Of a stretch of DNA of 64,000 nucleotides, positions 1 through 64,000 are shown piece by piece. Source of the DNA: a virus. Its lineage: Duplodnaviria; Heunggongvirae; Uroviricota; Caudoviricetes; Demerecviridae. The notes beneath the pieces were generated by a model. That model was not told the DNA's origin. It was given only the letters and a program-made list of their open reading frames with translations, and did not search any database. Position 1 is the stretch's first letter, and every line of letters starts with the position of its first letter. A program made the position numbers and the translations under genes. The DNA lies in the IMG/VR virus record IMGVR_UViG_2595698513_000001, positions 30,745 through 94,744 of that record; one strand, written 5' to 3'.

Positions 1-1
1 T

Positions 2-1180
2 GCTTGGGCAGGTTATCTTCCAATGGATCACGGTGACTTCTATGAGGTTGTTACCTATCTGAAGAACTATCCAGATGACCTTAACCTAGGTTGGAATATC
101 TCGGATGAGTTCGTAAGAAAACTAGAAGCTGGTAATGAAGATGCAATCGATCGTCTAGCTAAGTCTCTGCACACTAAGCTGATTACAGGTAAAGGCTACT
201 ACTTCTTCCCTGATAAGGTTAATCGCCAGTCTCCACAAATGTATAAAGATCTAGGCCTAGATGTACGTGCAAGTAACTTGTGTACTGAAATCAACCTATT
301 CAGTGACCCAGACCATACATTTACATGTGTACTAAGTTCTATGAACCTAGCACGTTATGATGAGTGGAAAGATACTGATGCAGTATTCGTAGCTACAGTA
401 TTCTTGGATTGTGTTGCTCAGGAATTTATTGAACAAGCACGAGGTATTCCAGGACTAGAGAAAGCTATTCGTTTCACCGAAAAATCTCGCGCATTAGGTC
501 TAGGTGGTTTAGGTTTCCATACTTACCTACAAGATAATATGATTGCTTTCGAGACTTTCGAAGCTCATATGAAGAACCTAGAGATCTTTACTCATATGTC
601 CAATGAAGCACTACGTGCATCTAAGTGGATGGCTGAAGTTATGGGAGAACCAGAATGGTGTAAGGGCTATGGTGTTCGTAATACCCATAGATTAGCAGTT
701 GCTCCAAATACTTCTAGTGCTCTAGTATGTGGTGGTGTATCTCAGGGTATCGAACCACTACCAGGCAACAGCTATGTACAACCAAGTGCTGCTGGTGAGT
801 TAACTCGTCTTAACCCATCATTCTTGAAATTCTGTAAAGAGAAAGGTGTAGAAGTAGACCGTGAACTTATCAAATCTATTAACGATAAGCTAGGTTCTGT
901 ACAACATTTGGATTGGTTATCAGACCATGAGAAAATGGTATTCCGTACAGCATATGAAATTGACCAGAAAGCTATTATTCGTTTAGCAGCAGCTCGTCAA
1001 CCACGTATCTGTCAAGGTCAGTCTCTAAACTTATTCTTCGATGCTGACGAAGATGAAGAATACATCCTAGAAGTACACCAAGAAGCATTTACTAACGAAA
1101 ATATTAAACAACTATACTACATGCGCACTATGGCAGGTGTTCAAGCATCTAAAGGTGAATGTGTAGCTTGTGAGGGCTAA
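2..1180 (+). CDS. nrdA: ribonucleotide reductase large subunit, class I NrdA-like, C-terminal ~390 aa (5' end outside window)
   Basis: Frame open from window start; NLCTEI active-site-like motif; C-terminal CxxC tail; no glycyl-radical RVCGY motif. Confidence 0.7.
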   Translation, partial: AWAGYLPMDHGDFYEVVTYLKNYPDDLNLGWNISDEFVRKLEAGNEDAIDRLAKSLHTKLITGKGYYFFPDKVNRQSPQMYKDLGLDVRASNLCTEINLFSDPDHTFTCVLSSMNLARYDEWKDTDAVFVATVFLDCVAQEFIEQARGIPGLEKAIRFTEKSRALGLGGLGFHTYLQDNMIAFETFEAHMKNLEIFTHMSNEALRASKWMAEVMGEPEWCKGYGVRNTHRLAVAPNTSSALVCGGVSQGIEPLPGNSYVQPSAAGELTRLNPSFLKFCKEKGVEVDRELIKSINDKLGSVQHLDWLSDHEKMVFRTAYEIDQKAIIRLAAARQPRICQGQSLNLFFDADEDEEYILEVHQEAFTNENIKQLYYMRTMAGVQASKGECVACEG

Positions 1181-1181
1181 T

Positions 1182-1655
1182 ATGAATTACATGCAGTACT
1201 ACCCAACAGACGTAGTAAATGGAGAGGGGACGCGATGCGTCCTCTTCGTGTCTGGGTGCTCACACGGTTGTAATGGCTGCTATAATGAAGCAGCCTGGAA
1301 TCCTAATAGCGGGCATGAATTTACTCAAGAACTAGAAGACCAAATTATTAAAGATTTGCAGGATACTCGTATCAAACGTAGAGGATTAACTCTATCCGGA
1401 GGAGATCCACTTCATAAACGGAATTTTGCATCGGTTTTACGCTTGTGTAAGCGAGTTAGAAAGGAATGTCCAACTAAGGATATTTGGCTTTATACCGGTT
1501 ACACACTAGAGCAAGTAAAACAGGGTCGGTTTTGTGCTATACTAGACTACATTGATGTTCTAGTAGATGGTAAGTTTGAGAAAGACTTGTATGATGCAGG
1601 TCTTAAATTCCGTGGAAGTAGCAACCAAAATATCATTTACTTAGGAGCGGCGTAA
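1182..1655 (+). CDS. nrdG: anaerobic ribonucleotide reductase activating protein (radical SAM)
   Basis: MNYMQYYP...VSGCSHGCNGCYN CxxxCxxC motif; near-collinear with E. coli NrdG as recalled. Confidence 0.85.
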   Translation: MNYMQYYPTDVVNGEGTRCVLFVSGCSHGCNGCYNEAAWNPNSGHEFTQELEDQIIKDLQDTRIKRRGLTLSGGDPLHKRNFASVLRLCKRVRKECPTKDIWLYTGYTLEQVKQGRFCAILDYIDVLVDGKFEKDLYDAGLKFRGSSNQNIIYLGAA

Positions 1656-1682
1656 GCCCTCCTTTTTTATTCGAAAATTCAT

Positions 1683-1711
1683 TTGCTTTTGTGAGCGAAT
1701 TTCCGTATAAT
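1683..1711 (+). promoter_or_regulatory. early sigma70 promoter TTGCTT-17-TATAAT
   Basis: Spacing read directly; leader ...AAATTGAAAACGGAGATTAAATATG. Confidence 0.65.
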
Positions 1712-1741
1712 TATCTCATAAATTGAAAACGGAGATTAAAT

Positions 1742-2140
1742 ATGTTTTTAGACTACGAATTTTGCGAAAATAACCAAATTCTTATTGAGAAAATGTACCA
1801 TATGGGTTCTCTATTTACTGGACGTATGGATAGCGAAGTAGACGACCTAAATCGCGATTTAGATGGTTGCCAAAATCAAATTGTCATTACTGACAAAACC
1901 AAGCAATTGGCGGATATTCTAGATGAGTGTTACGAAGATAATATGGCTAATGACGATATTCTATCCCGCCTATACTCAGCAGGTTTTAATCGTGGATGTG
2001 TATTTGAGCTATCTATCACAAACCCTAGCGGTATTGGTCGTTACCTCCTATATGTATACGTAGAATCTGAGCTAGAACTAAGAGCATACGCAGAAGACTT
2101 AGCTAACCGTGTTTGGGAGAAGAGCAATGAAAGTAATTGA
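1742..2140 (+). CDS. hypothetical early protein
   Basis: ATG after early promoter 1683-1711 and conserved leader with GGAG. Confidence 0.6.
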   Translation: MFLDYEFCENNQILIEKMYHMGSLFTGRMDSEVDDLNRDLDGCQNQIVITDKTKQLADILDECYEDNMANDDILSRLYSAGFNRGCVFELSITNPSGIGRYLLYVYVESELELRAYAEDLANRVWEKSNESN

Positions 2141-2570
2141 TAGCTTTAGAGGGGAACATGCGTTCCTCTCTAATATGTTTCCAGTGGTGATTGAGCATGA
2201 CGGCATTACTTATCCTTCTAGTGAAAACTTGTATCAAGCGTTCAAAACGCCGGAAAGACGAGAGCGAAAGTTAATTGCCAAACTTCCACCAAACCAGTCT
2301 AAGAACTACTGGAAGTTTAATGCAATCAAGACACCAAACTTCCATAAAGATAAGCTAAAGTATATGGAAATAGCTCTTCGTGCTAAATTCGAAGACCCAT
2401 ACCTAGCTGCCGCTTTAATAATGGGCACAAAAGATGCCGAACTTATTGAAGGTAACTGGTGGGGCGACGGTTTTTGGGGTGTTAGTGATAAAACTGGTCA
2501 CGGACACAACCACTTAGGCAAACTATTAATGAAGATTCGAGAGGAACTTAATGGACGCACTGAAGGATAA
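2127..2570 (+). CDS. NADAR (YbiA-like) domain protein, candidate ADP-ribose-removing enzyme
   Basis: FRGEHAFLSNMFP...ENLYQAFK and WGDGFWG motifs typical of NADAR/DUF1768; RBS GGGAGAAG. Confidence 0.65.
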   Translation: MKVIDSFRGEHAFLSNMFPVVIEHDGITYPSSENLYQAFKTPERRERKLIAKLPPNQSKNYWKFNAIKTPNFHKDKLKYMEIALRAKFEDPYLAAALIMGTKDAELIEGNWWGDGFWGVSDKTGHGHNHLGKLLMKIREELNGRTEG

Positions 2571-2778
2571 ATTAATAGAGAATCCAAAGCTTCAATGTGG
2601 TGTAGGTCTAGCATCTGCTACATCAGAAGAAATAGAAGAAATGTGTGATTGGCTAGCAGTGCGTGGTATTCCTTATGTGCACCAAACCACACATCTAAAA
2701 ACAGGTAAGCCGTTACCGAAAAATGGCTTACTTATTATCAATATTATTGGAGTAAAGAATGCTAAAAATTTACACTGA
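2551..2778 (+). CDS. hypothetical protein
   Basis: ATG overlapping upstream gene end; coding-like composition. Confidence 0.45.
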   Translation: MDALKDKLIENPKLQCGVGLASATSEEIEEMCDWLAVRGIPYVHQTTHLKTGKPLPKNGLLIINIIGVKNAKNLH

Positions 2779-3217
2779 TGGAGCATGTCGTGGCAACCCT
2801 GGGGTAGGTGCTTGGGCTTTCGCTGTTTTTGAAGGCTGGGCTAAGAAAGGTACTAAAAGTGCTGCTATGCCACACACTACAAACAATGAGGCTGAACTTA
2901 CAGCCATTGTTAAAGCGTTAGAATGGGCGATTCGTGCCAACCTAACCGAAGTAGAAATCCTAACCGACTCTAACTATGCTTGCCAAGGTTATAAGACATG
3001 GATGCATGGTTGGGTTAAGAAAGGCTGGGTAACAGCAGGTGGAACTCCAGTTAAGAATCTAGAACTTTGGAAGACATTATATAATATTTCTCAAAAAATT
3101 GATGTCACCATGACAAAAGTTAAAGGTCACTCTGGTGATGAAGGTAACGAGTTGGCAGATACCTTGTGTAACTGTGCAATAGACGAGTGGGAACTCGAAA
3201 ATGTGGTGATGAAATGA
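2759..3217 (+). CDS. rnhA: ribonuclease H
   Basis: IYTDGACRGNPGVGAWAF, TNNEAEL, LTDSNY, VKGHSGDEGNELAD RNase H motifs. Confidence 0.85.
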   Translation: MLKIYTDGACRGNPGVGAWAFAVFEGWAKKGTKSAAMPHTTNNEAELTAIVKALEWAIRANLTEVEILTDSNYACQGYKTWMHGWVKKGWVTAGGTPVKNLELWKTLYNISQKIDVTMTKVKGHSGDEGNELADTLCNCAIDEWELENVVMK

Positions 3218-3414
3218 GTAATTTTACTTGGAATATTAACTTCCTAATATTCTGGCGTTTGGCATGGCTGAGAAAGTTGCCAGAAGGCTATACAGTAACT
3301 ATGGATGGTTGGGGGCATATAGGTCGTCTATACTTCACCACTCAAACTGACCCAGTAGGCTTTTACATCAAGCCTCTAGGCAAGAAAATTAAAAACCTAA
3401 TTGCTAAAGACTAA
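3214..3414 (+). CDS. hypothetical small protein
   Basis: ATGA overlap with rnhA stop. Confidence 0.4.
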   Translation: MSNFTWNINFLIFWRLAWLRKLPEGYTVTMDGWGHIGRLYFTTQTDPVGFYIKPLGKKIKNLIAKD

Positions 3415-3429
3415 AAAACAACGTATAAT
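3401..3429 (+). promoter_or_regulatory. T5-type early promoter TTGCTA-17-TATAAT plus conserved leader
   Basis: Leader AGTTCCATAAAGTTGAGAAACGGAGATTAAAAATG. Confidence 0.7.
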
Positions 3430-3461
3430 AGTTCCATAAAGTTGAGAAACGGAGATTAAAA

Positions 3462-3695
3462 ATGATTTTACCAGAAGATATTCAACCAAAAACCCATTGC
3501 ACTGTATACACCGCGAATGTCCGTTACACTGTATACACAGCTAAAGTCCCTTTCGGTGAGTTCCAGAAGGGCGACCCTGTGTTTGTGTACAAAACAATCG
3601 AAGGTCTAGGTGACTTAAAGGTACATAAAGGTATACCTATTGATAGTGATAAAGTTCACTACTTCTTTGACCATGAACTAGTTTTGGAGCAATAA
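3462..3695 (+). CDS. hypothetical early protein
   Basis: Directly after promoter 3401-3429 plus conserved leader. Confidence 0.6.
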   Translation: MILPEDIQPKTHCTVYTANVRYTVYTAKVPFGEFQKGDPVFVYKTIEGLGDLKVHKGIPIDSDKVHYFFDHELVLEQ

Positions 3696-3698
3696 AAT

Positions 3699-3890
3699 AT
3701 GCCGAAAGCAACCCTACGACAGGAAGTAACTGTCACATTAGAAATGACAGAGCATGAAGCTTACTGGCTTAGAGCCATGACTCAAAACTACCTAGGGCGT
3801 CCAGGAGATGAGCCCAAAGAAGATAAAGAGCTTCGTGAGAAGTTTTTTAATTCCTTAAAAAACTTACTAGATCAGCCTAAGATTCGTTAA
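3699..3890 (+). CDS. hypothetical small protein
   Basis: RBS GGAG then ATG. Confidence 0.5.
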   Translation: MPKATLRQEVTVTLEMTEHEAYWLRAMTQNYLGRPGDEPKEDKELREKFFNSLKNLLDQPKIR

Positions 3891-3898
3891 AAACTTAA

Positions 3899-3927
3899 TT
3901 GCTAAAGGCTGAAAAACAACGTATAAT
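3899..3927 (+). promoter_or_regulatory. T5-type early promoter TTGCTA-17-TATAAT plus conserved leader
   Basis: Near-identical copy of the 3401 element. Confidence 0.7.
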
Positions 3928-3958
3928 AGTTCCATAAAGTTGAGAAACGGAGATTGAA

Positions 3959-4225
3959 ATGGAAAGAATGAGTAAAGAGCCTGTAGTAGCCACTGGTTTC
4001 GAAGCGGTTGTTTGTAAAACTTGGGAAGGTTGGGATGCGGTTGATACAGCCTATCTGTACTTTGAACAAGTAGTTTTAACAGCGCCATACGCAACAATGC
4101 TTGGTGTAAAAGAAATCCCGTTTGTTGAGTTCGACCTCAATAACATGGTAGTCCATTTCTTCCTCTCAGACGAAGAGGGAGCAAAACCAATTACTAAGAA
4201 GCTCCAACTTAACGTGTTAGATTAA
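3959..4225 (+). CDS. hypothetical early protein
   Basis: After promoter 3899-3927 plus conserved leader. Confidence 0.6.
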   Translation: MERMSKEPVVATGFEAVVCKTWEGWDAVDTAYLYFEQVVLTAPYATMLGVKEIPFVEFDLNNMVVHFFLSDEEGAKPITKKLQLNVLD

Positions 4226-4233
4226 AAATCTAA

Positions 4234-4262
4234 TTGCTAAACACTGAAAAATTTTATATAAT
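4234..4262 (+). promoter_or_regulatory. early promoter TTGCTA-17-TATAAT
   Basis: Variant leader ATTCGCATAGTTTGAAAAGAAGGAAAAC. Confidence 0.65.
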
Positions 4263-4293
4263 ATTCGCATAGTTTGAAAAGAAGGAAAACAAT

Positions 4294-4569
4294 ATGACAG
4301 AACAAAAAGAAATCCTAAAACCTGTAGCTGGTGACTCACTTCTAATCGGTAAATACCAGTCAGGTGTTGACCGTAAAGGTAAACCAGTTTTCCGTTCTAT
4401 GCCGAAAGGTAAAGAACAACGTTCAGAAGTGAACGCTGTCTATGAAGATGGTCGTGTTCGTTCTGCGGAAGGCGATGTTTATTCAGTACGCCTACATAAG
4501 CGCCCAACAGTCATTAAGACTAAGCAGGGTAAAAAAGCAATGCCTGCTCAGTGGATTACTGTAGCGTAA
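4294..4569 (+). CDS. hypothetical early protein
   Basis: After promoter 4234-4262; RBS GAAGGAAAA. Confidence 0.6.
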   Translation: MTEQKEILKPVAGDSLLIGKYQSGVDRKGKPVFRSMPKGKEQRSEVNAVYEDGRVRSAEGDVYSVRLHKRPTVIKTKQGKKAMPAQWITVA

Positions 4570-4736
4570 TGGCTAAAGTACTTGTAGATGAGTCCCTATT
4601 ATGGGACTTACTTCACTCAAATATACTATTAATTCACCTAGAAAATGAAGGTGTAGATAATTGGTCTGGATACAACCATCCTGAAGACCTAGACGAACAA
4701 GCTGATAAACTATTGAAGGAAATAAAACATGGCTAA
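4569..4736 (+). CDS. hypothetical small protein
   Basis: TAATG overlap coupling. Confidence 0.4.
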   Translation: MAKVLVDESLLWDLLHSNILLIHLENEGVDNWSGYNHPEDLDEQADKLLKEIKHG

Positions 4737-4992
4737 GAATCTAACTACTGCTCAAAAACAAGCTCGTCGTTCTCACAAAGTAGCACAGACTGCTAAAAAT
4801 AAAGCAGCTCGTCGTGCCCGCCACGCTAAGCTACATCCTAATGATGAGCAAGTAGCAAAAGGCAAGCTTACTGAGCGCAAAGCACCTCGCGTGAAAGGTA
4901 ACTTCCGCAAAGTGAACAAGGCTTACCGTGATGATGCAGGTCACGTACTACCTGCTCCACGTTTCGCACCGCTACCTAAAGCGGAGAAATAA
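4729..4992 (+). CDS. highly basic small protein (possible nucleic-acid binding)
   Basis: K/R-rich 87 aa; ATGG overlap. Confidence 0.5.
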   Translation: MAKNLTTAQKQARRSHKVAQTAKNKAARRARHAKLHPNDEQVAKGKLTERKAPRVKGNFRKVNKAYRDDAGHVLPAPRFAPLPKAEK

Positions 4993-5189
4993 TGCGACCA
5001 CATGAGCAACGAGTGGTTGCAGAGCTCGATGAGCTAAAAACTAAGTGGAACGCTTTGTGGCAGTTCATCGACCATAATCCTGCTTTCAAGGGTATGGAAG
5101 AACAAGACCGAGACCTGTTAGTAGAACAGGCAGGTATAATGGAACAATATATGCAGATTCTAGAATCTCGCATCTCACGTTTCAAATAA
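4992..5189 (+). CDS. hypothetical small protein
   Basis: TAATG overlap. Confidence 0.45.
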   Translation: MRPHEQRVVAELDELKTKWNALWQFIDHNPAFKGMEEQDRDLLVEQAGIMEQYMQILESRISRFK

Positions 5190-5326
5190 TAAAGTAGTTG
5201 GCAGGCTTATAACAGTAAGTTAAGGTTCGACCTGACCCTGCCTACGTTTTTAGGAGACTATATGTCTAGAAAAGAAATTAACAAAAAGTGGAAACACTGG
5301 CGTCTATACCGTGATGGAGTAAAGAA

Positions 5327-5572
5327 ATGACACAACAAAATTTCGTGGCAAAACATTGCCGCACATTCAATAAAGCAACTGTCCAACGTGACAGAACCAA
5401 ATACCATCGCCCTAGCGCGCGTAGCTTGATGGATGAATGGTTTGAAGATGAAAACGACGGGTTCGAGCACCCAGGAATGGTCGAGCCAAAGGAGCTTGAG
5501 ACTCCTTCTATAAGCGATAGCGTTTATAAAAGAAGTTTCACTAACACAGGAGATAAATATGCCAGAGAATAA
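5327..5572 (+). CDS. hypothetical small protein
   Basis: ORF with ATGA coupling to a 22-aa upstream ORF. Confidence 0.4.
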   Translation: MTQQNFVAKHCRTFNKATVQRDRTKYHRPSARSLMDEWFEDENDGFEHPGMVEPKELETPSISDSVYKRSFTNTGDKYARE

Positions 5573-6317
5573 AATCGGCACAGCTTGTCCACACGCAGTA
5601 GGCGAGCCAGGAGTTGATGCAACGCAACTAATCCTTGCACATCAGCTCTATGGTAATGTAGACCCTGATTCACTAGAATTGAGTCCGGTATCACATCACC
5701 ACTTGAACTGGGTATTTGACCTAGAAACATATGCAACTAATCAGAATGCAATTGTACCTGAGCTATCAGCAGTAGCATTTGATATTCTTTCTGGTGAAGT
5801 ATTTCATGAAGCTACGTTCCACATTGATGTAGATTCTCAAGTTGCTCTGGGGCGCGAAGTTTCAGCTTCTACGTTATCATTTTGGCTAATGCAGTCAGAA
5901 GATGCTCGTCGCAAAATGTTGCTTGCTGATGCTGAATATTGTGAGAAAAATGACTTACCAGCACCTCTGCAAATTGGTGGGGCTATGGCTCAGCTAAGTC
6001 ATATTATTAAGACAGTATCAGCTACATGGGCTGAACAAACAGGTCTTAGTAAAGAACCTATGGTATGGGGTAACGGTATCACATTCGATTTAGGTAAAAC
6101 TATTTCATTATTTGAAACAGCACAAGTTCCTTTGCCTTGGCAATTCTGGGCAGAGCGTGATGCACGTACATTGATGGATTTAGCTCCAGGTATTAAGAAA
6201 GCATTTGGACAAGATTTCCAAGGCATTCCTCATTACGGTCTAGACGACTGTAAACACGAGCTACGTTACTTGTCTGCTACTTACATTAAAATCTGGGAAA
6301 TGAGCAAAAACGATTAA
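5559..6317 (+). CDS. DEDDh-type 3'-5' exonuclease (DnaQ-like)
   Basis: VFDLETYATN exo motif I; HYGLDDC motif III; RBS AGGAG. Confidence 0.6.
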   Translation: MPENKIGTACPHAVGEPGVDATQLILAHQLYGNVDPDSLELSPVSHHHLNWVFDLETYATNQNAIVPELSAVAFDILSGEVFHEATFHIDVDSQVALGREVSASTLSFWLMQSEDARRKMLLADAEYCEKNDLPAPLQIGGAMAQLSHIIKTVSATWAEQTGLSKEPMVWGNGITFDLGKTISLFETAQVPLPWQFWAERDARTLMDLAPGIKKAFGQDFQGIPHYGLDDCKHELRYLSATYIKIWEMSKND

Positions 6318-6324
6318 ACTTGAA

Positions 6325-6353
6325 TTGCTCAACTGCTAAAAACTCCGTATAAT
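6325..6353 (+). promoter_or_regulatory. early promoter TTGCTC-17-TATAAT
   Basis: Spacing read directly. Confidence 0.6.
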
Positions 6354-6392
6354 ATACACATATTCTGAAGAAAACAAAAGAAGGAAATAGAA

Positions 6393-6587
6393 ATGGCTAA
6401 ACGTTCTAAAATGATTGGTATTAAGATGGCTGACCGTACTCGTAAAATGACAGGTGAATACGGTATTAAAATGCTTGAGCAACGTCGTGCTGGTCTTGCT
6501 AAAATCCTAGGCCTGTTGGCTAAGGGTACCAACGTTTCAAACCACCCTCGTGCGGTTGAATACACGGCAGCTCAATTCGGTCTTTAA
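6393..6587 (+). CDS. hypothetical early protein
   Basis: After promoter 6325-6353. Confidence 0.55.
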   Translation: MAKRSKMIGIKMADRTRKMTGEYGIKMLEQRRAGLAKILGLLAKGTNVSNHPRAVEYTAAQFGL

Positions 6588-6638
6588 TTAGACCGATTTA
6601 AAACTCTCTTTTATTAACTAATTATAAGGATACCTAAT

Positions 6639-6875
6639 ATGAATGGTAAACAAGCAAAACTTATTCGCCGCATCGCTCGTGGTCTTACTTCTGTAGATTC
6701 TAACGAACTTGTAGAAGTAAAAGGTACTAAACGAGTACGCACAGCAGCTAACGGTGGTAAAGTAGTTACTCATACTATGGCACACGCTCAAGGTAGCTTC
6801 CGCAACATGTTGAAGGCATGTAAGTCTGACCGAGTATTCTCGTTCAATCCTGCGGAAAATGCTCACGTAGCTTAA
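6639..6875 (+). CDS. hypothetical small basic protein
   Basis: RBS TAAGGA. Confidence 0.5.
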   Translation: MNGKQAKLIRRIARGLTSVDSNELVEVKGTKRVRTAANGGKVVTHTMAHAQGSFRNMLKACKSDRVFSFNPAENAHVA

Positions 6876-6911
6876 TGTTACTAGCAGAGAGCATAAAAAT
6901 TAAAAATTGAA

Positions 6912-6940
6912 TTGCTCTCTGCTTAACTTCTTGCTATAAT
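6912..6940 (+). promoter_or_regulatory. early promoter TTGCTC-17-TATAAT (tandem upstream copy)
   Basis: No ORF for ~130 nt; second promoter at 7010. Confidence 0.5.
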
Positions 6941-7009
6941 GATTATCTACTTTGAAGAAAACCTCTTCATCAACTTTGAAAGCATTTGGTACTTAAATTA
7001 AAAATTGTC

Positions 7010-7038
7010 TTGCTAAGTGCTTTGAAACTTGATATAAT
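7010..7038 (+). promoter_or_regulatory. T5-type early promoter TTGCTA-17-TATAAT plus conserved leader
   Basis: Leader AGTTCCATAAATTGATAAGGAATTGAAGATATG. Confidence 0.65.
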
Positions 7039-7068
7039 AGTTCCATAAATTGATAAGGAATTGAAGAT

Positions 7069-7224
7069 ATGACAAAACGTGGTAAAATGCAAAAGATTGC
7101 AATGTTCTCTTTGGCTTACGGTTCTAGTGCTCCAATGGCTAGTAAGAAATCCGGTTTAGGATTACGTCGTACCAAATCATTAGCGAAACAAATTGCTGAA
7201 CGTGGATTTCGTATCAGAGACTAA
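7069..7224 (+). CDS. hypothetical 51-aa basic protein
   Basis: After promoter 7010-7038 plus conserved leader; below ORF-track cutoff. Confidence 0.45.
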   Translation: MTKRGKMQKIAMFSLAYGSSAPMASKKSGLGLRRTKSLAKQIAERGFRIRD

Positions 7225-7229
7225 ATAAT

Positions 7230-7303
7230 TGCGAGAATGGAGAAATGGCGTCTTGCGAGTTTCATAAGCTCGATAACGTGGGGTTCGAATCCCCATCTCG
7301 CAT
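7230..7303 (+). tRNA. tRNA, anticodon CAU (Met or Ile2)
   Basis: Acceptor TGCGAGA/TCTCGCA; anticodon stem CGAGT/GCTCG; loop TTCATAA; T-loop GGGGTTCGAATCCCC. Confidence 0.7.
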
Positions 7304-7312
7304 CCAAACATT

Positions 7313-7386
7313 GCGCGTGTAGCTCAGTTGGTTAGAGCATCTGACTTTTAATCAGGTGGTCGGTGGTTCGAGTCCACCTACGCGCA
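7313..7386 (+). tRNA. tRNA-Lys (UUU)
   Basis: Cloverleaf; loop CTTTTAA; T-arm GGTGGTTCGAGTCCACC; CCA follows. Confidence 0.85.
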
Positions 7387-7390
7387 CCAT

Positions 7391-7463
7391 ACACCGGAAG
7401 ACAGATGGATTGGTCGTCACCCTTTCAAGGTGGAGTTTGCGGGTTCGAGTCCCGTCCGGTGTA
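7391..7463 (+). tRNA. tRNA-Glu (UUC)
   Basis: Anticodon stem TCACC/GGTGG; loop CTTTCAA; T-arm GCGGGTTCGAGTCCCGT. Confidence 0.8.
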
Positions 7464-7472
7464 CCAAATTTC

Positions 7473-7545
7473 GGGGAATTAGCTCAGTTGGGAGAGCAGG
7501 GTCTTTGCAAGGCTCAGGTCATCGGTTCGAGTCCGATATTCTCCA
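7473..7545 (+). tRNA. tRNA-Ala (UGC)
   Basis: G3:U70; loop TTTGCAA; T-arm ATCGGTTCGAGTCCGAT. Confidence 0.85.
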
Positions 7546-7636
7546 CCACTTTCATGAAACAGGTACGCGCTAGCCTGGATTATTTCTGACATAATTAGAA
7601 ATGTTAGGGTAATTAAAAGTATGCGCACAATTTTCT

Positions 7637-7710
7637 AGAGGCTTGGCTGAGTTGGTTATAGCGACTCCTTCATGCGGAGTAAGACGGGGGTTCGAGTCCC
7701 TCAGCCTCTA
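7637..7710 (+). tRNA. tRNA, anticodon CAU (Met or Ile2)
   Basis: Anticodon stem ACTCC/GGAGT; loop TTCATGC; T-arm GGGGGTTCGAGTCCCTC. Confidence 0.75.
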
Positions 7711-7719
7711 CCAAGAACA

Positions 7720-7797
7720 ATGCGGTTGTTTGAGTCCACTATACTTGTGTGATATAAGATTAATTCTAGGAGAAAACTGACTCGACCTAGAGCCGCA
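7720..7797 (+). other. non-canonical tRNA-like element, possibly pseudo-tRNA
   Basis: Ends TGCGGTT / AGCCGCA plus CCA pair as an acceptor stem; interior lacks canonical D and T arms. Confidence 0.3.
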
Positions 7798-7805
7798 CCA
7801 AACAT

Positions 7806-7892
7806 GGTTGAATGCGACGAATTGGTAAGTCAGCGGACTGTAAATCCGTAGCCACCGAGAGGGGCATCTAGGTTCAAGTCCTAGTTCAACCA
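7806..7892 (+). tRNA. tRNA-Tyr (GUA), class II
   Basis: Loop CTGTAAA; long variable arm; T-arm CTAGGTTCAAGTCCTAG. Confidence 0.8.
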
Positions 7893-7901
7893 CCAAATTT
7901 A

Positions 7902-7974
7902 GGGGAATTAACTCAGCGGTCAGAGTGGCTGCCTGTTAAGCAGCTGGTCGTAGGTTCAAATCCTACATTCCCCG
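7902..7974 (+). tRNA. tRNA-Asn (GUU)
   Basis: Anticodon stem GCTGC/GCAGC; loop CTGTTAA. Confidence 0.85.
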
Positions 7975-7983
7975 CCAATTTAT

Positions 7984-8058
7984 GCGGCTGTGTGCGAGAT
8001 GGTTTAGGCAACCTCCCTGTCACGGAGGAGTACGTGGGTTCAAGTCCCATCGGTCGCG
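7984..8058 (+). tRNA. tRNA-Asp (GUC)
   Basis: Anticodon stem CCTCC/GGAGG; loop CTGTCAC. Confidence 0.8.
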
Positions 8059-8067
8059 CCAAATAAA

Positions 8068-8143
8068 CGGGGTGTAATGTCAGTCTGGTCAGACGGCTCG
8101 CTTTGGATGCGAGAGGTCGTAGGTTCGAATCCTACCTCCCCGA
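8068..8143 (+). tRNA. tRNA-Pro (UGG)
   Basis: Anticodon stem CTCGC/GCGAG; loop TTTGGAT; T-arm GTAGGTTCGAATCCTAC. Confidence 0.8.
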
Positions 8144-8482
8144 CCAATTTTACGAGAGACACTACTCTTTGCACTATAGGGTAGTCTGTAGAAGGGACGT
8201 GCAAATCCCGTGCAGCATTCTGTCTAGCATATGCAGAAGCGGTTAGGATCACATGTTTAGTAATGCTCCTTATATCAGCTGCGGCGGATAAGGTTGCCCC
8301 TTACTCGGTTAAGTCCAAAAACCCCTGTGGAATATGTAGAAGTGACCAGTGTGGGAACTGGCTTGTGGAGCGTATCTAAACCCTCACTTCCGAAAGAGTT
8401 ATCTTTTGACTGCTAGCAAGCCCATAGCTATAGACCGTGACGAAAGGCAGCTCACGGGGCAGTGCAAAAGATAATTTACAAT

Positions 8483-8566
8483 GCAGGAGTGGCGTAATTG
8501 GTAGCCGCGCTGGATTTAGATTCCAGTGGTCTTTGTACCGTGAGGGTTCAAGTCCCTCCTCCTGTA
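8483..8566 (+). tRNA. tRNA-Leu (UAG), class II
   Basis: Anticodon stem CTGGA/TCCAG; loop TTTAGAT; long variable arm. Confidence 0.8.
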
Positions 8567-8585
8567 CCAAACAAGGGAGAACGTT

Positions 8586-8954
8586 ATGGATAGTACATTC
8601 CAAGGCTACATAGGTGAAATGAAAGCAAAAGCTTATTTCGCAGCCCTAGGGTATTATGTATTTAGCGATGACTCTGGTAATTCGCCAGTAGACTTTTTAG
8701 TAATGAAAGACGGCATCGTAAAGAAAGTACAAGTAAAAAGCACCAGAGGACGCAACAAAGCAGACACTGGTTGGGAGGTACAACTAAAATCTGTACGCAC
8801 AAATAAGACAGCAAACAAAGTAAAGCACTTTGATAATACTGCCCAAGACTTCTTATTTGTTTACTTTCCAGAAATAGACAAGTATAAGCTACTTATCTCT
8901 AGCGAGATAACGCAAAAAGCCGCTATGCTAGTCAAAGATATAGAATTAAGGTAG
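8586..8954 (+). CDS. small PD-(D/E)xK-like nuclease (putative)
   Basis: PVDFLVMKDGIVKKVQVKS resembles D-(D/E)xK core; lies inside tRNA cluster where homing nucleases are common. Confidence 0.4.
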   Translation: MDSTFQGYIGEMKAKAYFAALGYYVFSDDSGNSPVDFLVMKDGIVKKVQVKSTRGRNKADTGWEVQLKSVRTNKTANKVKHFDNTAQDFLFVYFPEIDKYKLLISSEITQKAAMLVKDIELR

Positions 8955-9041
8955 GTCAATCCGAAAGCTGGCGACGGAAACTGGTTTGAACCCAGTCGAG
9001 TGTAGTGATACGCCTTGAGAGTTCGACCCTCTCACCTACCG
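8950..9041 (+). tRNA. tRNA-Ser (UGA), class II
   Basis: Acceptor GGTAGGT/ACCTACC; anticodon stem ACTGG/CCAGT; loop TTTGAAC; long variable arm. Confidence 0.7.
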
Positions 9042-9137
9042 CCAATTAGAGCACAGAGGTTCGGGTTCCCCTCTGTATGCGTATGAGTCCTGATGCTGGG
9101 CGGCTGCGGTGAAACTCCGAAGGGCAGATTAATTAAT

Positions 9138-9221
9138 GCGTACTGAAGACTGAGCGGTCGGTCACTAGCCTTCCAAGCTAGCGCCCTTAATCGGGATAGG
9201 GTTCGACTCCCTCTGTACGCT
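9138..9221 (+). tRNA. tRNA-Gly (UCC)-like with atypically long (~15 nt) variable region
   Basis: Acceptor GCGTACT/TGTACGC; anticodon stem CTAGC/GCTAG; loop CTTCCAA like E. coli Gly(UCC); discriminator U. Confidence 0.55.
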
Positions 9222-9345
9222 CCAAATTTCTGAATCTACTATATAAAGCACTAAGGTCAACGGTACAGTAGTTGGTAACGGGGTTCGAGTCCCGACTGGG
9301 GGTGTAAGAGACCCCGAGTGACGACCTAATTCAGAAAATATTAAA

Positions 9346-9374
9346 TTGCTAAACATCACGATTTAACGTATAAT
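9346..9374 (+). promoter_or_regulatory. T5-type early promoter driving tRNA-Thr
   Basis: TTGCTA-17-TATAAT; leader AGTTACATAAAGTTGAGAAACGAATC lacks GGAG and runs into tRNA at 9404. Confidence 0.65.
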
Positions 9375-9403
9375 AGTTACATAAAGTTGAGAAACGAATC
9401 AAA

Positions 9404-9476
9404 GCTTCCTTAGCTCAGTTGGGAGAGCAGCTCACTTGTAATGAGCAGGTCGTCCGTTCGAATCGGACAGGGAGCA
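9404..9476 (+). tRNA. tRNA-Thr (UGU)
   Basis: Anticodon stem GCTCA/TGAGC; loop CTTGTAA; driven by early promoter 9346-9374. Confidence 0.85.
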
Positions 9477-9498
9477 CCATTTATTTACGGAGAAGAAG

Positions 9499-9681
9499 AT
9501 GATTTATTTTAAAAATAAAGCAGGCAAAACTGGCGTTGTATCTTTTGATGATGCCGAATATGAGCTTCAAGCAGTCCAAAACCCGCAGGAGTTACACAAA
9601 GATGTAACTGTAGCTGTACGCGGTTTACCGAAAGACTGTTTACCCGCAGAGAAAACTGCTTTCTTAACCGTAGTCAAATAA
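9499..9681 (+). CDS. hypothetical small protein
   Basis: RBS GGAGAAGAAG then ATG; sits between tRNAs. Confidence 0.5.
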   Translation: MIYFKNKAGKTGVVSFDDAEYELQAVQNPQELHKDVTVAVRGLPKDCLPAEKTAFLTVVK

Positions 9682-9686
9682 ACAAT

Positions 9687-9759
9687 AGGGGATTAGCTCA
9701 GTTGGTAGAGCATCGGAATTTGACTCCGAGGGTCGCAGGTTCAAGTCCTGCATCCCCCG
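9687..9759 (+). tRNA. tRNA-Gln (UUG)
   Basis: Anticodon stem TCGGA/TCCGA; loop ATTTGAC; A1-C72 mismatch. Confidence 0.75.
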
Positions 9760-10027
9760 CCATTTTTGGGTACTAAACGTTACATATAACTATGTGGTGA
9801 AAGTAGCTTGTAACAATCCTAGGTGAATGTGCTAATACACCCTAGACCCAATATTTTATTACTCTATTGTGAACGTGCTATGTCTCACCGGAGACCGCTA
9901 ACGACGGATGTACTTACCGCTGCATTTGCAAGTAACCAGTTTCATTGTAGCATAAAGCTACCTAGTTGTAGTTATGACCGAGAATAAGCCAATATGAGGT
10001 CGGGTATAGAGAACATTAATCATTTTT

Positions 10028-10101
10028 GCAGGATTAGCTCAGTAGAGTAGAGCACTTCCCTTACAAGGAAGGGGTCGTAGGTTCAAGTCCTACATCCTGT
10101 A
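10028..10101 (+). tRNA. tRNA-Val (UAC)
   Basis: Anticodon stem CTTCC/GGAAG; loop CTTACAA. Confidence 0.8.
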
Positions 10102-10188
10102 CCATCTTTAAGCGGTTCAGCCAATAAAAGTTAGGATATATGCCCTAGCCTGCTTAAAAATGGTAACATAATAACAAAGGATGAAGAT

Positions 10189-10593
10189 ATGCAACTTGAT
10201 GAAATGCAAGCTAAATTGCTTGAAGTACGTAAAGCAGGTAACAAAGTTGGTCGTGCAGTAATGCAGTCACTTATTGCTGACTTTGACAAACAAGCACGTA
10301 CTGGTAAAGAAGTTGATGGTATGGCACTTATTCGTAAGTACCTAGACAACGCCAAAACTAACATGCAGCTAGAAGTACAGCGAAAGAACTCAGCAGGGGC
10401 TAAAGCATACGGCCTAGAAGCAGCATTTCTAGAGTCTCTATTGCCTAAGCAATTAACTGACGAACAGCTTCGTAACATTATCGAAACTGGTGACTTCAAA
10501 AACATTGGTGAAGTAATGAAGTTTCTTCGCTTCAACTACCAAGGTCAATATGACGGTGGTGTAGCTTCTAAAATTGCTCGTGAGGTTCTATGA
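10189..10593 (+). CDS. GatB/YqeY-domain protein
   Basis: LPKQLTDEQL...IGEVMKFL...DGGVASKIAREVL pattern typical of YqeY; RBS AAGGATG. Confidence 0.6.
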   Translation: MQLDEMQAKLLEVRKAGNKVGRAVMQSLIADFDKQARTGKEVDGMALIRKYLDNAKTNMQLEVQRKNSAGAKAYGLEAAFLESLLPKQLTDEQLRNIIETGDFKNIGEVMKFLRFNYQGQYDGGVASKIAREVL

Positions 10594-10820
10594 ATCCAGT
10601 AGAAGTTAAAACAAAACTTGACATTGTTGATGGTGAGTTAAAAGACCTCACCCTCAAAGCAAAAGTTCTAGCAGAACAAAAAAGAAAGCTAGAAAGTGAA
10701 AGAGCACGTCTACGAGCTATTCAACAAACAGCTTGTGACCATCCAAGAGAAGCTCGTAGTTCTGTTATGGTTAATAACGAACCCGAATACTTCTGTACGT
10801 TGTGTGGTAAAGATTTTTAG
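10590..10820 (+). CDS. hypothetical protein with C-terminal CxxC pairs
   Basis: ATGA overlap; coiled-coil plus C..C...C..C tail. Confidence 0.5.
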   Translation: MNPVEVKTKLDIVDGELKDLTLKAKVLAEQKRKLESERARLRAIQQTACDHPREARSSVMVNNEPEYFCTLCGKDF

Positions 10821-10887
10821 GGCTGAGCAGGTGGCTGCAAAGCGGATTCCAAACCCGCCTACGTAGGTTCGACTCCTACCAGTTCTG
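10819..10887 (+). tRNA. tRNA-Trp (CCA)
   Basis: Acceptor AGGGCTG/CAGTTCT with G:U pairs; loop TTCCAAA. Confidence 0.65.
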
Positions 10888-10974
10888 CCAAATACTTGTG
10901 CCTAGAAACAAAGGTTGTGAAGGGTGACAGCTTTATAAGTCTCGGGAGTAACGCACTTCCATAGGTACAACAAT

Positions 10975-11047
10975 ACTTCCGTAGCTCAGTTGGTAGAGCA
11001 AACGACCGATAATCGTTAGGTCACTGGTTCGAGTCCAGTCGGGAGTA
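10975..11047 (+). tRNA. tRNA-Ile (GAU)
   Basis: Anticodon stem AACGA/TCGTT; loop CCGATAA. Confidence 0.85.
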
Positions 11048-11051
11048 CCAA

Positions 11052-11124
11052 GTCCCTTTAGCTCAGTGGTTAGAGCGTCCTGCTCATAACAGGAGGGTCA
11101 CTGGTTCAAGTCCAGTAAGGGGCA
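11052..11124 (+). tRNA. tRNA-Met (CAU)
   Basis: Anticodon stem TCCTG/CAGGA; loop CTCATAA; T-arm ACTGGTTCAAGTCCAGT. Confidence 0.8.
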
Positions 11125-11153
11125 CCATATTGCAATAGCACAACCCCGTGCTT

Positions 11154-11238
11154 GGGCGGTGTTCGCACTAGAATCGTAGTTGGCGAACTAAGTAATAAAA
11201 ACTAGGGGATCGTAGCATCCGCCCACCAATTCTAATTA
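11154..11238 (+). other. non-canonical tRNA-like element
   Basis: GGGCGG... / ...CCGCCCACCA acceptor-like pairing plus CCA; atypical T-loop. Confidence 0.25.
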
Positions 11239-11259
11239 TAAATATCATGGAGATACTAT

Positions 11260-11442
11260 ATGAAAACAGCTAACCTACTAAAGTTCGCGTCTGAAAAACC
11301 ATTCGTTGTAAACCGTCACAAGCGTTCTCAAGAAAAGTTGCGCTCTCAGTGCCAACGCCTTGTGAAATCCGGTCGTCTAGTAGAAGTTGAGAAGACACAT
11401 GATCAAGTCATGTACCGTACTCCAGAGTCACAAACAGAATAA
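11260..11442 (+). CDS. hypothetical small protein
   Basis: ORF between tRNAs; RBS GGAGA. Confidence 0.5.
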   Translation: MKTANLLKFASEKPFVVNRHKRSQEKLRSQCQRLVKSGRLVEVEKTHDQVMYRTPESQTE

Positions 11443-11443
11443 A

Positions 11444-11516
11444 GCGGGAATAGCTCAGTAGGTAGAGCACTTGGTTGAAGACCTTGGTGTCGCTGGTTCA
11501 ATTCCAGCTTCCCGCA
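11444..11516 (+). tRNA. tRNA-Phe (GAA)-like
   Basis: Loop TTGAAGA; anticodon stem has two U-U mismatches; otherwise canonical. Confidence 0.65.
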
Positions 11517-11527
11517 CCACTAACAAT

Positions 11528-11602
11528 GCGCGATTAGCTCAGATGGATAGAAGCAGCACCCTACGAAGGTGAAGGTCTGGGGTTCGAGTCCCTGATCGCG
11601 CG
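11528..11602 (+). tRNA. tRNA-Arg (ACG)
   Basis: Loop CTACGAA; T-arm TGGGGTTCGAGTCCCTG. Confidence 0.8.
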
Positions 11603-11609
11603 CCAAATT

Positions 11610-11696
11610 GGAGAGATGCCCGAACTGGTTAAGGGAGCTCCCTGCTAAGGAGTCGGCTGCTAACGTGGTCTGTGAGTTCAAATCTCACTCTCTCCG
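11610..11696 (+). tRNA. tRNA-Ser (GCU), class II
   Basis: Anticodon stem GCTCC/GGAGT; loop CTGCTAA; long variable arm. Confidence 0.8.
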
Positions 11697-11826
11697 CCAA
11701 TTAATATCCTAGTAACCACTAGGGAGTCCACGAGAACTCATAAGGATGCTCGAAGATGTTTTATTACTTTAATGATTTCTTTCCTGAAACCGTAACTCCT
11801 GTTGCGGTCACTATAAGGAGAGAAAC

Positions 11827-12030
11827 ATGTGGCACAGACACAAACTAAGAGTTAATTGGCATCGCCGTCTTAAAGACGATGATATTGCAATTGAAAACGG
11901 TTTTACCAACCGCTTGTTCAGACAGACGGATGTATACATGTACGATTTGTCTTGGTGGGATTACCCAAGTAGAACAGTACAGCGTAGTTGGAAAAGCCAA
12001 TCTAAGAAACGAAAACAATGGGAACGCTAG
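11827..12030 (+). CDS. hypothetical small Trp/Arg-rich protein
   Basis: Strong RBS TAAGGAGAG then ATG. Confidence 0.55.
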   Translation: MWHRHKLRVNWHRRLKDDDIAIENGFTNRLFRQTDVYMYDLSWWDYPSRTVQRSWKSQSKKRKQWER

Positions 12031-12055
12031 ACGTTCCCTTTCTTGTGGAGTAAAT

Positions 12056-12604
12056 ATGAAGAAACAAATCTATCTAGCAGGGGATATGCTAAACCGTGGT
12101 GCTCAACTTCAACGAGCGGAAGAAAAACGAGATTTACTTAATCTAGGTTACGAATTATACGTACCACAAGATAATAAAGATATAAATGATAAAGAAAATC
12201 TCAACTCGAATGATGGTCTAGCAGAAAAAATTGTTCGTGCAGATACTGATGGTATCATGAATTCTGATATTGTGGTTATGGAAGCCCGTGAAGCAGCACT
12301 CGGTACTTGTATTGAGCTAGGTCAAATCAAGGGCATGAAAGACGTTGCTAAAACAGTTAAGTTTATGATACGAGCAGGGGCTAGTATCGAAGAAATCGAA
12401 GCTTACATGACTGAAATCGAGAATAAGCTTGTACTAGTTCACAACTCGGATATTCGTCGTGCAGGTAATCCTACAGAAACAGGGGATAGACGTAGCTATG
12501 GGCCACACCAGTATATGTATGGTGTAGTGCTGGATGTTACTAACGGTCATGGTTTTTATGATTGGGGCGAGATTACATACATTCTAGATAAAGGTAACGT
12601 GTAA
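12056..12604 (+). CDS. nucleoside 2-deoxyribosyltransferase-like (Ndt/Rcl fold) protein
   Basis: IYLAGDML...ELYVPQ...SDIVV...AALGTCIELG resembles YLAGP.F / D.GT..E.G Ndt motifs. Confidence 0.55.
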   Translation: MKKQIYLAGDMLNRGAQLQRAEEKRDLLNLGYELYVPQDNKDINDKENLNSNDGLAEKIVRADTDGIMNSDIVVMEAREAALGTCIELGQIKGMKDVAKTVKFMIRAGASIEEIEAYMTEIENKLVLVHNSDIRRAGNPTETGDRRSYGPHQYMYGVVLDVTNGHGFYDWGEITYILDKGNV

Positions 12605-13236
12605 TGGATTTGTTTCAAAAGATTTGGGCAGCATTTGCTGTCCTATTAGTAGCTCTAGCGTGTGTTATTTCTGGGGCTGATTTATTTGTATCTACTTTAT
12701 CAATGGTAGGTATTCTATTCGTACTCGGTGTTTCGTTTAAGAAACCTGAATCTCAACTACTAGGGGCAGCTTTCTGTGGCTTCCTAGCCTATGCTTCCTT
12801 TGGGGCAGGGTTCTTTGCCAACGCCCTGGTTAATGGAGCATTTCTTCTTCCTGCAACTATATTTGGTTATTTCTATTGGAAACGGCGAACGGGCGCAGGT
12901 AATCTTGAGCGTAGTCTAAGTAAAACTCAGTTCATGCAAATGAGCACTGCTATAGCTACAGCTACGATTATAACATTTTTCTTTACAATAGGGGCTGGAG
13001 GAGCATTACCTTTACTAGATGCTTTCACTGCGGTGTTACCTGTAGCAGCTACCCTATTAATGATTGGAGCCTATAGAGACCAATGGTTACTATGGATTCC
13101 TTACAACGCGATACAAGCCTTTATGTGGTTTACCGCCGCATCTTTGCAACCTGCGGTACTGGCGGTATTCGTTGTTAAATTAGTATTCTTAATCAATTCC
13201 CTGATTGGATATTATTATTGGAGAAAAGAGGCGTAA
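12604..13236 (+). CDS. pnuC: PnuC-like nicotinamide riboside transporter
   Basis: ~7 TM, 210 aa, Trp-rich helices; WLLWIPYN and YYYWRK tail as in PnuC; ATGG overlap. Confidence 0.6.
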   Translation: MDLFQKIWAAFAVLLVALACVISGADLFVSTLSMVGILFVLGVSFKKPESQLLGAAFCGFLAYASFGAGFFANALVNGAFLLPATIFGYFYWKRRTGAGNLERSLSKTQFMQMSTAIATATIITFFFTIGAGGALPLLDAFTAVLPVAATLLMIGAYRDQWLLWIPYNAIQAFMWFTAASLQPAVLAVFVVKLVFLINSLIGYYYWRKEA

Positions 13237-13250
13237 GCCTCTTTCTTTAA
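13227..13250 (+). terminator. rho-independent terminator
   Basis: GAGGCGTAAGCCTC then TTTCTTT. Confidence 0.6.
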
Positions 13251-13258
13251 AGTTTTAT

Positions 13259-13287
13259 TTGCTAAACTCTCTTATTTCACGTATAAT
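13259..13287 (+). promoter_or_regulatory. early promoter TTGCTA-17-TATAAT
   Basis: Preceded by terminator 13227-13250. Confidence 0.6.
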
Positions 13288-13318
13288 TATTATATAAATT
13301 AATGAGAGAGGTTATCAA

Positions 13319-13579
13319 ATGATTGAATGTTGGGAATGGGCAGAAGTTGCTGCACACATTTTAGGTCTTCCAGAAGAAACTGACGAAGAAGTTGTAGAAC
13401 ATCATCTACTCCAAGAATACGGTCTAGACTTGGAAGGTTTTGGCAATATTGCCGATAAACTCCTTAGCATGACCGCGCCTATTGAGACTTCCATCGCTGG
13501 TTCAGTTGTACAGGCTTTTGTTAAGTTCGAAGACACACATGTACGAGCATTAGTTAAGAAGGACTTCAAAATTGATTAA
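13319..13579 (+). CDS. hypothetical acidic protein
   Basis: After promoter 13259-13287. Confidence 0.55.
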   Translation: MIECWEWAEVAAHILGLPEETDEEVVEHHLLQEYGLDLEGFGNIADKLLSMTAPIETSIAGSVVQAFVKFEDTHVRALVKKDFKID

Positions 13580-13719
13580 GTTATCTCTAGAACAAGCAGA
13601 AGTAGCATTAACTCTTTTAAATGATATTGAAGAAGAAAAGGGTACTTTACTACCACAGGAAGAACAGCTTCAAGCATACCTAGACGCAGCCATTGATGCT
13701 GAAAAAGATAAAAACTAAA

Positions 13720-13748
13720 TTGCTAAACTGCTGAGAAATCTGTATAAT
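13720..13748 (+). promoter_or_regulatory. T5-type early promoter plus conserved leader
   Basis: TTGCTA-17-TATAAT; AGTTCCATAAAGTTGAGAAACGGAGATTGTTATG. Confidence 0.7.
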
Positions 13749-13779
13749 AGTTCCATAAAGTTGAGAAACGGAGATTGTT

Positions 13780-14085
13780 ATGAAAAACGTAGTTATCAGT
13801 GAAAGCCTATTTAAAGCAATGATGGAGCAGTTAAGTTACTGGGCTGATTATTGTGACGACTCGGAAGGCTATCTAGCTGCTCTTATGGATGAAGTTCAGG
13901 AAGTTGCTAGTACTAAGGAGCCTAGAACTATAGGTTTATTCGATAAGCTACCAGAACCTACTTCTACGGAAGATGTAGTTATCCAAGGTACAGGTACTTT
14001 ACAGAAAGTTTGGAAAGTATCAGATGCAACTCCTCGTGGAAAAGCAGACAAAGTATTCGTATGGAAACTTGTGGGTATTAGTTAA
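13780..14085 (+). CDS. hypothetical early protein
   Basis: After promoter 13720-13748 plus conserved leader. Confidence 0.6.
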   Translation: MKNVVISESLFKAMMEQLSYWADYCDDSEGYLAALMDEVQEVASTKEPRTIGLFDKLPEPTSTEDVVIQGTGTLQKVWKVSDATPRGKADKVFVWKLVGIS

Positions 14086-14093
14086 AATTAAAT

Positions 14094-14167
14094 GGGTAGT
14101 AAGCTGAAGTGAACGAAGCGCGGGATTGCAAACCCCGTCTTACTCGGTTAAAGTCCGAGACTACCCT
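14094..14167 (+). tRNA. tRNA-Cys (GCA)
   Basis: GGGATTGCAAACCCC anticodon arm; discriminator U; T-loop TTAAAGT. Confidence 0.75.
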
Positions 14168-14183
14168 CCAAGGACTTATTGGT

Positions 14184-14257
14184 GTGACGTTGGCTGATGT
14201 GGAAATGGCTCCGGGTTGTGATTCCGGAAGATGCGGGTTCGAACCCCGTACGTCACC
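14184..14257 (+). tRNA. tRNA-His (GUG)
   Basis: Anticodon stem CCGGG/TCCGG; loop TTGTGAT; T-arm GCGGGTTCGAACCCCGT. Confidence 0.7.
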
Positions 14258-14286
14258 CCAATAAGTCTTTACTAAAGGAGATAACG

Positions 14287-14481
14287 ATGATTAAGAAAAT
14301 CATTAAACGTAACAAACAAAAATTCACTGCCATCTTTAAAGAAGGTCGAACTATGTTCCCTCGTGGTGAGTTTCACAATATTACATACCTAGGTGAATCA
14401 AACGGAAATAGTTTGTTCCGTGCTGATGAAGGTTTTGCATACAAAGGCATGACTTTCTGTAATGAAGCTACCTGGTCTTAA
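14287..14481 (+). CDS. hypothetical small protein
   Basis: RBS AAGGAGATAACG then ATG. Confidence 0.55.
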   Translation: MIKKIIKRNKQKFTAIFKEGRTMFPRGEFHNITYLGESNGNSLFRADEGFAYKGMTFCNEATWS

Positions 14482-14491
14482 ATAAACAAAT

Positions 14492-14565
14492 GCGCCCTTA
14501 GCTCAGCTGGATAGAGCACGTCCCTTCTAAGGATGTGGTCGTAGGTTCGAATCCTACAGGGCGTG
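14492..14565 (+). tRNA. tRNA-Arg (UCU)
   Basis: Loop CTTCTAA; T-arm GTAGGTTCGAATCCTAC. Confidence 0.85.
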
Positions 14566-14583
14566 CCATCTTTGGAGAAGATT

Positions 14584-14748
14584 ATGTTTACACTATTCGT
14601 AGTATGGCTTGTATTCCAAGGAATAACCTGTACTGCACTATCTGATTGTAAAAGTGAAGATATGTGTAATAAAATCATGTGGATGCCAACAGTAGTACGT
14701 TGGATTATCTTTACTGTCCCATCCCTAATTGTATGGGCTAATAAATAA
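14584..14748 (+). CDS. small membrane protein
   Basis: RBS GGAGAAG then ATG; hydrophobic 54 aa. Confidence 0.45.
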   Translation: MFTLFVVWLVFQGITCTALSDCKSEDMCNKIMWMPTVVRWIIFTVPSLIVWANK

Positions 14749-14752
14749 CAAC

Positions 14753-14836
14753 GCTGGCGTGGTGGAATTGGTAATACACGTGGGACTTAAAATCCCATGC
14801 CCTAGAGGATTGAGAGTTCGAGTCTCTCCGCCAGTA
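14753..14836 (+). tRNA. tRNA-Leu (UAA), class II
   Basis: Anticodon stem TGGGA/TCCCA; loop CTTAAAA; long variable arm. Confidence 0.8.
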
Positions 14837-14857
14837 CCAAATTCCTAAAAACTTGAG

Positions 14858-14886
14858 TTGCTAAGTAAGTCAATCTCAAGTATAAT
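14858..14886 (+). promoter_or_regulatory. early promoter TTGCTA-17-TATAAT
   Basis: Leader ATACACATAAATTGAAGAAGGAAACAGAATTATG. Confidence 0.65.
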
Positions 14887-14917
14887 ATACACATAAATTG
14901 AAGAAGGAAACAGAATT

Positions 14918-15541
14918 ATGAAAATGACAGTAACTAAAGCTCTTACTGAAATCAAAAAACTTGACAAACAAATCGCTAAGCTAGTTCAAAGCGGTCAGTT
15001 TATCCTAACAGCAACCCGTGGACATGTCCCAGGCTTCACAACTACTGAAGATGCTAGCAAAGCTGTTAAAGCTAACATGGATAAAGTACGCGCTCTTATG
15101 AAACGTCGTGCTCTTATCAAAGCTAAAGTTACTGCGTCTAACGCTGCAACTAAAGTTACAATCGGCGGAGTCGAAATGACTGTTGCAGAAGCAATTGAGC
15201 GTAAAGCCTCAATTGAGATGGACGAGACACTTCTTCAAGTCCTAAAACAACAGTTTAATCAAGTTACTAACAAACAAGTACGCCATGAGCAAATGGTTCA
15301 ATCTCAGATTGATTCTAAAGTCGAACAAGTATTCGGTAACGTGAAGAAAATCGACGCTAATGATGGTACTTACAAGGCTATCAAAGAACAGGTTGAACAA
15401 GCCAACAAGTTCGATATTGTTGACCCTAATAAACTTGCTGATGAAATCGAGAAGCTTGAAGAGTCTATCGACGACTTCAAAGCTAACGTTGACGTAGAGC
15501 TATCCGTAGCTAACGCGACTACTGAAATCGAAGTAGAATAA
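14918..15541 (+). CDS. coiled-coil early protein
   Basis: After promoter 14858-14886. Confidence 0.6.
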   Translation: MKMTVTKALTEIKKLDKQIAKLVQSGQFILTATRGHVPGFTTTEDASKAVKANMDKVRALMKRRALIKAKVTASNAATKVTIGGVEMTVAEAIERKASIEMDETLLQVLKQQFNQVTNKQVRHEQMVQSQIDSKVEQVFGNVKKIDANDGTYKAIKEQVEQANKFDIVDPNKLADEIEKLEESIDDFKANVDVELSVANATTEIEVE

Positions 15542-15864
15542 CGAATTTTCTAGGGGTTGGTGAAAAGATGTAACTAGCTCACTCCCACAAAGCGGTGGGG
15601 AGTATAATTACACCGCTTACCAACTAACGAATATTACAGAGGTTAATGTATGAACGCGTTTCGACTCTTGCAGGTCTAACCGCTTTCCTTAAATGAAAGT
15701 TCAGCTATTAACGGTCAATGTTCAAAGTTTAGTTGTTAAGTATTAAGTATTAGGTTTTATACTCTTATACTTTAACCCTTATAAAATCCCAGAGTAGTTT
15801 AGAGAGTGTTGAGGCTATCGACTCCAATCTTTGTACTGGGCTGCCAATTCCTAGAAACCCATTC

Positions 15865-15892
15865 AGCCCTTCACAACCGTGAGGGGCTTTTT
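15865..15892 (+). terminator. rho-independent terminator
   Basis: AGCCCTTCACAACCGTGAGGGGCT then TTTTT. Confidence 0.6.
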
Positions 15893-15908
15893 CGTAGGTG
15901 TCAAATTT

Positions 15909-16175
15909 ATGACAAAAATTGTTAATATAAAGAACGAAGATTGTGACGTGTATATCGGTAGAGGCTCACCATTAGGTAATCCTTTTTCTCGTGCTACATT
16001 TGGGAGACTGAAAGCAATCGAATTGTACCATAAACATTACTTACCTGCTCTCAGAGAACAAGGAAAGATTACGGATGAATATCTAATATCTCTAAAAGGT
16101 AAGAGACTAGGATGCCATTGCAAGCCACAACCTTGTCATGGAGATAAGCTAGTAGAGATTATAAACAATGCCTAA
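15909..16175 (+). CDS. DUF4326-like small protein
   Basis: VYIGRGSPLGNPF...CHCKPQPCHGD pattern. Confidence 0.5.
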   Translation: MTKIVNIKNEDCDVYIGRGSPLGNPFSRATFGRLKAIELYHKHYLPALREQGKITDEYLISLKGKRLGCHCKPQPCHGDKLVEIINNA

Positions 16176-16539
16176 CACATACGTAATTATTGGTGTACTT
16201 TTAATGTTGCTAGCGGGCGCAGGGGGTTTTGGGTATTACCAAACGAAGCAGCTAGCTGCTACGGAAGTGAAGCTAGAAGCTGCGAATTTGAAAGTTAAAG
16301 AGAAAGAAGCTACCATTACACAGCTTCAAATCGAAAATGGAAAAATTATAGAAAAAGCTCAACGGTATCAAGCCGATGCTCAGCGTACTCAGCAAGAAAA
16401 AGATAAAATACAGCAACAAGCTGTTAAAGACCTTGATAGGGTCGAGAAGATAGCTAAAAGAAAATCTAAGTTATATGAAAAAATTATAAATAGAGATTAT
16501 AAAGAGACACAGCAGGAGCTAGAGGAGTTAACACAATGA
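16168..16539 (+). CDS. i-spanin (Rz-like)
   Basis: N-terminal TM followed by long coiled-coil. Confidence 0.6.
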   Translation: MPNTYVIIGVLLMLLAGAGGFGYYQTKQLAATEVKLEAANLKVKEKEATITQLQIENGKIIEKAQRYQADAQRTQQEKDKIQQQAVKDLDRVEKIAKRKSKLYEKIINRDYKETQQELEELTQ

Positions 16540-16829
16540 GACGCTTACTACTACCTATACTCTTGTTGTCAGGCTGCGTATCTGTTGAACCTAAACCTGA
16601 AAATATAGAACTTCAAAAATACATACCCAATAAACCAAGCCCTGTCCAAACTTATTCCGTTAATTGGAAAGTAGATAGCAATGGTAACGTTTATCTTTCT
16701 AGCACAGATGGTGTAAAAGTCAATGCGGAAAGAAAGGATATGATTAGATATATAAAAGATTTACAAAATATTGTTTGTTATTACGAAAACTCATACTCAT
16801 TCTGTAAGGAGAATATTAATGAAAAATAA
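16536..16829 (+). CDS. outer-membrane lipoprotein, putative o-spanin
   Basis: Lipobox LLLSGC; ATGA coupling to i-spanin. Confidence 0.45.
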   Translation: MRRLLLPILLLSGCVSVEPKPENIELQKYIPNKPSPVQTYSVNWKVDSNGNVYLSSTDGVKVNAERKDMIRYIKDLQNIVCYYENSYSFCKENINEK

Positions 16830-17466
16830 GTGTACCGCAGGCTTTGCTCGTTCAGGAAAAGATACCTTTGCTGGCTTTCTAGCTAGTGAACTAAACATGG
16901 ATACCTATGCCCTAGCTCAACCTATTAAAGATATTATGTGTGCTTTATTTGGTTGGGGAGAAGAACACCGTGATGGCTCTTATAAAGAAATTGAGATGTT
17001 ATATTCAATCTCACCAGAAACACTAGATGCTGCCGGTATTATTTATAACACCTACGGTTTAAACTACTATGAAGAATTTCATGATTGTTGGGGTAAGCTA
17101 GTAGGACTGTTTGATATAATGATTAAGGAAGATGATTTAGGCTATTGTATTATTAGCCCTAGACGTGCATTCCAGCTATTTGGTACAGAATGGGGCAGAG
17201 CTATTGATGACGACATCTGGCTAGATATTGCTCCGAAAGAAAATACTATTATTACAGATGTTCGTTTCGATAATGAGGCAAAATACTTCAAAGACTTAGG
17301 TGCACAAGTTATCTTGATTGAACGTCCAGGATTCCGTCCAGTAACAAATGGACATGCTAGCGAGGCCGGAGTATCTCGTGAATTTGTAGATATTGTAGTT
17401 ACAAATGACAAAGGATTAAAAGAGTTACAAGAATCCGCCAAAGCAATCGCTACTGGCCAATTATAA
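16819..17466 (+). CDS. deoxynucleoside monophosphate kinase (T4 gp1-like)
   Basis: GFARSGKDT P-loop; LAQPIKD; ITDVRFDNE; IERPG; HASEAGV; VVTNDKGLKEL. Confidence 0.8.
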   Translation: MKNKCTAGFARSGKDTFAGFLASELNMDTYALAQPIKDIMCALFGWGEEHRDGSYKEIEMLYSISPETLDAAGIIYNTYGLNYYEEFHDCWGKLVGLFDIMIKEDDLGYCIISPRRAFQLFGTEWGRAIDDDIWLDIAPKENTIITDVRFDNEAKYFKDLGAQVILIERPGFRPVTNGHASEAGVSREFVDIVVTNDKGLKELQESAKAIATGQL

Positions 17467-17478
17467 TAAGTAAGACTA

Positions 17479-17509
17479 AGCCCCTGTAGAAATACAGGGG
17501 CTTTTTTGT
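17479..17509 (+). terminator. rho-independent terminator
   Basis: AGCCCCTGTAGAAATACAGGGGCT then TTTTTT. Confidence 0.75.
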
Positions 17510-17552
17510 ATCTGAATGAAATAATCTTCATGTAACATTTATTAAACATTTC

Positions 17553-17581
17553 TTTACATTTTTGTAAAATTCTCCTATAAT
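17553..17581 (+). promoter_or_regulatory. sigma70-like promoter TTTACA-17-TATAAT for fibre/secreted-protein operon
   Basis: Lacks the conserved T5-type leader; follows terminator 17479-17509. Confidence 0.55.
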
Positions 17582-17623
17582 ATTAACAAATATTGAAAAC
17601 AGTTTATAAGGAGAAACAAATAA

Positions 17624-17959
17624 ATGGCATATCAAATTTTTTCAAGTGATAAAAAGGGTATAGGAGAGATTATCGAGTTACCTATTTCTCCAGAGTACGC
17701 TCACTGCTTCGCTGGTGTTCGTTACTTTGACTCGAACGACGCACAAATTATACCTAGTGCTGGCTCAGTGAACATCATGGCTAAACACCTCACAAATAAT
17801 AATTATGATGAAGTAGTTAATGCTGATCTAGACGCTACTGAAGCTGGAGCTGAGGCAGAATGGGGCGGAAACGTTACAGCAGTTAAAGTTACTCCATCAA
17901 GCCTTGCAGGAACAGACTTAGCTACTTATCAGCTAGTTGTAGTTCAAAACCTAAGTTAA
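17624..17959 (+). CDS. hypothetical protein, first gene of fibre operon
   Basis: After promoter 17553-17581. Confidence 0.55.
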   Translation: MAYQIFSSDKKGIGEIIELPISPEYAHCFAGVRYFDSNDAQIIPSAGSVNIMAKHLTNNNYDEVVNADLDATEAGAEAEWGGNVTAVKVTPSSLAGTDLATYQLVVVQNLS

Positions 17960-17969
17960 GGAGAAATAT

Positions 17970-20477
17970 ATGGGATTTGGCCCAGCCTATGGTACTGGTA
18001 GGGGCGGTGGTGCAGTTGACATTTTCACAAAGAAAGATGGAAACCCTGCCATATTCGCCAACACTGGTGCTAGAGACACATATTTTACATCAAACCCAGA
18101 TGAATTAGCGAAAGTTAAATCTTCTGGTGATGCAGTTGCTATTGGTACAGCTAACCAAATTACAGCAGCTTACGTATATAAACAAAACGCGTGGCAACCT
18201 ATTGCTACTAACTTCAAAGGAGATAAAGGTGCTCCAGGTACTCCTGGCGATGGTATTGATTACAGCCATCTTACTCAAGGACAAATTCCTAAATGGGACG
18301 CGACTGCTAAGAGATTTACTAATTCAGGTGTTACTTCGAAAGAAGATGGCTCGATTACCCTAGAGCCTGCATCATTACATCTAGGCTCACATTCTATTTC
18401 AAGTAGTGCAGAAAACGTAACATTCACTAACGTAGTTACAAATAAAGTGTACGCCCCTTTATGGCAAGAAGTAGGTTACGGTACTAAAACAGGGTACATT
18501 AGGTCACATGGACCAAGACTTGAGGTAGAGCTAGAAACAGATAACAGTAAAGATTTAGTTAACCCTTTCTTCAACTATACAGCACCTGCCGATGCTTCTT
18601 TATTTGGTGCTAAAATAGAAGTAGCTCAAGATGCTACCAACGTAGAAGTGCATGTACTCCTAAATAACGAAGAATTGTGGTTAGCTAGATTAGGGGATCT
18701 ATCTGCTGGAGAACAGGATATTTTCTTCACAAACCCAGCAGACTTTAAAGCTGGTAATACCTATGATGTTAGGGTGGCTAGCTCTGATGGGTCTGATGTT
18801 ATACTTAAAGGTAGTCAGTATGACACCCCAAAAGCTACGTTACATGTAGCTAAATGGACAGACGAGATAGTAGCTTCTCAAGAATGGTTAAAAACCCTAA
18901 AATTAGTAAATGACATTACATTAAGTGGTGATCAGTTCAGTTTTACAATGCTGGATGGTACTAGTAAGACTGTTACACTACCTGTTGGAGGTTCGGCTAA
19001 AGCGGCACCGTACAACTTTATAGAGTTGTTAACAGATAGGGGCATCTCAGTATCCGAACTGACTAACTCTACTCCTATTTTTAGTTTTGAAGAAGATACT
19101 TCTATTACTCTTACAATGCCTGCTACAAGTACTCTTCCGGTAGGTCGAGATAGTGCATTTATAGTAGAAAATAGGACTACTACACCCGCAGCAGTAGTAG
19201 AAGTAAAAGCAAGTAACACAGATATAGTTAATAGGCCTGGACTTACTTCTTTCAATGTGCCTACCAACCATACCATACTATTTGTAAGCAACGTAGCAAG
19301 CAACTCCTGGCATGCAATAGTGCTGGCCTCTGGTGGCACCGGTGGTTCTAGTTTGAACGAGGGGCAAGTAGTAAAAGCTCTAGAAACTACATCTAGTGGT
19401 AAAGACTTACTTGTACGCTACTACGACGATACCAGTTCTACCCTTACGTTCAACCCATGGGTAGACGATATTGCCAAACTAAATAAAGCTGTATCTGACT
19501 TAGAAAGACACCTAAAAAACAAAACTAAGTTTTATGTATATAAAGGTGATACTATACCTACCGATGTGCCTAGAGGCTCTCGCGGAGGGTACTACTTTAC
19601 TTTCTATGGTACAACTTCTGAGCTAACTCTCACAACCCCTGTAACAGCTAGTAAGATTAGTGATGGTACTATATTATTCATAGATAATAATTCACCTGAT
19701 TATTCTGTAACAGTAAACACACCGCAAGGAGAGACAATAGCAGGGCAGGCCTCTGTATCTATAGCTCCTGAAGCCGCCGCATGGTATGTTAGAAATGACA
19801 ATAACTGGCAGGAATTATACTCTGGATTTTTACCGCGCTCCCACAAAGATCTTATTAACGAGATGAAGGCGTTAGTGAGTGCTGATAATAACTTTATTCG
19901 TAACTTAAATGTACAGAGTGACGATCCTACCCAAACTGCTGTAGCTGCTACTTCATTGGAATTCAAAGGGTTTGACGTTACCACTCCTGCTGATGATACT
20001 ACAAAAGGTATTATTAAGTTCAAAGGGGCTACATTCGAGAACCCTGATGGTAGTAAAGTAGTTACAGATGTATTGAAACTTGTTGGTATGGAGGTTGTTG
20101 ATCCAGGCGATGGTACACCACCAAAACTAATGTTAACTGGTGGAGCGTTACCTTTACCACACCCAACTAGCGCATATGCATTCTTTGATGCAGCTGCTAC
20201 GGTACCAGATACAGTAGACTTCACTTCATTAACTAAGTTTACTAACGGTAAGGTTACAGTTACTAAATCTACTGCTGACCCTCAATATGTGTATATTCTT
20301 ATTCCTGCTGCTGAAGGGGCAGGGGCTGACCGTATTGGAGAGCAAGGTGGACTACCTGCATTCTGGGATAAAAGCTCTAAAACTTATACCGTCAATGGAC
20401 AGAGTGAAACATTCACAGTGTTCCGTTCTCCTTACCCACTAAAAGAGCAGGACGTTACACTAATAATTTACCATTAA
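17970..20477 (+). CDS. tail-fibre-like large fibrous protein (835 aa)
   Basis: Gly/Thr/Ser-rich; collagen-like GDKGAPGTPGDG; no signal peptide. Confidence 0.5.
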   Translation: MGFGPAYGTGRGGGAVDIFTKKDGNPAIFANTGARDTYFTSNPDELAKVKSSGDAVAIGTANQITAAYVYKQNAWQPIATNFKGDKGAPGTPGDGIDYSHLTQGQIPKWDATAKRFTNSGVTSKEDGSITLEPASLHLGSHSISSSAENVTFTNVVTNKVYAPLWQEVGYGTKTGYIRSHGPRLEVELETDNSKDLVNPFFNYTAPADASLFGAKIEVAQDATNVEVHVLLNNEELWLARLGDLSAGEQDIFFTNPADFKAGNTYDVRVASSDGSDVILKGSQYDTPKATLHVAKWTDEIVASQEWLKTLKLVNDITLSGDQFSFTMLDGTSKTVTLPVGGSAKAAPYNFIELLTDRGISVSELTNSTPIFSFEEDTSITLTMPATSTLPVGRDSAFIVENRTTTPAAVVEVKASNTDIVNRPGLTSFNVPTNHTILFVSNVASNSWHAIVLASGGTGGSSLNEGQVVKALETTSSGKDLLVRYYDDTSSTLTFNPWVDDIAKLNKAVSDLERHLKNKTKFYVYKGDTIPTDVPRGSRGGYYFTFYGTTSELTLTTPVTASKISDGTILFIDNNSPDYSVTVNTPQGETIAGQASVSIAPEAAAWYVRNDNNWQELYSGFLPRSHKDLINEMKALVSADNNFIRNLNVQSDDPTQTAVAATSLEFKGFDVTTPADDTTKGIIKFKGATFENPDGSKVVTDVLKLVGMEVVDPGDGTPPKLMLTGGALPLPHPTSAYAFFDAAATVPDTVDFTSLTKFTNGKVTVTKSTADPQYVYILIPAAEGAGADRIGEQGGLPAFWDKSSKTYTVNGQSETFTVFRSPYPLKEQDVTLIIYH

Positions 20478-20490
20478 GGAGTAAATATAT

Positions 20491-23076
20491 ATGACAACAA
20501 TAACTGTAGGTACTCCAGTTACCGCCCCGATTACTCCGGGGCGTGATGACTCTAATGTGTGGCCTACCCATATTGCAAAATACGGTAAAGGCGGTTTTGA
20601 AGTAGTAGACGCTATCCAAGACCGCGACTTAATTACCGACGAAAGACGAGAAGATAAAGCAGTACTAGTAAGGTCTGCTGCAAACGGTAAACCAGCACTA
20701 TTCGAATATTCTAATGGTAACTGGAATGAAATCCCATTAGAAGGTGGTTCTAGTAACGGCATGACCTTTAAGGACGACCTCTTTACCACCGATAATGTTG
20801 ATACTGCTACATTCGAGAGCTCTTCCGTAAAAGAGATTAATGATGCAGGTACTAGCGTGTCCGTTACGCCATTCACTACCTATACTGATGAGCGTACTAG
20901 CGGAACTACTGACGAAGGCGGACAAACCTACGTTCCAGTACGAGCTAATAAAGTATCCCTAATGTCCCCATTACAAATGTTCTCAGACCCTAATGAGGAA
21001 TTAGGTGTAGTAATGGAAATTCAGCATGACGCATTCGAAGCTAAACGTGCTGACGGATATTTAGCATATATTGGCTACCCTATTGAGATTATCGCACAAC
21101 CAGAAGCAGAGAATTACCATGCTAAGGGTAAGATATGGCCTACCGACTTAGTGGTAGATAGTCAAGGTACTTCCATTGCTATCAATAAAGCACAGAAAAC
21201 CGTGGGTATCCAAGAAGGTGATAACCTAGACCCTAACGTTACAGGCGGGGCTGACTTCCTAGTAGCATATCGCATATCTCTAGCAGGTGTTGCGCCAAAC
21301 GAAGGTAGAGTTCGCATCTATCTAGCTCAAGGACAGCAGTTCGATGAGTCTTCTGATATTGTAGTAGATGTCGACGGTCAAGCACTAGCAGCAGAAAAAC
21401 ACTATAAAGCAGGCGATACTCTAGGGGACTTGGAAGTAGTTGGAGTACTAAATGCCAAAGGCTTAACAAACCTAACAATGCACGTAGTACATACATTTAC
21501 TACTGATAATATCATGATTAATGAGAGGGCTAAAGGAATCTCAGGTATTATGGTTCAGGCTCTTGACGAAAACAGTAAGACAGGTCAAGCACTAGTACAG
21601 TACGAGTTAGATACTAGACAAGTTATTGAGTTCTCTAGAGAATGGCTTGGTCAGAAGAGAATGAGCTTTGACAGTGTAGTAAATCATGACTCTAAAAGAC
21701 AAACCGGAGCAGCCGGACAGGGTATATCTCTAGCAGATGGGTTGCATTTTTATAACCCACACCCTGCGGCAACTGAAGTAAAAGATGGGCAATTAATCAT
21801 TAGTGATGATGGCTCTAATATCTGTGACTTTAGCTTAGGTAAGTTCTTCAGTACAGCGGAAACAGTAGCTCTGCGTGGCAAACAAGTAGACGTTACACTA
21901 GAGGTTAATAATAGCACTAACGGCTGGAACTTGTATCTATTAAAATGGACAGGAGCTCCAGACAAGTACACCAAAGAACTCTATAAAACTAGAGATGGCG
22001 GTGGTATGCCTATTTGGGAAGATGGTTGGGGTGTAAGTGACGTTAAGTTTATTTCAGAAGATATTACATCAGGAACACACGCAGTAACCAAGACGTTTAC
22101 AGTACCACAAGATGCTAATAACTACGCTGTAATAGTTGCGCCAGTTGAAGCCGAAATCCCAATGACTCTTAAGGTATCCAAGTTCGAATTAGATGTAGTA
22201 AATCCATTCTATATGTATGAGATGTACCAATCAAATAAGTTAGACGAAGTACACTTGAGAGCCAGCGAAGAGTTCCTAGAAACTATCCAAGATAACCAAG
22301 GACTTGGTGGGCTTAGATATACTATCAATACTGCTGCGGATGGGCTGCCAATGCCTTGTGGTAAAATCCATAAAGGTAGAGCAGACATTACTCTAGATAG
22401 TACAGTAAATACTGTTGCTGGTTCTGGGGCTAGTGGTGGTGAGGGTGCTCTTAAGTTCATGGCAGAAGGTACGGCTACTATTAATACAGAACTACGTATC
22501 TGGTCTGAACAAGCTAAGGGTACTAACTCTGTAGTAACTTTCTGGTGGGTTATTATTGCAGCCAATGGAACAGAGTCTAAGATACTTAAATCGGAAACTT
22601 CCTTTAATATTCCTGGTGGTTCTCAAGCAGTTTACACCATGAAGCCTTTCGACCTGCTAGTAGCTCCTGGTGATAGAATTGCTCTTAAAGCATCTGCTGA
22701 CAAAGCTGACGGTGCCTTCATTGAGTCTGTGTCCCCAAGCAAACCAATGGTAGATGTTAAAATCAACTTCAAGGAGTTACTGGCTACAACAGCAGATGAC
22801 CCGCTATCTGGACTGGATTTAAGTGGCTTCGATGATGTGTTACAAGCGCCAATAATTTTAACTAAGACTGTTGTTAACAGAAGCTCTATAGATATTCCTT
22901 TCGAAGTACCAGATGGGGCGGACTTAGTAGTACTTGGTGCAGTAAAAGAAGCAGTTTCAGGGATTATTGAGCCTGTAGACGACTTACATTACTCTTACAA
23001 TACTATTACAAATATATTAACTGTTTCCTTTGGCGAAGTAGCCACGGTACAGCTAACTTTAGGTCTTTACATGTAA
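20491..23076 (+). CDS. tail-fibre-like large fibrous protein (861 aa)
   Basis: Beta-rich T/S/G/N composition typical of fibres or receptor-binding proteins. Confidence 0.5.
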   Translation: MTTITVGTPVTAPITPGRDDSNVWPTHIAKYGKGGFEVVDAIQDRDLITDERREDKAVLVRSAANGKPALFEYSNGNWNEIPLEGGSSNGMTFKDDLFTTDNVDTATFESSSVKEINDAGTSVSVTPFTTYTDERTSGTTDEGGQTYVPVRANKVSLMSPLQMFSDPNEELGVVMEIQHDAFEAKRADGYLAYIGYPIEIIAQPEAENYHAKGKIWPTDLVVDSQGTSIAINKAQKTVGIQEGDNLDPNVTGGADFLVAYRISLAGVAPNEGRVRIYLAQGQQFDESSDIVVDVDGQALAAEKHYKAGDTLGDLEVVGVLNAKGLTNLTMHVVHTFTTDNIMINERAKGISGIMVQALDENSKTGQALVQYELDTRQVIEFSREWLGQKRMSFDSVVNHDSKRQTGAAGQGISLADGLHFYNPHPAATEVKDGQLIISDDGSNICDFSLGKFFSTAETVALRGKQVDVTLEVNNSTNGWNLYLLKWTGAPDKYTKELYKTRDGGGMPIWEDGWGVSDVKFISEDITSGTHAVTKTFTVPQDANNYAVIVAPVEAEIPMTLKVSKFELDVVNPFYMYEMYQSNKLDEVHLRASEEFLETIQDNQGLGGLRYTINTAADGLPMPCGKIHKGRADITLDSTVNTVAGSGASGGEGALKFMAEGTATINTELRIWSEQAKGTNSVVTFWWVIIAANGTESKILKSETSFNIPGGSQAVYTMKPFDLLVAPGDRIALKASADKADGAFIESVSPSKPMVDVKINFKELLATTADDPLSGLDLSGFDDVLQAPIILTKTVVNRSSIDIPFEVPDGADLVVLGAVKEAVSGIIEPVDDLHYSYNTITNILTVSFGEVATVQLTLGLYM

Positions 23077-23105
23077 AAACGAGGGGCGAGAGCCCCTAAA
23101 CATAG

Positions 23106-23585
23106 GTGAATACTATGAATAAAATTAAATTAACAACACTAGCAATCCTAGCTTCTCTAGGAATGTCAGGTGCTGCATTAGCTGACAACGCTAACGCTAA
23201 CTTCTCAACAACAGTACAAAGCTTCTGTACAGTAGGTCAAACAGCTCCTGGTATTATGCACTTGGATGGTGTTAACCTTACTACAGATACTCCTGCTGAG
23301 ATGGTTGTTAACAACAACGATGCTAACAAGTATCAAGTGAGTATTTCAAAGCCTTCTGACTTTACTACTCGTCCTAACTCATACACAGGTAGTACTACAT
23401 TTACATCTGCATTTGGTGTAACAGGAGCTAACTCTACAGTTAACCCAGTACCTAACGATACTGCACATAACCTAGCAAATATCGGTACAGATAACCTAAG
23501 TATTTCTCTGTTTGGTACATCTGATGTAAATTACACAGCCGGTGACTATACCGCAGTTGTAGTAGCATCATGCGTCGCTCAGTAA
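23106..23585 (+). CDS. secreted SCPU-domain / fimbrial-subunit-like protein
   Basis: Signal peptide ending AALA; ANFSTTVQSFCTVGQ N-terminus; ...GDYTAVVVASCVAQ tail; two Cys. Confidence 0.5.
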   Translation: MNTMNKIKLTTLAILASLGMSGAALADNANANFSTTVQSFCTVGQTAPGIMHLDGVNLTTDTPAEMVVNNNDANKYQVSISKPSDFTTRPNSYTGSTTFTSAFGVTGANSTVNPVPNDTAHNLANIGTDNLSISLFGTSDVNYTAGDYTAVVVASCVAQ

Positions 23586-23977
23586 TACTACTAGGGCTCT
23601 TAATATCAGGGTGGGCTAACGCGCTCACCCTAGCTCCAATGTACTTTGATGAGTTAGTATATCAAGATATGTATATAGCTAAATTCAGGTTAGATAATAC
23701 TGATGTGGATTTACGCTATTTTGATGTAACTGTACATGAAGACTCACTAGACGGTAACGTAGTGTATAGTAACACTGAAGTACTAGGTGGGGAGAGCTAC
23801 AAGTCTTTAAGAGCACCTATTTATAACCTGAAACCTGATAAATTACAGAAGTTTTACGTTTGTGTAACCGAAAAACCTAAGGAGGGTCAGAAATGGGGAG
23901 TTGTTGGAAGAGCTTGTGCAAAAGTGCGATTATATTGGCCACAATCACAGCTACAACAGTTAACGCAGCAGGATTAA
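23570..23977 (+). CDS. secreted protein
   Basis: Signal peptide ending WANA; overlap-coupled to upstream gene. Confidence 0.45.
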   Translation: MRRSVILLGLLISGWANALTLAPMYFDELVYQDMYIAKFRLDNTDVDLRYFDVTVHEDSLDGNVVYSNTEVLGGESYKSLRAPIYNLKPDKLQKFYVCVTEKPKEGQKWGVVGRACAKVRLYWPQSQLQQLTQQD

Positions 23978-24270
23978 TACCTAGCCCAGAACTACCATAT
24001 GGTAATGACTCTATCAGGACTCCAGATGGTTTTCAATGCTCTAGCGCTATAGCACCATCAGCATATCTAGACGGCGGTGTATACCAAGAAGACGATAACA
24101 GTAAGTATGGAGATCCTGATAGAGGGGTCTATGTACGAATAATGGTACCATTATATAGTGGTACGAAACGGCTTGATTGTAGTCAGCTATACAAACAAGC
24201 ACTAAGGGAGCGACAACGTGAACAAGCTCTCAGCGATATTAAAGACAGCGTTTTTAAGTCTGATGATTAG
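23893..24270 (+). CDS. secreted protein
   Basis: RBS AAGGAGGG then ATG; N-terminal signal peptide. Confidence 0.5.
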   Translation: MGSCWKSLCKSAIILATITATTVNAAGLIPSPELPYGNDSIRTPDGFQCSSAIAPSAYLDGGVYQEDDNSKYGDPDRGVYVRIMVPLYSGTKRLDCSQLYKQALRERQREQALSDIKDSVFKSDD

Positions 24271-24421
24271 TGGCTGTACTTTTAACTTTACAATAGACAC
24301 CGATTACGCTGCACAAAGAGACCACGGTGGACCAATTGAAGAAGAAGTCACAACTAATAACAAAACTGAGACAGATCCTAACGTCGACGCGAATGTAGAA
24401 GTACCAGGAGGAGTCTTATGA
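24218..24421 (+). CDS. small lipoprotein (Llp-like candidate)
   Basis: GTG start with RBS AGGGAG; lipobox LMISGC. Confidence 0.45.
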   Translation: MNKLSAILKTAFLSLMISGCTFNFTIDTDYAAQRDHGGPIEEEVTTNNKTETDPNVDANVEVPGGVL

Positions 24422-24627
24422 GGCTATCTCCGGACGTTGAGAGAATACTAGAAGCCATTAATGTAATAAAAGGTGGGGCTAGTATTGTACCAGAGGATAT
24501 TGACTCGGCAGTTAGTCATGTATTATCTACACTACCTAAGAAAGCACGGATGGAATGCTTGGGTATGAGACCTGAGCAGAAGCGAGCATTTCTATTAGGA
24601 TATGCAGCATGCATGCAGTTTCATTAA
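24418..24627 (+). CDS. hypothetical protein
   Basis: ATGA overlap; terminator follows at 24716-24744. Confidence 0.45.
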   Translation: MRLSPDVERILEAINVIKGGASIVPEDIDSAVSHVLSTLPKKARMECLGMRPEQKRAFLLGYAACMQFH

Positions 24628-24715
24628 TACTAGTAGCAACTCTAAGTAGTTATTTACTAGATTGGAGTATACCAAAATCATTAGCAGTATTAATGATTAC
24701 ACTATTAATTATATA

Positions 24716-24744
24716 GCCGAGGTCAAAAGCCTCGGCTTTTTATT
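24716..24744 (+). terminator. rho-independent terminator ending the fibre/secreted-protein operon
   Basis: AGCCGAGGTCAAAAGCCTCGGCT then TTTTAT. Confidence 0.75.
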
Positions 24745-24800
24745 TGTTACAAGTCTATAACACTTCTCCCCACATACTCTTAACATCTCTACGAATTGTC

Positions 24801-24829
24801 TTGAAATTGAGACATGTATGTTATATAAT
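24801..24829 (+). promoter_or_regulatory. promoter TTGAAA-17-TATAAT for holin-endolysin
   Basis: Spacing read directly. Confidence 0.55.
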
Positions 24830-24850
24830 AACAATTGGGGGTGTTTATAT

Positions 24851-25522
24851 ATGAACAAAATGAATCTTTTAGCCTCTCTATATGCTTTATTGCAGGATAT
24901 AAAAGATCCAAAAACTCTGTTAATGAGAGTAATTTCTATTTTTATTCTCTTGGTTAGCTACCTGATAGTTACCAATCAGAGCACCCTCTTTGACTTTGCT
25001 AAGAACTTTTCAAGAACCACCGTTATAGAACAAGTACAAGCAGAAAGAGAAGCGCAATATCCTAGGGTTGCCAAGGAAAAAGCATCAATGCTATATGTGC
25101 AAGCTAACTCGGATGCTGTATTTATTGCGGAGTATACTCCCAAGTTTATCAATAACTACCAAGACATTGTTGCTTGGGAGGGTAAAATCAACGTAGACCC
25201 ATCGAAACTTAAAAAAGCAGTTATAGATAAATCAAGTGTTACTTACCAAAACCATTTGGTGGGTAGAAACCAGTCTATTCTGTTTGAAAAAGTAGTACCA
25301 ATGAGGGGGGCATTCGTTACTAATGGCTTAGAGTATGAATCTTTAGGCATAAAGTACATGTACACTTGCCCTATCTTTAACCAAGCAAATAGCTACTCTG
25401 GTTACGTTGGTATAGCATGGGCAGAAGAACCTTACGGGGATAAAAAAGAAAAGGCTCTATTGGAAGCATACCTAGAAAGGGTATGTAATCCACAAGCAAG
25501 GGCACTGGGGAGATATAAGTAA
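24851..25522 (+). CDS. putative holin (large, single TM)
   Basis: After promoter 24801-24829; RBS GGGGG; TM VISIFILLVSYLIV; immediately upstream of endolysin. Confidence 0.45.
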   Translation: MNKMNLLASLYALLQDIKDPKTLLMRVISIFILLVSYLIVTNQSTLFDFAKNFSRTTVIEQVQAEREAQYPRVAKEKASMLYVQANSDAVFIAEYTPKFINNYQDIVAWEGKINVDPSKLKKAVIDKSSVTYQNHLVGRNQSILFEKVVPMRGAFVTNGLEYESLGIKYMYTCPIFNQANSYSGYVGIAWAEEPYGDKKEKALLEAYLERVCNPQARALGRYK

Positions 25523-25523
25523 T

Positions 25524-25913
25524 ATGGGATGGTCATTACCTTTTGGAAAACTATGGACTGGGTTCAGTCGTAAAGAGTTCGCATGTAAGTGTGGGTGTGG
25601 GTATGATACAGTAGATGCAGAGCTATTACAAGTACTGAAACGCCTTAAAAAACACTTTAAAGGCAAAGCAGTATTTATTGATAGTGGTTGCAGATGTGTT
25701 CAGCACAACAAAAAAGTTGGAGGAGCTTCTAAGTCTCAGCACTTATTCGGTAGGGCAGCCGATGTAAGAGTTGCTGGAGTATTTCCCGACACTGTTGCAG
25801 AGTATCTATTAGAAACATACCCTGGTAAGTATGGTATTGGACGTTACCGTTCATTCACTCATATTGATACCAGAAAAGTGGAAGCACGATGGGACTATCG
25901 TGCTAAAGTGTAA
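25524..25913 (+). CDS. endolysin, peptidase M15 family
   Basis: FSRKEFACKCGCG...SGCRCVQHN...SQHLFGRAADV...FTHIDTR zinc-peptidase motifs. Confidence 0.8.
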   Translation: MGWSLPFGKLWTGFSRKEFACKCGCGYDTVDAELLQVLKRLKKHFKGKAVFIDSGCRCVQHNKKVGGASKSQHLFGRAADVRVAGVFPDTVAEYLLETYPGKYGIGRYRSFTHIDTRKVEARWDYRAKV

Positions 25914-25915
25914 AT

Positions 25916-25940
25916 TAAGAGAGCTTCGGCTCTCTTTTTT
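25916..25940 (+). terminator. rho-independent terminator after endolysin
   Basis: AGAGAGCTTCGGCTCTCT then TTTTTATTTT. Confidence 0.75.
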
Positions 25941-25950
25941 ATTTTCTTGA

Positions 25951-25979
25951 ATTGTCAAACTTCAAAAATTTTCATATAA
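25951..25979 (+). promoter_or_regulatory. early promoter TTGTCA-17-TATAAT
   Basis: Follows terminator 25916-25940. Confidence 0.6.
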
Positions 25980-26006
25980 TATATAAATAGATTGTGAGGG
26001 GAGCTT

Positions 26007-26468
26007 ATGAAAATTGAAAAACTAGAACATTTAGTGGATACAGCTCGCGAATGGGCTAAGTTACATCATGCTGGTCAAAAATACGCATATGGCTCGGATT
26101 ACTTTGAGACACATATTCTAGAAGTAGAAAAGACCGTTATAGAATTAATGCATAGCCCACATTACACAAGAACAGACAGATACCTAGCTAGGGCTGTTGC
26201 ACTTCTACATGACATAGTAGAAGATACAGACGTGAGTATTACAGAAATCCAACGCACATTCGGGCATAGAATAGCACAATGCGTATTAGACCTAACCAAA
26301 CTAAGTGGAGAAGACTGGGAATCTCAATGGTCTAGAGCCAAACGAAACTACCTATCTCTAGTAGTTAAGAAAGCAGATATTCTAGTAAACTTGAAAGTAT
26401 CAGTAGCGACAAACAAATTAAATTTGGTTGACAAATACACAACTGGCTTACGTTATTTATCTTTGTAA
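26007..26468 (+). CDS. HD-domain small alarmone hydrolase-like (RelA/SpoT HD family)
   Basis: LHHAGQKYAYGSDYFETH and LLHDIVEDTD motifs. Confidence 0.6.
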   Translation: MKIEKLEHLVDTAREWAKLHHAGQKYAYGSDYFETHILEVEKTVIELMHSPHYTRTDRYLARAVALLHDIVEDTDVSITEIQRTFGHRIAQCVLDLTKLSGEDWESQWSRAKRNYLSLVVKKADILVNLKVSVATNKLNLVDKYTTGLRYLSL

Positions 26469-26497
26469 TTGCTAAACAACTCAAATTTTCGTATAAT
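26469..26497 (+). promoter_or_regulatory. early promoter TTGCTA-17-TATAAT
   Basis: Leader ATACGCATAGTTTGAAAGGAGATTG. Confidence 0.65.
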
Positions 26498-26524
26498 ATA
26501 CGCATAGTTTGAAAGGAGATTGTC

Positions 26525-27565
26525 TTGAATATTTTTGTTTTAGATTTAGACCCGAAAGTGGCTGCACAATACCACTGTGATAAGCATGTTATCTCTCAGA
26601 TGAAAGAGGGTGTACAAATGCTTACAACTACTATGATGCGTTGGGGTAACACACCCCCACTCAATAAATCTGGCGAGCCATACAAGAAAGCTCATGAAAA
26701 TCATCCATGTACTAAATGGGTATACGAAGGGCTTGAAAACTATCATTGGCTGTGGGATTTAACTTATGCACTTGTCGAAGAAGCGGAGTTTCGCTTTGGT
26801 GGTACTTACCATATTGCAAGTATTATGCGTGATGGATCACTACCTCGTACTCCGAAACAACATCCCACTCCAAGGACTCGTACACCTTTTGCTAATGCTA
26901 CAGCAGACTGGCTTAAATCTAGTGATAATTGGGATGATAAGTCGTCGTTCGTAACATTAAATGCTGTAGATATTTATCGTCTATATTATATTGTAGACAA
27001 GATGCATATGACAGCAGTAGACATGGGTGAGCAGAACATACATTGGCAGTCTAAGCATACACTAGGCGAGCATTTCGATGAATATTCAATTTGGACTAAA
27101 CGTGGGGCACCGGAATTTATGAGCGATCGTTTCTATGCACAGCAATGTGAGTACTTCGGTATCAAGCCAGCAGAACTTATCCACATGGGTCGTTACCCTG
27201 ACTCAGAAGATGCCAAAAAGCTTAAAGCCAAAATGTATCGTAAGCTAGGTAAAAAGTCTAGCGGTTCTGTAACTGTGGCTAAGGCTAAGAAGACTACTAA
27301 AGCTGATGTATTAGTAGATATTCGTGAGCTAATGGGTCACGACGGTATGGATTGCCTAATGAAGCTAACCTTACCTGATATGCAAAAGGTTAAGCTAGCA
27401 CTTATAGCTATGCACGAGAATCAGACCGAGTGCCCAGATATGCCAACTGGTCGTGCTAAGGCACCTTATGTTGCAGCAGTTAAGCAGCTATTTAACTGTG
27501 ACGCAGACTTTTCTAAGCTAACTATGGTTGGATTAAAAGAGTTACTTGAGCACTTCGGTGCTTAA
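26525..27565 (+). CDS. hypothetical 346-aa protein (TTG start)
   Basis: After promoter 26469-26497; RBS AAAGGAGA then TTG. Confidence 0.5.
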   Translation: MNIFVLDLDPKVAAQYHCDKHVISQMKEGVQMLTTTMMRWGNTPPLNKSGEPYKKAHENHPCTKWVYEGLENYHWLWDLTYALVEEAEFRFGGTYHIASIMRDGSLPRTPKQHPTPRTRTPFANATADWLKSSDNWDDKSSFVTLNAVDIYRLYYIVDKMHMTAVDMGEQNIHWQSKHTLGEHFDEYSIWTKRGAPEFMSDRFYAQQCEYFGIKPAELIHMGRYPDSEDAKKLKAKMYRKLGKKSSGSVTVAKAKKTTKADVLVDIRELMGHDGMDCLMKLTLPDMQKVKLALIAMHENQTECPDMPTGRAKAPYVAAVKQLFNCDADFSKLTMVGLKELLEHFGA

Positions 27566-27581
27566 AATCGCAAATCTTGAT

Positions 27582-27610
27582 TTGCTTAACTTACTAAAAT
27601 TTTATATAAT
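27582..27610 (+). promoter_or_regulatory. early promoter TTGCTT-17-TATAAT
   Basis: Same leader as the 26469 element; upstream AAATCTTGATTTGCTT shared with 41288. Confidence 0.65.
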
Positions 27611-27637
27611 ATACGCATAGTTTGAAAGGAGATTAGC

Positions 27638-27940
27638 ATGGCTAAAGAAGAATTTGAAAAAGCAGCAAATGATTACGATAAACCAACTCTAGTGTACGCA
27701 GTTGGTCTGATGCTTAACCTGCACGATATGCCTCAAGAGACTAATAAGCTCTCTAAAAAGGCACTATGGCGTATTTACGACGACCTGCAAGCTCGTGGTA
27801 ACTCGTTTGCAAACCTAGAAGATGAACTTCGTAAGGCAGAACGCGAACGTAATGAGTGGCGTACTCGTGCAGAAGTCGCTGAACGTAAAGTTAAAAAGAT
27901 GGAGGCTAATCGTGGTAAACGTACCAAAGCACGTAAATAG
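27638..27940 (+). CDS. coiled-coil early protein
   Basis: After promoter 27582-27610. Confidence 0.6.
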   Translation: MAKEEFEKAANDYDKPTLVYAVGLMLNLHDMPQETNKLSKKALWRIYDDLQARGNSFANLEDELRKAERERNEWRTRAEVAERKVKKMEANRGKRTKARK

Positions 27941-28096
27941 TACACTTCCACCAGTAGATTTGTATATCTATGTTAAGGTTGGTGACGACTTTATTCGTTG
28001 TAAACGTAAGACTTGGGCTACCTCTCATCATCCGAACCATTTCGAAGTGTTCGAAGAAGACGGTACATCCCATCTAGTAAAAATGGAGAAAGCACA

Positions 28097-28303
28097 ATGG
28101 TTCTATCCGTAAAACAAAAAACAACAGACCGCATTTTTACAGCAGCAACCGTGTTTGGTGGTTGCGCAGCTTGTATAGCCTTTTTAAGGGCAGGTGACTT
28201 TGCCGCTCTAAATAACATGTTAAGTTTCCTATGGGGTTATTGGGAATTTTTCCGTGGCGTAGGTGACTATGAATACGATATTAAGGGGATTTCGTGTCAG
28301 TAG
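28097..28303 (+). CDS. small membrane protein
   Basis: RBS GGAGAAAG then ATG. Confidence 0.45.
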   Translation: MVLSVKQKTTDRIFTAATVFGGCAACIAFLRAGDFAALNNMLSFLWGYWEFFRGVGDYEYDIKGISCQ

Positions 28304-28665
28304 AATTAAAAGAATTTTTAGAAGAAAAAATTAAGCCAACCTATGATGCTGATAGTAATGCTTTTCCTGCACATATTCAGGAAGAGTACCTAACAAATGA
28401 AGGTTGGCTAGATAAAGCCTATATATGTAAGTCTTTGAAACTACATATGGCGACCTCTACTTTTAGAAAAGTAGTAAAACAGGTGTTTAATGAAACCCAA
28501 TTCACTATTATGCCAACAGAAACCGAACTAACAAAAGAAGAGTTCCTAGAACATTACGAGTTCGAGAAATTCCCATTTGGTCGTGGTTGGATTGGGTATA
28601 TGTACGGGCTAACTGGTAAGGTGGCAAAACGTGAAGATATTTTTGAGTGGATTTGTAGTGCTTAG
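28294..28665 (+). CDS. hypothetical protein (GTG start)
   Basis: RBS AAGGGGA then GTG. Confidence 0.45.
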   Translation: MSVELKEFLEEKIKPTYDADSNAFPAHIQEEYLTNEGWLDKAYICKSLKLHMATSTFRKVVKQVFNETQFTIMPTETELTKEEFLEHYEFEKFPFGRGWIGYMYGLTGKVAKREDIFEWICSA

Positions 28666-28883
28666 TTTTTGTGTCTCCAGTTTCTTTGCTGGAGCGTATG
28701 TACAGAAACTACGATTAGAAGCGGTTGAAAAACCCTTCCCACTACGTGCAATCCAAGCTACGTGTACTAAAACTAACGATTGTACTATATATCTTTACCA
28801 GAATATTCCAGAGATACAATCTGTAGCATCTGGTAAAGACCAAACGCCTAGAAAGGCAAAAACAGTTATAGTAAGGAACTAGT

Positions 28884-29207
28884 ATGAAGATGGTAATCCC
28901 ACAAGACCCAATTGATTCTCTAATATCTAGAGAAGATTTTCTAAAACGAGTAGAAGAACTAGTGCAGGCAGAAAACGTACGCATTATAGGGATTGCCTTG
29001 TACAACGTTACTTCTATTAACGCAAAAGCAGGTGAGCATATTCTGAACGCCATAGCAAAACTTAAACCGTTAGCTATGGATAACCCAGAATTAGTTGAGC
29101 AAGTGATTAAAGAGCTACATGCAGCTTCTACTCAACTTACTCAGCTAGCGCAACACTTTGAAATCGAAAAAGCTATGGGAGAAAAAGTATATGCAACAAA
29201 ACATTAA
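28884..29207 (+). CDS. hypothetical protein
   Basis: ATG after AGGAAC. Confidence 0.5.
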   Translation: MKMVIPQDPIDSLISREDFLKRVEELVQAENVRIIGIALYNVTSINAKAGEHILNAIAKLKPLAMDNPELVEQVIKELHAASTQLTQLAQHFEIEKAMGEKVYATKH

Positions 29208-29409
29208 AGTAGCAGAGATTAATAAGTTCTTAGATACTACCCATAGCCAAAACTTAGAACGACTACGAGCGAAGTTGGCACAAGGTCAATGGCATTGGAT
29301 GTTCCCAGACAATTGGGAAAATAATAATACTAATAGAGGCGTCCTATTTCATGCCATTAATGCTAAGCTGATGCCTACGCCAACTTTCTTCAGGAGAAAT
29401 AAGAAGTGA
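29191..29409 (+). CDS. hypothetical small protein
   Basis: RBS GGAGAAAAAG then ATG. Confidence 0.45.
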   Translation: MQQNIKVAEINKFLDTTHSQNLERLRAKLAQGQWHWMFPDNWENNNTNRGVLFHAINAKLMPTPTFFRRNKK

Positions 29410-29570
29410 GTTGGATTGGTATTACGGCTATCATAGGGGTTTTGGTAGTCTTTGCCGGATTGATAGCCGCATATTTAAGAGGGTATAAAGAAGGCTACCA
29501 GGATGGTGAAGTATCTGGGCAAGTGTTAAACTCACTGGACTCACTAGATCCAGAGGAGGTAATGAAATGA
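29406..29570 (+). CDS. small membrane protein (GTG start)
   Basis: Overlap-coupled; one TM; 54 aa. Confidence 0.35.
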   Translation: MSWIGITAIIGVLVVFAGLIAAYLRGYKEGYQDGEVSGQVLNSLDSLDPEEVMK

Positions 29571-29878
29571 AAGGCTCAATGAAGTTAAAGTTTGACTTAG
29601 GTTGGGTGTTCTCGCTGATGCTTGCAATTAGTTTTATAGTTTTTGGTGCAGCTAGACTAAGTTTAGCTATAGAAGTACAAGAACGATTAGCAACATCTTG
29701 TCAGTTGTTTGAAGAGAGCTTATATGAAGCTTTAGATAGAGACCACGATGATAAATTTGGTCTAGTTACAAAACAATGTGTCAATGAATACAAGAAATCA
29801 ACACTTGCTATTGCCATGGACTTCGATAAATGGTCTTATCAGGAATTTTATGCTGATTCGATAAAAACTTTAAAATAA
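29567..29878 (+). CDS. membrane-anchored hypothetical protein
   Basis: RBS GAGGAGG; ATGA overlap. Confidence 0.5.
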   Translation: MKGSMKLKFDLGWVFSLMLAISFIVFGAARLSLAIEVQERLATSCQLFEESLYEALDRDHDDKFGLVTKQCVNEYKKSTLAIAMDFDKWSYQEFYADSIKTLK

Positions 29879-29881
29879 TAA

Positions 29882-29910
29882 TTGTCAAGCAGCTTAATTT
29901 TCTCTATAAT
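29882..29910 (+). promoter_or_regulatory. early promoter TTGTCA-17-TATAAT
   Basis: Spacing read directly. Confidence 0.6.
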
Positions 29911-29942
29911 ATATACATAAATTAAAGAGAAGGAAGATTAAA

Positions 29943-31181
29943 ATGTTAAACAAGAATATGGACGGTAAGATGTTATCGCAAGAGCTTGCTCTGGCATTAG
30001 CTAATACCGTTCCAAAAGCTAAAAATGTCCAAGACATGCTACGAGGCGGTATGGTGGACAGAATCTTTGAAAAGTCTCGTGGGATTATCAGTATCCCAAT
30101 TAAACACGCCACGTATTACGCATGGTCTAAAGACAAACCTAGCAAGCACGGGTTTAGTTTCGATAAGCGTTTCGATTTTTGGGCAGAATCTAAGAAAGGT
30201 ATGGAAGGTGTTGCCTTTGTAACTACTTCCCACCAGTTAGTATTGCCTATGTATAGAAACGATGATACTGTACGATGCGCTCACTTAGAGTCAGGTCGTA
30301 TAGTATGGGTAGATATGGTAGACTTAATGCCTTTATTCCCTCGTGCTGTACTGGCTAGTATTGACCCTAAAGATAAAGACGCATTTAATAAGTTCCAAGA
30401 CCACATTGCTAAGTTGTGCGATATTCGTACACGGTGGCTAGAGGGTAAAGGAACCTACCCTAGAAATGGTAACTTAGATGTGAATTATGAAGGCAGCATT
30501 ACTCCTGCGGAACAGGAAGCTGTATCAGAGTTAGAGAACGAAAGTATGACAACTTGGGCAACCGTAGGTCGTCGTGGAGTTGGTGGAAATCCATTTGCGG
30601 TCAAAAAAGAATCAAACCCTTGGTGGGTAAAAACTCCAGAAGGTAATGCATTCATTACTAAAGAAATGCTTGAAAAAGCAGAAGTAAGAGCCAAAAAAGA
30701 AACAATTGTAAACTCAGTACTAAATAAAGACAAACTAGAAGGTAAAGAAGATATGACTAAAGCAACTCAAGTAAAAGCAGGCATGATCAACGTAAACAAA
30801 GAAGCTCTAAAACAAGTAGGTTACTTGAACGCAGGTCGTGCTTCTAACAAACTAATCAAAGAATCAATTCGTCCACTATTGAACGCCATGTTCAAACCAA
30901 CTTTCATGCAAAAAATCGCTATGAAGCTGTTTAAAATGGAAAACCCAGTGGATGTAGCACTAAAATCTGGTATGTCAGACTTGCTATGTGCTCAAATGGT
31001 TCAAGCGATTGTTGAAATCAAAGGCGTTGATAATCCATACGTTCGTCAAGTAACTCAAGCGGGTATCACTCAAGCAGGTTACGAGCTATCTAAAGCAATT
31101 CCTTTCGAAGATGCTATCGACAAGGTAGTTGAAAACCTAGAAAAAGGTGCTGAAGGCATCGTGGCAAAAATCTCAAAATAA
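29943..31181 (+). CDS. hypothetical 412-aa early protein
   Basis: After promoter 29882-29910. Confidence 0.6.
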   Translation: MLNKNMDGKMLSQELALALANTVPKAKNVQDMLRGGMVDRIFEKSRGIISIPIKHATYYAWSKDKPSKHGFSFDKRFDFWAESKKGMEGVAFVTTSHQLVLPMYRNDDTVRCAHLESGRIVWVDMVDLMPLFPRAVLASIDPKDKDAFNKFQDHIAKLCDIRTRWLEGKGTYPRNGNLDVNYEGSITPAEQEAVSELENESMTTWATVGRRGVGGNPFAVKKESNPWWVKTPEGNAFITKEMLEKAEVRAKKETIVNSVLNKDKLEGKEDMTKATQVKAGMINVNKEALKQVGYLNAGRASNKLIKESIRPLLNAMFKPTFMQKIAMKLFKMENPVDVALKSGMSDLLCAQMVQAIVEIKGVDNPYVRQVTQAGITQAGYELSKAIPFEDAIDKVVENLEKGAEGIVAKISK

Positions 31182-31184
31182 CAA

Positions 31185-31214
31185 TTGCTATAGCGGGTGA
31201 AAACCCGCTATAAT
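31185..31214 (+). promoter_or_regulatory. early promoter TTGCTA-18-TATAAT with hairpin in spacer
   Basis: Spacer AGCGGGTGAAAACCCGCT is an inverted repeat; conserved leader follows. Confidence 0.55.
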
Positions 31215-31240
31215 AGTCCCATAAAGTTAAGGAGATTAAA

Positions 31241-31399
31241 ATGCTTAAAATTATCTGGGCAGTGATAGTGCTAGGGAGTGCACTGTTTCTCATCTTCGGA
31301 CGAAATATTATCAAGGAAGCCTTTCGCAGTGGAAAACGAGACATTGACGCTGTAGCAAACGAACTTAAAGAACAAAACGACAAACAGGAATCTAAATAA
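31241..31399 (+). CDS. small membrane protein (52 aa)
   Basis: After promoter 31185-31214; RBS AAGGAG. Confidence 0.5.
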   Translation: MLKIIWAVIVLGSALFLIFGRNIIKEAFRSGKRDIDAVANELKEQNDKQESK

Positions 31400-31400
31400 T

Positions 31401-32648
31401 ATGATGAATAAAGCGCAAGTAATTCTAGCCTCTACAATTGGTTCAGTAGCAATCCTAGCAGGCTCTCTAGTATGGGGTATTGGTAATAACGACCTCGGCT
31501 TCCGACAAGTTATCCAGTCTCCTAGCGGTGAGATTTCGGTTAAGTTTGACCAAGGTTGGTACTGGCAAGGTTTTGATACGGTAACTACTTACCCTGACAA
31601 CATTAACTACGAAACACCAGACTCTAAAATTATAGATTCCCAAGGTCGTCAAGTAATTAAAGAAGGTATCAACGTTCAGTACCAAGATGGTGGTATCGGT
31701 TATGTAGACGGCTCAGTAATGATCGCTTTACCTAATGACAAAGACAACATGATTGCACTTCACAAAGCGGCAAACAGTCCAGCAGGTTTGATTAGCAAAA
31801 TTATCAGCCGTGAAGTACGTCAAGGTCTTAACCTGACAGCAGGTCTAATGACCTCAGAAGAAGCCTACGCAGTGCGTCGTAATGACTATGCAAACTGGGC
31901 ACGAATGCAGGTTGAAAAAGGTCGCTTCTCTACCGTCCTAAAAGAGAAGAAAGTCGAAATGGAAGACGGCAAGATTCAGAAGAAAATGGTGCCAACCATT
32001 AAATACCAAAAAGATGGTATTACTCCTGAGTACCAAGATGGTATGTTCGCCGATTACGGTCTAAAAGTAACAGGTTTCCAGATTACATCATGGGACTTCG
32101 AAGATAAGACCAAAGAACAGATTGCTAAAAAACGCGATGCGGAAATGGCAATCATTACTGCGAAAGCTAACGCTGACCGAGCTGATTGGGAAACCAAAGA
32201 AGTAGAAGCTAAAGGTAAGAAAGCTATCGCTAAAGTTAAATACGAACAGCTACAGATTAAAGAAAAAGCCACAATCGCTGCTGACCGTGAAAAAGAAGTT
32301 GCTATTACCAACGCTAAACGTAAGGTTGAAGTTGCAAAACAACTTGTACAAGAACAAACACAACGAGCTATCGCTGCTAAGAAAGAAGCAGAAGCATTTA
32401 CAACCATGTCTGTAGCGCGAGCTAATGACAAAAAACGTATGATGCAATCAGATGGTGCTCTACAACAAAAACTAGAAGCTTATGTTCAAACTCAAAAAGT
32501 ATGGGCTGATGCTTACGCTAAACGTGCTGTCCCAACTATCCAAATGGGTGATGCACAAGGCACAAACGGTGACGCTTCGCAGTTCCAACAAATGCTTAAC
32601 GCAATGGTGGCGAAAGACCTAATGGTTAAGACACAAGTCACTAAATAA
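31401..32648 (+). CDS. membrane-anchored protein with SPFH/band-7-like region and long coiled coil
   Basis: N-terminal TM; K/E-rich coiled coil. Confidence 0.4.
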   Translation: MMNKAQVILASTIGSVAILAGSLVWGIGNNDLGFRQVIQSPSGEISVKFDQGWYWQGFDTVTTYPDNINYETPDSKIIDSQGRQVIKEGINVQYQDGGIGYVDGSVMIALPNDKDNMIALHKAANSPAGLISKIISREVRQGLNLTAGLMTSEEAYAVRRNDYANWARMQVEKGRFSTVLKEKKVEMEDGKIQKKMVPTIKYQKDGITPEYQDGMFADYGLKVTGFQITSWDFEDKTKEQIAKKRDAEMAIITAKANADRADWETKEVEAKGKKAIAKVKYEQLQIKEKATIAADREKEVAITNAKRKVEVAKQLVQEQTQRAIAAKKEAEAFTTMSVARANDKKRMMQSDGALQQKLEAYVQTQKVWADAYAKRAVPTIQMGDAQGTNGDASQFQQMLNAMVAKDLMVKTQVTK

Positions 32649-32657
32649 TAACATAAT

Positions 32658-32680
32658 TAGCCACCTTCGGGTGGCTTTTT
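32658..32680 (+). terminator. rho-independent terminator
   Basis: AGCCACCTTCGGGTGGCT then TTTT. Confidence 0.75.
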
Positions 32681-32711
32681 GCGTACCCACACGTAATATT
32701 TGGAGGATTTC

Positions 32712-33110
32712 ATGAATTGGCGGCAAGGCGCGGGTAAGATTTGCAAAGGTATATGTTATACAGGTATCTGTATGTATTTCGCTGTAGTAGCGTCTATAGT
32801 GCTTTACTATACTAGTATACCTACCTTGTTTGCGGCTACAGTACTTCTTCTAGCGGTAGCTTTTTGGGGCATGATAGACAAACTAGAACGCAACACTAAG
32901 CTTATTTATGCGGAGATGGAAAAACAAAGGATACTACAAGCAATACAAGATGATCTCGCATGGAATAATATATCTAGAGATATTAAAACTGTACTTGTAG
33001 ACCAAATGTATGAAAAACCTGTTGTAACAATAGAAGGGTTACAATTCAAAACTTGGTATGTTAATAAAATGCGTGGCATTACTATAGGAGAAAGAGTATG
33101 GCGAATATAG
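32712..33110 (+). CDS. membrane protein
   Basis: RBS GGAGG; 2 TM. Confidence 0.5.
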   Translation: MNWRQGAGKICKGICYTGICMYFAVVASIVLYYTSIPTLFAATVLLLAVAFWGMIDKLERNTKLIYAEMEKQRILQAIQDDLAWNNISRDIKTVLVDQMYEKPVVTIEGLQFKTWYVNKMRGITIGERVWRI

Positions 33111-33499
33111 ACCAATTTGCAAAGAAATTTAGTGTGTTATCACTTGAAGAAAAACAACAATTGCTAGATCTAGTAAAACTTGATAAAATAAAGGCTGAAT
33201 TTGAAAAACACAAAAAATCACTTTCAGAGAAGGGCTACTCCATAGCTTCTCATAATGGATGCTATACATGGGCTAGTTTTAATAAGAATATTTTGGAAGA
33301 TGAACCTACTTTACATATTACACTCCATAGAACAGACTTAGGTGAGTGGCGATGTGAAATCTCGCATATGATAGGGCTAGTTAAAGTCACATCTGGCGAA
33401 TTTTGCTATCCTCATGATAATTTTGAAAAATTCTTTGAGAGTAAAGTAGAGGCAGTAGCTAAATCATCTGCACATTTGCAACCTAGGAGTCAAATATGA
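33098..33499 (+). CDS. hypothetical protein
   Basis: Overlap-coupled ORF. Confidence 0.5.
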   Translation: MANIDQFAKKFSVLSLEEKQQLLDLVKLDKIKAEFEKHKKSLSEKGYSIASHNGCYTWASFNKNILEDEPTLHITLHRTDLGEWRCEISHMIGLVKVTSGEFCYPHDNFEKFFESKVEAVAKSSAHLQPRSQI

Positions 33500-33606
33500 A
33501 AGAAAGACTGATTTGGGCGTCCATACTAGCATTAATAGGCTATGTTTTTACTACTAGCTTACCAGTAGCGGTTATTTGTGCAATTATAGGAGCAATATTA
33601 CCATGA
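33496..33606 (+). CDS. 36-aa membrane peptide
   Basis: ATGA couplings on both sides. Confidence 0.3.
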   Translation: MKERLIWASILALIGYVFTTSLPVAVICAIIGAILP

Positions 33607-34343
33607 GCGTAATTGATATTACAGATAGACGAAATATTTACTTTGTTGGAGACCTGCACGGTGACTGGAAAGCCTTAAAGTTCTTCTTAGACCAAGTAGA
33701 ATTTAACTACAGAGATATTATTGTTTCTGTAGGGGATTTATTCGACCGTGGAGAGCAGAACCTAGAAGTAGTTAACTTTTTTCTATTTACCGAGAACGCA
33801 TTAGCAGTACGGGGTAATCATGAAGATATGGCTATCCAAGGGTTACTGCACGGAGAAAACAACCAGGCAGCAAGCTGGATTATGAATGGTGGCGGGTGGT
33901 CTCTAGACTTTCCACAAGCCATGATTGAAGGTATTCTGCGAAAAATGGAGCAAGAATTTCCTCTTGTTCTTACACTTAGACACGAAAACACTAAATTTGG
34001 AGTAACACATGCAGAATGCCCAACAGAGGTCTGGGATGACTATGTTCAAAGAGCTGGCAAATACTTCCCTGACGATAATCGAGCAGTTTGGGGACGTGAC
34101 GCTATCAAAGGTCGTAGATTTTCTAAAATACGCGGTGTTGACTACACTATTCATGGGCATAGTGTCCGTGACTGTGTCACTAGCATTGGTAATCAAATGT
34201 GGATTGATACTGGCTCAGTCTTTGATGGCGGAGACAGAAAATACGGACTCACAGTAATGGAATGGGATAACGGTGGTTGGGTAAATCATCGTATTATCAG
34301 AAATCACTTTGAACCTAACGGCCTAGAACATTTAATTATTTAA
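33603..34343 (+). CDS. Ser/Thr protein phosphatase (PPP/lambda-PPase-like metallophosphoesterase)
   Basis: GDLHGD, GDLFDRG, GNHE motifs. Confidence 0.8.
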   Translation: MSVIDITDRRNIYFVGDLHGDWKALKFFLDQVEFNYRDIIVSVGDLFDRGEQNLEVVNFFLFTENALAVRGNHEDMAIQGLLHGENNQAASWIMNGGGWSLDFPQAMIEGILRKMEQEFPLVLTLRHENTKFGVTHAECPTEVWDDYVQRAGKYFPDDNRAVWGRDAIKGRRFSKIRGVDYTIHGHSVRDCVTSIGNQMWIDTGSVFDGGDRKYGLTVMEWDNGGWVNHRIIRNHFEPNGLEHLII

Positions 34344-34372
34344 TTGCTAAATAACGTTAAAAAGCGTATAAT
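34344..34372 (+). promoter_or_regulatory. T5-type early promoter plus conserved leader
   Basis: TTGCTA-17-TATAAT; AGTTACATAAAGTTGAGAAACGGAGATTG. Confidence 0.7.
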
Positions 34373-34404
34373 AGTTACATAAAGTTGAGAAACGGAGATT
34401 GTTT

Positions 34405-34605
34405 ATGTATTTAATGAGTGTTACTGCTTACTTCGCCACTACTTTCTTTAAGTATGGCTTCCTAGCTACTACAACCGAAACGTTCCCTACAAAGGAGCAA
34501 TGTGAGCAAGCCAAAGAACAAGTAGTTTACCAAATCCGTCAAACTACTAAAGGGGATATTGATAAACTTAATGCATCTTGTACTTACATTGGAGAAGATA
34601 AATAA
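34405..34605 (+). CDS. hypothetical small protein
   Basis: After promoter 34344-34372. Confidence 0.55.
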   Translation: MYLMSVTAYFATTFFKYGFLATTTETFPTKEQCEQAKEQVVYQIRQTTKGDIDKLNASCTYIGEDK

Positions 34606-34901
34606 TGAAAGTAACCTTAAATACTATGTTTGAAAGCAATGGTAACTACTGGATTTCTGTGTTAGTAAGCAATGGAATATGTACTGGAATTCTTGACACA
34701 GATAACTATGCCGAGTTTAACTGTGAAAAGGGTATACGTACAGCAATAGATAAAGCTGCAAAAATGCGCAAAGTTTTAGATACAGGACAGAAGTTGCTAG
34801 ACGAAGATGAGCTTTGGGTTCTAGTGGAACGTGGTGTGGTTACTGCCGAACAACTAAAAGAAGCATATGCCGATGTGGAGATGATGTATGAGCGTTACTA
34901 A
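34605..34901 (+). CDS. hypothetical protein
   Basis: TAATG coupling. Confidence 0.5.
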   Translation: MKVTLNTMFESNGNYWISVLVSNGICTGILDTDNYAEFNCEKGIRTAIDKAAKMRKVLDTGQKLLDEDELWVLVERGVVTAEQLKEAYADVEMMYERY

Positions 34902-35271
34902 TATGAAAGCATTTGAAGTAAACCTACAAACAGAGCCAGTAATAGTATTTTGTGACCCTGAGAAGGCACAGCAATTCTTTATTGATGACAATGCCAAAGA
35001 TGCGTGGCGTAATTACTTTTGGGGCTGTGACGACCTTGGTGACTTAGCAGAGAATCTAGCTAAAATGTTCTACTACCAAAAGGATTGCCTAGGCGACCCT
35101 TTCATTGAAGGTTTTGGTGCGGCTAAGTTCAATACTACTAAAAAAGTATGGGAGATTGAAGACTCTCATTTCGGTAAGATTATTATAGAAATGGACGACC
35201 TTGACCACCACTGGGATGTACAAGACGTTAGCAAAAAACTTAATTCTTCACTTGCTCGTTTAGTTAAATAA
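34888..35271 (+). CDS. hypothetical protein
   Basis: Overlap-coupled. Confidence 0.5.
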   Translation: MSVTNMKAFEVNLQTEPVIVFCDPEKAQQFFIDDNAKDAWRNYFWGCDDLGDLAENLAKMFYYQKDCLGDPFIEGFGAAKFNTTKKVWEIEDSHFGKIIIEMDDLDHHWDVQDVSKKLNSSLARLVK

Positions 35272-35280
35272 ACGTATAAT
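35252..35280 (+). promoter_or_regulatory. T5-type early promoter plus conserved leader (-35 inside upstream CDS)
   Basis: TTGCTC-17-TATAAT. Confidence 0.65.
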
Positions 35281-35311
35281 AGTTACATAAAGTTGAGAAA
35301 CGGAGATTGTC

Positions 35312-35830
35312 ATGGAAAATACAGAAAAGAAAGTATGGGTTTACCGAGCTGGTAGTGGTCGTATATGGCATACACCTTCTCCCTCTAGCTTTCATTTAAT
35401 GAATAACGGCGAGCCAATGACCCGTGAAGATGCTCAAGATTATTTATGGGAAGAACGAGAGACTTACGCTGATGGTAAAGAAGAGTACGAAATGTGCATG
35501 GACTGCCAGGGTGATGGGTGTGAGTCTTGTGACGGCGAAGGTGGTTGGTATGAAGATTGGTCTGAAACAGTAGAACGCACCACTTACTGCTACTTAGAAG
35601 AATATGACCCTAAAGTACACTACATGGTTAAGTCTAACTTCCCTGAATATCTACTATGGAAAGCCAGAGAAGTAGAGAAGCAATGCCAACGTCAAGCCAA
35701 TATGCTAGATAATAAAATAGCCGAGCTAGAAGAACAGCTTTATGCGTTGAAAGTTCAACGTGGCGAAACAGGATACAAACTAGCAGCAGCTAAGCTTAAT
35801 CTTAAAGAAACAGAAGAGAAATACGCATGA
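35312..35830 (+). CDS. hypothetical protein with Cys cluster
   Basis: After promoter 35252-35280. Confidence 0.6.
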   Translation: MENTEKKVWVYRAGSGRIWHTPSPSSFHLMNNGEPMTREDAQDYLWEERETYADGKEEYEMCMDCQGDGCESCDGEGGWYEDWSETVERTTYCYLEEYDPKVHYMVKSNFPEYLLWKAREVEKQCQRQANMLDNKIAELEEQLYALKVQRGETGYKLAAAKLNLKETEEKYA

Positions 35831-36201
35831 TTAAAGATACACTAAAACTTCAAATGGCGAGCCTAATTGATTTTGCTAACGTTCTAGGCTTCTACCTAAC
35901 TCAGAACGAACGTGGTCACAAGTTCTTTGAAGATGAGCGTGGCTTTAAAGTGTCAATGACACGTATGATTGAGTACCATAATGGTAACATCAAAGGCTGT
36001 CATACATTCCACACATTCCATGATGTTGCTCGTAGTCTATCTAACATCTTGTGTACTGAATTTACTGTTAACCAAGTTGAAGTAGCATACAATAGCCGTC
36101 GCTGTTATACTTTCAAATACCGATATGATAAAAAGACAGCTAAGTTCATTGGCTCACAATATGACAACGTTGTCAAACTATTACCAGGAGTAACCCTATG
36201 A
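35827..36201 (+). CDS. hypothetical protein
   Basis: ATGA coupling. Confidence 0.5.
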   Translation: MIKDTLKLQMASLIDFANVLGFYLTQNERGHKFFEDERGFKVSMTRMIEYHNGNIKGCHTFHTFHDVARSLSNILCTEFTVNQVEVAYNSRRCYTFKYRYDKKTAKFIGSQYDNVVKLLPGVTL

Positions 36202-36404
36202 GAATGTTAATGCTACCTTTGTGCCTAATCGCAGGGTTTGGGGTTGGTCAATTGATAAAAAACCATTGGAATGACCCTGCAACTTGGGGAAACATGTCCT
36301 GCACTGAGCTTGTAGAAGTTCAAGATACTTCCTACTACAACCAAGAAGCTAAAGACATGGCGTTTAGCATTTACGAAGAAAAATGCCTCACTAAACAACA
36401 ATAA
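36198..36404 (+). CDS. small secreted or membrane protein
   Basis: ATGA coupling; hydrophobic N-terminus. Confidence 0.45.
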   Translation: MRMLMLPLCLIAGFGVGQLIKNHWNDPATWGNMSCTELVEVQDTSYYNQEAKDMAFSIYEEKCLTKQQ

Positions 36405-36416
36405 GTTAAATATAAC
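36388..36416 (+). promoter_or_regulatory. weak promoter-like element (TATAAC, poor -35) with conserved leader
   Basis: Leader ATAAAGTTGGGAAACGGAGATTGAAAATG conserved despite weak hexamers. Confidence 0.35.
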
Positions 36417-36442
36417 ATAAAGTTGGGAAACGGAGATTGAAA

Positions 36443-37519
36443 ATGTTTTACTTTTTACTTATATTAATACCTTCTGTCCTCTCAGTGTTTGGGTGGAAGT
36501 TATACTACAAACATGAGATAACACCCAAAGAAATCGGTATGGGGCTAGGAGCTACATTGGTTGTCTCGTTGCTCCTAACAGGGCTTACCGAAATGTCCAA
36601 ATATTCAGGGATGTGGGATACAGAGATATTAAATGGGTATGTTGAGAGTAAAGCACCTGTTGAAGTATCTTGTGAGCACAGTTATCCATGCAACCCTAGA
36701 ACAGTTTGTTCAGGTTCTGGTAAAAACAGGTCTTGTACTACAGTGTATGATACTTGTTATGACCATAGTTATGATGTAGACTGGGATGTTAAAACAACTG
36801 TAGGTAATGTTACTATAGACCGTGTTGACCGTCAAGGTACTACAGAGCCACCACGTTTCACAGCAGTACAAATTGGAGAACCAGCTAGTGCAGCGCATGC
36901 TTACGTTAACTACTTGAAAGGGGCTAAGGACTCTTTACTATACACTAAGCAAGAAACTGACAAAAACTACCAAGATATTCTGGTAAGCTATCCTAGAGTG
37001 TTTGATTATTACCGTGTCAAAACAGTAATTAACCAAACCAAACTAGACACACGACTAGAGGAGGTTTATCTACGTCAACGAATGAAAGAATTAGGAGCCA
37101 AAAAACAAGTAAATATCATAGTAGTATTTACTAATCAAAATCCTGATTTCTTCAACGTCTTACTGTCTCATTGGGGCGGTGTTAAGAAAAACGATGTACT
37201 CATGATGTTTGGCATGAAAGGAGACACTGTACAATGGTTTAAATCTACAAGCTTTGCAGATGGCATGGATAACCGAGACTTACATGTGCAGCTGAGAAAT
37301 AATGCAATAACCAAACCATACAGCATTGAGTTATTTAAAGAACAGATTAATTTGGTAGATGAGAAGTTCACTAGACTACCAAACAAAAAGTTCGAGTACA
37401 TGATTGAGAATATCGACCCACCGGCTTGGTTAGTGTTCATTAATATCATTGTAAACCTATTTATTACTGGTATTATCAGTCACCAGTTAGCAAACAACTA
37501 TGAAAGAGAGCGAGTATAA
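36443..37519 (+). CDS. Cys-rich membrane protein (N- and C-terminal TM)
   Basis: Conserved leader upstream; TM helices at both ends. Confidence 0.55.
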   Translation: MFYFLLILIPSVLSVFGWKLYYKHEITPKEIGMGLGATLVVSLLLTGLTEMSKYSGMWDTEILNGYVESKAPVEVSCEHSYPCNPRTVCSGSGKNRSCTTVYDTCYDHSYDVDWDVKTTVGNVTIDRVDRQGTTEPPRFTAVQIGEPASAAHAYVNYLKGAKDSLLYTKQETDKNYQDILVSYPRVFDYYRVKTVINQTKLDTRLEEVYLRQRMKELGAKKQVNIIVVFTNQNPDFFNVLLSHWGGVKKNDVLMMFGMKGDTVQWFKSTSFADGMDNRDLHVQLRNNAITKPYSIELFKEQINLVDEKFTRLPNKKFEYMIENIDPPAWLVFINIIVNLFITGIISHQLANNYERERV

Positions 37520-37522
37520 TAT

Positions 37523-38083
37523 ATGAAAACATGGCAAATTATTACACTAATCGTTGTTACATTCCTAGCAGCTATTATTGGCCTACCAGCAGCGTCCTAC
37601 ATCTCTGCACATAACACGGCTGTCAACTTCGAAGCCCAGATTAACAAGTTTGATAAGGATTCACAGAACGTCCTTAGCAACTACACTCTAAAAATCAAAG
37701 AAATGGCTCAAGTACCGGATATGTACTCAGCCGCACTAAAAGAACAAATTGAAGCTACCTTCCAAGGTCGTTATGGCGAAGATGGTAGTAAAGCAATGTT
37801 CCAGTGGATTCAAGAGCAGAACATCCAGTTCGATTCTTCTATGTTCACTAACCTACAAGCAGCAATGGAATCTGGACGTGATGAGTTCCGACTGTCACAA
37901 ACTAAGAAAATCGACGTGTGTGGTGAGTATGAAAAACTACGTAACGTCTTCTGGTCTGGTATGTTCGTAAGAATGGCTGGATTCCCTAAAGCGGATATTG
38001 ACACTAAATGTCGTGTTGTCCTTGACCAAGGTACTAAAGCGACTTTCGAAACAGGAATTGCAGAGCCGATTTCCATTAAATAA
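37523..38083 (+). CDS. LemA-family protein
   Basis: N-terminal TM; C-terminal FWSGMFVRMAGFPK region resembles LemA signature. Confidence 0.55.
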   Translation: MKTWQIITLIVVTFLAAIIGLPAASYISAHNTAVNFEAQINKFDKDSQNVLSNYTLKIKEMAQVPDMYSAALKEQIEATFQGRYGEDGSKAMFQWIQEQNIQFDSSMFTNLQAAMESGRDEFRLSQTKKIDVCGEYEKLRNVFWSGMFVRMAGFPKADIDTKCRVVLDQGTKATFETGIAEPISIK

Positions 38084-38096
38084 CTTAAATAAAGGG

Positions 38097-38125
38097 TTGC
38101 TTCGGCAGCCCTTTTCGCGTATAAT
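38097..38125 (+). promoter_or_regulatory. early promoter TTGCTT-17-TATAAT overlapping a terminator hairpin
   Basis: -35 and spacer lie inside hairpin GGGTTGCTTCGGCAGCCC followed by TTTT. Confidence 0.6.
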
Positions 38126-38157
38126 AGTTACATAAAGTTGAGAGAGGGAAGAAGATT

Positions 38158-38439
38158 ATGTCAAACATCCAACAGATTTTCCGCGTACAGATGATGCTAG
38201 GTAACAAAGGCCAGGAAGACTTTGAAACGTTTTATAACAATTTTAGCAAGGACTCTCAATACTCAGCAGGACGCCATGAGTTCTATATCGAGTATATGGG
38301 CAAAGAGTGGTGGATTGACACATTCTCTCGCCACCTATGTTGTGTCACTGAGTTCAGCACTATCGAAGCGGCACAGGAAGCAGAACAGGAAGGTTTTGAA
38401 ATCCTATCGTCTTATGGTTATTGGAAGGAGGAAGAATAA
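38158..38439 (+). CDS. hypothetical protein
   Basis: After promoter 38097-38125. Confidence 0.55.
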   Translation: MSNIQQIFRVQMMLGNKGQEDFETFYNNFSKDSQYSAGRHEFYIEYMGKEWWIDTFSRHLCCVTEFSTIEAAQEAEQEGFEILSSYGYWKEEE

Positions 38440-38765
38440 TGAAAAGCCTAATTGATGAACTACAACTTCTAGTAGAAACAGAGGGTCTAGGTATTATCAA
38501 GCGCAAGCGCTTCCTTCGTATGTGTAAGCGTCATGGTGTTAGCTACCATACTGCTACGGAAATACTTATTTGGACAGGTATTCTTATACCTAAAACAGAA
38601 AAACAGTGGCACCCTTGTCTTATCAACCTAACACCAAGAGAATGGCACACATACCACGGTTGGAAACATAAGGGTTGGCAGGTTCTTCGTGGTGAAGTGG
38701 CAACCAGTATCAATAATAAACCTATGTTTAGTAACTTACAAGTAAAGTGGATTCCTTATGATTAG
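38439..38765 (+). CDS. hypothetical protein
   Basis: RBS GGAGGAAG then ATG. Confidence 0.5.
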   Translation: MKSLIDELQLLVETEGLGIIKRKRFLRMCKRHGVSYHTATEILIWTGILIPKTEKQWHPCLINLTPREWHTYHGWKHKGWQVLRGEVATSINNKPMFSNLQVKWIPYD

Positions 38766-38964
38766 TTTATATTTTAATTTATGTTTTGCGTGGATGCTGT
38801 TTATGTTATATGATGCATCTAATGAGAAATACAACCTAGATGGGTGGAAGCATCCTACAGCGATGATACTATTCCCAGGTACATTCGCTGCGGTTATTTT
38901 AGGTACGCTTTTCACCTTGTTTGATGAGTTAATTCCAAAAATCTTGAATTGCTTCAAACGATAA
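38758..38964 (+). CDS. small membrane protein
   Basis: 2 TM. Confidence 0.45.
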   Translation: MISLYFNLCFAWMLFMLYDASNEKYNLDGWKHPTAMILFPGTFAAVILGTLFTLFDELIPKILNCFKR

Positions 38965-38977
38965 ATTCTTATATAAT
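38949..38977 (+). promoter_or_regulatory. T5-type early promoter plus conserved leader
   Basis: TTGCTT-17-TATAAT. Confidence 0.65.
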
Positions 38978-39010
38978 ATATACATAAAGTTGAGAAACGG
39001 AGATTGTCTT

Positions 39011-39568
39011 ATGAAATTTGATATGTACTGTGATTGGGCACCATTTGGTATCGGCGTTGTTGTGGTAGAAGAAGGTCGTGGTGTTTATTATAATCGTTAC
39101 GAAACACAATGGACTAACCAAAGCAACTCATGCCAAGGTGAGCTAGAAGCTATCAACATTTGTTTAGATATTATTGATGAGCTAGGCTTACAGAATGTCA
39201 CAGTACATACAGACCATGAGCCTCTTATCCAGTCACTAGAGCGTGGTACTATTCCTAGCTGTAAGAAAACTAGAAAGAAAACCTCTCGTGCTAATAAGGT
39301 TGCTCTATACACTAAAACAATCAATCGTATTAAAGAAGGCGGCATTGATATAGTACATTGTAAAGCTCACTCGGGACATATCTTTAGTAACGCAGCAGAT
39401 GTATTAACTCGTAAACCTACGGAAAGTAATCCAGAATGGGCTGACCGTCTAAGAGCTAACAATAAATTCCATAGTAAAGCTAAATCAATTACTAAACCAA
39501 ACCCAACACTATGGGATGTTGTACAGGCTTGGTTTGTTAACCTAACTTACGGAGCAGTAGCATGTTAA
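39011..39568 (+). CDS. divergent RNase H-like protein (second paralog)
   Basis: After promoter 38949-38977; GELEAINI, TDHEPLI, CKAHSGHIFSNAADVL resemble RNase H motifs. Confidence 0.45.
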   Translation: MKFDMYCDWAPFGIGVVVVEEGRGVYYNRYETQWTNQSNSCQGELEAINICLDIIDELGLQNVTVHTDHEPLIQSLERGTIPSCKKTRKKTSRANKVALYTKTINRIKEGGIDIVHCKAHSGHIFSNAADVLTRKPTESNPEWADRLRANNKFHSKAKSITKPNPTLWDVVQAWFVNLTYGAVAC

Positions 39569-39711
39569 AAGATATTCCAGCAGATGTATGGAAGGTAGCA
39601 GCAGTAAGTATCCCAATCTTAATGGGGTTTGGGGCTCCTTTTATGCTTGCTCTTCTTAATGTACTTATTTGTATTTACACTCGCCAATTATCGGTAAAGA
39701 TGGGATTATAA
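39562..39711 (+). CDS. 49-aa membrane peptide
   Basis: Overlap-coupled; single TM. Confidence 0.3.
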   Translation: MLKDIPADVWKVAAVSIPILMGFGAPFMLALLNVLICIYTRQLSVKMGL

Positions 39712-39712
39712 A

Positions 39713-40348
39713 ATGAAACTAGAATATACTATGACACCTAAGTTCAAGTGCGCTGTACGAGAACTTAGAAACACCCTCAAGGAACGTCGTGCACTCTTTG
39801 AAAAGCTAGAAAAAGACTTCTATGAAGAAGTAAGTAAGTATCGTATTGAGCTATATGGCTTGGCACAGAAATTCCTTAAAAACAGGGTTGAGATTAATAA
39901 ACAACGTCCTGTTAAGTGGGGGTTGTTCAAACTAAATACAAGATACGAAACATACACTGTAGAAGACTTTGATGCGGAAAAAGCAATAGAAGCACTCAAG
40001 CCACACACTGTAAACCCTATTAGTCGTGATGCGTTTGTTTGTAATTTATACTGGGAAGAGCCAAAACTAGAAAAGTATGATATACCTGGTGTTTGTTATG
40101 TAGATGCAAATATGAGTTATGCTAACGCTCGTAGTAATAATCGTTACAGAGAGTATATTGGCGGAGCTAGAAACCCTAGACAACTTTCTATTTGTATTAC
40201 TAATATACCACCAACGTACCGCCTAGTACCGCAGGTTAGTGAGCATCGAATTGAACAGCTAACAAAAATACTAGAATGTCAAGCTGATAGGCTTATTTTT
40301 GAAGAAAAGGAAATCAACGCACTAATCCGACTAGGTTTAAAACTTTAG
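39713..40348 (+). CDS. hypothetical protein
   Basis: ATG directly after upstream stop. Confidence 0.5.
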   Translation: MKLEYTMTPKFKCAVRELRNTLKERRALFEKLEKDFYEEVSKYRIELYGLAQKFLKNRVEINKQRPVKWGLFKLNTRYETYTVEDFDAEKAIEALKPHTVNPISRDAFVCNLYWEEPKLEKYDIPGVCYVDANMSYANARSNNRYREYIGGARNPRQLSICITNIPPTYRLVPQVSEHRIEQLTKILECQADRLIFEEKEINALIRLGLKL

Positions 40349-40377
40349 TTGCTTGAGTTTGTAATTTCTTATATAAT
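40349..40377 (+). promoter_or_regulatory. T5-type early promoter
   Basis: TTGCTT-17-TATAAT; leader ATATATACATAAATTGAAACGGAGATAG. Confidence 0.65.
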
Positions 40378-40408
40378 ATATACATAAATTGAAACGGAGA
40401 TAGTCTTT

Positions 40409-40741
40409 ATGAGAAAATATTTATACGTTGTTCGCATGGATGGTGATATTTGTGGTATCGAACAGCACGACTTGGTAGCATTCGAAACTGATACTCCGGC
40501 AAAACTTACACAGTTCTACCGATACATTGAAGACATGGCTCGTGACCACGTTTCTATGTACATCGACGAAGATGAGTACGAAGAAGAGACTGGCACTGAG
40601 ATGGAAGTGGACTCTGAAATCTTCCACTACACACCTGAGCAATGGGGTGATTGGTATACTTGTGCAGAAGGCTTGTGGCATGTTAAAGAAGGATACCACA
40701 ACATCGAACAAGATGAAAATGGTTTCTGGTATGTGGCCTAA
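40409..40741 (+). CDS. acidic hypothetical protein
   Basis: After promoter 40349-40377. Confidence 0.6.
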   Translation: MRKYLYVVRMDGDICGIEQHDLVAFETDTPAKLTQFYRYIEDMARDHVSMYIDEDEYEEETGTEMEVDSEIFHYTPEQWGDWYTCAEGLWHVKEGYHNIEQDENGFWYVA

Positions 40742-40970
40742 GAAGTATCAAATAGAGCATATGCTATGTGAAGTAGCATATAGCTTTCCAAAGGTTTTTC
40801 ATTCTCTATTAATTACAGATGACTCTAACAAAGAGTATACTGCTAGAGTCTGTAGTGAGAAATGTGAGCCACTAATCGTTACCAAGAAAACCTGGGAATA
40901 CGACAAACTAATATTAGAAGTAGAACAAAGATTACTGGAGATTAATGATGTTAAAGGCAACACTTACTGA
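40731..40970 (+). CDS. hypothetical small protein
   Basis: Overlap-coupled ATG; alternative start possible. Confidence 0.3.
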   Translation: MWPKKYQIEHMLCEVAYSFPKVFHSLLITDDSNKEYTARVCSEKCEPLIVTKKTWEYDKLILEVEQRLLEINDVKGNTY

Positions 40971-41274
40971 TGGTATAGTAATTGAGATCAACGAAACAGG
41001 CGACTTGTGTGCTAGTAACTATGGGTCGGATATTGACGACGTTTTTGGTTGGAGAGTGGTAAATAAAGATATTCGTGATAAAGTAGTAAGTTATGCAAAA
41101 GGTAATAGATTCTCAGGTCTATATAGTGACAATGACCCAGATGAGCCTAGCAATATCCGCTACATAGCTGTACGAAGCCTAGAAGTGGAAGAAGTGACTA
41201 GAATCGACAAGCTGATTAAAGCACTGAATGACGATGATCTTATCTTCTGCTTGATTGAAGAGACCTATTGTTAA
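40945..41274 (+). CDS. hypothetical protein
   Basis: Overlap-coupled. Confidence 0.45.
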   Translation: MMLKATLTDGIVIEINETGDLCASNYGSDIDDVFGWRVVNKDIRDKVVSYAKGNRFSGLYSDNDPDEPSNIRYIAVRSLEVEEVTRIDKLIKALNDDDLIFCLIEETYC

Positions 41275-41287
41275 TAAAAATCTTGAT

Positions 41288-41316
41288 TTGCTTGAACATC
41301 AAAATCTTTATATAAT
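41288..41316 (+). promoter_or_regulatory. T5-type early promoter
   Basis: Near-identical copy of the 40349 element. Confidence 0.65.
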
Positions 41317-41345
41317 ATATACATAAATTGAAACGGAGATAGTCT

Positions 41346-41726
41346 ATGAAATTCAATGTTGGCAATCCAGTAGCACCTAAATACACTAACGCATTTGTTC
41401 TAGAAACCGAATGGATGCACGGAGATGCAGATGCGTACACTAAAGAAGATACTGTATTCGATAGCAACACACCATGTCTCGAAGAGCTAGAAGAACAAAT
41501 CTACATGTACGGTGTTATTGATGCGATGTTCAAGCATGGTATGGGCGGTTGTGATACCTATGCTCAAGAAGCTAAACGTCTAGGTATTGTACTTCCAGAC
41601 GAGTTTCTAGATGCTATCCCTGTAAACCAGTTCTCACACGATGGTGACGCCTACTTTGAGGGGTACAAACTTTGGTGGTTTGACAAAAACGGTACTAAGT
41701 ATCCAGTGACTATCGAGGATTACTAA
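41346..41726 (+). CDS. hypothetical protein
   Basis: After promoter 41288-41316. Confidence 0.6.
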   Translation: MKFNVGNPVAPKYTNAFVLETEWMHGDADAYTKEDTVFDSNTPCLEELEEQIYMYGVIDAMFKHGMGGCDTYAQEAKRLGIVLPDEFLDAIPVNQFSHDGDAYFEGYKLWWFDKNGTKYPVTIEDY

Positions 41727-41727
41727 T

Positions 41728-41970
41728 ATGAGAGTATCGCTAGCAGAATTTGCAGGTATGGTTGAAGCATCTAACGCCCTGTTCTGTCTAAGGCAGCGAA
41801 CAACAAGGCTAGAGCCATTAGCCTTAGCCAAACAGTGTCAGAAAGACGTTTACGGCGTTTACGCCGGATTGGAGCAGGGATGTAGTAGCCTAGAAGAGAG
41901 AACAGTTATGGCGGTTATCACTAAAGTATTGGAGACAGCCCATGAAAATATTAAGAAACGTTCGCGGTAA
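41728..41970 (+). CDS. hypothetical protein
   Basis: TAATATG coupling. Confidence 0.45.
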   Translation: MRVSLAEFAGMVEASNALFCLRQRTTRLEPLALAKQCQKDVYGVYAGLEQGCSSLEERTVMAVITKVLETAHENIKKRSR

Positions 41971-42166
41971 ATATGTAATTAAGACTATAGACCAGACCGA
42001 CGACTACGAGGGCTGGGAAATCTACAACGGTTACGGTGATTATGTCAAAATCACCATCTGGTTAAAACACAACACCTTCGAAGTCTACGGCGAAGACGAT
42101 GTTCTAGTAGGCAAAGAAGACATTCCTCTTGATAAGCTAGAGGATTTATTGGAGATTATACTATGA
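41942..42166 (+). CDS. hypothetical protein
   Basis: Overlap-coupled. Confidence 0.45.
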   Translation: MKILRNVRGKYVIKTIDQTDDYEGWEIYNGYGDYVKITIWLKHNTFEVYGEDDVLVGKEDIPLDKLEDLLEIIL

Positions 42167-42402
42167 AATCTAAGTTTTGGCTAACCATCGCATCAATCCT
42201 AGCGCCTTTTACAGCACAAGCTAATATTGATTTACACGCTAAAGAACAATGGGTTATTAAAGTACGTAGCCAACTCTACAATGTAGAAATTCTAGAAGTG
42301 CAAGGCAATACGGTTCGTGTTAAGTATGACGACGGCATGGTTGGTATGGCTAATAAGGATGACATTACATGGTTAACAAAACTATCCTCAGACTTCATCT
42401 AA
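42163..42402 (+). CDS. small secreted protein
   Basis: Signal peptide ending FTAQA. Confidence 0.5.
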   Translation: MKSKFWLTIASILAPFTAQANIDLHAKEQWVIKVRSQLYNVEILEVQGNTVRVKYDDGMVGMANKDDITWLTKLSSDFI

Positions 42403-42501
42403 GAGTATTACGATGGTTACGTGGTATAGCCATTGACACAGAAGACCAAATAGCTATCGAGCATGAGATAGCAGATGTATTAAGAAAGTTACACAATAAT
42501 T

Positions 42502-42525
42502 AAGCCCCCAATTGGGGGCTTTTTC
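42502..42525 (+). terminator. rho-independent terminator
   Basis: AAGCCCCCAATTGGGGGCTT then TTT. Confidence 0.75.
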
Positions 42526-42715
42526 ACACCATAAAGATACTGGTAATAACGATTACAATAAAGTTGATTATTGCACTTACAATAATCCTTAATATATCTC
42601 TTTTACTCATTATATATCAATTGTCTACCTAAATAAGGTCTGTTATTAATAATATAGTCAGCATACCACAGTTGACACAAAAGTCAATTGTGATTTTTAT
42701 ATCTGAAAAATGTAA

Positions 42716-42744
42716 TTGCTAATCTGGTATCTGTTTGCTATAAT
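42716..42744 (+). promoter_or_regulatory. early promoter TTGCTA-17-TATAAT
   Basis: Possible second upstream TTGACA at 42672. Confidence 0.55.
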
Positions 42745-42769
42745 AGAACAGAAGAAAGGAGAATATTAT

Positions 42770-43918
42770 ATGAATCTAACACAGAACCAAGTATTAAAAC
42801 TATCTATAATCTATAAAGTATATAAAGGCATTACAAAAATAAGTGAACTTGACGACGATGATAAAATCGTTTTCGCTACTTGCACCAAGAGATGCATGAA
42901 TACTAGTAAAGGGGAGAAAGAGCGTTGGGCACCAGATTGGCAAGCTTTAGGCTTCTCTAAGCTAGGTAGTAAAGAGCGTGACGCTATCTGGAAAAGAATA
43001 GCTGAATTTGTTCATCAGGCAGTGCAAACCAAACAGAGCCTACCTAGAAAAACTATGGCAGCCCAATGGGAGGACTTCGCAGAGCTAGATGAAGATACTA
43101 TTAAGTGTATAAATAAAGAGGAAACGTCTTTCCAGAATGTATATAATATCTATGAAGGTACTAAAAAGGTAGTACACAAACGACAGATAGAGAAGCTATC
43201 AGATAAGCTAGGTGGTGAGAGCGCTGATGCTAAGGTTATTGAGGTACTCAAGAAACTTAACCCTACTATTCCACAGATCGCTGCAATTCAGCGATACATC
43301 AACATTGCAGTTCGTAATAAAACCAAGGCTAGAATTGATATGTTTCTACTACCAGAGCATATTTTGGAACTGCGTAATAAGTTTAGGGAGAAAGAGTTCA
43401 GCACTATCCCACTAATAAGCTTTAAAAAGGATGCGGAAAAGATCATTGCTAACCTAGGGTTGTGTGGCTATCGAATGGCACTAGTAGAACCTGTAAAGAA
43501 TAAGCAAGGTGATATAGCTTTCTACAAACCTAAGGAGATTCTAGATGTACTACAAGTTAAGCTATTACAAACTAATGAGCTAATGGGTTTAGCCTCTATT
43601 TATAAGCACGAGGGTAGACCTACTCAAATGTTTCTAGGAACCACAGGTGATACAGTTAAAACTAGAATCACCCCTAAACAGTATATTGATCTAATACTAC
43701 AGAGATATGAAGCTAATAAAGAAGTAATTGATAAATATATAGACAAGCCTAAGTCTTTCTATATTAAGTCTATTAAAGACGAACCTTATCAATGGAATTA
43801 CGAAGCTATTGCATTAGATATATTCCATAATGAGAAGTTAGCGTTAAACCCAGAACTATTTATGCTAGTTCCTATTTTTCAAGATAAAGAACCTGTGGAG
43901 TGGTTAAATGAAATTTAG
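42770..43918 (+). CDS. hypothetical 382-aa protein
   Basis: After promoter 42716-42744; RBS AAAGGAGAA. Confidence 0.6.
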   Translation: MNLTQNQVLKLSIIYKVYKGITKISELDDDDKIVFATCTKRCMNTSKGEKERWAPDWQALGFSKLGSKERDAIWKRIAEFVHQAVQTKQSLPRKTMAAQWEDFAELDEDTIKCINKEETSFQNVYNIYEGTKKVVHKRQIEKLSDKLGGESADAKVIEVLKKLNPTIPQIAAIQRYINIAVRNKTKARIDMFLLPEHILELRNKFREKEFSTIPLISFKKDAEKIIANLGLCGYRMALVEPVKNKQGDIAFYKPKEILDVLQVKLLQTNELMGLASIYKHEGRPTQMFLGTTGDTVKTRITPKQYIDLILQRYEANKEVIDKYIDKPKSFYIKSIKDEPYQWNYEAIALDIFHNEKLALNPELFMLVPIFQDKEPVEWLNEI

Positions 43919-44267
43919 ATATTTAGGGGATGTTTACAGCATCCCTAGAAAAACATTCGACTTCTGTATTGCTAGAAACTTACTGCGCAAGCTTTTCGCG
44001 GAGGCTATACCAGACAATCCATGTCATGAACGTCAAACGTTCTTTATTCTCAGTACATACGACCCAGACTTCCGCTGGTTTAGCGCAAGCTCTAAGAACC
44101 CAAAATATTATAAGAGATTCAATGATACTGTCAAGCACCTAGCAATACCAAATCTCACCAAGAATCAATGCAAGTTCTTGGACAAAATTACTAGAGAACA
44201 AGAGGATTTTCGTGATGCCATTAAGATAGCCAAGGAAGCTGTAAAAACCATATACGAAATTTCTTGA
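43908..44267 (+). CDS. hypothetical protein; last early-region gene before repeat region
   Basis: Overlap-coupled ATG. Confidence 0.5.
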   Translation: MKFRYLGDVYSIPRKTFDFCIARNLLRKLFAEAIPDNPCHERQTFFILSTYDPDFRWFSASSKNPKYYKRFNDTVKHLAIPNLTKNQCKFLDKITREQEDFRDAIKIAKEAVKTIYEIS

Positions 44268-44291
44268 CAGTTACACAAAGAACCTTTATAA
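44263..44291 (+). promoter_or_regulatory. perfect-consensus sigma70 promoter TTGACA-17-TATAAT firing into non-coding repeat region
   Basis: Both hexamers and spacing exact; no ORF longer than 20 aa downstream. Confidence 0.6.
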
Positions 44292-44544
44292 TATACTAAA
44301 GCCCAAAGGAAATTCTGGCAGGGCTAGGTGTCAGTGCTTGCATGACCGACTACATCTAAGGAGAGTCTGGAGCGAGCACTGAAGAACCTTGACCGCCGCG
44401 CTTGTATAAGGGGGAGTCTTATATGAAGAAAATTGTAAATATAGATGAACAGAATACGCCCCGCTATTCAATCCTAGTGCTATGATTATTACCCTAGTCT
44501 TTCCTATGAGAGCCTAGGGTTTTCTTATATCTGCCTACATAGAT

Positions 44545-45009
44545 TTTGCACCCTAGAATCTGCACCAAAATATCCTCCCTAGCTTGGGCAAATTTAGTGC
44601 GAAGCACATATCTAGCCCAGATTCCCCATGTCAATTCTAAAGCCTAGGATTTGCACCTATTGTATAAGGTCTTCTGATTATAGTATTAGTCGGATTGAGA
44701 CCGGTTCAAGGAGCGACCCCCGTAATTGTCAATTGGTTTTTTCAAAAATCTGCACCAAACGCCCCAAAACTTTATTTTCCTCCATAAAACCCACCAAATA
44801 GCACCAAAATCTCCATATATCTCTAGAATTCGCACCTACCTCACCGCCCTAGCACCTATCAATTTTGCACCTCCCCCAATAGCGGCATGTTTTGTGCGCA
44901 GCACGAGTCTAGCCGCAGATAGGGGTGTAGTTTTTGCACCTACATAGAATTTGCACCTATAGTTTTCGCACCTACATGTATCACTTTTGCACCAGTCGGA
45001 TTTGCACCC
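44545..45009. repeat. iteron-like array: at least 13 copies of (T)TTGCACC(T)
   Basis: Copies at 44545, 44559, 44650, 44749, 44829, 44851, 44864, 44931, 44950, 44963, 44985, 45001; irregular spacing. Confidence 0.7.
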
Positions 45010-45090
45010 GCAGGCGCAGAGGATTAGAGGTTGCTAATAAAGTATGCCCTAAATTAGTGATCCCTATATTAGTGATTGCTTATAGACTTC

Positions 45091-45150
45091 TAGCCATCCA
45101 GCCATCCAGACGTTTAGCCGTCTATCCGTCTAGCCATCCAGACTTCTAGA
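45091..45150. repeat. short tandem repeats AGCCATCCAG x3, CCGTCTA x2, ACTTCTAG x2
   Basis: Read directly. Confidence 0.7.
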
Positions 45151-45203
45151 CTTCCGTATGCCATACCGTATAAAATATGGCACGATTTTTGCTTATTAAA
45201 AAG

Positions 45204-45299
45204 TTATCCACAACTGTATATTTATACATGGCTCTAAAACGCTCTATACAGAGTTATCCACAACCTTATCCACCGCAAAACTACTGTATATTTATACAG
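45204..45299. repeat. DnaA-box cluster (2x TTATCCACA, 1x TTATCCACC) interleaved with two copies of palindrome CTGTATA-TT-TATACAG
   Basis: Boxes at 45204, 45254, 45266; palindromes at 45213 and 45284. Confidence 0.65.
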
Positions 45300-45550
45300 T
45301 GCTTTTCAGGTAGCAGATTATTCCGAATACCGTTTAAAGCTCCTATAAGCCTCGCTAACAGCATCCTAGCGTCATAGCAATACCCTAGCAAGGGGTAAGC
45401 CCTAAACAGCCCACACGCAGCACATGCAAGAACCATGCCAACCTGCCCGACGGGCGCGGTCAAATGAGAACTATTCTCATTTACATGTTTACAGTACGCC
45501 ATACGGTAAAAGGCAAAAAATTACAGCGTCATAGTGACGCTGTAACAGTT

Positions 45551-45772
45551 TTAATCTATTTGAAAATCACGCACTATCTCTAGAAACTCGCTGATTAAAA
45601 TTCCATCACATCGAATCTCTTCATCGCTCATATGCAAATAGCGTACCACAAATTTATCGTATTCTATTTGCTCTATTGACTCTACTAGCTCATTTTTATA
45701 GTACAGTGGGCGGAAACCGGATTCTTGCAAATGTTGCAAGAATGATACTAACATTTCACTAGGTCTTAACAT
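45551..45772 (-). CDS. hypothetical small protein (minus-strand island)
   Basis: ATGA-coupled to upstream gene. Confidence 0.45.
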   Translation of the reverse strand: MLRPSEMLVSFLQHLQESGFRPLYYKNELVESIEQIEYDKFVVRYLHMSDEEIRCDGILISEFLEIVRDFQID

Positions 45773-45966
45773 TACCAGTTAGCCTCCAATTGATAAAGCT
45801 TCTCAATTACATCGAATTGCTCGCCTTGCTCATTTTGCCAAACTTGCCCAAATTCGGTGTTTTCTACGTGCTTCATTGCCATAGGTATTGTGTAATATTG
45901 CATTTCCCCCATAAATGCAATATTACACATCCAGACTTGCCCTAGTGTTTCAACGTGCTGTTTCAC
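45772..45966 (-). CDS. hypothetical small protein
   Basis: Part of collinear minus-strand block. Confidence 0.45.
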   Translation of the reverse strand: MKQHVETLGQVWMCNIAFMGEMQYYTIPMAMKHVENTEFGQVWQNEQGEQFDVIEKLYQLEANW

Positions 45967-46226
45967 TGGTCTAACTCCAATCCAAGGTAATAGAAAGCAG
46001 TGGCGAAAAAGTAACTAATCAAAAACTGGTCACTAAACTCATAATGACCGGATACACTAGCAATACCTATCCAACCTGTAATAAAAACTAACAATCCATT
46101 AACATGAAATAAGCTTTTCATTTTTCAATCACCAAAATCTTGTTATAGTCCATCCGTACAGTAAAAAACGGCTTGCCATTTCTAACCGCCCACAATAGGG
46201 CGGTAGCGTAGTTGTCAAATTCCATA

Positions 46227-46544
46227 CTAGGCTTTTAACCAACCATTAACAAAAGTTGCGCCCTCATAGATAGCTCGCCATGTTAACAAGTCAGCCCTAG
46301 CATACTGAAAAAGCATACCGCCATTAGTTGCGCCCTTAGCAAAAGCAATAGCATACGTTAAAACTTTTGCTTTAAGAATTTCCTCGACTGACTCAAACAA
46401 GCTAATGTGAGTTGTCAAGTCAAAATGATACTCTTTGTTTGACAAAAAGCATTGCGCCATTTCCATACGCTTGCTGATACTAGTTTCTGCGTTTAGTTGG
46501 TATGCAGTGCTTACTACTGGATTAGTTAGATATTGCTTGTGCAT
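46227..46544 (-). CDS. hypothetical protein
   Basis: Minus-strand block. Confidence 0.45.
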   Translation of the reverse strand: MHKQYLTNPVVSTAYQLNAETSISKRMEMAQCFLSNKEYHFDLTTHISLFESVEEILKAKVLTYAIAFAKGATNGGMLFQYARADLLTWRAIYEGATFVNGWLKA

Positions 46545-46571
46545 TTTGTTGTCCTCGCTTTCTAGCGGTAA

Positions 46572-46964
46572 TTAATGTTTTGTAGCTGTCATAATGCAAT
46601 CAGGATTTTCCCCGATTACGGTATATTCTTCTATAGCACGCTTGCCAGCGCTCTCCCAAGATTGGTCGTTTTTTGTTTTATTAGCTACACCGTGTAGGTA
46701 ATAGCCGTTACCAGTATCACGCTCTAATGAGAATGGTTTACCCATATCAAAAGCATTGTTATAAAAGTGATGTTCCCAAGTACCCTCGACATCAAACCAA
46801 CGCCACATATAATGCTCGAACATGGCTTTCATTTTGTCAAGTGCTAGCTGACATTCAACCTCGCTGATAATATCAGCCTCAAAGCCGTTGCGAACAATAG
46901 CAACCGCTTTATTCCAACCTAGTGAATCAATAGTTTCAGACAAAACAAGGAAATCAATTTTCAT
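46572..46964 (-). CDS. hypothetical protein
   Basis: Minus-strand block; start chosen at MKIDFLV. Confidence 0.4.
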   Translation of the reverse strand: MKIDFLVLSETIDSLGWNKAVAIVRNGFEADIISEVECQLALDKMKAMFEHYMWRWFDVEGTWEHHFYNNAFDMGKPFSLERDTGNGYYLHGVANKTKNDQSWESAGKRAIEEYTVIGENPDCIMTATKH

Positions 46965-47060
46965 GGTAAAACCCCTCGCCAAAATCGGTGGCGGTATCCG
47001 TTTAGGCATCAATTGCCTAGGTCTTTATAATACTAAAACCTAGGCATTATGTAAAGTGAT

Positions 47061-47381
47061 TTAGTTCACAAAATGGTAATCTATTTGGTCTATGCCAATT
47101 TCACGCCATACCATAGAACTTGTATCTAGTCCATAGTTATCTAGCATAGCAGATAAATCTGTTACACAATCTAGGTCGCACATCCCCTCGATACCCATAT
47201 CAGAGTTATAGAACATCATACAGAATGCAGGGTGTACCATAACTGCTAGTTCGTTGTCAGCGTCAATATACCAGATGGTAGATTCTGGGTCTTCTACAAA
47301 ACTGCTACGTTCTTCCTTGACATAGCGCACAATTGAGTCAAGACTCAATAGAGTAGGTGTTTCGTTACAGTTAAAAGCCAT
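47061..47381 (-). CDS. hypothetical acidic protein
   Basis: First gene of minus-strand block. Confidence 0.45.
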   Translation of the reverse strand: MAFNCNETPTLLSLDSIVRYVKEERSSFVEDPESTIWYIDADNELAVMVHPAFCMMFYNSDMGIEGMCDLDCVTDLSAMLDNYGLDTSSMVWREIGIDQIDYHFVN

Positions 47382-47735
47382 ATTATTTCAATCTCCAATA
47401 AGGGTAAAATCCAATTGCCATAGCTAGGCAAAATGCGATACTGAAAACTAATTCAAACATACTATGCCTACCTTGTCAAATAGTTTTTTCATACTAGCAG
47501 CCGTAGCCACACACTCGCCAGTCTCCGTACTGACACACCACCAAATAACATCAAAAAATATACGATACATTTTTTAAGCCCTCCGTGTTGGGTAGGTCTA
47601 TATAGTATCAATTCTAGCTCATTTGTCTAATAACGTTTTGTTATAAGCGGCAGCAAAACGATGCCCAGGCGTTATAAGCGCTGTAAGCGATTTTGAGAGG
47701 TTTTATATAAAAGCCTTACTTTAATATGTCTAGGT

Positions 47736-47846
47736 TGTGGATAACCGCTTAGAATGGATTCTACAGCCTAGAAACGCCATACTGTTATTTATAAGCTGTG
47801 ATTTAGGGTAGATAACTTTCGTTTTCCTGTTGATAAGTTGTGGATA
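47736..47846. repeat. inverted DnaA boxes TGTGGATAA and TGTGGATAT
   Basis: Complement orientation of TTATCCACA; matching palindrome copy at 48067-48082. Confidence 0.55.
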
Positions 47847-48310
47847 TACAGTATATAACCAGTATTATTAGACTTTGCTAATGTGAATAAGTCTGTTGAT
47901 AAAAAGTTGGCATGAAACCTGCTAGTGTATGCAAAAGTCGTGCCATGTCAAAAATCGTGCCAACTTTTCGAAATTTTCCTATTTGCTGCGAAAAGAATGT
48001 TTTAATACTAGGGCATAGCTAAGGGCTAAAATCGCTTAGAATCGCATACAGAGCGTTTTAGCGATACTGTATAAATATACAGTTAGTTGACTTTACTTGA
48101 AAAGTATGCTACACGCGCGCCCGTTCCTTATATTTGTGGGCAAAATTCGCTGATAGCCAAAACCTATCAATCTAGTGATTTTTAAAGATTTAAACGATTA
48201 GACTAATTTTCAAGATTCGCTATTATATACCCATACCAACGAGACAGGGCAGCAACAAAAACCCTAGCGAGTTGAGTATAGAAAGACTGAAAAGTTTTTC
48301 AAAAAAGTAG

Positions 48311-48339
48311 TTGACAAGCCAAACGGCTTTTGAGATACT
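48311..48339 (+). promoter_or_regulatory. candidate pre-early promoter TTGACA-17-GATACT
   Basis: A-tract upstream; ~165 nt before the 48504 CDS. Confidence 0.5.
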
Positions 48340-48413
48340 ACTAACGTTCTCAAGGGAACACGCTCTTTAAAAATTTGGAATATGCGATTTGACCTATTGC
48401 TTACTTGATTGGA

Positions 48414-48470
48414 TTGTTTGAGTGTTAACCGTTAACCGATTCATTGCGAGTCGGTTAACTGAGAAACACT
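48414..48470 (+). promoter_or_regulatory. nested inverted repeat in 5' UTR of first pre-early gene
   Basis: GAGTGTTAACCG...AACCGATTCATTGCGAGTCGGTT...AACACTC. Confidence 0.5.
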
Positions 48471-48503
48471 CTCATTTAACTAACCTATTAAGAGGAAAAT
48501 ATC

Positions 48504-48974
48504 ATGGCTAAGAAATGGACAGAAGAATCAGCAGCAAAAGCAGCAGAACTTTACAATGCTAAACTAGAAGCAGACGGTAAAGAAGCAGCAGCACACAACG
48601 ATTTTCTAGACACAATTGCAGCGCACGCAGAAGTGCAAGCCGTGTCAGGTAAAGCGGTTCGCTCAAAACTGACAGTTATGGGTATCTACCAAAAACCGGA
48701 CGCAGTTGCAAGTGTTGCGAAAACTAACACAGTGCGTAAAGAACACTATGTTCGTGCTCTAGCTCACAGCTTGAAAGTTGACGCAGAAGAACTAGACAGC
48801 CTCAAAAACGCTAAAATGTCAGCCCTAGCAGCTATCACAGAAGCTATTGGTATCACTGATATTATGGCAGCAAGCGCAAAAGATTATACGCCTAATGAGT
48901 TGATTCTCATTAAAGGTTTTGCGTTAGCGAATGGTATAGACCTAGCCGATATTGTAGACGACTTGGAAGACTAA
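48504..48974 (+). CDS. pre-early-region protein (Ala-rich, acidic)
   Basis: RBS AAGAGGAAAA; follows promoter 48311-48339 and 5'-UTR hairpin. Confidence 0.6.
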   Translation: MAKKWTEESAAKAAELYNAKLEADGKEAAAHNDFLDTIAAHAEVQAVSGKAVRSKLTVMGIYQKPDAVASVAKTNTVRKEHYVRALAHSLKVDAEELDSLKNAKMSALAAITEAIGITDIMAASAKDYTPNELILIKGFALANGIDLADIVDDLED

Positions 48975-48982
48975 CCCTAAAC

Positions 48983-49047
48983 AATTAAAGGGGAAATTTC
49001 CCCTTTAATTTACAGTGTAAATTGATGGACAGTTTACACTGTAAATT
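48983..49047 (+). promoter_or_regulatory. 28-bp perfect palindrome plus double-palindrome operator-like element (copy 1)
   Basis: AATTAAAGGGGAAATTTCCCCTTTAATT then AATTTACAGTGTAAA-11-TTTACACTGTAAATT. Confidence 0.6.
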
Positions 49048-49070
49048 AACCCATAATTGGAGATAAAACC

Positions 49071-49442
49071 ATGTCAAATCAAACTCAAATCATTGCGCTA
49101 GGTTCACTATTAGAAGCAGGTAATGCAAAAAGTGAGCTACAGCAAAAAGTGTCTAAACTGATTAACGTTCGTTTCGGTTGGCGAGTCAATGACCGTATTT
49201 CTAGCAAAACATTGCAAACCGTAATTGATTTAATAGAAAATCACGGCGGTAAAAAGCTATTCAACCCTAGCGAGCTAGATTCATTAGTTTATGCTAATAA
49301 AGCGGCAAAACTAACCGTGTTCAGCCTACTATGTGAAGCGTTAAAAATCACTGAGCTAACAGAGCGTAAAAATATTATGTCTATTGTTACTAGTGGCGGT
49401 GAACGTGAATTTCCGGTTCAAGTTCTAAAGGCATTCAGTTAA
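49071..49442 (+). CDS. A2-sized (123 aa) pre-early protein
   Basis: Size and position upstream of the A1-like gene, as in T5 FST DNA. Confidence 0.4.
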   Translation: MSNQTQIIALGSLLEAGNAKSELQQKVSKLINVRFGWRVNDRISSKTLQTVIDLIENHGGKKLFNPSELDSLVYANKAAKLTVFSLLCEALKITELTERKNIMSIVTSGGEREFPVQVLKAFS

Positions 49443-49450
49443 TAACGGGT

Positions 49451-49515
49451 TTACGCCCTTAAACTAGGGCGTAAATTTACAGTGTAAATTGATGGACAGT
49501 TTACACTGTAAATTT
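49451..49515 (+). promoter_or_regulatory. hairpin plus double-palindrome operator-like element (copy 2)
   Basis: TTTACGCCCTTAAACTAGGGCGTAAA then the identical 38-bp AATTTACAGTGTAAATTGATGGACAGTTTACACTGTAAATT. Confidence 0.6.
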
Positions 49516-49543
49516 CAACCAACCCCATAGCGGAGTATAAACA

Positions 49544-51199
49544 ATGTCTAAAGTATTAGTAGAAAACAAAGCGCAAATCCTTAAACTAGCAAAAGGCGAA
49601 AACTTTTGGGGCAAACGCCTTGACTCAAAACGTCGTGAGGTTGCAATCTCGATTCGTGATGCTCTTAAAATTGATGTACATTCTAGCAAGTTAATTGAGT
49701 TTCTGGACGATAACAAACCAGTAAACAAGACGCAGAAAAAATCGCATAGTCAGCAAGCGAAAGAAGATATTGAGCCAACGTTTGCAGGTTCAATGACAGG
49801 GCGTGATTATGAAAACCTAGACGATGGTTTATATATCATTACAGCAGCCCAAAACAATACACGCCCACACCCAGTATTAAATACTTTGTTGTCAATGGCT
49901 AAATCGTTGGATGCTGAGTTCGGTATCATGCCAATTAAATACACAACAACGTTGCAAGGTTTGGAGCGTAAAAAGCCTAGTTTTCACGCAGAAATCAAAA
50001 AGCATTTACTTGATTACACTGATACATGGTTGGGCGGTGAAGGTAACGTGCTACTCGCTAACAGTGCTCAAATTCTACCGACTGCAAAACAACCTATCAA
50101 TGCAGCCGAAAAGCTAAACACTGGCGAATCAATGACAGTAGTTGCAAGCCCTAGACGACAAACAAAAACCCTACCACGCCAGAAAAACGGCTCACATCGT
50201 TGGGTTTATACAACGGCAGTTTGTACGCTTAAACACTACACTGACAGTCGTGCAGGGGCAGAAGCGGAAGCAGAGCATTGTTTCGGTGGTATCTTGATTC
50301 AAGTTACTAACGGCATGGTTAATCACCGTCGATTAGTAGCAGACGAAAACGGCGTTATTGTTGATAATGGTTCGGTGTACTTCCCTGACGGTACAATCAA
50401 AGCTTACAATGATGTATTTGACAATCAGCCCGTAATTGTGCTAGGTGATTTGCATTGCGAAAAAATGTGCGACGACTCATTCACTCGTGCAACAAATTGG
50501 GCATTCGCTCAAAACCCTAAACTGATTGTTGTGCATGATGCTCTAGACTTTATGAGCCGTAATCACCACAACCGCGAGGACTGGACATTCTTATACCAGA
50601 TGCAAGACCGTGCAGTAATCGAAGATTTAGCCGATGTTATTAATCACTTGAATGCACTTGCTGACATTGCGCCTGTCTTTATTGTTGAGTCAAACCATGA
50701 TTTAGCCCTTGATTCGTGGCTACGTGATAATAAATTCGATGTACGAAAAGACCCGAAAAACGCCCGTACATATCATGCTCTAATGCTTGCTTATATTGAA
50801 GCAATGGACAACGGCACATTTAACGACCTAGCAAAAATGGATTTAGCATTCGCAGCCCTAGCCGACCAATTGCCAGAACTGAGCGAAAATATCGAGTTCG
50901 GCAAAATCGACGAACAAAAACTAGCGTATGGTTATGATATTTCAATGCATGGTCACGTGGGTACAGGTGGGGCTCGTGGTTCGGCTGTCAGCTTTAAGAA
51001 AATGCGAATCAAAACCATCACAGGACATACACACTCACCATTCGAAGATAACAACAATATTGTTGTCGGTGTAACTGGTAGTATGGAAATGGGTTACAAC
51101 AAAGGCGGTACAACTTGGGACAGAGCTAACGCTATTGTTTACCCGAACTCAACTTGTCAGCTAATCCCTATGTACTTGATTGGCGAACAACAATACTAA
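49544..51199 (+). CDS. A1: A1-like metallophosphoesterase (551 aa)
   Basis: GDLHCE, NHD, GHTH calcineurin-like motifs; size close to T5 A1 (556 aa); adjacent to dmp-like gene. Confidence 0.5.
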   Translation: MSKVLVENKAQILKLAKGENFWGKRLDSKRREVAISIRDALKIDVHSSKLIEFLDDNKPVNKTQKKSHSQQAKEDIEPTFAGSMTGRDYENLDDGLYIITAAQNNTRPHPVLNTLLSMAKSLDAEFGIMPIKYTTTLQGLERKKPSFHAEIKKHLLDYTDTWLGGEGNVLLANSAQILPTAKQPINAAEKLNTGESMTVVASPRRQTKTLPRQKNGSHRWVYTTAVCTLKHYTDSRAGAEAEAEHCFGGILIQVTNGMVNHRRLVADENGVIVDNGSVYFPDGTIKAYNDVFDNQPVIVLGDLHCEKMCDDSFTRATNWAFAQNPKLIVVHDALDFMSRNHHNREDWTFLYQMQDRAVIEDLADVINHLNALADIAPVFIVESNHDLALDSWLRDNKFDVRKDPKNARTYHALMLAYIEAMDNGTFNDLAKMDLAFAALADQLPELSENIEFGKIDEQKLAYGYDISMHGHVGTGGARGSAVSFKKMRIKTITGHTHSPFEDNNNIVVGVTGSMEMGYNKGGTTWDRANAIVYPNSTCQLIPMYLIGEQQY

Positions 51200-51279
51200 T
51201 CCTTAGCCTAACGGCTCGACGGGCGCAAATGTGACGCCCGTCACACTTTACAACTTACCCATATTTGGAGATTTTATTC

Positions 51280-51918
51280 ATGAAAAAAGCATATGTATTC
51301 GACCTTGACGGCACAACAATTGATTCATTCCACCGTGTTGAGCCTTGCCTAGATTCACAAGGCAACTTAAACCTTGACAAATACATTAAAGAGGCTTGCA
51401 CACCTGAGAAAGTCGCAGATGATACGCTCTTACCACTTGCCGGATATATGCAACAACTAATTGAGCAAGGTGAATTAGTAATCATTCTCACAGCACGATT
51501 CATGCTTAACCATGATTATGTTTATTTACGCAAAAATAAACTACGTGCGCCAATCATTTGCAGCCGTGACCAGTTGCCTCGTGTATTTGGTGAAGGCAAT
51601 GCAGCCCGTATCAGTGCAATGTCAGACGCGCCATATAAACATGAATGGTTTAATCACTTGTTTGCTAGTATGCCTCAAGTTACTGAGTGGTGTTTCTTTG
51701 ACGACCACGACGGTATATTAGAAATGGCTAATCAATTAAAAGGTGTTACAGCTACCGACGCCAAATTGATGAATGAGCTGTTACAGATGCAATGGGCTGA
51801 CATTTACCGCCAAGGTGAACAGGACACCGCCGAGCTAATACAAGACCTAATAGATGAATGTTCAACTCAAGACGTGATTTGCAAACCGGAATGGATTGAT
51901 GAGCTTTTAGCTCAATAA
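51280..51918 (+). CDS. dmp: HAD-family phosphatase, candidate 5'-deoxyribonucleotidase
   Basis: VFDLDGTT HAD motif I; position next to the A1-like gene. Confidence 0.5.
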   Translation: MKKAYVFDLDGTTIDSFHRVEPCLDSQGNLNLDKYIKEACTPEKVADDTLLPLAGYMQQLIEQGELVIILTARFMLNHDYVYLRKNKLRAPIICSRDQLPRVFGEGNAARISAMSDAPYKHEWFNHLFASMPQVTEWCFFDDHDGILEMANQLKGVTATDAKLMNELLQMQWADIYRQGEQDTAELIQDLIDECSTQDVICKPEWIDELLAQ

Positions 51919-52065
51919 TCAAAGAAAAGCTGTACAAATAAGAATGGCTCTCAATTGAGAGCCATTATCATATAGGGGGCGGTAATGAGACTAGTTCTCA
52001 TTTGGCTATGGCGGTACACCCCCTATCTTGTACAACTTTGTGAAAATTGAAGATTCGAAAGGGTG

Positions 52066-52734
52066 CTATAATACCTGTATCAATGATTTTACCTCCTGTG
52101 CCATATTTTCATCTAAAAGCAGAAACTCCGTGCCACCGTCTCCATCAAGTTTGTGCCTAAACTCTACATAGTTATATAGAATACTACTCTCTATCTCTTT
52201 GGCAGCCTCTGTATTTCTTATTAGAATTATCTCCGGCTCTGTAATATTTTGCCCAGATGCTACTCGTTTTATCCTTGACTTTACTAACTGAGTAGTACTT
52301 ACCCCTATCTTGTATATATTGGTTGAAGGTACTCTCCACATGTATACAGTATTAAATATCTTGCCTGCGCATACTGGACATCCTGAGCCCCTAACTACTT
52401 GTCCATATTCTGCTTCCCATTCATGGGAGCATATATCGCAGTGGAAAAGATGCTTACTATGTCTATTTACATATGTAGATATTAATTTAATATTACCGTG
52501 TACTTCTAGTATATCGGATTCTGCTTCTTCTTGAGTACGTTTTCTAGAACTACAGTGAGGGCACTTAGTCCCTCTGAATATATTATCAGGAGTTGTTTTC
52601 CAAGTATGTTTCTTATTACACTTAAATGTGTGTTGTTTATTAGAGCCTTTATACGGCTCAGCTAACATGATTGTTTCTCCATGTATCTCTAATATACGTT
52701 TATTTGCTTCTTCTGTAGTTAACTTCCTGCCCAT
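52066..52734 (-). CDS. tandem zinc-ribbon protein with C-terminal GIY-YIG-like region
   Basis: Two CxxC...CPxC ribbons; VYMWRV...IYKIGVS...R...E spacing resembles GIY-YIG. Confidence 0.35.
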   Translation of the reverse strand: MGRKLTTEEANKRILEIHGETIMLAEPYKGSNKQHTFKCNKKHTWKTTPDNIFRGTKCPHCSSRKRTQEEAESDILEVHGNIKLISTYVNRHSKHLFHCDICSHEWEAEYGQVVRGSGCPVCAGKIFNTVYMWRVPSTNIYKIGVSTTQLVKSRIKRVASGQNITEPEIILIRNTEAAKEIESSILYNYVEFRHKLDGDGGTEFLLLDENMAQEVKSLIQVL

Positions 52735-52745
52735 ATAAACCTCAC

Positions 52746-54683
52746 TTATGCCGTACCCGTTACATAAAACCCAAATCGAGCTTCGGGTATCTTGTATACT
52801 ACATCGCGCTCGCCTAACTTGTTATAGTATGTGTTACGCCCCCATTCATTCGCCAGAATCTGTGCATTAGTTAGTTGGTAGCTTCCTACTAGTTCTACCT
52901 CATTCCTTACCCAGTTTACACGTACTTTATATCGTATACGAACTGCCTGCATCTTATTGCCACTGCTAGAAGTTGGCCAATAGCTTGAGCCGATTCTACC
53001 TTCACTATGCCTAGATAAAGATACATCGCGAATAACACTATATCCTAGATCTCCTACTATAATCTCTTTCTCTGGACGCGCACGCTCAAAAGTATATAAT
53101 CTTAACGCTGCCCAGCCATCGAACCCATTTACACTTGCCTGCATACTTGACTTTTTACCTGCAATCGTGCTGCTCGCCTCCCCGTGCATGTATATAGGGC
53201 TGATATGTACAGTTAAGTAGTTTTTACTAGTACTGCCTGGTGGTAGTTTGATCCTTTGTTTAACTATCTCTTTCTTATATACGCCTATATCATTAGGGTT
53301 ATATATTGAGATACGTGGACCACTAAAGGTCTTTTTCTGGAAGTATGTACCTTGCCGCAGTTGTGCAAATGTCTTAGTTTCTGCCGGAAATATCGCCGTG
53401 ATAGCTGTATCCCCACCAAGAATGTAGGGTGTGTATTTCCTAGCTTTAGATGCTATTAAAAACTCGCCTTTACTTCCTTTATATTTAATTTCATCAGCAC
53501 TAAACTCTAGCGATATATTACTCCCTAGCAACGCGGATGGACTATGTACTAGAGGTATTGTAGAAGCCCCACTAGCCCGCCATGCTTTAGTTTTCAAGTT
53601 ATACTGAAAGTAATGTAGGAATGGGTAGTCTGCTAGTTGAGACGGTGTTAACCCCTTTATTAGTTTTTCGAAATAAGTAGGCTTTACCTTATTGTATATG
53701 GTATTGAGTCTAGTGGAATCCATGCTAGTTTCCATTGGGGCTGGGTCTGATAGTAGCATACCATTCTTCATAGATAGGTCGCCAATAACCATATCTTCTC
53801 TAGAGATTTTAATACCATCTGCTTTAGGTGGTTTAACATGCTCTACATTATTTTGACTATTATATTTAACATTAAGAACATAGATTCTTAATTTAAAGTT
53901 ACTTGAAGATGGTTTGGTTGACGAGTACGTCAGGGTTTTAGGTGCTGATTGACTCTGACTTGAGAATACCTGTCTACCTGTACCTCCCCTACCAAATAAG
54001 TGTACCAAGTCTCTAGTTGGGTTAGAGTAATTGGCACTAGTGCTTCTTGAAGTCTTTGAAATATTTGCTGTTCTATAATATTGATAGTAAGTAGATATAG
54101 TGTCTCTTTGTAGTCCTGATACATTCCATACACCTTCCCTGTCAGATCTACCAGCTCTAATACCTTGATCTATATTCCAGTTTTTATCTTGTAATGCTGC
54201 CTTGAATACAGTAAGCGGATCCCAATGTCCATAGATATTACTTGTGTTCGGTACTGGGCTGCTAGGGTATGGTGAGCCATCCCTACCGAAAGAAGAACCT
54301 TGGAAATTACCTATAAATATGCCGAAACGACCAGCCTCTGGACTTCTAGATGTAGGAGTACCTAGAGGTGTGTGTGTTACAGTAGCATCATTGTAATATA
54401 CTTGTGTACCAAACATGATTTGTCGTTGATTAATGTAGTCCCATACTTTTTGTGGGACTATAGGTTCATAGTAGTGATCCCATCTTTTATATCCTTTTAC
54501 TGTTTCTACATGACGGAATTGGGTGATTTCTACTATATCATAAATTGCTAGATACGGGATATCAGAGTGAAATAGCGTTGACGCTATCGGTGCTCCATCT
54601 AGTTGTGAAAGAGACTCATTACCACTAGTTACATGCAGTAAAGGTCTATTATCTGAGGGCTTTCTGCCCATAAATAATGCCAT
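52746..54683 (-). CDS. pb5 (oad)-like receptor-binding tail protein, 645 aa
   Basis: Size (~640 aa) and position: divergent from terminase next to TR, as T5 oad; own consensus promoter. Confidence 0.4.
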   Translation of the reverse strand: MALFMGRKPSDNRPLLHVTSGNESLSQLDGAPIASTLFHSDIPYLAIYDIVEITQFRHVETVKGYKRWDHYYEPIVPQKVWDYINQRQIMFGTQVYYNDATVTHTPLGTPTSRSPEAGRFGIFIGNFQGSSFGRDGSPYPSSPVPNTSNIYGHWDPLTVFKAALQDKNWNIDQGIRAGRSDREGVWNVSGLQRDTISTYYQYYRTANISKTSRSTSANYSNPTRDLVHLFGRGGTGRQVFSSQSQSAPKTLTYSSTKPSSSNFKLRIYVLNVKYNSQNNVEHVKPPKADGIKISREDMVIGDLSMKNGMLLSDPAPMETSMDSTRLNTIYNKVKPTYFEKLIKGLTPSQLADYPFLHYFQYNLKTKAWRASGASTIPLVHSPSALLGSNISLEFSADEIKYKGSKGEFLIASKARKYTPYILGGDTAITAIFPAETKTFAQLRQGTYFQKKTFSGPRISIYNPNDIGVYKKEIVKQRIKLPPGSTSKNYLTVHISPIYMHGEASSTIAGKKSSMQASVNGFDGWAALRLYTFERARPEKEIIVGDLGYSVIRDVSLSRHSEGRIGSSYWPTSSSGNKMQAVRIRYKVRVNWVRNEVELVGSYQLTNAQILANEWGRNTYYNKLGERDVVYKIPEARFGFYVTGTA

Positions 54684-54706
54684 GAATATTCCTCCTTTTA
54701 TGTACT

Positions 54707-54735
54707 ATTATATCTGGGTTTGAGTGCTTTGTCAA
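54707..54735 (-). promoter_or_regulatory. consensus sigma70 promoter for pb5-like gene (TTGACA-17-TATAAT on minus strand)
   Basis: Reverse complement reads TTGACAAAGCACTCAAACCCAGATATAAT; RBS AAGGAGG follows. Confidence 0.6.
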
Positions 54736-54755
54736 ATTTGATTTTTAAATTTTTG

Positions 54756-54784
54756 TTGACATTTGTGATTGTTAATGTTATATT
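54756..54784 (+). promoter_or_regulatory. sigma70-like promoter TTGACA-17-TATATT upstream of terS
   Basis: Divergent from the pb5 promoter. Confidence 0.5.
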
Positions 54785-54804
54785 AGTTGGAAAAGGAGAG
54801 GAGT

Positions 54805-55275
54805 ATGACAGATAAACTACTACCAGATATTATACAACCGGAAGGGTTACAGGTTGCTGAAGCATACCTTACATTCGGTGGTGACTCTAAGAAGGTTGCC
54901 CAAGAATTAAACCTTCCTGTGGCAGAAGTGGATGCCCAATTAAAGAATAGAGAAGTTAAAGCATATATAGATAGACAGTTCCATGAACAAGGATTCAGAA
55001 ATAGACATAGAATCTTTGGTGTTATGGATCAACTTATGAATATGAAGCTTGAAGAAATACAAGAAACAGGTGTTGGTACTAGTGCTGATATCCTAGAACT
55101 AGCTAAAGTATACCATAAGATGAAGATGGATGAAATGAAGATGGAGATAGAACGTGCTAAAGCTACTGCGGCATCGGGTGGTCCAACTAATCAAACCAAC
55201 ATTCAAAATAATATTAACATACCTGGCGGTGAGGATGAGAACTACATGGCTCTTATCAATAAACTGGTGGGATAA
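54805..55275 (+). CDS. terS: terminase small subunit
   Basis: ~157 aa directly upstream of and overlapping terL. Confidence 0.6.
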   Translation: MTDKLLPDIIQPEGLQVAEAYLTFGGDSKKVAQELNLPVAEVDAQLKNREVKAYIDRQFHEQGFRNRHRIFGVMDQLMNMKLEEIQETGVGTSADILELAKVYHKMKMDEMKMEIERAKATAASGGPTNQTNIQNNINIPGGEDENYMALINKLVG

Positions 55276-56594
55276 TGTATTGTTCTAGAGATTATATAAA
55301 TTGTGATTATATAGAAGAATTTCCATTAGATCAAAGATTCTTTGCATTTGATGTAAATAATTTCATACAGCAAGTAAGAGCAGATAATGGTAGTCCAATC
55401 GTACCGAATAGACCACAAATAGCTATTATCAATGCTGTAAATGACCCTAGGCATCGTTTCGTGGTAGCATGTGTATCACGTCGTGTAGGTAAGTCATTTA
55501 TATCGTTCGCCCTAGCATTCTTAAAGGCATTAGAACCTAACAATAAGATTCTAGTCGTTGCACCTAACTACTCACTAGCCGAAATCGGTTGGGGTGAGAT
55601 TAAGAAGTATATTAAACAATTTGGATTGAAGACAGTCAAAGAGAATGCTAAAGATAGAGAAATTCTTCTATCTAACAACACACTAATCAAGCTAGCATCT
55701 GCTGAACGTGCTGACTCAGCTGTAGGTCGTTCATATGATTTGATTATCTTTGATGAGGCTGCCCTATCAGATAAAGGTGGAGAAGCGTTCCAGGTTGCTC
55801 TACGTCCTACACTGGATAAACCTAACTCTAAAGCAATCTTTATCAGTACACCTCGTGGTTCTAACTACTTTAAGACTTTCTTTGAGCAAGGTAAATCAAA
55901 TGACCCTGCATTATCTAACTGGGTTGCGATTCATGGTACCTGGCGTGATAACCCTCGTGCTAGCCCAGAGGATATTGAACAAGCTCGTATCACTAACTCG
56001 GATGCTTACTTCCGTCAAGAATACGAAGCTGACTTCTCGGTATTCGAAGGACGTATCTATGAAGGGTTTGTGTTTGATAGACATGTTAAAGACCTTAGTG
56101 AAATGGACTTTGATGATGAAAATCAATATGAGACTATCATGGGTGTCGACCATGGGTACAGAGACCCAACAGCTAGTGTTGTTATTAAGTACGATTTAGA
56201 AGAAGATAAGTTCTATATTATAGATGAGTATGAGAAACAGTCTAAGACTACTCGTGTACATGCAGAGAAGTTCCAACAACAGATTGATGATTATGATGTA
56301 GATATGATATTCTGTGACTCGGCAGCAGCTCAATTCCGTGCTGACCTTGCCTATGAATACGATATTGCTAGTATGCCTAGTAAGAAATCTCAGAATGATG
56401 GTATTAATTATATCGCAGCTCTAATAGAGCAAGATAAAATCATAGTAGATATTAATTGTCCTCTAACTCGTGAGATGTTTATTAACTACAGATGGGATCC
56501 TAAAGAAGGGCTCTTGAAAGAACGCCCACTTCATAACCAGTACTCACATATTGCGGATGCTGTGAGATATGCAATCTACTCATACTGTAGATAA
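55275..56594 (+). CDS. terL: terminase large subunit
   Basis: Walker A VSRRVGKS; Walker B LIIFDEAA; C-terminal nuclease acidic residues. Confidence 0.85.
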   Translation: MYCSRDYINCDYIEEFPLDQRFFAFDVNNFIQQVRADNGSPIVPNRPQIAIINAVNDPRHRFVVACVSRRVGKSFISFALAFLKALEPNNKILVVAPNYSLAEIGWGEIKKYIKQFGLKTVKENAKDREILLSNNTLIKLASAERADSAVGRSYDLIIFDEAALSDKGGEAFQVALRPTLDKPNSKAIFISTPRGSNYFKTFFEQGKSNDPALSNWVAIHGTWRDNPRASPEDIEQARITNSDAYFRQEYEADFSVFEGRIYEGFVFDRHVKDLSEMDFDDENQYETIMGVDHGYRDPTASVVIKYDLEEDKFYIIDEYEKQSKTTRVHAEKFQQQIDDYDVDMIFCDSAAAQFRADLAYEYDIASMPSKKSQNDGINYIAALIEQDKIIVDINCPLTREMFINYRWDPKEGLLKERPLHNQYSHIADAVRYAIYSYCR

Positions 56595-56675
56595 GCCGAG
56601 TAGAAATTATAAAACAGACTTTACAATTTCATTCATATCATATATACTAATCACATAAGTTAAGGAGAAGAAGTT

Positions 56676-57146
56676 ATGGCAACTAATACCAACAAACGAG
56701 TAGCAACAAAACATATTCGCGATGGTATTAAGTCTAACTATTCCAAGAAAGATCATTGTGAAATTTGTGGTACTAGTGACAGCTTGGAGCTACACCACTA
56801 CCATACGGTATCTCTACTATTGAAAAAGTATGCCAAAGAGAATGGTATTCCCATCTCAACTGACGAACAAGTTCTCGCGATGCGGGACGACTTCTATAAA
56901 GCACACTGGCATGAACTAGTCGAGGATACCGTAACCCTTTGCAACGGTCATCACGTAAAACTACACCAGATATATTCTCAAGAGCCTGACCTATCAACTG
57001 CTAGCAAGCAGAGAAGATGGGTTAAGATACAACGAGATAGGCAAGGTGGCACTGTTGAAGAGCTACCAACTAGCTCAGGTTATGATATGACTTCATTATG
57101 TAACCTGATGGTTGAGAAAGTATCTTTAGACAGATTCAAGGTGTAA
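56676..57146 (+). CDS. HNH endonuclease
   Basis: HCEICG...LELHHYH...LCNGHH HNH motif. Confidence 0.75.
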   Translation: MATNTNKRVATKHIRDGIKSNYSKKDHCEICGTSDSLELHHYHTVSLLLKKYAKENGIPISTDEQVLAMRDDFYKAHWHELVEDTVTLCNGHHVKLHQIYSQEPDLSTASKQRRWVKIQRDRQGGTVEELPTSSGYDMTSLCNLMVEKVSLDRFKV

Positions 57147-57148
57147 AC

Positions 57149-58375
57149 ATGGGATTAAGAGATTGGTTAGTCAATAAATTGAACCCAGCCCAAGAACTTA
57201 TTGCTAGGGAAGACCCAAGTGCTACAACTAGTAATAGGAAGCCTTTAACAACAACTCGTGCTTTTGAGGACGTTGAGGTTGTAAACCGTTGTGTTAACCT
57301 TTTAGTTGATAATGCTTGTCAAGTTAGATATGATATTAAGGATGCATATTCTTTTACTCCACTAGGGGCTGGTAAAGCCAAGGGTGGTATTCGTCAAGAA
57401 AAAGTAAAAGAGTTACTTAATGTTAGACCTAATCCGTTTATGGATGCTAGTACGTTCTGGCGTTTAGTTATAATGGACTTTATCATGGAAGGTTGGGCGT
57501 TCATTCATTGGGATGGTTACTCATTATATCATCTACCCGCAGCTAATATGGAAGTATACGCTGACAAGAAAAACTATGTCAATAGATATATTTATGGCGC
57601 GCAGGTAGAATTCCAACCAAATGAGATTATCTTTATCAAAGATAATGCTTATAATAGAGGTCAGTCAACTCAGATTGAAGGATTCTCTAGAATCTTATCT
57701 AGCTTAGAAGGCTTGGTGAGAAGAGACAAACTGCTACAGTTCAAGGAGAAATTCTTTGATAACGGCGCTGTGTTTAGCTTAATATTAGAGACCGAAGCTG
57801 TTCTTAACAAGAAATTGAAGAAACGTTTCGAGGAAGAAATCTCTTTAGATTATAACCCTCGTACTGGTCGCTCTAGTGTTAAAGTACTAGATGCAGGTAT
57901 GAAAGCTAAGACACTTACACCTACTAGCTCTAAGGATTTAGATGTTAAAGCAGACATTGATGATTTTGAGCGTAAGGCGTGTATCGCACTAGGTATCCCA
58001 CCATTGCTACTAGATTCTGGTAACAATGCTAATATTCGTCCTAATATAGAACTATTCTTTTATATGACGATTCTACCTATGATGCGTAAGTTCGAGTCAG
58101 TATTCGAGACATTCTTTGGTTACGATGTTAAACTTACCACAGATGATATTACTGCACTAGCACCAGATGCTAAGGCAGAAGCCGAAGCAGTAACTTCTAA
58201 AGTAAACAATGGTCTTATCACCCCTAATGAGGGTCGTAAAGAACTTCGTTACGAAGAGCTAGAAGGCCAAGATATGGATAAGATTCGTATACCACAGAAT
58301 ATTGCAGGTTCTGGTACTGGGGTATCGGGACAGGAGGGTGGAAAACCTTCAAACTCGGACTCAGATGACAACTAA
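57149..58375 (+). CDS. portal protein
   Basis: ~408 aa between terL and prohead protease. Confidence 0.7.
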   Translation: MGLRDWLVNKLNPAQELIAREDPSATTSNRKPLTTTRAFEDVEVVNRCVNLLVDNACQVRYDIKDAYSFTPLGAGKAKGGIRQEKVKELLNVRPNPFMDASTFWRLVIMDFIMEGWAFIHWDGYSLYHLPAANMEVYADKKNYVNRYIYGAQVEFQPNEIIFIKDNAYNRGQSTQIEGFSRILSSLEGLVRRDKLLQFKEKFFDNGAVFSLILETEAVLNKKLKKRFEEEISLDYNPRTGRSSVKVLDAGMKAKTLTPTSSKDLDVKADIDDFERKACIALGIPPLLLDSGNNANIRPNIELFFYMTILPMMRKFESVFETFFGYDVKLTTDDITALAPDAKAEAEAVTSKVNNGLITPNEGRKELRYEELEGQDMDKIRIPQNIAGSGTGVSGQEGGKPSNSDSDDN

Positions 58376-58610
58376 AAAAGTTAATTTTAATACTGTATAT
58401 AATGATTTTGGAGATACACTACCAGATAAAAGTACATTCTTTAACGCCTCTAATAATGAGGTCTCTAGAGTAATGCTTCGATATCGTTATAAGGTTGATA
58501 GTGACTGCCGTGCATTCAAGCTATTCCAAAAGGAATATGCTGAATTTGTAGCTAGTCTAAAGGCAGCGAAGACTGAACCAACCAAGGAGAAGAAGGATGA
58601 AGTTAAATAA
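58365..58610 (+). CDS. hypothetical small protein between portal and protease
   Basis: ATG overlapping portal stop. Confidence 0.4.
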   Translation: MTTKKVNFNTVYNDFGDTLPDKSTFFNASNNEVSRVMLRYRYKVDSDCRAFKLFQKEYAEFVASLKAAKTEPTKEKKDEVK

Positions 58611-59202
58611 GCCTATTGATATGGAACTATCTGCTAGTTTCGTAGCTAAAGCAGCTTCGGACGAAGAAGATTCTCCGTTGATAATTAAGGGTTATGCTAA
58701 TACAGTAACGAAAGATCGTGCTGGTGATGTAATCCCTAAAGATGCATGGTTAGGCCCAAATGCCCTACCTAACTATGAAAAGAACCCAATCATTCTTGCA
58801 TTCCACAATCACGCTATGCCTATCGGTAAGATGGTTAGTTATGATGTAACTGACGAAGGCTTACAGATTGAAGCAGAGATTAGCAAAGCAGCAGGCCCAG
58901 TATACCAGCTTATCAAAGATGGTGTTTTGAAAACATTTAGTGTAGGTTTCCGCTGCCTAGATGCTGAATGGAAGAAAGAAGAAGACATTTACTTAATTAA
59001 AGAACTAGAACTATTTGAGGTATCAGTAGTTTCAGTTCCATGTAATCAGGACTCAGTGTTCGAAGTCTCCAAGAGCTTGAACTCTGCTGATTATAATGAT
59101 TTTAGAAAACAACTTCAAGCAAAGGCTAGCAAGCCGAGCGAAACTAACGAAGTTGACGTGTTAGAAAAGCTAGCCATCGAGCTAGGAGTTATTAAAGGAT
59201 AA
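58597..59202 (+). CDS. prohead protease (HK97 family)
   Basis: ~200 aa directly upstream of MCP; AFHNH and VSVVSVP regions. Confidence 0.65.
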   Translation: MKLNKPIDMELSASFVAKAASDEEDSPLIIKGYANTVTKDRAGDVIPKDAWLGPNALPNYEKNPIILAFHNHAMPIGKMVSYDVTDEGLQIEAEISKAAGPVYQLIKDGVLKTFSVGFRCLDAEWKKEEDIYLIKELELFEVSVVSVPCNQDSVFEVSKSLNSADYNDFRKQLQAKASKPSETNEVDVLEKLAIELGVIKG

Positions 59203-59209
59203 ATTTATT

Positions 59210-60607
59210 ATGCCAATGACAGCAGAACAAATTGCAGAACTACAAGAAAAACTAGGTCTGAAAACAGTAATTGAAGCAGCTAATAAGCTAACTGCGAAAG
59301 AAGAGCAGGAAGCAAAAGAAAAAGCTCTAGCAGAGCAACGAAAAGCTGAAGAAGCACGCGTTAAGGCTCTTGTAGATGAAGCTACTGGTGAACAAAAAGA
59401 AAAACTAGAAACAGCACTACAACTAGTTAAAGCTCTATCAGAGAAGCTAGAGTCCGGTGATGTTGATGGTTTCGCTAAATCAGTAGAAAAAACACAAAAC
59501 GAAATTAAGTCAGTACGTGACGAAATCGCTCAACTAATGGCAGCACGCGAAGGTAAAAATTCTGTAGCAGTTGCAGTTGGTAAGGCATTTAATCTAAATA
59601 CTCAAACTGATTTCGAAGAAGAAGCTGAAAAAGCTGTACTTCTATCTTTCATGACTAAGAAAGGTGTATTCGAAACAGAATTTGGTGCTAAACTAGAGAA
59701 AGCGGTAAACGATAGCTCTTCTATCCAAGTTTCTAGCGAAAACTACGAAACAGTATTCTCAAACCGTATCCTACGTGACATTCAGAAACTTCTAGTTGTT
59801 GGTGCAATGTTCCAAGAACTACCAATGTCAAGTAAGAAACTTACAATGCAAATCGAACCTGATGCACAAGATGCAACATGGGTAGATGCATCAACTTACG
59901 GTAAAGATACTACTGTAGGTAACGAAGTTAAAGTTGCACTTACTGATATTACATTCAGTACGTTCAAACTAGCAGCTAAAGCTTACATGACTGATGAAAC
60001 AGAAGAAGATGCAATCACATCACTTCTACCAATCATCCGTCGTCACCTAATCGAAGCTCACGTACAAGCTATCGAAAAAGCATTCATGGGTGATGGTACA
60101 GGTGCTAAAACTGGTAAACCAACAGGTCTACTAGACTTTGCTAAAATCGACAGCAAACTAATCGCTACTACAGCTACTCATGACGGTGCTACTAAAGTAA
60201 CCGCTAAAATGATTCACCAACTACGTCGTAACTTAGGTCTTAAAGGTCTACGTCTAGACGCTCTTGCTCTAATCGTGTCTATGGACGCGTACTACGATCT
60301 TCTAGAAGATGACGAATGGCAAGATGTTAACCAAGTAGGTGCTAACGCATCACTTAAACTACAAGGTCAAGTAGGTCGAATCTACGGTATGCCAGTAGTT
60401 GTTTCTAGCTACTTCCCAGCTAAGGCAGCTAAAGCAGCATTCTGTGCGATTGTATATCGTAACGAGTTCGTAGTTCCTCGTCAACGTCGAGTAACAGTTG
60501 AATACGAACGTCGTGCAAGCGAACAACGTGACGCTTACTACGTTACGCAACGCTTGAACCTACAACGTTACTTCGATAAGAACGTAGTTGCAGGTACATA
60601 CGCTTAA
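59210..60607 (+). CDS. major capsid protein with N-terminal scaffold-like (delta) domain
   Basis: ~130-aa coiled-coil N-terminus then HK97-fold-sized body; strong terminator follows. Confidence 0.7.
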   Translation: MPMTAEQIAELQEKLGLKTVIEAANKLTAKEEQEAKEKALAEQRKAEEARVKALVDEATGEQKEKLETALQLVKALSEKLESGDVDGFAKSVEKTQNEIKSVRDEIAQLMAAREGKNSVAVAVGKAFNLNTQTDFEEEAEKAVLLSFMTKKGVFETEFGAKLEKAVNDSSSIQVSSENYETVFSNRILRDIQKLLVVGAMFQELPMSSKKLTMQIEPDAQDATWVDASTYGKDTTVGNEVKVALTDITFSTFKLAAKAYMTDETEEDAITSLLPIIRRHLIEAHVQAIEKAFMGDGTGAKTGKPTGLLDFAKIDSKLIATTATHDGATKVTAKMIHQLRRNLGLKGLRLDALALIVSMDAYYDLLEDDEWQDVNQVGANASLKLQGQVGRIYGMPVVVSSYFPAKAAKAAFCAIVYRNEFVVPRQRRVTVEYERRASEQRDAYYVTQRLNLQRYFDKNVVAGTYA

Positions 60608-60619
60608 TAGCAAACTTTA

Positions 60620-60653
60620 GGAGGAGTGGGGCATTTGCTCCACTCCTTTTTGT
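60620..60653 (+). terminator. rho-independent terminator after major capsid gene
   Basis: GGAGGAGTGG...CCACTCCT then TTTTGTTT. Confidence 0.65.
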
Positions 60654-60667
60654 TTATGGAGAACAAG

Positions 60668-61210
60668 ATGGCAGAAATAATTACAATAGATCAATACAAA
60701 GCGTTTGCTAGTATTGAAGGTAAGAAGAATGACCCACAAATAGAGGCTCTAATTAAGTCTTGTTCTGAAATAGTTCAGGATTATATCGGCTACCCATTAA
60801 CATCTACTGGAGCTATTGAGACTACAATCAGAACACGTAATAATACCACTTCGTACATGTTGCCCGCTATTGATATGGACGTTCAGCAACTAAAGTATAT
60901 TCCTAGAGGTTATGATACAGCAGACGGTAAAGAGCTTACTCTTGCAGATTATAGCGTATCTGAGACAGGATTACTAGAGCTATATACTGTAAAACCTAGA
61001 GACGGCGACACTTTACTAGTATCCTATCAAGTGGCTCCAAAAGAGCTAGAGGCTATTCAGTTAGCTACGATGTTGCTAGTCAAGTATTATTATAAAGAAG
61101 AATTTAATAAAACATCTGTTGGAGCAGGTGGTCAGACAGTATCTTACCAGACAGGTAAAAACTTCCCTCCTCATGTCAGAGCCATACTATTAATGCACAG
61201 GATGTTCTAA
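60668..61210 (+). CDS. head-tail connector (gp6-like), putative
   Basis: RBS GGAG; position after MCP. Confidence 0.45.
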   Translation: MAEIITIDQYKAFASIEGKKNDPQIEALIKSCSEIVQDYIGYPLTSTGAIETTIRTRNNTTSYMLPAIDMDVQQLKYIPRGYDTADGKELTLADYSVSETGLLELYTVKPRDGDTLLVSYQVAPKELEAIQLATMLLVKYYYKEEFNKTSVGAGGQTVSYQTGKNFPPHVRAILLMHRMF

Positions 61211-61956
61211 TGGCAATGTCTAATATGTTAGAGCAAATAATCCATAAAGAGCTCGATGATAGGGCCAAGCGTGGTAATAAGAGACAGGTACGTTATGATG
61301 TAACGACTGATGATTCTCGCTCTGATAATAACGTAGCTACTATATCTTTTAAATTTAGTAAGCCTCTAGCGGAAAATGAGGCACGTGAAAGAGGTGGGCA
61401 CGTACTAAGAAGAGTAGCTGATAATTTAGACGCCAGACAGTTAGGTGTGGTAGATGCAATACTAGCTCAATACGGCTTAGCAGACAGTGTCGGTAGAAAA
61501 CGTTCGAAAGGCTCAGTTCAAGTAAGGTTAGGAGACTACCTCGAAGAAGGTAGAACTGTAGGTATAAATACCATCAGGGGTAAACTTATTTCTGAGAATA
61601 ATCTAAAAGGCCTACTAGAAATAGTAGCTAAAGATTACTTGATTAGAGATATGAAGAAGCCAAACGCTCCTTTAAAATATCGTACTGGTAGGTTTGCCAA
61701 CTCTCTAGATGTTAGGTCTGTCCGTATACAGGACAATGATAGAGGTAGGAAGCCACAACTATCTATCTTTTATTCTTATATGACATACCCATATGCTACA
61801 TTTGACCCTATGAAGTCTACTAGACCTGCTATGTACATGAGGCCGTCCTTCGGTGCTAGAAACCCTCAAACACATATAGGAGAGGCATTAGCAAAAGCTG
61901 CTAGAGATATAATCCATACTAGATATAATATAGACGTCAGGGAGGCGTTACTATGA
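61210..61956 (+). CDS. head completion or neck protein, putative
   Basis: ATGG coupling in structural module. Confidence 0.4.
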   Translation: MAMSNMLEQIIHKELDDRAKRGNKRQVRYDVTTDDSRSDNNVATISFKFSKPLAENEARERGGHVLRRVADNLDARQLGVVDAILAQYGLADSVGRKRSKGSVQVRLGDYLEEGRTVGINTIRGKLISENNLKGLLEIVAKDYLIRDMKKPNAPLKYRTGRFANSLDVRSVRIQDNDRGRKPQLSIFYSYMTYPYATFDPMKSTRPAMYMRPSFGARNPQTHIGEALAKAARDIIHTRYNIDVREALL

Positions 61957-62438
61957 CACATAGAGCTAGTATAAGAGACAAAATTGTTGAGGTTATGAAG
62001 CAAGAGCTTTCTGACCAAAACTTAGATAAGTACTACACTGATATAGATATGAATGTACACAATAAAAATCTATATCTAGATCAGGTAGAAACTTTTCCTG
62101 CTATAACAGTAGGCCTCGGACCGGAAAGACCTGAGTATCAACCTGGTGGGTTTAGGTGGATGTTCCTTACTCTAACCATCCGAGCCTACGTTAAGTCCGA
62201 GGACAGAGCAGACGAAGAATTAGAGTTACTAATTCAAGATATAAAAACCTTTATTGACACACACGAGGATATAGAATATACTATAACTACACCTCAGGGA
62301 GCTGAAAAGAAATACGAAGCTACTCAAATGACCGTAATCAGTATAAATACAGATGAAGGTATACTGCACCCAATGGGTATAGGTGAAGTAGCTATCGAAA
62401 TCAGATACCCGGACAGAAATGTTAGATTTAAGAGATAA
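61953..62438 (+). CDS. tail completion or neck protein, putative
   Basis: ATGA coupling. Confidence 0.4.
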   Translation: MTHRASIRDKIVEVMKQELSDQNLDKYYTDIDMNVHNKNLYLDQVETFPAITVGLGPERPEYQPGGFRWMFLTLTIRAYVKSEDRADEELELLIQDIKTFIDTHEDIEYTITTPQGAEKKYEATQMTVISINTDEGILHPMGIGEVAIEIRYPDRNVRFKR

Positions 62439-62452
62439 GGAGTCTACTATAA

Positions 62453-63868
62453 ATGTCAGTCCAATTATTACGTAACACTAGACTATGGGCTAGTGTAGCA
62501 AAGCCTACAGATACCATTGATAATACTAACACTTGGGAAGTACTTATTCAGGAAGACTTTGCTTTTAACCAAGACGGTAACTCTACCGACATTAACTTAG
62601 ATGAAGCAGGCCCACGTCCAACTCGTGGTTCTAAGAGATTCAATGATAATCTAAACCCTGCTGACTGGAACTTCTCAACATACTTGATTCCTTATGAGGA
62701 GAATTCGGTTAAGATTACACCAGACTTTGCATTGTGGCACTGTCTATCTAGTGGCTCTCCTTTAGATATTACAGATGATAATGGAGTTAAAGCTACTGCC
62801 AAAAATATGTTGGTTAAGTTTACAGATAACCAATATCACCAACTTAATACTCTTACCCTATACTACCTAGTAGATAATGTATGGTATAAGATTCACGATG
62901 TGCAAATTAACCAAGCAGAAATTAGTGTAGATATCGAAGGTATTGGTATGACTGCATGGTCAGGTCAAGGTACTAAAGTAGAGCCTCTGGGTACTGCGCA
63001 GCCTTTCGATCCAAGTACTATCGTATTTGATGACGATAAAGTATTTAATCCTAGAAAGGGTAACGGTAAGTATATCAAGAATAAACTTACTACTCTATTA
63101 ATTAAAGATAATAGAGACGGTAAGGAGTATGATATCCCAATTACTGGTGGTACCATTACCATCAACAACAATATCAGTTACCTAACTCCTAATACTCTAT
63201 CTAGATTAGACCTACCTATTGGTTCGTTTACTGGTACATTTGAAGTTTCTGGTACTTTAGAAGCATATCTACGTAATAGAGACGGAAATGATCCTAGAGA
63301 AAAAGATAGAGCTGCTGAGTTACTAAATAAAATGATCTCAGCTCGTGATATTACTAATAGTTTTCGAATAGGTATCTGCCTAGGCGGGATTTATGCTACT
63401 CCTGCTGAAGGGGTAGTAGTAGTGTTACCTACCGCACATTTATCAGTACCAACTACGGAAACAGCCGATGTACTAGGTACTAGTATAGAATTTAAGGGTA
63501 TCCCTACTGAACTTGACGCGGGTAACGAAGTGTACTTGGGTATGAGTAATACTTTTATCAAAGACGAAATAAGAGCACTAGTTAAACTAGGGGATGCTGG
63601 AGAGAATATAGCACCCCTACCTACAATCACAACCCAGCCTACTAACCAGGTACTTGGTAGTGGCGAACAACTACAATTAACAGTAGCGGCTAGTGGTGGT
63701 ACTCGTTATCAGTGGTATAAAGATGGTGCTGTTATTAGTGGAGCTACCTCAGCTACCTATACTAAGGATAATGCACAATCTGCAGATGCTGGTAACTACT
63801 ACGTTGAAGTATACAATAGTGACGGCGACAAGAAAGTTAGTAATGTAGTTACAGTCGCAATTAGTTAA
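62453..63868 (+). CDS. major tail tube protein with C-terminal Ig-like domain (pb6-like)
   Basis: 471 aa; C-terminal QWYKDGAVISGATSATYT Ig-like motif; size and position as T5 pb6. Confidence 0.6.
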   Translation: MSVQLLRNTRLWASVAKPTDTIDNTNTWEVLIQEDFAFNQDGNSTDINLDEAGPRPTRGSKRFNDNLNPADWNFSTYLIPYEENSVKITPDFALWHCLSSGSPLDITDDNGVKATAKNMLVKFTDNQYHQLNTLTLYYLVDNVWYKIHDVQINQAEISVDIEGIGMTAWSGQGTKVEPLGTAQPFDPSTIVFDDDKVFNPRKGNGKYIKNKLTTLLIKDNRDGKEYDIPITGGTITINNNISYLTPNTLSRLDLPIGSFTGTFEVSGTLEAYLRNRDGNDPREKDRAAELLNKMISARDITNSFRIGICLGGIYATPAEGVVVVLPTAHLSVPTTETADVLGTSIEFKGIPTELDAGNEVYLGMSNTFIKDEIRALVKLGDAGENIAPLPTITTQPTNQVLGSGEQLQLTVAASGGTRYQWYKDGAVISGATSATYTKDNAQSADAGNYYVEVYNSDGDKKVSNVVTVAIS

Positions 63869-63873
63869 TAAAT

Positions 63874-64000
63874 ATGGCATACACTCTACTAAAAGAGTGC
63901 ACCGTTGTTTTAGTTTACAAAGGGGTAGGGTATCATTTCGATGCCCTAACCCAACTTGATTTTAGTCAGACATTTAATAAAACTTCTGGTTCAAGAAAAA
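63874..64000 (+). CDS. structural gene, 5' fragment (continues past window)
   Basis: ATG at 63874; open to window end. Confidence 0.35.
   Translation, partial: MAYTLLKECTVVLVYKGVGYHFDALTQLDFSQTFNKTSGSRK

Follow-up and report, generated by a model that had tools for sequence, protein, structure and literature searches.

NADAR proteins of phages and bacteria

Orphan NADAR proteins of phages, termed AdfN, remove guanine-linked ADP-ribose in DNA and defeat the DarTG1 system (Johannesman et al., 2025; PMC11825919). The experiments covered AdfN proteins from three phages: T4, the T5-like coliphage Bas32, and Bas60. With AdfN-Bas32, DarT1 is neutralised and phages again form plaques on hosts carrying DarTG1 (PMC11825919). 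Bas32 is the phage IrisVonRoten of the BASEL paper (Escherichia phage, T5-like, Markadamsvirinae), and its NADAR gene, located by tblastn, is bas32_0066 (QXV80247.1).

Every NADAR that has been tested biochemically, from all four families, removes guanine-linked ADP-ribose (G-ADPr). The catalytic acid is of the Glu type in the NADAR and YbiA families, Asp in DarG1 and His in T4. In the structure PDB 8BAU, ADP-ribose is contacted by residues E43, K50, E125, D130 and W133 of PnNADAR, the contacts of D130 and W133 being to the pyrophosphate. Activity is abolished by mutating the equivalent residues in E. coli C7 DarG1 (E88Q, K95, D171) and in SCO5665 (E167).

Activity in the test tube and protection of the cell do not always go together. 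E. coli YbiA hydrolyses G-ADPr in vitro without rescuing cells from DarT1, and T4 gp30.3 (AdfN-T4) has in vitro activity, yet cells without the phage are not protected from DarT1. Because both proteins are active in vitro and fail to protect, efficacy in the cell is not readable from the fold. Accordingly, a NADAR fold with its catalytic residues does not by itself guarantee counter-defence activity.

The NADAR gene of Vibrio phage pVp-1

The gene described here lies in a 64,000-nucleotide stretch of DNA (the window, whose coordinates are used throughout) that is 100% identical to the genome of Vibrio phage pVp-1, from record position 30745. pVp-1 is a virulent T5-like Vibrio phage. The gene is its gp040 (RefSeq gene F404_gp040, YP_007007863.1, with the same coordinates), labelled 'hypothetical protein' in RefSeq. 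The open reading frame starts with the ATG at 2127 and stops with the TAA at 2568–2570. The gene and its surroundings are as follows:

1683–1711, + strand: promoter-like TTGCTT-17 nt-TATAAT, read from the sequence; 5′ of gp039, probable start of the transcription unit with the NADAR gene
1742–2140, + strand: gp039, 132 amino acids, no assigned function (phrog_18867); first gene of the unit, with a 14-nt overlap with the NADAR start
2115–2119, + strand: Shine-Dalgarno-like GGGAG, read from the sequence; 7 nt 5′ of the gp040 ATG, within the 3′ end of gp039
2127–2570, + strand: gp040, NADAR-domain protein gene, candidate AdfN-like nucleic-acid de-ADP-ribosylase; 147 amino acids plus stop
2551–2778, + strand: gp041, 75 amino acids, no assigned function (phrog_13465); 20-nt overlaps with the NADAR 3′ end and with the RNase H start
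2759–3217, + strand: RNase H gene (Pfam RNase_H, E = 1e-37), downstream in the gp040 block

A first-pass annotation of the DNA had placed a NADAR-domain protein at 2127–2570, citing the strings FRGEHAFLSNMF, SENLYQAFK and WGDGFWG, and had made this reading depend on a match to the Pfam NADAR model and on the presence of the catalytic residues. The coordinates are exact and all three strings are found in the translation. The Pfam NADAR model (PF08719) matches gp040 with E = 3.8e-17 and 63.5 bits, above its gathering score of 35.1, over profile positions 10–162 of 163. Further matches are to PHROG family phrog_1017 (E = 4.5e-43) and to E. coli YbiA (PDB 2b3w), for which phmmer gives E = 1.3e-12 and a family profile 1.7e-34. 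The AlphaFold2 model is of high confidence (mean pLDDT 92.8), has the alpha+beta NADAR fold, and finds structural matches only in the three solved NADAR structures. NADAR family membership and fold are established, and gp040 is an intact NADAR-family enzyme gene.

PF08719 is the sole Pfam family at E <= 1, and the gp30.3 family (PF08010) is not matched. The NCBIfam model of the riboflavin N-glycosidase (TIGR02464) gives 52.2 bits, under its curated cut-off of 73.7, and that of the DS-32 NADAR anti-phage protein (NF053876) gives 54.2 bits, under a cut-off of 240; the similarity to NF053876 is of superfamily level only. PADLOC models run on gp040 gave no match.

Active-site residues

Three elements of the active site can be located by alignment:

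2220–2246, + strand: motif S32-E33-N-L-Y-Q-A-F-K40, from profile alignment to 8bau; E33 and K40 are invariant in 53- and 11-sequence alignments
2301–2303, + strand: codon of K59, aligned to PnNADAR K75 and E. coli C7 DarG1 K115
2445–2480, + strand: motif I-E108-G-N-W-W-G-D114-G-F-W117-G, from profile alignment to 8bau and cross-family alignment

E33 aligns with PnNADAR E43, EcC7 E88 and T4 E36, and K40 with PnNADAR K50, EcC7 K95 and T4 K43. In NADARs the equivalent residues contact the distal ribose and the pyrophosphate (Schuller et al., 2023, among other sources). E108 aligns with the catalytic acid (PnNADAR E125, SCO5665 E167, C7 D171), and D114 and W117 align with PnNADAR D130 and W133. 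The Ser, Glu and Lys residues of the substrate channel (SCO5665 S69, E87, K94; PnNADAR E43, K50) are found in gp040 as S15, E33 and K40, which are invariant in 52–53-sequence family alignments and in the cross-family alignment. No residue that mutagenesis or crystal structures have singled out (Schuller et al., 2023) is missing from gp040, and the absence of catalytic residues, which the first-pass annotation had named as grounds for abandoning its reading, is not the case.

K59 is of a different kind. The corresponding K115 of E. coli C7 DarG1 is needed to neutralise DarT1 in cells but is dispensable for catalysis (Schuller et al., 2023). The position is Lys in pVp-1, AdfN-Bas32 and PnNADAR, Ala in YbiA and Gln in T4 AdfN, and within the gp040 family it is invariant across a 52-sequence alignment. 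A Lys is present here in Bas32, which rescues cells, and absent in YbiA and T4, which do not rescue phage-free cells. This correlation, across three proteins, is the one indirect indicator that gp040 may neutralise DarT1.

Relation to AdfN-Bas32 and other NADARs

Among NADARs with demonstrated activity, AdfN-Bas32 is one of the closest known counterparts of gp040, whose own activity is predicted. Both are stand-alone proteins of about 147–149 amino acids encoded by Demerecviridae phages, with 34% identity over 143 amino acids (E = 3e-19). They have in common a Glu-type active site, the IEGNxWGDxxWG motif and a Lys at the C7-K115 position. Both genes adjoin RNase H in the early region, between the RNR genes and the exonuclease gene. 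However, the two genes flank RNase H on different sides, and the small open reading frames around them differ, phrog_4593 in Bas32 versus phrog_18867 and phrog_13465 in pVp-1. The RNase H proteins of the two phages are 46% identical, versus 34% for the NADARs.

Each of the two NADARs has nearer matches among stand-alone NADARs of bacteria and archaea (up to 47% for gp040 and 51% for AdfN-Bas32) than it has in the other. The similarity of gp040 to YbiA (35%, 58 bits) is close to that to AdfN-Bas32 (34%, 65.5 bits). A neighbour-joining tree with 100 bootstraps is star-like, with pVp-1 plus Bas32 excluding YbiA in 52/100. Since the tree is star-like and places gp040 with neither Bas32 nor YbiA, orthology of gp040 and AdfN-Bas32 is not claimed. 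The positions relative to RNase H also differ, and a single ancestral acquisition is likewise not claimed.

AdfN-T4 (PF08010, the 'phage NADAR' family) is likewise a phage-encoded orphan NADAR, with demonstrated DarTG1 counter-defence, and the E-x6-K arrangement is conserved in both (T4 E36/K43, pVp-1 E33/K40). Their overall similarity is barely detectable (24% over 53 amino acids, BLASTP E = 0.03). The two differ at the catalytic-acid position, which is of the His type in T4 according to the literature and of the Glu type in gp040, and at the K59 position, where T4 has Gln. AdfN-T4 works only in the context of T-even phages (PMC11825919).

YbiA (PDB 2B3W), a riboflavin-intermediate N-glycosidase, is chromosomal and encoded in a LexA-controlled operon. 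Besides the Ala at the K59 position, its VEHTENDAYWG motif is one residue shorter than that of gp040. DarG1 (E. coli C7; Geobacter lovleyi, PDB 8BAT) has 9% identity to gp040. It carries an N-terminal extension (219 amino acids) and an Asp catalytic acid, is encoded beside DarT1 and removes only G-ADPr, whereas gp040 is an orphan with a Glu as catalytic acid, consists of the core domain only and is not of the DarG1 kind. A search of plasmids with T4 AdfN for a DarG1/DarT1 locus gave one match, an unrelated one in Euzebya.

Gene neighbourhood and predicted early expression

In the sequence, gp040 sits within a five-gene block behind a probable promoter of the T5 early type. Near-identical TTGCTA-N16–18-TATAAT elements occur at 12 sites on the + strand of the window, versus 0.12 expected, and the next site of this type downstream of the promoter at 1683–1711 is at 3401. 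Synteny and promoter type support the earlier placing of the gene among early genes.

A Pfam scan found no domains in gp039 and gp041; beyond these two, the next genes are NrdG and RNase H. All the Vibrio T5-like phages that were compared retain a small open reading frame where gp041 lies, and gp041 shows weak homology to JSF10 gp115 (36% over 44 amino acids, E = 8e-5). As for gp039, a role as obligate partner of the NADAR is ruled out: in Vibrio phage JSF10 a PhoH-like gene is in its place.

No ADP-ribosyltransferase toxin is annotated in the part of the pVp-1 record examined, including the positions beside gp040. Thus gp040, like the AdfN proteins, is a phage NADAR without an adjacent cognate toxin. 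Nor are Macro, SLOG, Nudix or DUF4326 domains fused or adjacent to it, and no riboflavin genes (RibA, RibD) are fused to it or near it, its neighbours being RNR, NrdG, RNase H and small open reading frames. Partner genes were also sought around the 80 closest bacterial and archaeal relatives, by clustering all open reading frames within 3.5 kb by all-against-all BLASTP. No toxin or other conserved partner was found beside these 80, and the commonest neighbour family, apart from antisense artefacts, is an ABC ATPase (10/80 loci). These relatives are stand-alone NADARs, and their context is uninformative on function.

Selection and distribution

Compared with its counterpart in phage Ceto, gp040 has a dN/dS of 0.10. 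The gene is under purifying selection, and the low ratio indicates that the protein is functional. At the same time its dN of 0.156 is about nine times that of the adjacent RNase H (0.018).

At >= 60% identity, 52 records hold the NADAR and 52 the RNase H. The equality of these totals suggests that the gene is present throughout the pVp-1/Ceto lineage. In contrast to this apparently lineage-wide distribution, the Bas32-type gene is seen in only 98 of the enteric T5-like records with the RNase H, which number roughly 450. Apparent near-universality in the Vibrio T5-like phages would also be compatible with a function that serves the phage itself.

Proposed role and alternatives

What gp040 acts on, what it catalyses and how it would help the phage against host defence are inferred as follows. 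The protein would be a catalytically intact stand-alone NADAR glycohydrolase that is made early in infection. It would cleave ADP-ribose from the exocyclic amine of guanine, by hydrolysis of the N-glycosidic bond, in single-stranded phage DNA, and, since its active site is of the Glu type, may also act on cytosine. Removal of G-ADPr is suggested because the active site is conserved and all tested NADARs hydrolyse G-ADPr. In this way gp040 would clear marks that block replication and that a toxin of the host sets, an ADP-ribosyltransferase such as DarT1 of DarTG1, and would act as an orphan antitoxin in an AdfN-type counter-defence. The predicted function applies to modification of the DarT1 type (guanine) and not of the DarT2 type (thymine). 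On balance, gp040 is probably such an early glycohydrolase, stripping guanine ADP-ribose from phage DNA and countering a DarT1-like toxin. The first-pass annotation had proposed reversal of DNA ADP-ribosylation as an anti-DarT counter-defence. For phage NADARs as a class this has since been demonstrated, with T4, Bas32 and Bas60 AdfN; for gp040 it gains from the 34%-identical relative in the same RNR / RNase H / exonuclease region, the function itself being a prediction.

The same chemistry could be directed at another enemy. The transferase might be one other than DarT, whether pierisin/ScARP-like, YarT-like or part of an undescribed Vibrio defence, and the target DNA or RNA, possibly with cytosine-linked ADP-ribose (C-ADPr). 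This differs from the anti-DarT1 reading in the identity of the transferase only. E108 is of the Glu type, as in the 'NADAR' and 'YbiA' families, and these families clear both G-ADPr and C-ADPr from DNA and RNA, whereas Asp-type DarG1 and His-type T4 clear only G-ADPr. A YbiA-like NADAR is the antitoxin of YarT, a non-DarT ADP-ribosyltransferase, and Johannesman et al. (2025; PMC11825919) expect further ADP-ribosylating defences to be the target of some phage NADARs. The apparent constancy of gp040 in Vibrio T5-like phages would also suit a widespread threat specific to Vibrio. Set against this, the only in-cell data on a related phage protein concern DarT1, and a non-DarT transferase is considered rather unlikely as the opponent. 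A related proposal, which we hold to be unlikely, makes the NADAR a fixed part of a conserved early NADAR/gp041/RNase H module in Vibrio T5-like phages, in place of an occasional accessory against DarT1. The enzyme would remove G- and C-ADPr, possibly on RNA, and would either counter an undescribed Vibrio defence or need gp041 as a specificity partner, comparable to the T-even factors of T4 AdfN.

Other readings move the substrate away from nucleic acids. In one of them, in line with a proposal of Iyer et al., gp040 would degrade small soluble ADP-ribose derivatives such as cyclic-ADPR-type immune signals, ADPr-1′′-phosphate or by-products of RNA repair. Investment in NAD+/ADPr metabolism is indeed a feature of the phage lineage: pVp-1 encodes a PnuC-like transporter together with a nucleoside deoxyribosyltransferase, and NAMPT-like, PRPP-synthetase-like and RNA-ligase genes are additionally present in its relative VF16. 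The proposal is older than the biochemistry, however, and the NADARs tested since then all act on base-linked ADP-ribose of nucleic acids, with three phage NADARs countering DarT1. The domains named above (Macro, SLOG, Nudix, DUF4326) are missing beside gp040, and the conserved K59 is a residue tied to a DNA- or DarT1-related function rather than to catalysis. Small-molecule degradation is considered very unlikely. A part in an NAD+-reconstitution pathway was considered separately and rejected; the NAMPT-like/PRPP-synthetase-like cluster of VF16 is absent from pVp-1 and in VF16 lies tens of kilobases away. Finally, gp040 might be a metabolic N-glycosidase like YbiA that, within the phage's nucleotide-metabolism module, breaks down reactive intermediates of the riboflavin pathway or some comparable damaged metabolite. 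The score with TIGR02464 falls short of the cut-off (52.2 versus 73.7 bits), RibA/RibD fusions and nearby riboflavin genes are lacking, YbiA has Ala where gp040 has K59, and only one phage NADAR has been placed near the YbiA group (Johannesman et al., 2025; PMC11825919). Fast evolution of the protein relative to neighbouring genes is also unlike a housekeeping enzyme, and a YbiA-like role seems very remote.

Implications

The anti-DarT1 reading gives a testable function to a gene labelled 'hypothetical protein' in pVp-1. Since the counter-defence idea has already been published for phage NADARs, with mechanism and class described in 2023–2025, it adds no new concept. If the reading is true, AdfN counter-defence would not be confined to coliphages but would be found in marine Vibrio phages as well. 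Phages of V. parahaemolyticus, V. harveyi and V. cholerae would then also be under constant pressure from defences that ADP-ribosylate guanine, be it DarTG1 or a similar system; DarTG1 has been reported to be prevalent in Vibrio cholerae. Phages like pVp-1 are used against vibriosis in aquaculture, and the reading is of relevance to phage therapy and biocontrol, where presence of the gene would predict host range on strains carrying DarTG1.

In many relatives the gene bears a wrong label: 'GTP cyclohydrolase II', 'swarming motility protein' or 'N-glycosidase'. The first of these labels has been carried over from the annotation of fusion proteins.

A NADAR gene in Vibrio phage pVp-1

Over its first 8 kb the window matches Vibrio phage pVp-1 (JQ340389 / NC_019529) at 100% identity, and its position 1 falls at record position 30745. 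This phage is a virulent T5-like siphovirus that infects V. parahaemolyticus (Demerecviridae, Ermolyevavirinae, Vipunavirus). The first-pass annotation placed a NADAR-domain gene at 2127–2570, and this is confirmed: the reading frame coincides exactly with RefSeq CDS F404_gp040 (gp040), labelled 'hypothetical protein', and GGGAG lies 7 nt 5′ of its ATG. The three strings quoted from the translation (FRGEHAFLSNMF, SENLYQAFK and WGDGFWG) are all present, and the Pfam match that had been asked for is found, spanning the whole NADAR domain (PF08719; E = 3.8e-17, 63.5 bits, gathering score 35.1). The protein also matches PHROG phrog_1017, of unknown function (E = 4.5e-43), and the E. coli YbiA protein in the PDB (E = 1.3e-12). 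The gene and its neighbours are as follows.

1742–2140, gp039; 14-nt overlap with the NADAR start
2127–2570 (+), gp040, NADAR; ATG at 2127, TAA at 2568–2570, 147 aa
2551–2778, gp041; 75 aa, unknown function; 20-nt overlaps with the NADAR end and with the RNase H start

The gp039-NADAR-gp041-RNase H block looks translationally coupled. A 12-bp stem (TTAGAGGGGAAC ATGC GTTCCTCTCTAA) with a T-rich tail behind it is found at 2146–2173, within the 5′ part of the NADAR coding sequence and 6 nt past the gp039 stop codon; it may be a chance occurrence, an attenuator or a translational-coupling element.

Predicted fold and active site

An AlphaFold2 model of gp040, built from an alignment of 52 homologue sequences, has a mean pLDDT of 92.8 and a pTM of 0.87. 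At E ≤ 0.001, a Foldseek search of the PDB with this model returned only YbiA (TM 0.84) and the Phytophthora nicotianae NADAR with ADP-ribose, 8BAU (TM 0.78). In the latter (PnNADAR), ADP-ribose is held by E43, K50, E125, D130 and W133, and K75 and R79 are close to the pyrophosphate (Schuller et al. 2023, PMC11543638). Mutagenesis of the NADAR of E. coli C7 DarG1, the antitoxin of the guanine-ADP-ribosylating toxin DarT1, showed that guanine de-ADP-ribosylation and DarT1 rescue require E88, K95 and D171; catalysis proceeds without K115, but rescue in the cell does not (PMC11543638).

Counterparts of gp040 residues, from profile alignment to 8BAU and cross-family alignment (paper numbering; the PDB chain numbering is +2)
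E33: Pn E43
K40: Pn K50
K59: Pn K75, C7 K115
K63: Pn R79
E108: Pn E125
D114: Pn D130
W117: Pn W133

The ADP-ribose-binding and catalytic positions are filled, and therefore the lack of catalytic residues that would have spoken against the original proposal is not what is found. E33, K40, K59, E108 and D114 do not vary across the 52–53 closest homologues. The K59 position is Lys in gp040, PnNADAR and AdfN-Bas32 (the validated anti-DarT NADAR of a T5-like coliphage); YbiA has Ala there, and T4 gp30.3 has Gln. YbiA and T4 gp30.3 hydrolyse guanine-ADP-ribose in vitro, yet neither alone protects cells from DarT1. In this alignment of very few proteins, Lys at the K59 position would appear to track with rescue in the cell.

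Relationship to known NADARs

AdfN-Bas32 (bas32_0066, MZ501075:61641-62090) is from phage Bas32, also called IrisVonRoten. It shares 34% identity with gp040 over 143 residues (E = 3e-19). Both genes are in the early replication and nucleotide-metabolism region of T5-type genomes, and each lies beside RNase H, with RNR genes on one side and an exonuclease gene on the other. Gene order differs, being nrdG, x, NADAR, small ORF, RNase H in the Vibrio phages pVp-1, VF16, Ceto and JSF10 (three genera), and RNase H, small ORF, NADAR in the coliphages. The RNase H proteins of pVp-1 and Bas32 are 46% identical, more than the NADARs. YbiA, at 35% identity, is as distant from gp040 as AdfN-Bas32 is, and each of the two phage proteins has closer matches among the stand-alone NADARs of Planctomycetota, Clostridia, Streptomyces and methanogens (up to 47% identity for gp040 and 51% for AdfN-Bas32) than in the other. 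The neighbour-joining tree is star-like, and 52 of 100 bootstraps join pVp-1 and Bas32 without YbiA. Accordingly, gp040 is filed as a Glu-type stand-alone NADAR in the broad group of AdfN-Bas32 and not as a proven orthologue.

Several families were rejected. gp040 scores 52.2 bits against the riboflavin N-glycosidase equivalog TIGR02464 (cut-off 73.7) and 54.2 bits against the DS-32 anti-phage NADAR (cut-off 240). It is not a DarG1, having no toxin neighbour, no N-terminal extension, 9% identity, and Glu at the catalytic position where the DarG1 type has Asp. The match to the T4 gp30.3 family is just 24% over 53 aa (E = 0.03).

Phage-database labels of gp040 and AdfN-Bas32 orthologues include 'GTP cyclohydrolase II', 'swarming motility protein YbiA', 'N-glycosidase', 'ADP-ribosyltransferase', 'glycosylase' and 'antitoxin-like enzyme'. 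This mis-annotation is systematic and deserves correction.

Distribution and selection

Searches by tblastn at ≥ 60% identity gave 52 phage records with the NADAR and 52 with RNase H; these equal totals, taken by themselves, suggest that the NADAR is found throughout the pVp-1/Ceto lineage. Among enteric T5-like phages the Bas32-type NADAR is in 98 records, versus roughly 450 with RNase H. Between pVp-1 and Ceto the NADAR dN/dS is 0.10, which indicates purifying selection; dN is 0.156, while RNase H has 0.018 and NrdG 0.022. The protein is constrained yet evolves fast. The NADAR genes of pVp-1 and VF16 (2127–2570 and VF16 sequence L001 3626–4069) are near-identical even at synonymous sites (dS = 0.011), whereas the flanking genes have dS of 0.2–0.39. 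The pattern points to a recent recombinational exchange in which only the NADAR segment passed between the two lineages.

A small ORF at the gp041 position is retained in VF16, Ceto and JSF10, the JSF10 copy being weakly homologous (36% over 44 aa). gp041 evolves fastest in the block (dN/dS = 0.32 versus Ceto), and could be a NADAR partner or an unrelated anti-host protein.

A promoter-like element

Upstream of gp039, at 1683–1711, is TTGCTT-17 nt-TATAAT. The near-identical TTGCTA-N16-18-TATAAT is present 12 times in the window, always on the + strand, with 0.12 copies expected by chance (3401, 3899, 4234, 7010, 9346, 13259, 13720, 14858, 26469, 31185, 34344 and 42716). The copy at 3401 is the next after the 1683–1711 site. 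Most copies extend into TTGCTAAA, many carry CGTATAAT, and they sit amid small early genes and tRNA genes. This is a phage-specific promoter-like element. It resembles the early promoters of T5, PN25 (−35 TTGCTT, −10 TATAAT) among them, and because of this resemblance the earlier placement of gp040 among early genes is well supported by inference.

Proposed function

The literature agrees with the first-pass annotation that NADARs remove ADP-ribose from guanine in DNA, and members of all four recognised families do so. T4 gp30.3 (AdfN, anti-DarT factor NADAR) clears DarT1-made ADP-ribose from DNA and enables T-even phage growth on hosts with the DarTG1 toxin-antitoxin system (Johannesman et al. 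2025, PMC11825919). Two unrelated phage NADARs, AdfN-Bas32 (from T5-like phages Bas32 and Bas33) and AdfN-Bas60, both neutralise DarT1 and allow RB69, T5 and Bas25 to form plaques again, but leave the thymine-specific DarTG2 unaffected (PMC11825919). DarTG1 is reported to be prevalent among pathogens, Vibrio cholerae included (Schuller et al. 2023, PMC11543638).

The best-supported interpretation is the one first offered, a de-ADP-ribosylating counter-defence of the anti-DarT type; the fold, the active-site residues and the genomic setting are shown, and substrate, activity and role are what we infer. gp040 would be produced from the promoter at 1683 soon after DNA entry. Were a host ADP-ribosyltransferase such as DarT1 to modify guanines of single-stranded phage DNA, gp040 would bind the ADP-ribose, with K40, D114 and W117 at the pyrophosphate and E33 at the distal ribose. 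E108 would catalyse hydrolysis of the ribose-N2 bond, setting ADP-ribose free and restoring a replicable template. NADARs with a catalytic Glu (the 'NADAR' and 'YbiA' families) also act on RNA and take off cytosine-ADP-ribose; neither holds for DarG1 (Asp-type) or the T4 enzymes (His-type), and gp040 may therefore have this broader specificity. The counter-defence concept is already published, and gp040 adds a candidate member to a known class.

The same chemistry might be directed at another transferase, which we regard as unlikely. Hydrolysis of soluble ADP-ribose-derived signals, a role proposed by Iyer et al., is less probable still, and that proposal is older than the NADAR biochemistry. 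YbiA-like metabolite repair seems very improbable.

Other loci

At 12056–13236, a nucleoside 2-deoxyribosyltransferase-family gene (PF05014, E = 2.5e-9) adjoins a PnuC-like nicotinamide riboside/NMN transporter gene (PF04973, E = 1.2e-26). In coliphage Bas30, PnuC and a NadR-like enzyme form NARP3, an NAD+-restoring counter-defence; since the partner differs, the pVp-1 pair may be a variant pathway. VF16, a 95%-identical relative, has at 15520–24329 (sequence L086; corresponding to the window after about 34343) genes annotated as RNA ligase 2, nicotinamide phosphoribosyltransferase, phosphatase, ribose-phosphate pyrophosphokinase, phosphoesterase, ATPase and RNA ligase. This cluster resembles a NARP1-type module for NAD+ reconstitution combined with RNA repair, and is absent from pVp-1.

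Two large ORFs with no Pfam match, gp075 (17970–20477, 835 aa) and gp076 (20491–23076, 861 aa), come after a gene labelled 'tail protein'. VF16 lacks both at the equivalent position, and they may encode fibre-like host-range proteins or form an accessory module. ARAGORN finds 22 tRNA genes at 7230–14839, all on the + strand with small ORFs in between, and none is in the pVp-1 RefSeq feature table over this span. A 415-aa protein of unknown function encoded at 31401–32648 has an SPFH/Band 7 domain (PF01145, E = 2.3e-8), which is unusual in a virulent phage.

Follow-up and report, generated by a model that had tools for sequence, protein, structure and literature searches.

An operon of the T5-like Vibrio phage pVp-1 (Demerecviridae, Vipunavirus) probably combines two modules, a lateral tail-fibre set (gp074–gp076) and an autonomous mobile cassette whose products would act in the cell envelope (gp077–gp081). 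The operon lies in the window, by which we mean the whole stretch of 64,000 nucleotides that was analyzed; positions 17500–24800 of it are 100% identical to positions 48244–55544 of the pVp-1 genome (NC_019529.1). A preliminary description had read the operon as a single surface-remodelling or auxiliary adhesin system, whereas the evidence below divides it in two.

Layout and transcription of the operon

The features of the operon are as follows.

17478..17509, + strand: upstream intrinsic terminator (11-bp stem, 6 GC pairs, T-run)
17530..17581, + strand: promoter with upstream element ATGTAACAT-N5-AAACAT (element at 17530–17549), read from the sequence
17553–17581, + strand: operon promoter TTTACA-17-TATAAT, matching the consensus at 11 of 12 positions
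17624..17959, + strand: gp074, 111 aa, DUF7265, putative fibre-to-collar adaptor
17970..20477, + strand: gp075, 835 aa, predicted proximal fibre protein
20491..23076, + strand: gp076, 861 aa, predicted distal fibre protein, presumed receptor-binding part
23082..23097, + strand: hairpin AGGGGC-GAGA-GCCCCT, GC-rich, between the fibre genes and the cassette
23115..23585, + strand: gp077, 156 aa from ATG (159 aa from GTG 23106), exported, pilin-like Ig fold
23570..23977, + strand: gp078, 135 aa, exported, one Ig-like domain similar to the N-domain of PapD-type chaperones
23893..24270, + strand: gp079, 125 aa, exported, most conserved cassette member
24218..24421, + strand: gp080, 67 aa, lipoprotein
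24418..24627, + strand: gp081, 69 aa, last operon gene, no signal peptide
24715..24744, + strand: downstream intrinsic terminator (9-bp stem, 6 GC pairs, T-run)

All seven open reading frames listed previously (111, 835, 861, 159, 135, 125, and 67 aa) were found on the plus strand, and gp081 is an eighth gene missing from that list. The start of gp077 is the ATG at 23115 in all homologues, giving 156 aa instead of the 159 aa read earlier, and the RefSeq starts of gp079 and gp080 are too short, so that conserved export signals are cut away.

In line with the preliminary description, the operon forms a transcription unit of its own and has a separate type of promoter. The TTTACA-17-TATAAT promoter was found, and terminator-like hairpins with T-runs stand on both sides, at 17478–17503 and 24715–24737. 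The upstream terminator closes the spanin/spanin/dNMP-kinase unit and recurs as the same hairpin in Thalassa and in the V. cholerae phage phi 3; the downstream one closes the operon, is kept in Thalassa, and is followed by the holin promoter at 24801. Because it has no T-run, the hairpin at the fibre/cassette junction is not a full terminator; comparable hairpins occupy this junction in Thalassa and in phage D93. The early promoter class consists of TTGCTA-17-TATAAT followed by the leader AGTTcCATAAAGTTGA, and the operon promoter indeed lacks this leader, although we found ∼15 early-class copies on the plus strand (≤2 mismatches; ∼2 expected by chance) and not the ∼25 reported. The element ATGTAACAT-N5-AAACAT occurs once in the window and is kept, together with the promoter, in Thalassa and phi 3. 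The late-region promoters of pVp-1 are as sigma70-like as that of the operon.

T5-like vibriophages as a group keep the order dNMP kinase, fibres, holin, and both slot and promoter are conserved in Thalassavirus, Cetovirus, and phi 3; the operon is therefore not a recent acquisition of pVp-1, contrary to the suggestion that this phage had acquired it separately. In T5 the spanin-spanin-dnk ... holin-endolysin synteny recurs, with no fibre genes in it. The neighbours of the operon are late-acting lysis genes, and complete i-spanin and o-spanin genes lie at 16168–16829.

Probable fibre genes and their link to the tail collar

The protein gp074 matches Pfam family PF23927 (DUF7265) at E = 2e-46, as well as phrog_16185 and the C terminus of phrog_15373. 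It is 42% identical to residues ∼176–260 of gp157; residues 158–260 of gp157 belong to the same DUF7265 family, which is present in two copies per genome in 52 T5-like vibriophage records. By this comparison, gp074 is a paralogue, encoded as a protein in its own right, of the additional domain at the C terminus of gp157. Residues 42–144 of gp157 match DT57C LtfC (8hqz_Q, E = 4e-8) and T5 p132 (7qg9_R, E = 5e-5), and its gene lies directly 3' of the pb4-like gp156, providing the tail block with a collar gene homologous to p132/LtfC. LtfC anchors the N termini of the fibres (PMC10713586), and gp074 is a putative fibre-to-collar adaptor; the DUF7265 domain common to gp074 and gp157 ties the fibre genes to the tail collar.

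The two large proteins, both without signal peptides, are predicted fibre proteins encoded far from the tail genes, as had been proposed. Their genes lie between dnk and holin, ∼52 kb from gp157, and not beside the ltfC homologue in the late region. No open reading frame of ≥100 aa follows gp157 in the late region, and no other side-fibre gene was found in the genome. Because nothing follows the collar gene there, the fibres are not a second set; the earlier alternative of a displaced second fibre set was thus essentially right about the displacement and wrong about "second," the genome offering no other candidates for lateral fibres. Separate from the fibre genes, the candidate receptor-binding protein of pb5-like type, gp137, is encoded elsewhere.

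At the N terminus, gp075 carries a predicted docking peptide, MGFGPAYGTG (nt 17970–17999), a 10-residue motif that vibriophage fibres have kept. In phi 3 the slot holds an unrelated protein of 566 aa, which has only these first 10 residues, MGFGPAYG(T/S)G, in common with gp075. Compared with Thalassa, the N-terminal 100 aa of gp075 are 88–98% identical and the middle 24–50%. The collagen-like stretch noted previously is present as GDKGAPGTPGDG at residues 84–95 (nt 18219–18254), and a (G-X-Y)4 run is found at the same position in Thalassa and K376, with different X/Y residues in K376. A C-terminal junction domain spans residues ∼755–835 (nt 20232–20474); such C-terminal 80 aa are found 5' of every gp076-like gene, including that in the tail module of phage 1.179.O. 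Domain sharing by gp075 is mosaic across 128 phage records, and phrog_10818 is one 1496-aa profile that fuses gp075-like and gp076-like parts.

Homologues of gp076 were found in 267 phage records of siphoviruses and podoviruses. One stands at the end of the tail module in the temperate phage 1.179.O, and those in other phages' tail modules stand there without the small genes. Identity to the unrelated 79-kb phage D93 is 78%, compared with only 31–45% within the subfamily of pVp-1, and the C-terminal tip cannot be aligned with that of Thalassa. Such identity profiles, with a conserved N terminus and a variable tip, are typical of fibres.

Overall, as part of the two-module reading, gp074–gp076 are probably the lateral tail-fibre set of pVp-1, the counterpart of T5 pb1 and DT57C LtfA/LtfB; its incorporation into the virion and the docking geometry are what we infer from the observed homologies and synteny. 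In this arrangement the fibre would dock on the collar through gp074 and through the conserved peptide at the N terminus of gp075, gp075 would form the proximal shaft, its conserved C-terminal domain would hold gp076, and gp076 would be the exchangeable distal receptor-binding part. The set resembles known T5-like lateral fibres (T5 pb1 and p132; DT57C LtfA/LtfB and LtfC; PMC4728585, PMC10713586) in its p132/LtfC-homologous collar, in its predicted multi-part fibre with conserved N-terminal attachment and exchangeable distal part, and in being separate from the pb5-like gp137. It differs in gene position, because in T5-type coliphages the tail block ends with ltfC and then the fibre genes, whereas T5-like vibriophages have the fibre genes in the early region, in the dnk-holin slot, where a conserved promoter of their own drives them. 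Further, the pVp-1 collar has an extra DUF7265 domain, with a free DUF7265 protein encoded first in the operon, and gp075 has no sequence similarity to pb1/LtfA (no match at E ≤1 when phmmer was run on the whole set of PDB chains, in which LtfA is represented by 8hqz).

The gp077–gp081 cassette

The genes gp077–gp081 are a mobile cassette distinct from the fibre set. At least four unrelated types of Vibrio phage have it after fibre genes, and phages of 79, 83, and 60 kb carry the gp075–gp081 block; in D93, K376, and D53 the cassette lies after the fibre genes and apart from the lysis genes. Mobility was also observed outside phages, where the small genes occur without the large fibre genes: a Tn3-family transposon of V. 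qingdaonensis with 61-nt terminal inverted repeats carries gp081/077/078/079, with the gp081 homologue as its first gene, and the three-gene core gp077–gp079 stands alone in bacterial chromosomes, for example on an Alphaproteobacteria MAG contig (231–513 kb). Both the transposon copy and the bacterial triads lack gp080. In D93, gp076 is 78% identical and the small proteins only 47–66%, whereas in Thalassa gp076 is 31% identical and the small proteins 70–91%; the small proteins thus do not co-vary with the gp076 tip, which argues against a cognate receptor-masking pair.

The computed export signals bear out the earlier reading: four other phages keep a signal peptide on the 159-, 135-, and 125-aa proteins and a lipobox on the 67-aa protein, despite differing sequences. 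The gp077–gp079 triad is always translationally coupled. In gp077 there are two invariant cysteines (C41 and C156), a glycine at −14 from the C terminus (39 of 69 family members), and an alternating hydrophobic last strand. Among the top 50 Foldseek PDB matches of gp077, ∼43 are chaperone-usher pilins, including the capsule-forming Caf1, with TM scores of 0.45–0.54 that are marginal and so indicate resemblance, not proven homology; CsuA/B ranks 41st. The gp077 family gave no PF05229 match at E ≤10 in 16 close homologues or at E ≤0.1 in 69 family representatives, no Pfam SCPU/Fimbrial match in the 69 members, and an hhalign match to E. coli pilins that was gone after removal of the signal peptide. 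The earlier assignment of gp077 to the spore-coat-U/Csu pilins therefore holds for the chaperone-usher pilin-like fold and fails for SCPU/Csu family membership (PF05229) at the sequence level, with 0 of 69 members matching.

Among named functional classes, the fold of gp078 is closest to FimC, SafB, and CsuC, with an hhalign signal to chaperones that is specific and weak in profile. It has neither a second chaperone domain nor a clear equivalent of Arg8, and none of 13 family members matches PapD_N in Pfam. Neither gp077 nor gp078 has a PDB sequence match, and residues 27–40 of gp077 and 19–31 of gp078 are conserved and unmodelled in monomer predictions. The third protein, gp079, is 66–91% identical across phage types, has two conserved cysteines, and keeps a signal peptide of varying sequence; its C-terminal region reads as an amphipathic helix, it has no family or PDB match, and in the bacterial triads its homologues come third. 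The lipobox ISGC of gp080 is kept in five phages, its mature N terminus CTFNFTIDTDYA is conserved, and residues 5–67 are covered by phrog_16916. The last protein, gp081 (phrog_27736), is conserved in D93, K376, and D53.

In ∼10 contexts comprising phages, the transposon, and bacterial chromosomes, no usher-sized exported protein or PF00577 domain is encoded beside the cassette. Compared with chaperone-usher pili (class 5 CfaB/CS17, Caf1, type 1 Fim, and archaic Csu with SCPU-domain subunits), gp077 is alike in fold, signal peptide, Gly −14, and last strand, and gp078 has a fold like that of the chaperone N-domain, with a weak likeness in profile as well. Unlike these systems, the cassette has no usher gene, gp078 has one domain where chaperones have two, the cysteine pair of gp077 joins the first and last strands, and the conserved gp079 has no counterpart.

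Discussion

Our best guess, in which we infer both the timing of expression and the exclusion function, is that the cassette has an envelope-modifying or superinfection-exclusion role. Its products, namely the pilin-like protein, the chaperone-like Ig protein, one more exported protein, and two small proteins of which one is a lipoprotein and the other cytoplasmic, would act in the cell envelope and not in the virion. Most likely they would change or mask the cell surface during infection, and the altered surface may keep superinfecting phages out and prevent the loss of progeny by adsorption to debris, a role resembling that of T5 Llp or Cor and carried out by unrelated proteins. The timing would be odd for an exclusion function co-transcribed with fibre genes needed late, and the bacterial chromosomal triads suggest a housekeeping envelope function that is not necessarily phage-related.

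Cor of T1, phi80, and N15 is a receptor-blocking exclusion lipoprotein encoded beside receptor-binding genes. T5 Llp is likewise a receptor-blocking exclusion lipoprotein encoded beside the receptor-binding gene (PMC9586334). The cassette is similar in that small exported proteins and lipoproteins adjoin host-recognition genes and travel with them between phages. It differs in having five genes instead of one, in not co-varying with the fibre tip, and in the presence of triad homologues in bacterial chromosomes. The only feature that gp080 has in common with Llp is the lipobox: a PDB sequence search gave no Llp chain among its five matches, all of them marginal and unrelated (LpqN was best, at E = 0.53), and gp080 is encoded beside lateral fibres and not beside the pb5-like gp137.

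It is conceivable, though unlikely, that the infected or carrier cell is coated by a true donor-strand-type fibre, or by a polymer resembling a capsule, made of the small exported proteins, with gp077 as subunit, gp078 as one-domain chaperone, and either gp079 and gp080 or a host export route replacing the usher. The pilin matches of gp077, Caf1 among them, its C-terminal glycine, the nearness of gp078 to FimC, SafB, and CsuC with its specific hhalign signal, and the constant coupling of the triad all point this way, as do the segments unmodelled in the monomers, which would be expected of donor strands; the absence of an usher in all contexts examined, the lack of Pfam and PDB sequence matches, the dependence of the pilin alignment on signal peptides, and the missing second domain and Arg8 equivalent of gp078 argue against it.

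We regard it as very improbable that the operon as a whole is expressed early to remodel the host surface or to supply an auxiliary adhesin, with large proteins that are not virion parts. Its position among early genes on the early strand, its strong sigma70-type promoter, and the coupling of the large proteins to exported ones would fit, but the large proteins lack signal peptides, are linked to the collar by DUF7265 and the conserved docking peptide, and are the sole lateral-fibre candidates; gp076 homologues and the small genes each occur without the other; and the operon has late-acting lysis genes as neighbours and a promoter unlike the early class. Hardly any credence attaches to a role of the small exported proteins as accessory lysis or envelope-disruption factors, even though the cassette sits between the spanin genes upstream and holin/endolysin downstream and its lipoprotein and periplasmic proteins recall spanin logic: both spanins are already encoded, the cassette is apart from the lysis genes in D93, K376, and D53, and it persists on a transposon and on bacterial chromosomes, whose carriers would be harmed by a lysis factor.

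One further suggestion is tentative, and we consider it more likely wrong than right. The gp077–gp079 proteins may constitute an undescribed, usher-less three-protein envelope system of pilin-like subunit, single-domain chaperone-like protein, and the conserved exported gp079, a chromosomal operon of marine bacteria that would have been captured repeatedly by Vibrio phages, always 3' of fibre genes, and by a Tn3-family transposon, and that might build a donor-strand-complemented periplasmic or surface structure blocking phage adsorption or DNA entry in carrier cells.

Gene content of the operon and the slot it occupies

The window region 17500-24800 is 100% identical to positions 48244-55544 of Vibrio phage pVp-1 (NC_019529.1; Demerecviridae, Ermolyevavirinae, Vipunavirus; record position minus 30744 gives the window position). 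Every ORF listed in the preliminary description was found as stated when the window was checked, with the true start of the 159-aa ORF (gp077) at the ATG at 23115 and with gp081 as an eighth gene, last in the operon. In RefSeq, gp074 is labelled 'tail protein' and the other seven 'hypothetical protein'; the starts chosen there for gp079 (111 aa) and gp080 (52 aa, starting inside the lipobox) give products that are seemingly too short and cut off the conserved gp079 signal peptide and the gp080 lipobox. Each of the four small proteins described as exported keeps its export signal in four other phages. The out-of-frame overlaps between gp078 and gp079 (85 nt, window 23893-23977) and between gp079 and gp080 (53 nt, window 24218-24270) are unusually long and are kept, at variable length, in Thalassa, D93, K376, and D53.

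Searches of Pfam, NCBIfam, PADLOC, and PHROGs with all eight proteins returned only DUF7265 and PHROGs without a function, and no defence-system match for any of them. Similarly, PDB sequence searches with the single proteins and with gp077, gp078, and gp079 family profiles gave no useful match. No description of the operon genes was found in the literature on pVp-1/VPT02/Vipunavirus proteomics, on the SIO-2 and ValSw3-3 structural proteomes, or on vibriophage exclusion lipoproteins.

Lysis genes neighbour the operon; the i-spanin and o-spanin genes, with a dNMP-kinase gene, lie 5' and the holin and endolysin genes 3'. Because T5 keeps the same order (spanin, spanin, dnk, T5.042, terminator, promoter, holin, endolysin) with no fibre gene, the operon fills a defined slot. 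This slot is occupied in all T5-like vibriophages and holds a full-length gp074 homologue in 52 records; Thalassa carries the same eight genes there, and Vibrio cholerae phage phi 3 only a DUF7265 gene and one unrelated 566-aa protein.

Promoters and terminators

The sequence check confirmed the operon promoter (TTTACA-17-TATAAT, window 17553-17581) as well as both terminators, at 17478-17503 and 24715-24737. The early promoter class is also real: it consists of TTGCTA-17-TATAAT followed by a conserved leader, AGTTcCATAAAGTTGAgaaacGGAGA, that continues into the ribosome-binding site, and ∼15 copies (+ strand, ≤2 mismatches) are found in the window compared with ∼2 expected by chance.

Early-class promoters with the AGTTcCATAAAGTTGAgaaacGGAGA leader, + strand, window positions
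3401, 3899, 4234, 7010, 9346 (upstream of a tRNA, not a protein gene), 13259, 13720
14858, 26469, 31185, 34344, 35275, 38120, 38972, and others

As described previously, the operon promoter has no AGTTcCATAAAGTTGAgaaacGGAGA-type leader and falls outside this class, as does the holin promoter at 24801. Late-region promoters at window 54756, 56620, and 62254 match the sigma70 consensus equally closely. None of this, nor the position among lysis genes, points to the early expression proposed earlier.

An element, ATGTAACAT-N5-AAACAT, lies at window 17530-17549, immediately 5' of the fibre promoter's -35 hexamer. Promoter and element are common to pVp-1, Thalassa, and phi 3, which represent three genera, and the element is kept even though its spacer differs among them. 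No second copy was detected within the window, and we rejected a shared regulatory motif because the element is single-copy there; a regulator may bind to it and so control when the fibre genes are expressed. Taken together, the filled slot and the conservation of promoter and upstream element in three genera indicate a subfamily-wide arrangement rather than a recent acquisition by pVp-1, and the earlier proposal of a separately acquired cassette is not borne out.

A hairpin that lacks a T-run (23082-23097) separates gp074-gp076 from gp077-gp081 and might tune the ratio of the two modules.

The large proteins resemble exchangeable lateral tail fibres

Within the late region, gp157 comes after the pb3-like gp155 and the pb4-like gp156.

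Collar gene
L002 31948-32730 (record 106947-107729, beyond the window): gp157, p132/LtfC-type collar domain fused to DUF7265

Over residues 42-144, gp157 matches p132, the collar protein of T5 (7qg9_R, E 5e-5), and LtfC, that of DT57C (8hqz_Q, E 4e-8). Unlike these proteins (140 aa each), which are without a DUF7265 domain, gp157 carries an extra C-terminal domain of this family (residues 158-260), and gp074 is a free copy of it (42% identity). Twelve LtfC subunits form a ring in DT57C that grips the N termini of the LtfA fibres by strand addition (PMC10713586), and LtfB hangs on LtfA (PMC10713586; PMC4728585). The fibre genes follow ltfC in coliphages, whereas in pVp-1 nothing follows gp157.

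The first 100 residues of gp075 are 88-98% identical to Thalassa compared with 24-50% in the middle, and the part shared with the 566-aa protein of phi 3 is confined to the first ten residues, MGFGPAYG(T/S)G (9/10 identical), which is what a docking peptide for a conserved tail would look like. The collagen-like stretch noted previously is (G-X-Y)4 at gp075 residues 84-95 and recurs at the same position in Thalassa and the 83-kb phage K376. The final 80 residues of gp075 are found again as the C terminus of any protein that precedes a gp076 homologue; in phage 1.179.O, they precede a gp076 homologue that ends the tail module. Homologues of gp076 were found in 267 phage records, comprising siphoviruses and podoviruses, and gp076 is 78% identical to its counterpart in D93, an unrelated phage of 79 kb, compared with 31-45% within its own subfamily; its tip cannot be aligned with Thalassa.

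The tie to gp157 through DUF7265, the putative docking peptide, the identity profiles, and the mosaic homologues are together the pattern typical of receptor-binding fibres that are modular and exchanged horizontally. We therefore infer that the large proteins are lateral tail fibres incorporated into the virion, and the displaced fibre set, which had been offered only as an alternative, holds. In the mechanism we propose, a lateral fibre of gp074, gp075, and gp076 would dock on the DUF7265-bearing collar. We regard the fibre part of the operon as a familiar kind of system in a new form.

Two further genes of the window resemble tail genes. gp069 (207 aa, window 14918-15541, + strand) matches phrog_1491 'tail fiber protein' (E 4e-68) and lies behind the early-class promoter at 14858, distant from all tail genes. 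gp137 (645 aa, window 52746-54683, - strand) weakly matches phrog_4815 'receptor binding tail protein' (pb5-like); it is divergent from the terminase genes and followed by the HNH endonuclease gene gp136 (window 52066-52734, - strand), and the annotation shows no Llp-like lipoprotein gene next to gp137.

The small genes form a mobile cassette

The five small genes, gp077-gp081, have no family assignment and make up a cassette found in ∼180 Vibrio phage genomes. The 179 phage records with a gp077 homologue span no fewer than four genome types that are unrelated to one another (T5-like, 83 kb, 79 kb, and ∼60 kb), and D93, K376, and D53 contain the entire gp075-gp081 block. A profile search of 1.84 billion proteins (E ≤ 1e-3) retrieved 69 gp077-family cluster representatives, nearly all of 144-185 aa (one has 122 aa) and aligned over nearly their full length. 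An IMG/VR scan with gp079 returned known T5-like phages only.

The family also occurs outside phages. A translationally coupled operon of gp077-, gp078-, and gp079-like genes is conserved among housekeeping genes of bacterial chromosomes (for example, Alphaproteobacteria MAG contig, 231-513 kb), the neighbours of the gp077-like genes being confirmed by local profile searches. In Vibrio qingdaonensis, gp081-, gp077-, gp078-, and gp079-like genes (36-55% identical) are the sole cargo of a Tn3-family transposon, where they occupy the stretch from tnpR to the right end; inverted repeats of 61 nt (97% complementary) flank the transposon, and the lipoprotein gene is missing.

Cassette-related loci in bacteria
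L017 10001-11645: chromosomal triad, all annotated hypothetical
L020 5386-6689: chromosomal triad, all annotated hypothetical
L014 1252-2593: chromosomal triad, all annotated hypothetical
L011 (NZ_JAKRRY010000071.1) 15-6000: Tn3-family transposon, ∼6 kb, with tnpA at 105-3107 (- strand) and tnpR at 3266-3841

The third protein of the Alphaproteobacteria MAG triad has a 120-residue Pro/Lys/Gln-rich C-terminal extension. On a podovirus-like metagenomic phage contig (L019 3899-8945), which also encodes a Peptidase_S74 fibre, a distant gp077/gp078-like pair lies 3' of a fibre-like gene for a 1023-aa protein with a Pfam Collagen match.

Since no fibre gene is needed for the cassette to be kept, it cannot have a part in assembling fibres and probably benefits its carrier through a function in the cell envelope. 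The small genes are a module separate from the fibre genes, and the operon does not encode the single remodelling system suggested earlier but a fibre module and a separate small-gene module.

Pilin- and chaperone-like folds in the absence of an usher

The AF2 model of gp077 (pLDDT ∼90 over residues 38-159; signal peptide and residues 27-37 unmodelled) was compared with the PDB by Foldseek. The outcome was markedly specific: approximately 43 of the 50 best matches were chaperone-usher pilus subunits (CfaB, Caf1, FimA/F/G/I, PapA/H, CS17, and CsuA/B), with a best E of 1e-3 and TM scores of 0.45-0.54. The 159-aa protein is therefore pilin-like by fold, as proposed; its sequence does not support SCPU membership, as no family member gave an SCPU match in Pfam. 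Likewise, no gp077- or gp078-family member matched Fimbrial or PapD_N in Pfam, and neither gp077 nor gp078 had a PDB sequence match. A glycine 14 residues from the C terminus is present in 39 of the 69 gp077-family members, as it is in 14 of 14 Escherichia coli pilins. An hhalign match between the gp077 family and E. coli pilins fell from a probability of 87% to 0.5% after signal-peptide trimming and was discarded because the signal peptides drove the alignment.

The gp078 model is an Ig-like sandwich. With signal peptides removed, the gp078 family aligned by hhalign with six E. coli chaperones over 81 N-domain columns (probability 33%, P 4.5e-4; reversed and cross controls ≤0.3%). Besides the absent sequence matches and the signal-peptide artefact, two features speak against placing these proteins in the chaperone-usher family: gp078 has a single domain, unlike chaperone-usher chaperones, and whereas chaperone-usher systems have an usher, none was found nearby in any cassette context examined. 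Profile searches of the family and PDB databases detected no relatives of known function for gp079, and gp080 gave only marginal, unrelated matches among PDB sequences, with no T5 Llp chain.

Possible functions of the cassette

We favour surface masking or superinfection exclusion as the role the cassette would have, because its position is one at which phages often carry genes of this kind, and because it moves between phages along with host-recognition genes, and is kept as transposon cargo. Cor is one exclusion-type gene at a comparable position. T5 Llp is another (PMC9586334). This reading is weakened by the lack of co-variation between the small proteins and the fibre tip and by the existence of chromosomal triads. 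The small proteins may instead be a genuine donor-strand assembly system without an usher; the pilin-like fold of gp077 and the chaperone-like alignment of gp078 are consistent with this, whereas the single domain of gp078 speaks against it. We rejected roles as lysis factors and as fibre chaperones given the export signals, the spanins already present, and carriage by a transposon and chromosomes. In the model with the best support, the lateral fibre and a cassette that would act in the envelope are joined in a single transcription unit. Experiments on this uncharacterised cassette family are warranted, and both the fibre and the cassette readings are within reach of simple genetics.

Overall, the genes for the side fibres of T5-like vibriophages, labelled 'hypothetical' in every record examined, are now assigned, and a collar with an added DUF7265 domain may be the route by which these fibres dock. 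The assignment is of direct use for engineering the host range of phages applied in aquaculture and food safety, pVp-1 and VPT02 among them. The cassette is distinguished as compact and mobile, being carried by Vibrio phages, a transposon, and, as a three-gene core, bacterial chromosomes. If it does provide usher-less exclusion or surface coating built on chaperone-usher-like folds, this would be a new mechanism in phage-host surface warfare and a new branch of donor-strand assembly systems.

Follow-up and report, generated by a model that had tools for sequence, protein, structure and literature searches.

The window, by which we mean the whole stretch of 64,000 nucleotides that was analysed, encodes a protein that, judged by its family, its predicted fold and its active-site residues, is a phage small alarmone hydrolase (SAH) of the RSH superfamily. 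The open reading frame at 26007-26468 on the plus strand showed 100% identity to gp084 of Vibrio phage pVp-1 (YP_007007907.1), and we use the name gp084 for it. From its sequence and structural model, we consider it probable that gp084 is an SAH transcribed from its own promoter that keeps alarmones low in infected Vibrio. Phage growth is now known to be hindered by alarmone signalling through (p)ppGpp and (p)ppApp, and also by toxic synthetases of the RelA/SpoT type. Phage alarmone hydrolases are an obvious counter-measure, the rescue from toxic synthetases (toxSAS) having so far been seen in co-expression only and not in a real infection. Phage SAHs are a known category; gp084, already a phosphohydrolase in RefSeq, joins it as a further member and brings with it a clade that can be recognised as such, which leaves the overall picture unchanged.

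In the mechanism that we propose, host RNA polymerase would transcribe gp084 from a strong sigma-70-type promoter in a T5-type early gene block, and the product would be a compact, all-helical HD-domain enzyme in which a divalent metal (Mn2+ or Mg2+) is held by H36, H68, D69 and D124. The metal and the E72-D73 dyad are predicted to cleave the 3'-pyrophosphate of (p)ppGpp and/or (p)ppApp, yielding GDP/GTP or ADP/ATP, and 3'-pyrophosphorylated tRNA CCA ends may be a further substrate. With alarmones kept low, transcription, translation and nucleotide supply would stay on in the infected Vibrio, and the shutdown averted could be that of the host stringent response or that imposed by toxic alarmone-synthetase defences or toxins.

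Gene product, family and fold

The reading frame starts with ATG, ends with TAA and specifies a product of 153 amino acids:

26007-26468, plus strand: coding sequence of the RSH-type HD hydrolase (list of open reading frames; stop codon within the span)

In RefSeq this product of pVp-1 is labelled "metal-dependent phosphohydrolase". pVp-1 itself is a virulent, culturable, T5-like Vibrio phage, in which gp084 is a single-copy gene with its own promoter. One domain occupies residues 1-152 of the 153 and a synthetase domain is absent, which places gp084 with the SAHs and not with the long RSH enzymes. A RelA/SpoT-type HD domain in a stand-alone protein of this size had been proposed in an earlier note on this DNA, and the match proved to lie far beyond chance, the Pfam model HD_4 (PF13328, RelA/SpoT hydrolase domain) scoring 37 bits (E 3.5e-9) against a gathering score of 27.2. 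All 10 aligned relatives of gp084 matched the same model. The protein also matched PHROG 990 (E 8e-43), and in NCBIfam the best match, a partial one, was to the spoT_relA hydrolase region. While a word-indexed protein search returned 10 relatives only, an exhaustive representative search for the family retrieved 36,207 clusters at E <= 1e-3. The cluster names were singletons, one of them reading '(p)ppGpp synthase/HD superfamily hydrolase'.

When the gp084 family profile was compared with proteins in the PDB, Aph1 was matched over its residues 5-142 with an E value of 2e-25 (92.7 bits), and the hydrolase domains of Rel proteins with E values of about 1e-13 (about 55 bits). The structure of gp084 was predicted with a pLDDT of 95.1, and the top structural matches of this model were Aph1, PaSAH and MESH1, so that stand-alone alarmone hydrolases appear to fit it best. 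The fold is that of the RSH hydrolases, as opposed to other folds of the HD superfamily.

Active site and base pocket

The motifs of the active site were placed by alignment to characterised enzymes:

26067-26114, plus strand: N-terminal block H21-A-G-Q24 ... Y26 ... Y32-F-E-T-H36 (alignment to RelSeq 1VJ7 and Aph1 7SMG)
26205-26228, plus strand: L67-H68-D69-I-V-E72-D73-T74, the HD metal dyad and the ED catalytic dyad (RelSeq H77, D78, E81, D82)
26334-26336, plus strand: R110, at the position of R96 in the Aph1 signature (alignment to 7SMG)
26367-26396, plus strand: K121-K-A-D124-I-L-V-N128-L-K130 (D124 equivalent to RelSeq D144; N128 to RelSeq N148 and Aph1 N114)
26433-26438, plus strand: K143-Y144, at the position of the pair K133-Y134 in the Aph1 signature (profile alignment to 7SMG)

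In these alignments, the metal ligands H53, H77, D78 and D144 of RelSeq correspond to H36, H68, D69 and D124 of gp084, H36 being at the position of the first metal-ligand histidine and D124 at that of the last ligand. The catalytic residues E81 and D82 of RelSeq correspond to E72 and D73, and N128 is aligned with the ribose-contacting asparagine (RelSeq N148, Aph1 N114). The earlier note had let its proposal depend on motifs that align to the HD metal-binding residues, and the metal-binding and catalytic residues of RelA/SpoT HD domains are all present in gp084. Its LHD..EDT motif was found as 'LHDIVEDT' at residues 67-74 (nucleotides 26205-26228), nearly verbatim the 'LHDVVEDT' of Rel. The two other motifs that it named are also there, with an adjustment in each case: 'HHAGQ', the HxxGQ motif, comprises residues 20-24, but the equivalent of RelSeq H39 is H21 and not H20, and the Y..H motif takes the form Y32-F-E-T-H36, with a spacing one residue longer than that of Y50-x-x-H53 in Rel.

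H21, Q24, Y32, H36 and Y144 were invariant in one of the alignments (A1). Among the 219 aligned family sequences, the metal and catalytic residues as a set varied hardly at all; H68, D69, E72 and D73 were kept in at least 217, and arginine was found at position 110 in 173. Gaps in the H36 column obtained with hmmalign were an alignment artefact of a one-residue insertion in the clade to which gp084 belongs, and were resolved with MAFFT.

As read from its residues, the base pocket of gp084 carries neither the adenine signature of Aph1 nor the guanine signature of Rel. A signature of six residues has been defined for the (p)ppApp-specific Aph1 family (PMC10083569), and three of them, R96, K133 and Y134, are kept in gp084 as R110, K143 and Y144; for the tyrosine of the K133-Y134 pair, a contact with the pyrophosphate of the substrate has been proposed. 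The base-proximal residues D24, D116 and R119 of this signature are not found: the first is replaced by Y26, the second, which is R150 in RelSeq, by K130, and a four-residue stretch including R119 is deleted directly after the block at 26367-26396. The C-terminal half that delimits the Aph1 family (Aph1 Y90-E143) does have its homologous counterpart in gp084. As to the guanine contacts of TtRel (R43, R44, S45, N150 and T153), gp084 keeps the asparagine only, as N128, and has Y26, A27, Y28 and V131 in place of R43, R44, S45 and T153. Y26 is at the base-contacting position taken by R44 in RelSeq, R43 in TtRel and D24 in Aph1; a census of this position over 201 family members gave 148 aspartates, 30 tyrosines, gp084 among them, and 20 arginines. 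Since the base-selecting residues differ from those of every characterised enzyme, the substrate could be other than the classical alarmones.

Promoter, genomic setting and selection

The following signals surround the gene:

25917-25936, plus strand: intrinsic terminator that ends the upstream holin-endolysin unit, with the hairpin AAGAGAGC-TTCG-GCTCTCTT and then a run of T (terminator scan)
25952-25980, plus strand: sigma-70-type promoter, TTGTCA, 17-nt A/T-rich spacer, TATAAT (11 of 12 consensus positions)
25996-26003, plus strand: Shine-Dalgarno sequence GAGGGGAG, 3 nt 5' of the ATG (direct sequence reading)
26469-26497, plus strand: promoter of gp085, from the same family (TTGCTA-17-TATAAT) and immediately 3' of the gp084 stop codon

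The hydrolase gene had been credited in the earlier note with a promoter of its own, and the conserved sigma-70-type element at 25952-25980 bears this out. Since a generic scan found 20 promoter-like sites in the region versus 19.9 expected, which is no excess over chance, that scan is uninformative alone, and the support for the promoter comes from an extended motif and from alignment across phages. The extended -10 element AAATTTTCRTATAATAT was present in 10 copies in the window versus 1.3 expected, a number reached in none of 100 shuffles, and 9 of the 10 copies were on the gene strand, 42-57 bp 5' of start codons. The gp084 promoter holds one of the 10 copies and belongs to this repeated promoter family of the phage. 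Six genomes of related phages kept the layout of terminator, promoter and Shine-Dalgarno sequence 5' of their orthologue: the terminator stem showed compensatory changes across six related phages, the position of the promoter and its -10 element were conserved at the orthologous loci, and a purine-rich block was found at the place of the Shine-Dalgarno sequence. In T5, a terminator is annotated at the equivalent place after lys. There is no terminator between gp084 and gp085, and hydrolase transcripts therefore probably read through. Expression would be early, as suggested by the position in a T5-type early gene block and by analogy with the T5 promoter/terminator pairs around lys.

Homologues of gp084 were found in 285 phage records. 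This form of the gene, with Y26 and K130 and without the R119 loop, is the hallmark of one clade of marine T5-like phages, in which it always lies 3' of the holin-endolysin genes; the neighbours of gp084 encode a holin, an M15 endolysin, a Pyr_excise-domain protein and a DUF7179 protein. In T5 itself this slot holds T5.039, a protein with four TM segments, and the HD_4 gene is absent there. Inheritance from the T5 backbone was rejected on account of T5.039 in the slot and of the listed tblastn matches, among which there was no T5-type Escherichia phage. Linkage to the downstream 346-aa gene was rejected as well, this gene adjoining the hydrolase in pVp-1 and JSF10 and not in four other members of the clade. 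A PADLOC search gave no match to a known defence system for gp084 or its neighbour.

Orthologues of gp084 are under purifying selection, with dN/dS values of 0.04-0.16 for unsaturated pairs. In the clade of T5-like phages, a metal or catalytic residue was replaced in 5 of about 22 distinct sequences, the replacements being D124A (in the isolate phage Ceto), D73N (in two independent contigs), D124T and D69G, with one sequence multiply changed. The Ceto lineage, carrying D124A, had dN/dS values of about 0.06-0.12, and purifying selection thus persists in it. When family members were grouped by position 26, such replacements were seen in 5 of 30 sequences with tyrosine versus 5 of 168 with any other residue (Fisher p = 0.008), in a comparison set that is biased by profile ranking and in which several of the deviants are singletons from automatic assemblies. 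The pVp-1 copy and most members of the clade retain every catalytic residue. Since residues have been lost under purifying selection, hydrolysis may not be the sole selected property of these proteins.

Alternative substrates and known systems

A strictly (p)ppApp-specific enzyme of the Aph1 family, serving as an antidote to (p)ppApp toxins (T6SS Tas1/Apk1-like, FaRel-type toxSAS or MuF-fused Apk2) and not acting on ppGpp, would agree with Aph1 being the best match both in structure and by profile (92.7 versus about 55 bits for Rel), with the compact size that gp084 and Aph1 have in common, and with the retention of R110, K143 and Y144. We nevertheless hold this to be rather unlikely, given the changes next to the base (Y26 for D24, K130 for D116, R119 deleted), the Rel-like state of a lysine or arginine at position 130, and the report that the double change D24R+R119A in Aph1 suffices for ppGpp to become a substrate (PMC10083569). 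The lack of a partner argues in the same direction: neither the products annotated across the pVp-1 genome nor the 18 pVp-1 ORFs scanned with Pfam, a set drawn mostly from the larger unannotated frames, included an alarmone synthetase (RelA_SpoT domain). Within the same scope there was no adjacent or same-genome synthetase against which gp084 could act as a type IV antitoxin or immunity protein in the manner of ATfaRel or Aph1, and this role was rejected. The main substrate could instead be RNA, gp084 taking off the 3'-pyrophosphate that toxSAS defence enzymes of the CapRel/FaRel2/PhRel type place on tRNA CCA ends, so that host tRNAs and the 22 tRNAs of the phage could again be aminoacylated. 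SAHs are known to strip pyrophosphate from tRNA CCA ends, ATfaRel, MESH1 and PaSpo of phage SSU5 having reversed tRNA pyrophosphorylation (bioRxiv 10.1101/2021.04.30.441581; PMC11559606); cells exposed to tRNA-targeting toxSAS are rescued by the SAHs of PVP-SE1 and SSU5, and CapRel acts as a genuine antiphage system (PMC9712102). The heavy investment of the phage in tRNAs (22 genes at 7230-14839) would fit, and the aromatic Tyr26 could stack on the terminal adenine without base-specific hydrogen bonds. On the other hand, the sequence of gp084 indicates no RNA-binding surface and the tRNA activity of known SAHs accompanies alarmone hydrolysis, hence is not exclusive, and we find it unlikely that RNA is the main substrate.

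It is also conceivable that gp084 does not cleave but mainly binds, either holding on to its ligand (an alarmone, or an RNA end that bears a pyrophosphate) or binding and inhibiting a host RSH enzyme. The replaced catalytic and metal residues in the clade, their enrichment in the Tyr26 group, and the continued constraint on the Ceto lineage are in line with this, and there is a precedent in the phage portal protein Gp8, described as a binder and inhibitor of RelA/SpoT (PMC13483052). However, the intact catalytic residues of the pVp-1 copy and of most clade members, the singleton nature of several deviants together with the ranking bias noted above, and the fact that HD-domain activity may survive single-ligand substitutions make a mere binder very improbable. 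An equally small probability is given to a non-alarmone phospho-nucleotide substrate (NADPH, as for human MESH1, or a PAPS/pAp-like compound) and a role in nucleotide or cofactor metabolism during infection: gp084 is nearer in sequence and structure to Aph1 and the bacterial SAHs than to MESH1, NADPH binding lacks support at the level of residues, and MESH1, too, hydrolyses (p)ppGpp. That gp084 is a generic nucleotidase or dNTP hydrolase of the HD superfamily (like T5 Dmp, YfbR or DatZ) with no alarmone link would suit the unspecific RefSeq name and the low score of 21.3 bits, slightly below the cut-off of 22, that gp084 obtained with the general HD model of Pfam, and we regard it as next to negligible. 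More speculatively, the marine T5-like clade could be a functionally distinct SAH lineage, whose rebuilt pocket (Tyr26-Ala27, Lys/Arg130 and loss of the R119 loop) would confer a substrate range unlike that of Rel or Aph1, for instance a base-indiscriminate one or one in which pyrophosphorylated tRNA ends are preferred, and in which the repeated single metal or catalytic losses under purifying selection would mean that some members sequester their ligand and do not cleave it; we think that this is improbable as a whole.

The reading that we prefer is that of an alarmone hydrolase acting in infected Vibrio, for which gp084 is a clean candidate for an infection test, with a culturable virulent phage, a tractable host, a single-copy gene and its own promoter. 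The host, V. parahaemolyticus, has an unusual ppGpp synthetase of its own, VpEAS. Sister phages supply natural variants without one catalytic residue, and the unusual pocket of gp084 could help to define specificity for guanine, adenine or RNA ends in this enzyme family.

Compared with long RSH proteins (RelSeq 1VJ7, B. subtilis Rel 6YXA/8ACU and T. thermophilus Rel 6S2T), gp084 is without the synthetase, TGS and ACT domains, and it is shorter than their hydrolase domains between the ED motif and the last aspartate. Adenosine 3'-pyrophosphohydrolase 1 (Aph1), from a Bacteroides caccae prophage (PDB 7SMG; PMC10083569), is about 26-28% identical to gp084, both being compact (149 and 153 aa). Whereas Aph1 is an immunity protein beside a MuF-fused (p)ppApp synthetase toxin, gp084 follows the lysis cassette of a virulent T5-like phage, and no synthetase partner for it came up among the annotated products and the 18 scanned ORFs. 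A functional analogue of the role proposed for gp084 is Atd1, a phage MazG-type alarmone pyrophosphatase that reportedly depletes (p)ppGpp and blunts abortive-infection responses, and is thus a precedent for counter-defence (bioRxiv 10.1101/2022.06.09.495361); its fold, that of a MazG all-alpha NTP pyrophosphohydrolase, is unrelated, its chemistry is different, and it shows no homology to gp084. A distant relative is gp220 (PbcSpo) of Salmonella phage PVP-SE1, with 33% identity to residues 21-125 of gp084 (pairwise E 1e-13) and the catalytic residues in common, although its pocket is Aph1-like (GQ-K-D-K ... N-S-D versus GQ-K-Y-A ... N-L-K in pVp-1) and its gene adjoins thymidylate kinase, a neighbourhood different from that of gp084. 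When co-expressed with toxSAS, the SAHs of PVP-SE1 and SSU5 counteract their toxicity, PbcSpo having neutralised all five toxSAS tested, and an anti-alarmone or anti-toxSAS role has already been proposed for phage SAHs (PMC7229694, Jimmy et al. 2020). Like gp084, the genes of PVP-SE1 and SSU5 are orphans in virulent or plasmid-like phages, and the role proposed for all of them, escape from arrest by alarmones or toxSAS, is the same.

The gp084 gene and its transcription signals

The window comes from Vibrio phage pVp-1 (NC_019529.1; Demerecviridae, Ermolyevavirinae, Vipunavirus; host V. parahaemolyticus), with 100% identity across window bases 25500-27600 (window position = NC_019529.1 position - 30744). 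The 153-aa ORF described in the earlier note was recovered at exactly its coordinates in the ORF listing, and corresponds to gp084, which is named 'metal-dependent phosphohydrolase' in RefSeq and 'hypothetical protein' in the original GenBank record. The features around it are as follows.

Gene and expression signals around gp084
25917-25936, +, hairpin terminator after the endolysin stop codon
25952-25980, +, promoter TTGTCA-17 nt-TATAAT, matching 11/12 consensus positions
26007-26468, +, hydrolase ORF, pVp-1 gp084 (YP_007007907.1), ATG start, 153 aa
26469-26497, +, next promoter of the AAATTTTCRTATAATAT family, beginning at the first base past the gp084 stop codon
26525-27565, +, gp085, annotated 'DNA binding protein', with its own promoter of the AAATTTTCRTATAATAT family
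4248-4264, 6339-6355, 17567-17583, 25966-25982, 26483-26499, 27596-27612, 38963-38979, 40363-40379 and 41302-41318, +, copies of AAATTTTCRTATAATAT

The promoter is followed by the Shine-Dalgarno sequence GAGGGGAG and then by the gp084 ATG. Generic promoter-like sites were not enriched in the region (20 found versus 19.9 expected), so their number is no evidence by itself. The extended -10 element AAATTTTCRTATAATAT was present in 10 copies in the window versus 1.3 expected, a number reached in none of 100 shuffles, and nine of the ten copies share the strand of gp084 (+), where each precedes an annotated start codon by 42-57 bp. In pVp-1, this repeated family seems to correspond to the strong early promoters of T5. 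Moreover, the layout of terminator, -35, 17-nt spacer, -10 and Shine-Dalgarno sequence precedes the orthologue in six related phages, whose terminator stems vary in sequence while keeping complementarity. The enrichment and the conserved layout bear out the proposal that gp084 has its own promoter. As for its 'early' expression, we infer it from recognition by host sigma-70 and from the location of the gene, among tRNA, nucleotide-metabolism and lysis genes corresponding to the T5 early block. Since no terminator was found 3' of gp084 and the next promoter begins directly after its stop codon, gp084 transcripts likely read through into gp085. The first ~90 residues of gp085 match Pfam Pyr_excise (pyrimidine dimer DNA glycosylase; 24.8 bits, cut-off 23), and the remaining about 250 residues gave no family match. 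Elsewhere in the window, the annotation of three further genes could be improved.

16819-17466, +, gp073, 'putative hydrolase'; hit to DNMK, a family of deoxynucleotide monophosphate kinases (E 1.7e-23)
31401-32648, +, gp097, 'hypothetical'; SPFH/Band 7 domain (E 2.3e-8)
39011-39568, +, gp112, 'hypothetical'; RNase H domain (E 5.8e-8), besides the annotated RNase H gp042

Fold, active site and base pocket

Every test available (Pfam, PHROG, NCBIfam, PDB searches and a structural model) supported a RelA/SpoT-type HD hydrolase domain in gp084. The protein matched Pfam HD_4 (PF13328, RelA/SpoT hydrolase domain) with 37 bits (gathering score 27.2, E 3.5e-9) and PHROG 990 'metal-dependent phosphohydrolase' (E 8e-43), and scored slightly under the threshold of the general Pfam HD model; its top NCBIfam matches were partial, to the N-terminal hydrolase region of spoT_relA models. 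In PDB sequences, the single sequence found Rel hydrolase domains (3e-6), the (p)ppApp hydrolase Aph1 (1.7e-5) and Mesh1 (6e-5), and a profile built from gp084 and nine relatives aligned with full-length Aph1 (E 2e-25, 92.7 bits) and reached E about 1e-13 with Rel enzymes. The AlphaFold2 model, of very high confidence (mean pLDDT 95.1, pTM 0.90, nine helices), retrieved the four Aph1 chains first in Foldseek against the PDB (TM 0.75-0.85), followed by MESH1, P. aeruginosa SAH, Rel, SpoT and other small alarmone hydrolases (SAHs); unrelated HD proteins appeared only from rank 45 onward, with E > 0.1. An exhaustive search with a profile, over 1.84 billion protein representatives, returned 36,207 clusters at E <= 1e-3 (11,598 at E <= 1e-10); of the best 150 listed, most have lengths of 120-200 aa. 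Fusions to other domains, or two HD_4 stretches, occur in some relatives, which measure 319-856 aa versus 140-160 aa for stand-alone proteins (loci L052 and L055, with an 856-aa ORF; proteins P0014, P0021, P0026, P0036, P0041 and P0085).

The active site was mapped by HMMER alignments to RelSeq (1VJ7) and Aph1 (7SMG) and by MAFFT alignments.

Active-site correspondence
Mn2+ ligands: RelSeq H53, H77, D78, D144; gp084 H36, H68, D69, D124
Catalytic dyad: RelSeq E81, D82; gp084 E72, D73
Conserved Asn: RelSeq N148; gp084 N128
Further conserved residues: RelSeq H39, Q42, Y50, K141; gp084 H21, Q24, Y32, K121

The motifs thus align to the HD metal-binding residues, and the misalignment that the earlier note had named as counting against its reading was not found. 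Both of its motifs are present, the first with two minor corrections: in 'HHAGQ' the residue aligned with the conserved Rel histidine is H21, and the 'Y..H' part reads Y32-F-E-T-H36, with an extra residue compared with the canonical Y-x-x-H. Among 219 aligned family sequences the central residues are nearly invariant (H68 in 217, D69 in 218, E72 in 218, D73 in 217, D124 in 210 and N128 in 216).

The Aph1 signature consists of D24, R96, D116, R119, K133 and Y134, of which D24, D116 and R119 adjoin the base, and the double substitution D24R+R119A confers ppGpp hydrolysis on Aph1 (PMC10083569). While R96, K133 and Y134 are retained in gp084 as R110, K143 and Y144, D24 is replaced by Y26 and D116 by K130 (R150 in Rel), and the four-residue stretch holding R119 is missing. 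The guanine contacts of T. thermophilus Rel, R43, R44, S45 and T153, are missing too, with Y26, A27, Y28 and V131 in their places. Thus gp084 has an Aph1-like scaffold, but its base pocket fits neither characterised specificity class.

Residue at position 26 in 201 distinct sequences (top-scoring and phage-locus homologues)
D: 148/201, Aph1-like pocket; position 130 mostly D
Y: 30/201, the gp084 type; position 130 mostly R/K
R: 20/201, Rel-like pocket; position 130 R or S

Distribution, synteny and selection

About 22 of the Y26-type sequences form a coherent group of mutual nearest neighbours with 38-72% identity to gp084. In the six members with context read, a T-type holin, an M15 endolysin and the HD_4 gene follow in this order; these contigs are T5-like phages, including JSF10, L060/L061, L062 and L064. 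In a seventh context, L063, the genes upstream of the HD_4 gene had no family match. A DUF7179 gene lies downstream of the orthologue in L060, L062, L063 and L064. Phage T5 itself (L065) has the holin-lys-terminator-promoter layout, but the slot after lys holds no HD_4 gene; T5.039 (L065 7437-7853), uncharacterised and with four transmembrane segments, is there instead. In T5-like genomes, the place behind the lysis genes thus seems to take varying accessory genes; the hydrolase gene is stably present in the Vibrio/marine branch of these phages, but not throughout the family. More distant HD_4 homologues were found by tblastn in 285 phage records, including those of Pseudomonas, Streptococcus prophages and PVP-SE1-like phages of Klebsiella, Salmonella and Cronobacter. 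The 198.8-kb viral contig L034 (IMGVR_UViG_3300022843_000001) carries three separate HD_4 homologues inside about 6 kb (ORFs at about 2319, 3958 and 8004), which suggests that small alarmone-hydrolase-like genes have multiplied locally as paralogues in a jumbo-sized phage.

Pairwise Nei-Gojobori dN/dS values of the hydrolase gene, in comparisons with unsaturated synonymous sites, were 0.04-0.16; hence, purifying selection maintains it. Nevertheless, a metal or catalytic residue is changed in five distinct sequences of the Tyr26 clade, three of them singletons from automatic assemblies.

Variants in the Tyr26 clade
D124A: phage Ceto, an isolate, whose cluster has 3 sequences
D73N: L060 and L061, assembled independently
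Remaining variants: D69G, D124T and one sequence altered at several positions
Variant orthologue loci: L007 (Vibrio phage Ceto-like) 4001-4459; L060 and L061 4001-4462; L064 3565-4026; proteins P0007 and P0012

In the profile-ranked set, such substitutions affect 5/30 sequences with Tyr at position 26 versus 5/168 of all others (Fisher p = 0.008). Together with the dN/dS of 0.06-0.12 that the Ceto lineage keeps against close relatives despite D124A, this could mean that gp084-type proteins are non-catalytic binders. The variants may be inactive, act as binders or still be active. We assign the binder reading a low probability: three of the five sequences are singletons, the set compared was ranked by the profile, a protein lacking one ligand may still be active, and the pVp-1 protein retains all metal and catalytic residues.

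Proposed role and comparison with known systems

On the best-supported reading, gp084 is probably a metal-dependent 3'-pyrophosphohydrolase. Its sigma-70 promoter would drive expression during infection, and levels of (p)ppGpp and/or (p)ppApp would fall. Possibly it also repairs pyrophosphorylated tRNA ends, and in that case a cluster of 22 tRNA genes for 19 amino acids with interspersed small ORFs (7230-14839, +; ARAGORN) may be relevant; such clusters are typical of T5-like phages. Published work lends plausibility to each target: pyrophosphorylation of the tRNA CCA end is undone by SAHs (bioRxiv 10.1101/2021.04.30.441581; PMC11559606), CapRel-type toxic alarmone synthetases are antiphage systems (PMC9712102), the phage MazG Atd1, which depletes ppGpp, alleviates abortive infection of the TIR-based type (bioRxiv 10.1101/2022.06.09.495361), restriction by the stringent response is evaded through a phage portal protein that blocks RelA/SpoT (PMC13483052), and V. 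parahaemolyticus possesses VpEAS, a ppGpp synthetase that is unusual and very active (PMC12691689). Rivals to a (p)ppGpp and/or (p)ppApp hydrolase are an enzyme strictly specific for ppApp, one whose main function is tRNA repair, one with a MESH1-like non-alarmone substrate, the non-catalytic binder considered above, and a generic HD nucleotidase.

Aph1 and ATfaRel adjoin an alarmone synthetase, whereas gp084 does not: none was found beside it or among the annotated products of the whole pVp-1 genome, Pfam scans detected no RelA_SpoT domain in 18 ORFs (mostly the larger unannotated ones), and PADLOC gave no match. gp084 is thus an 'orphan' phage SAH, as in PVP-SE1 and SSU5. The PVP-SE1 protein gp220 ('PbcSpo'), which upon co-expression neutralises all five toxic alarmone synthetases tested (Jimmy et al., PMC7229694), shares 33% identity with gp084 (pairwise E 1e-13) and, unlike it, has an Aph1-like D/D pocket. 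SAHs encoded by phages, and the counter-defence role proposed for them, have been published on since 2020, a similar SAH was recently discussed for Pseudomonas phage Adele (PMC12846349), and gp084 already carries a phosphohydrolase annotation. Mildly new is the SAH clade of marine T5-like phages, with its Tyr26 / Lys-Arg130 pocket, its constant place downstream of the lysis genes and sporadic loss of catalytic residues.
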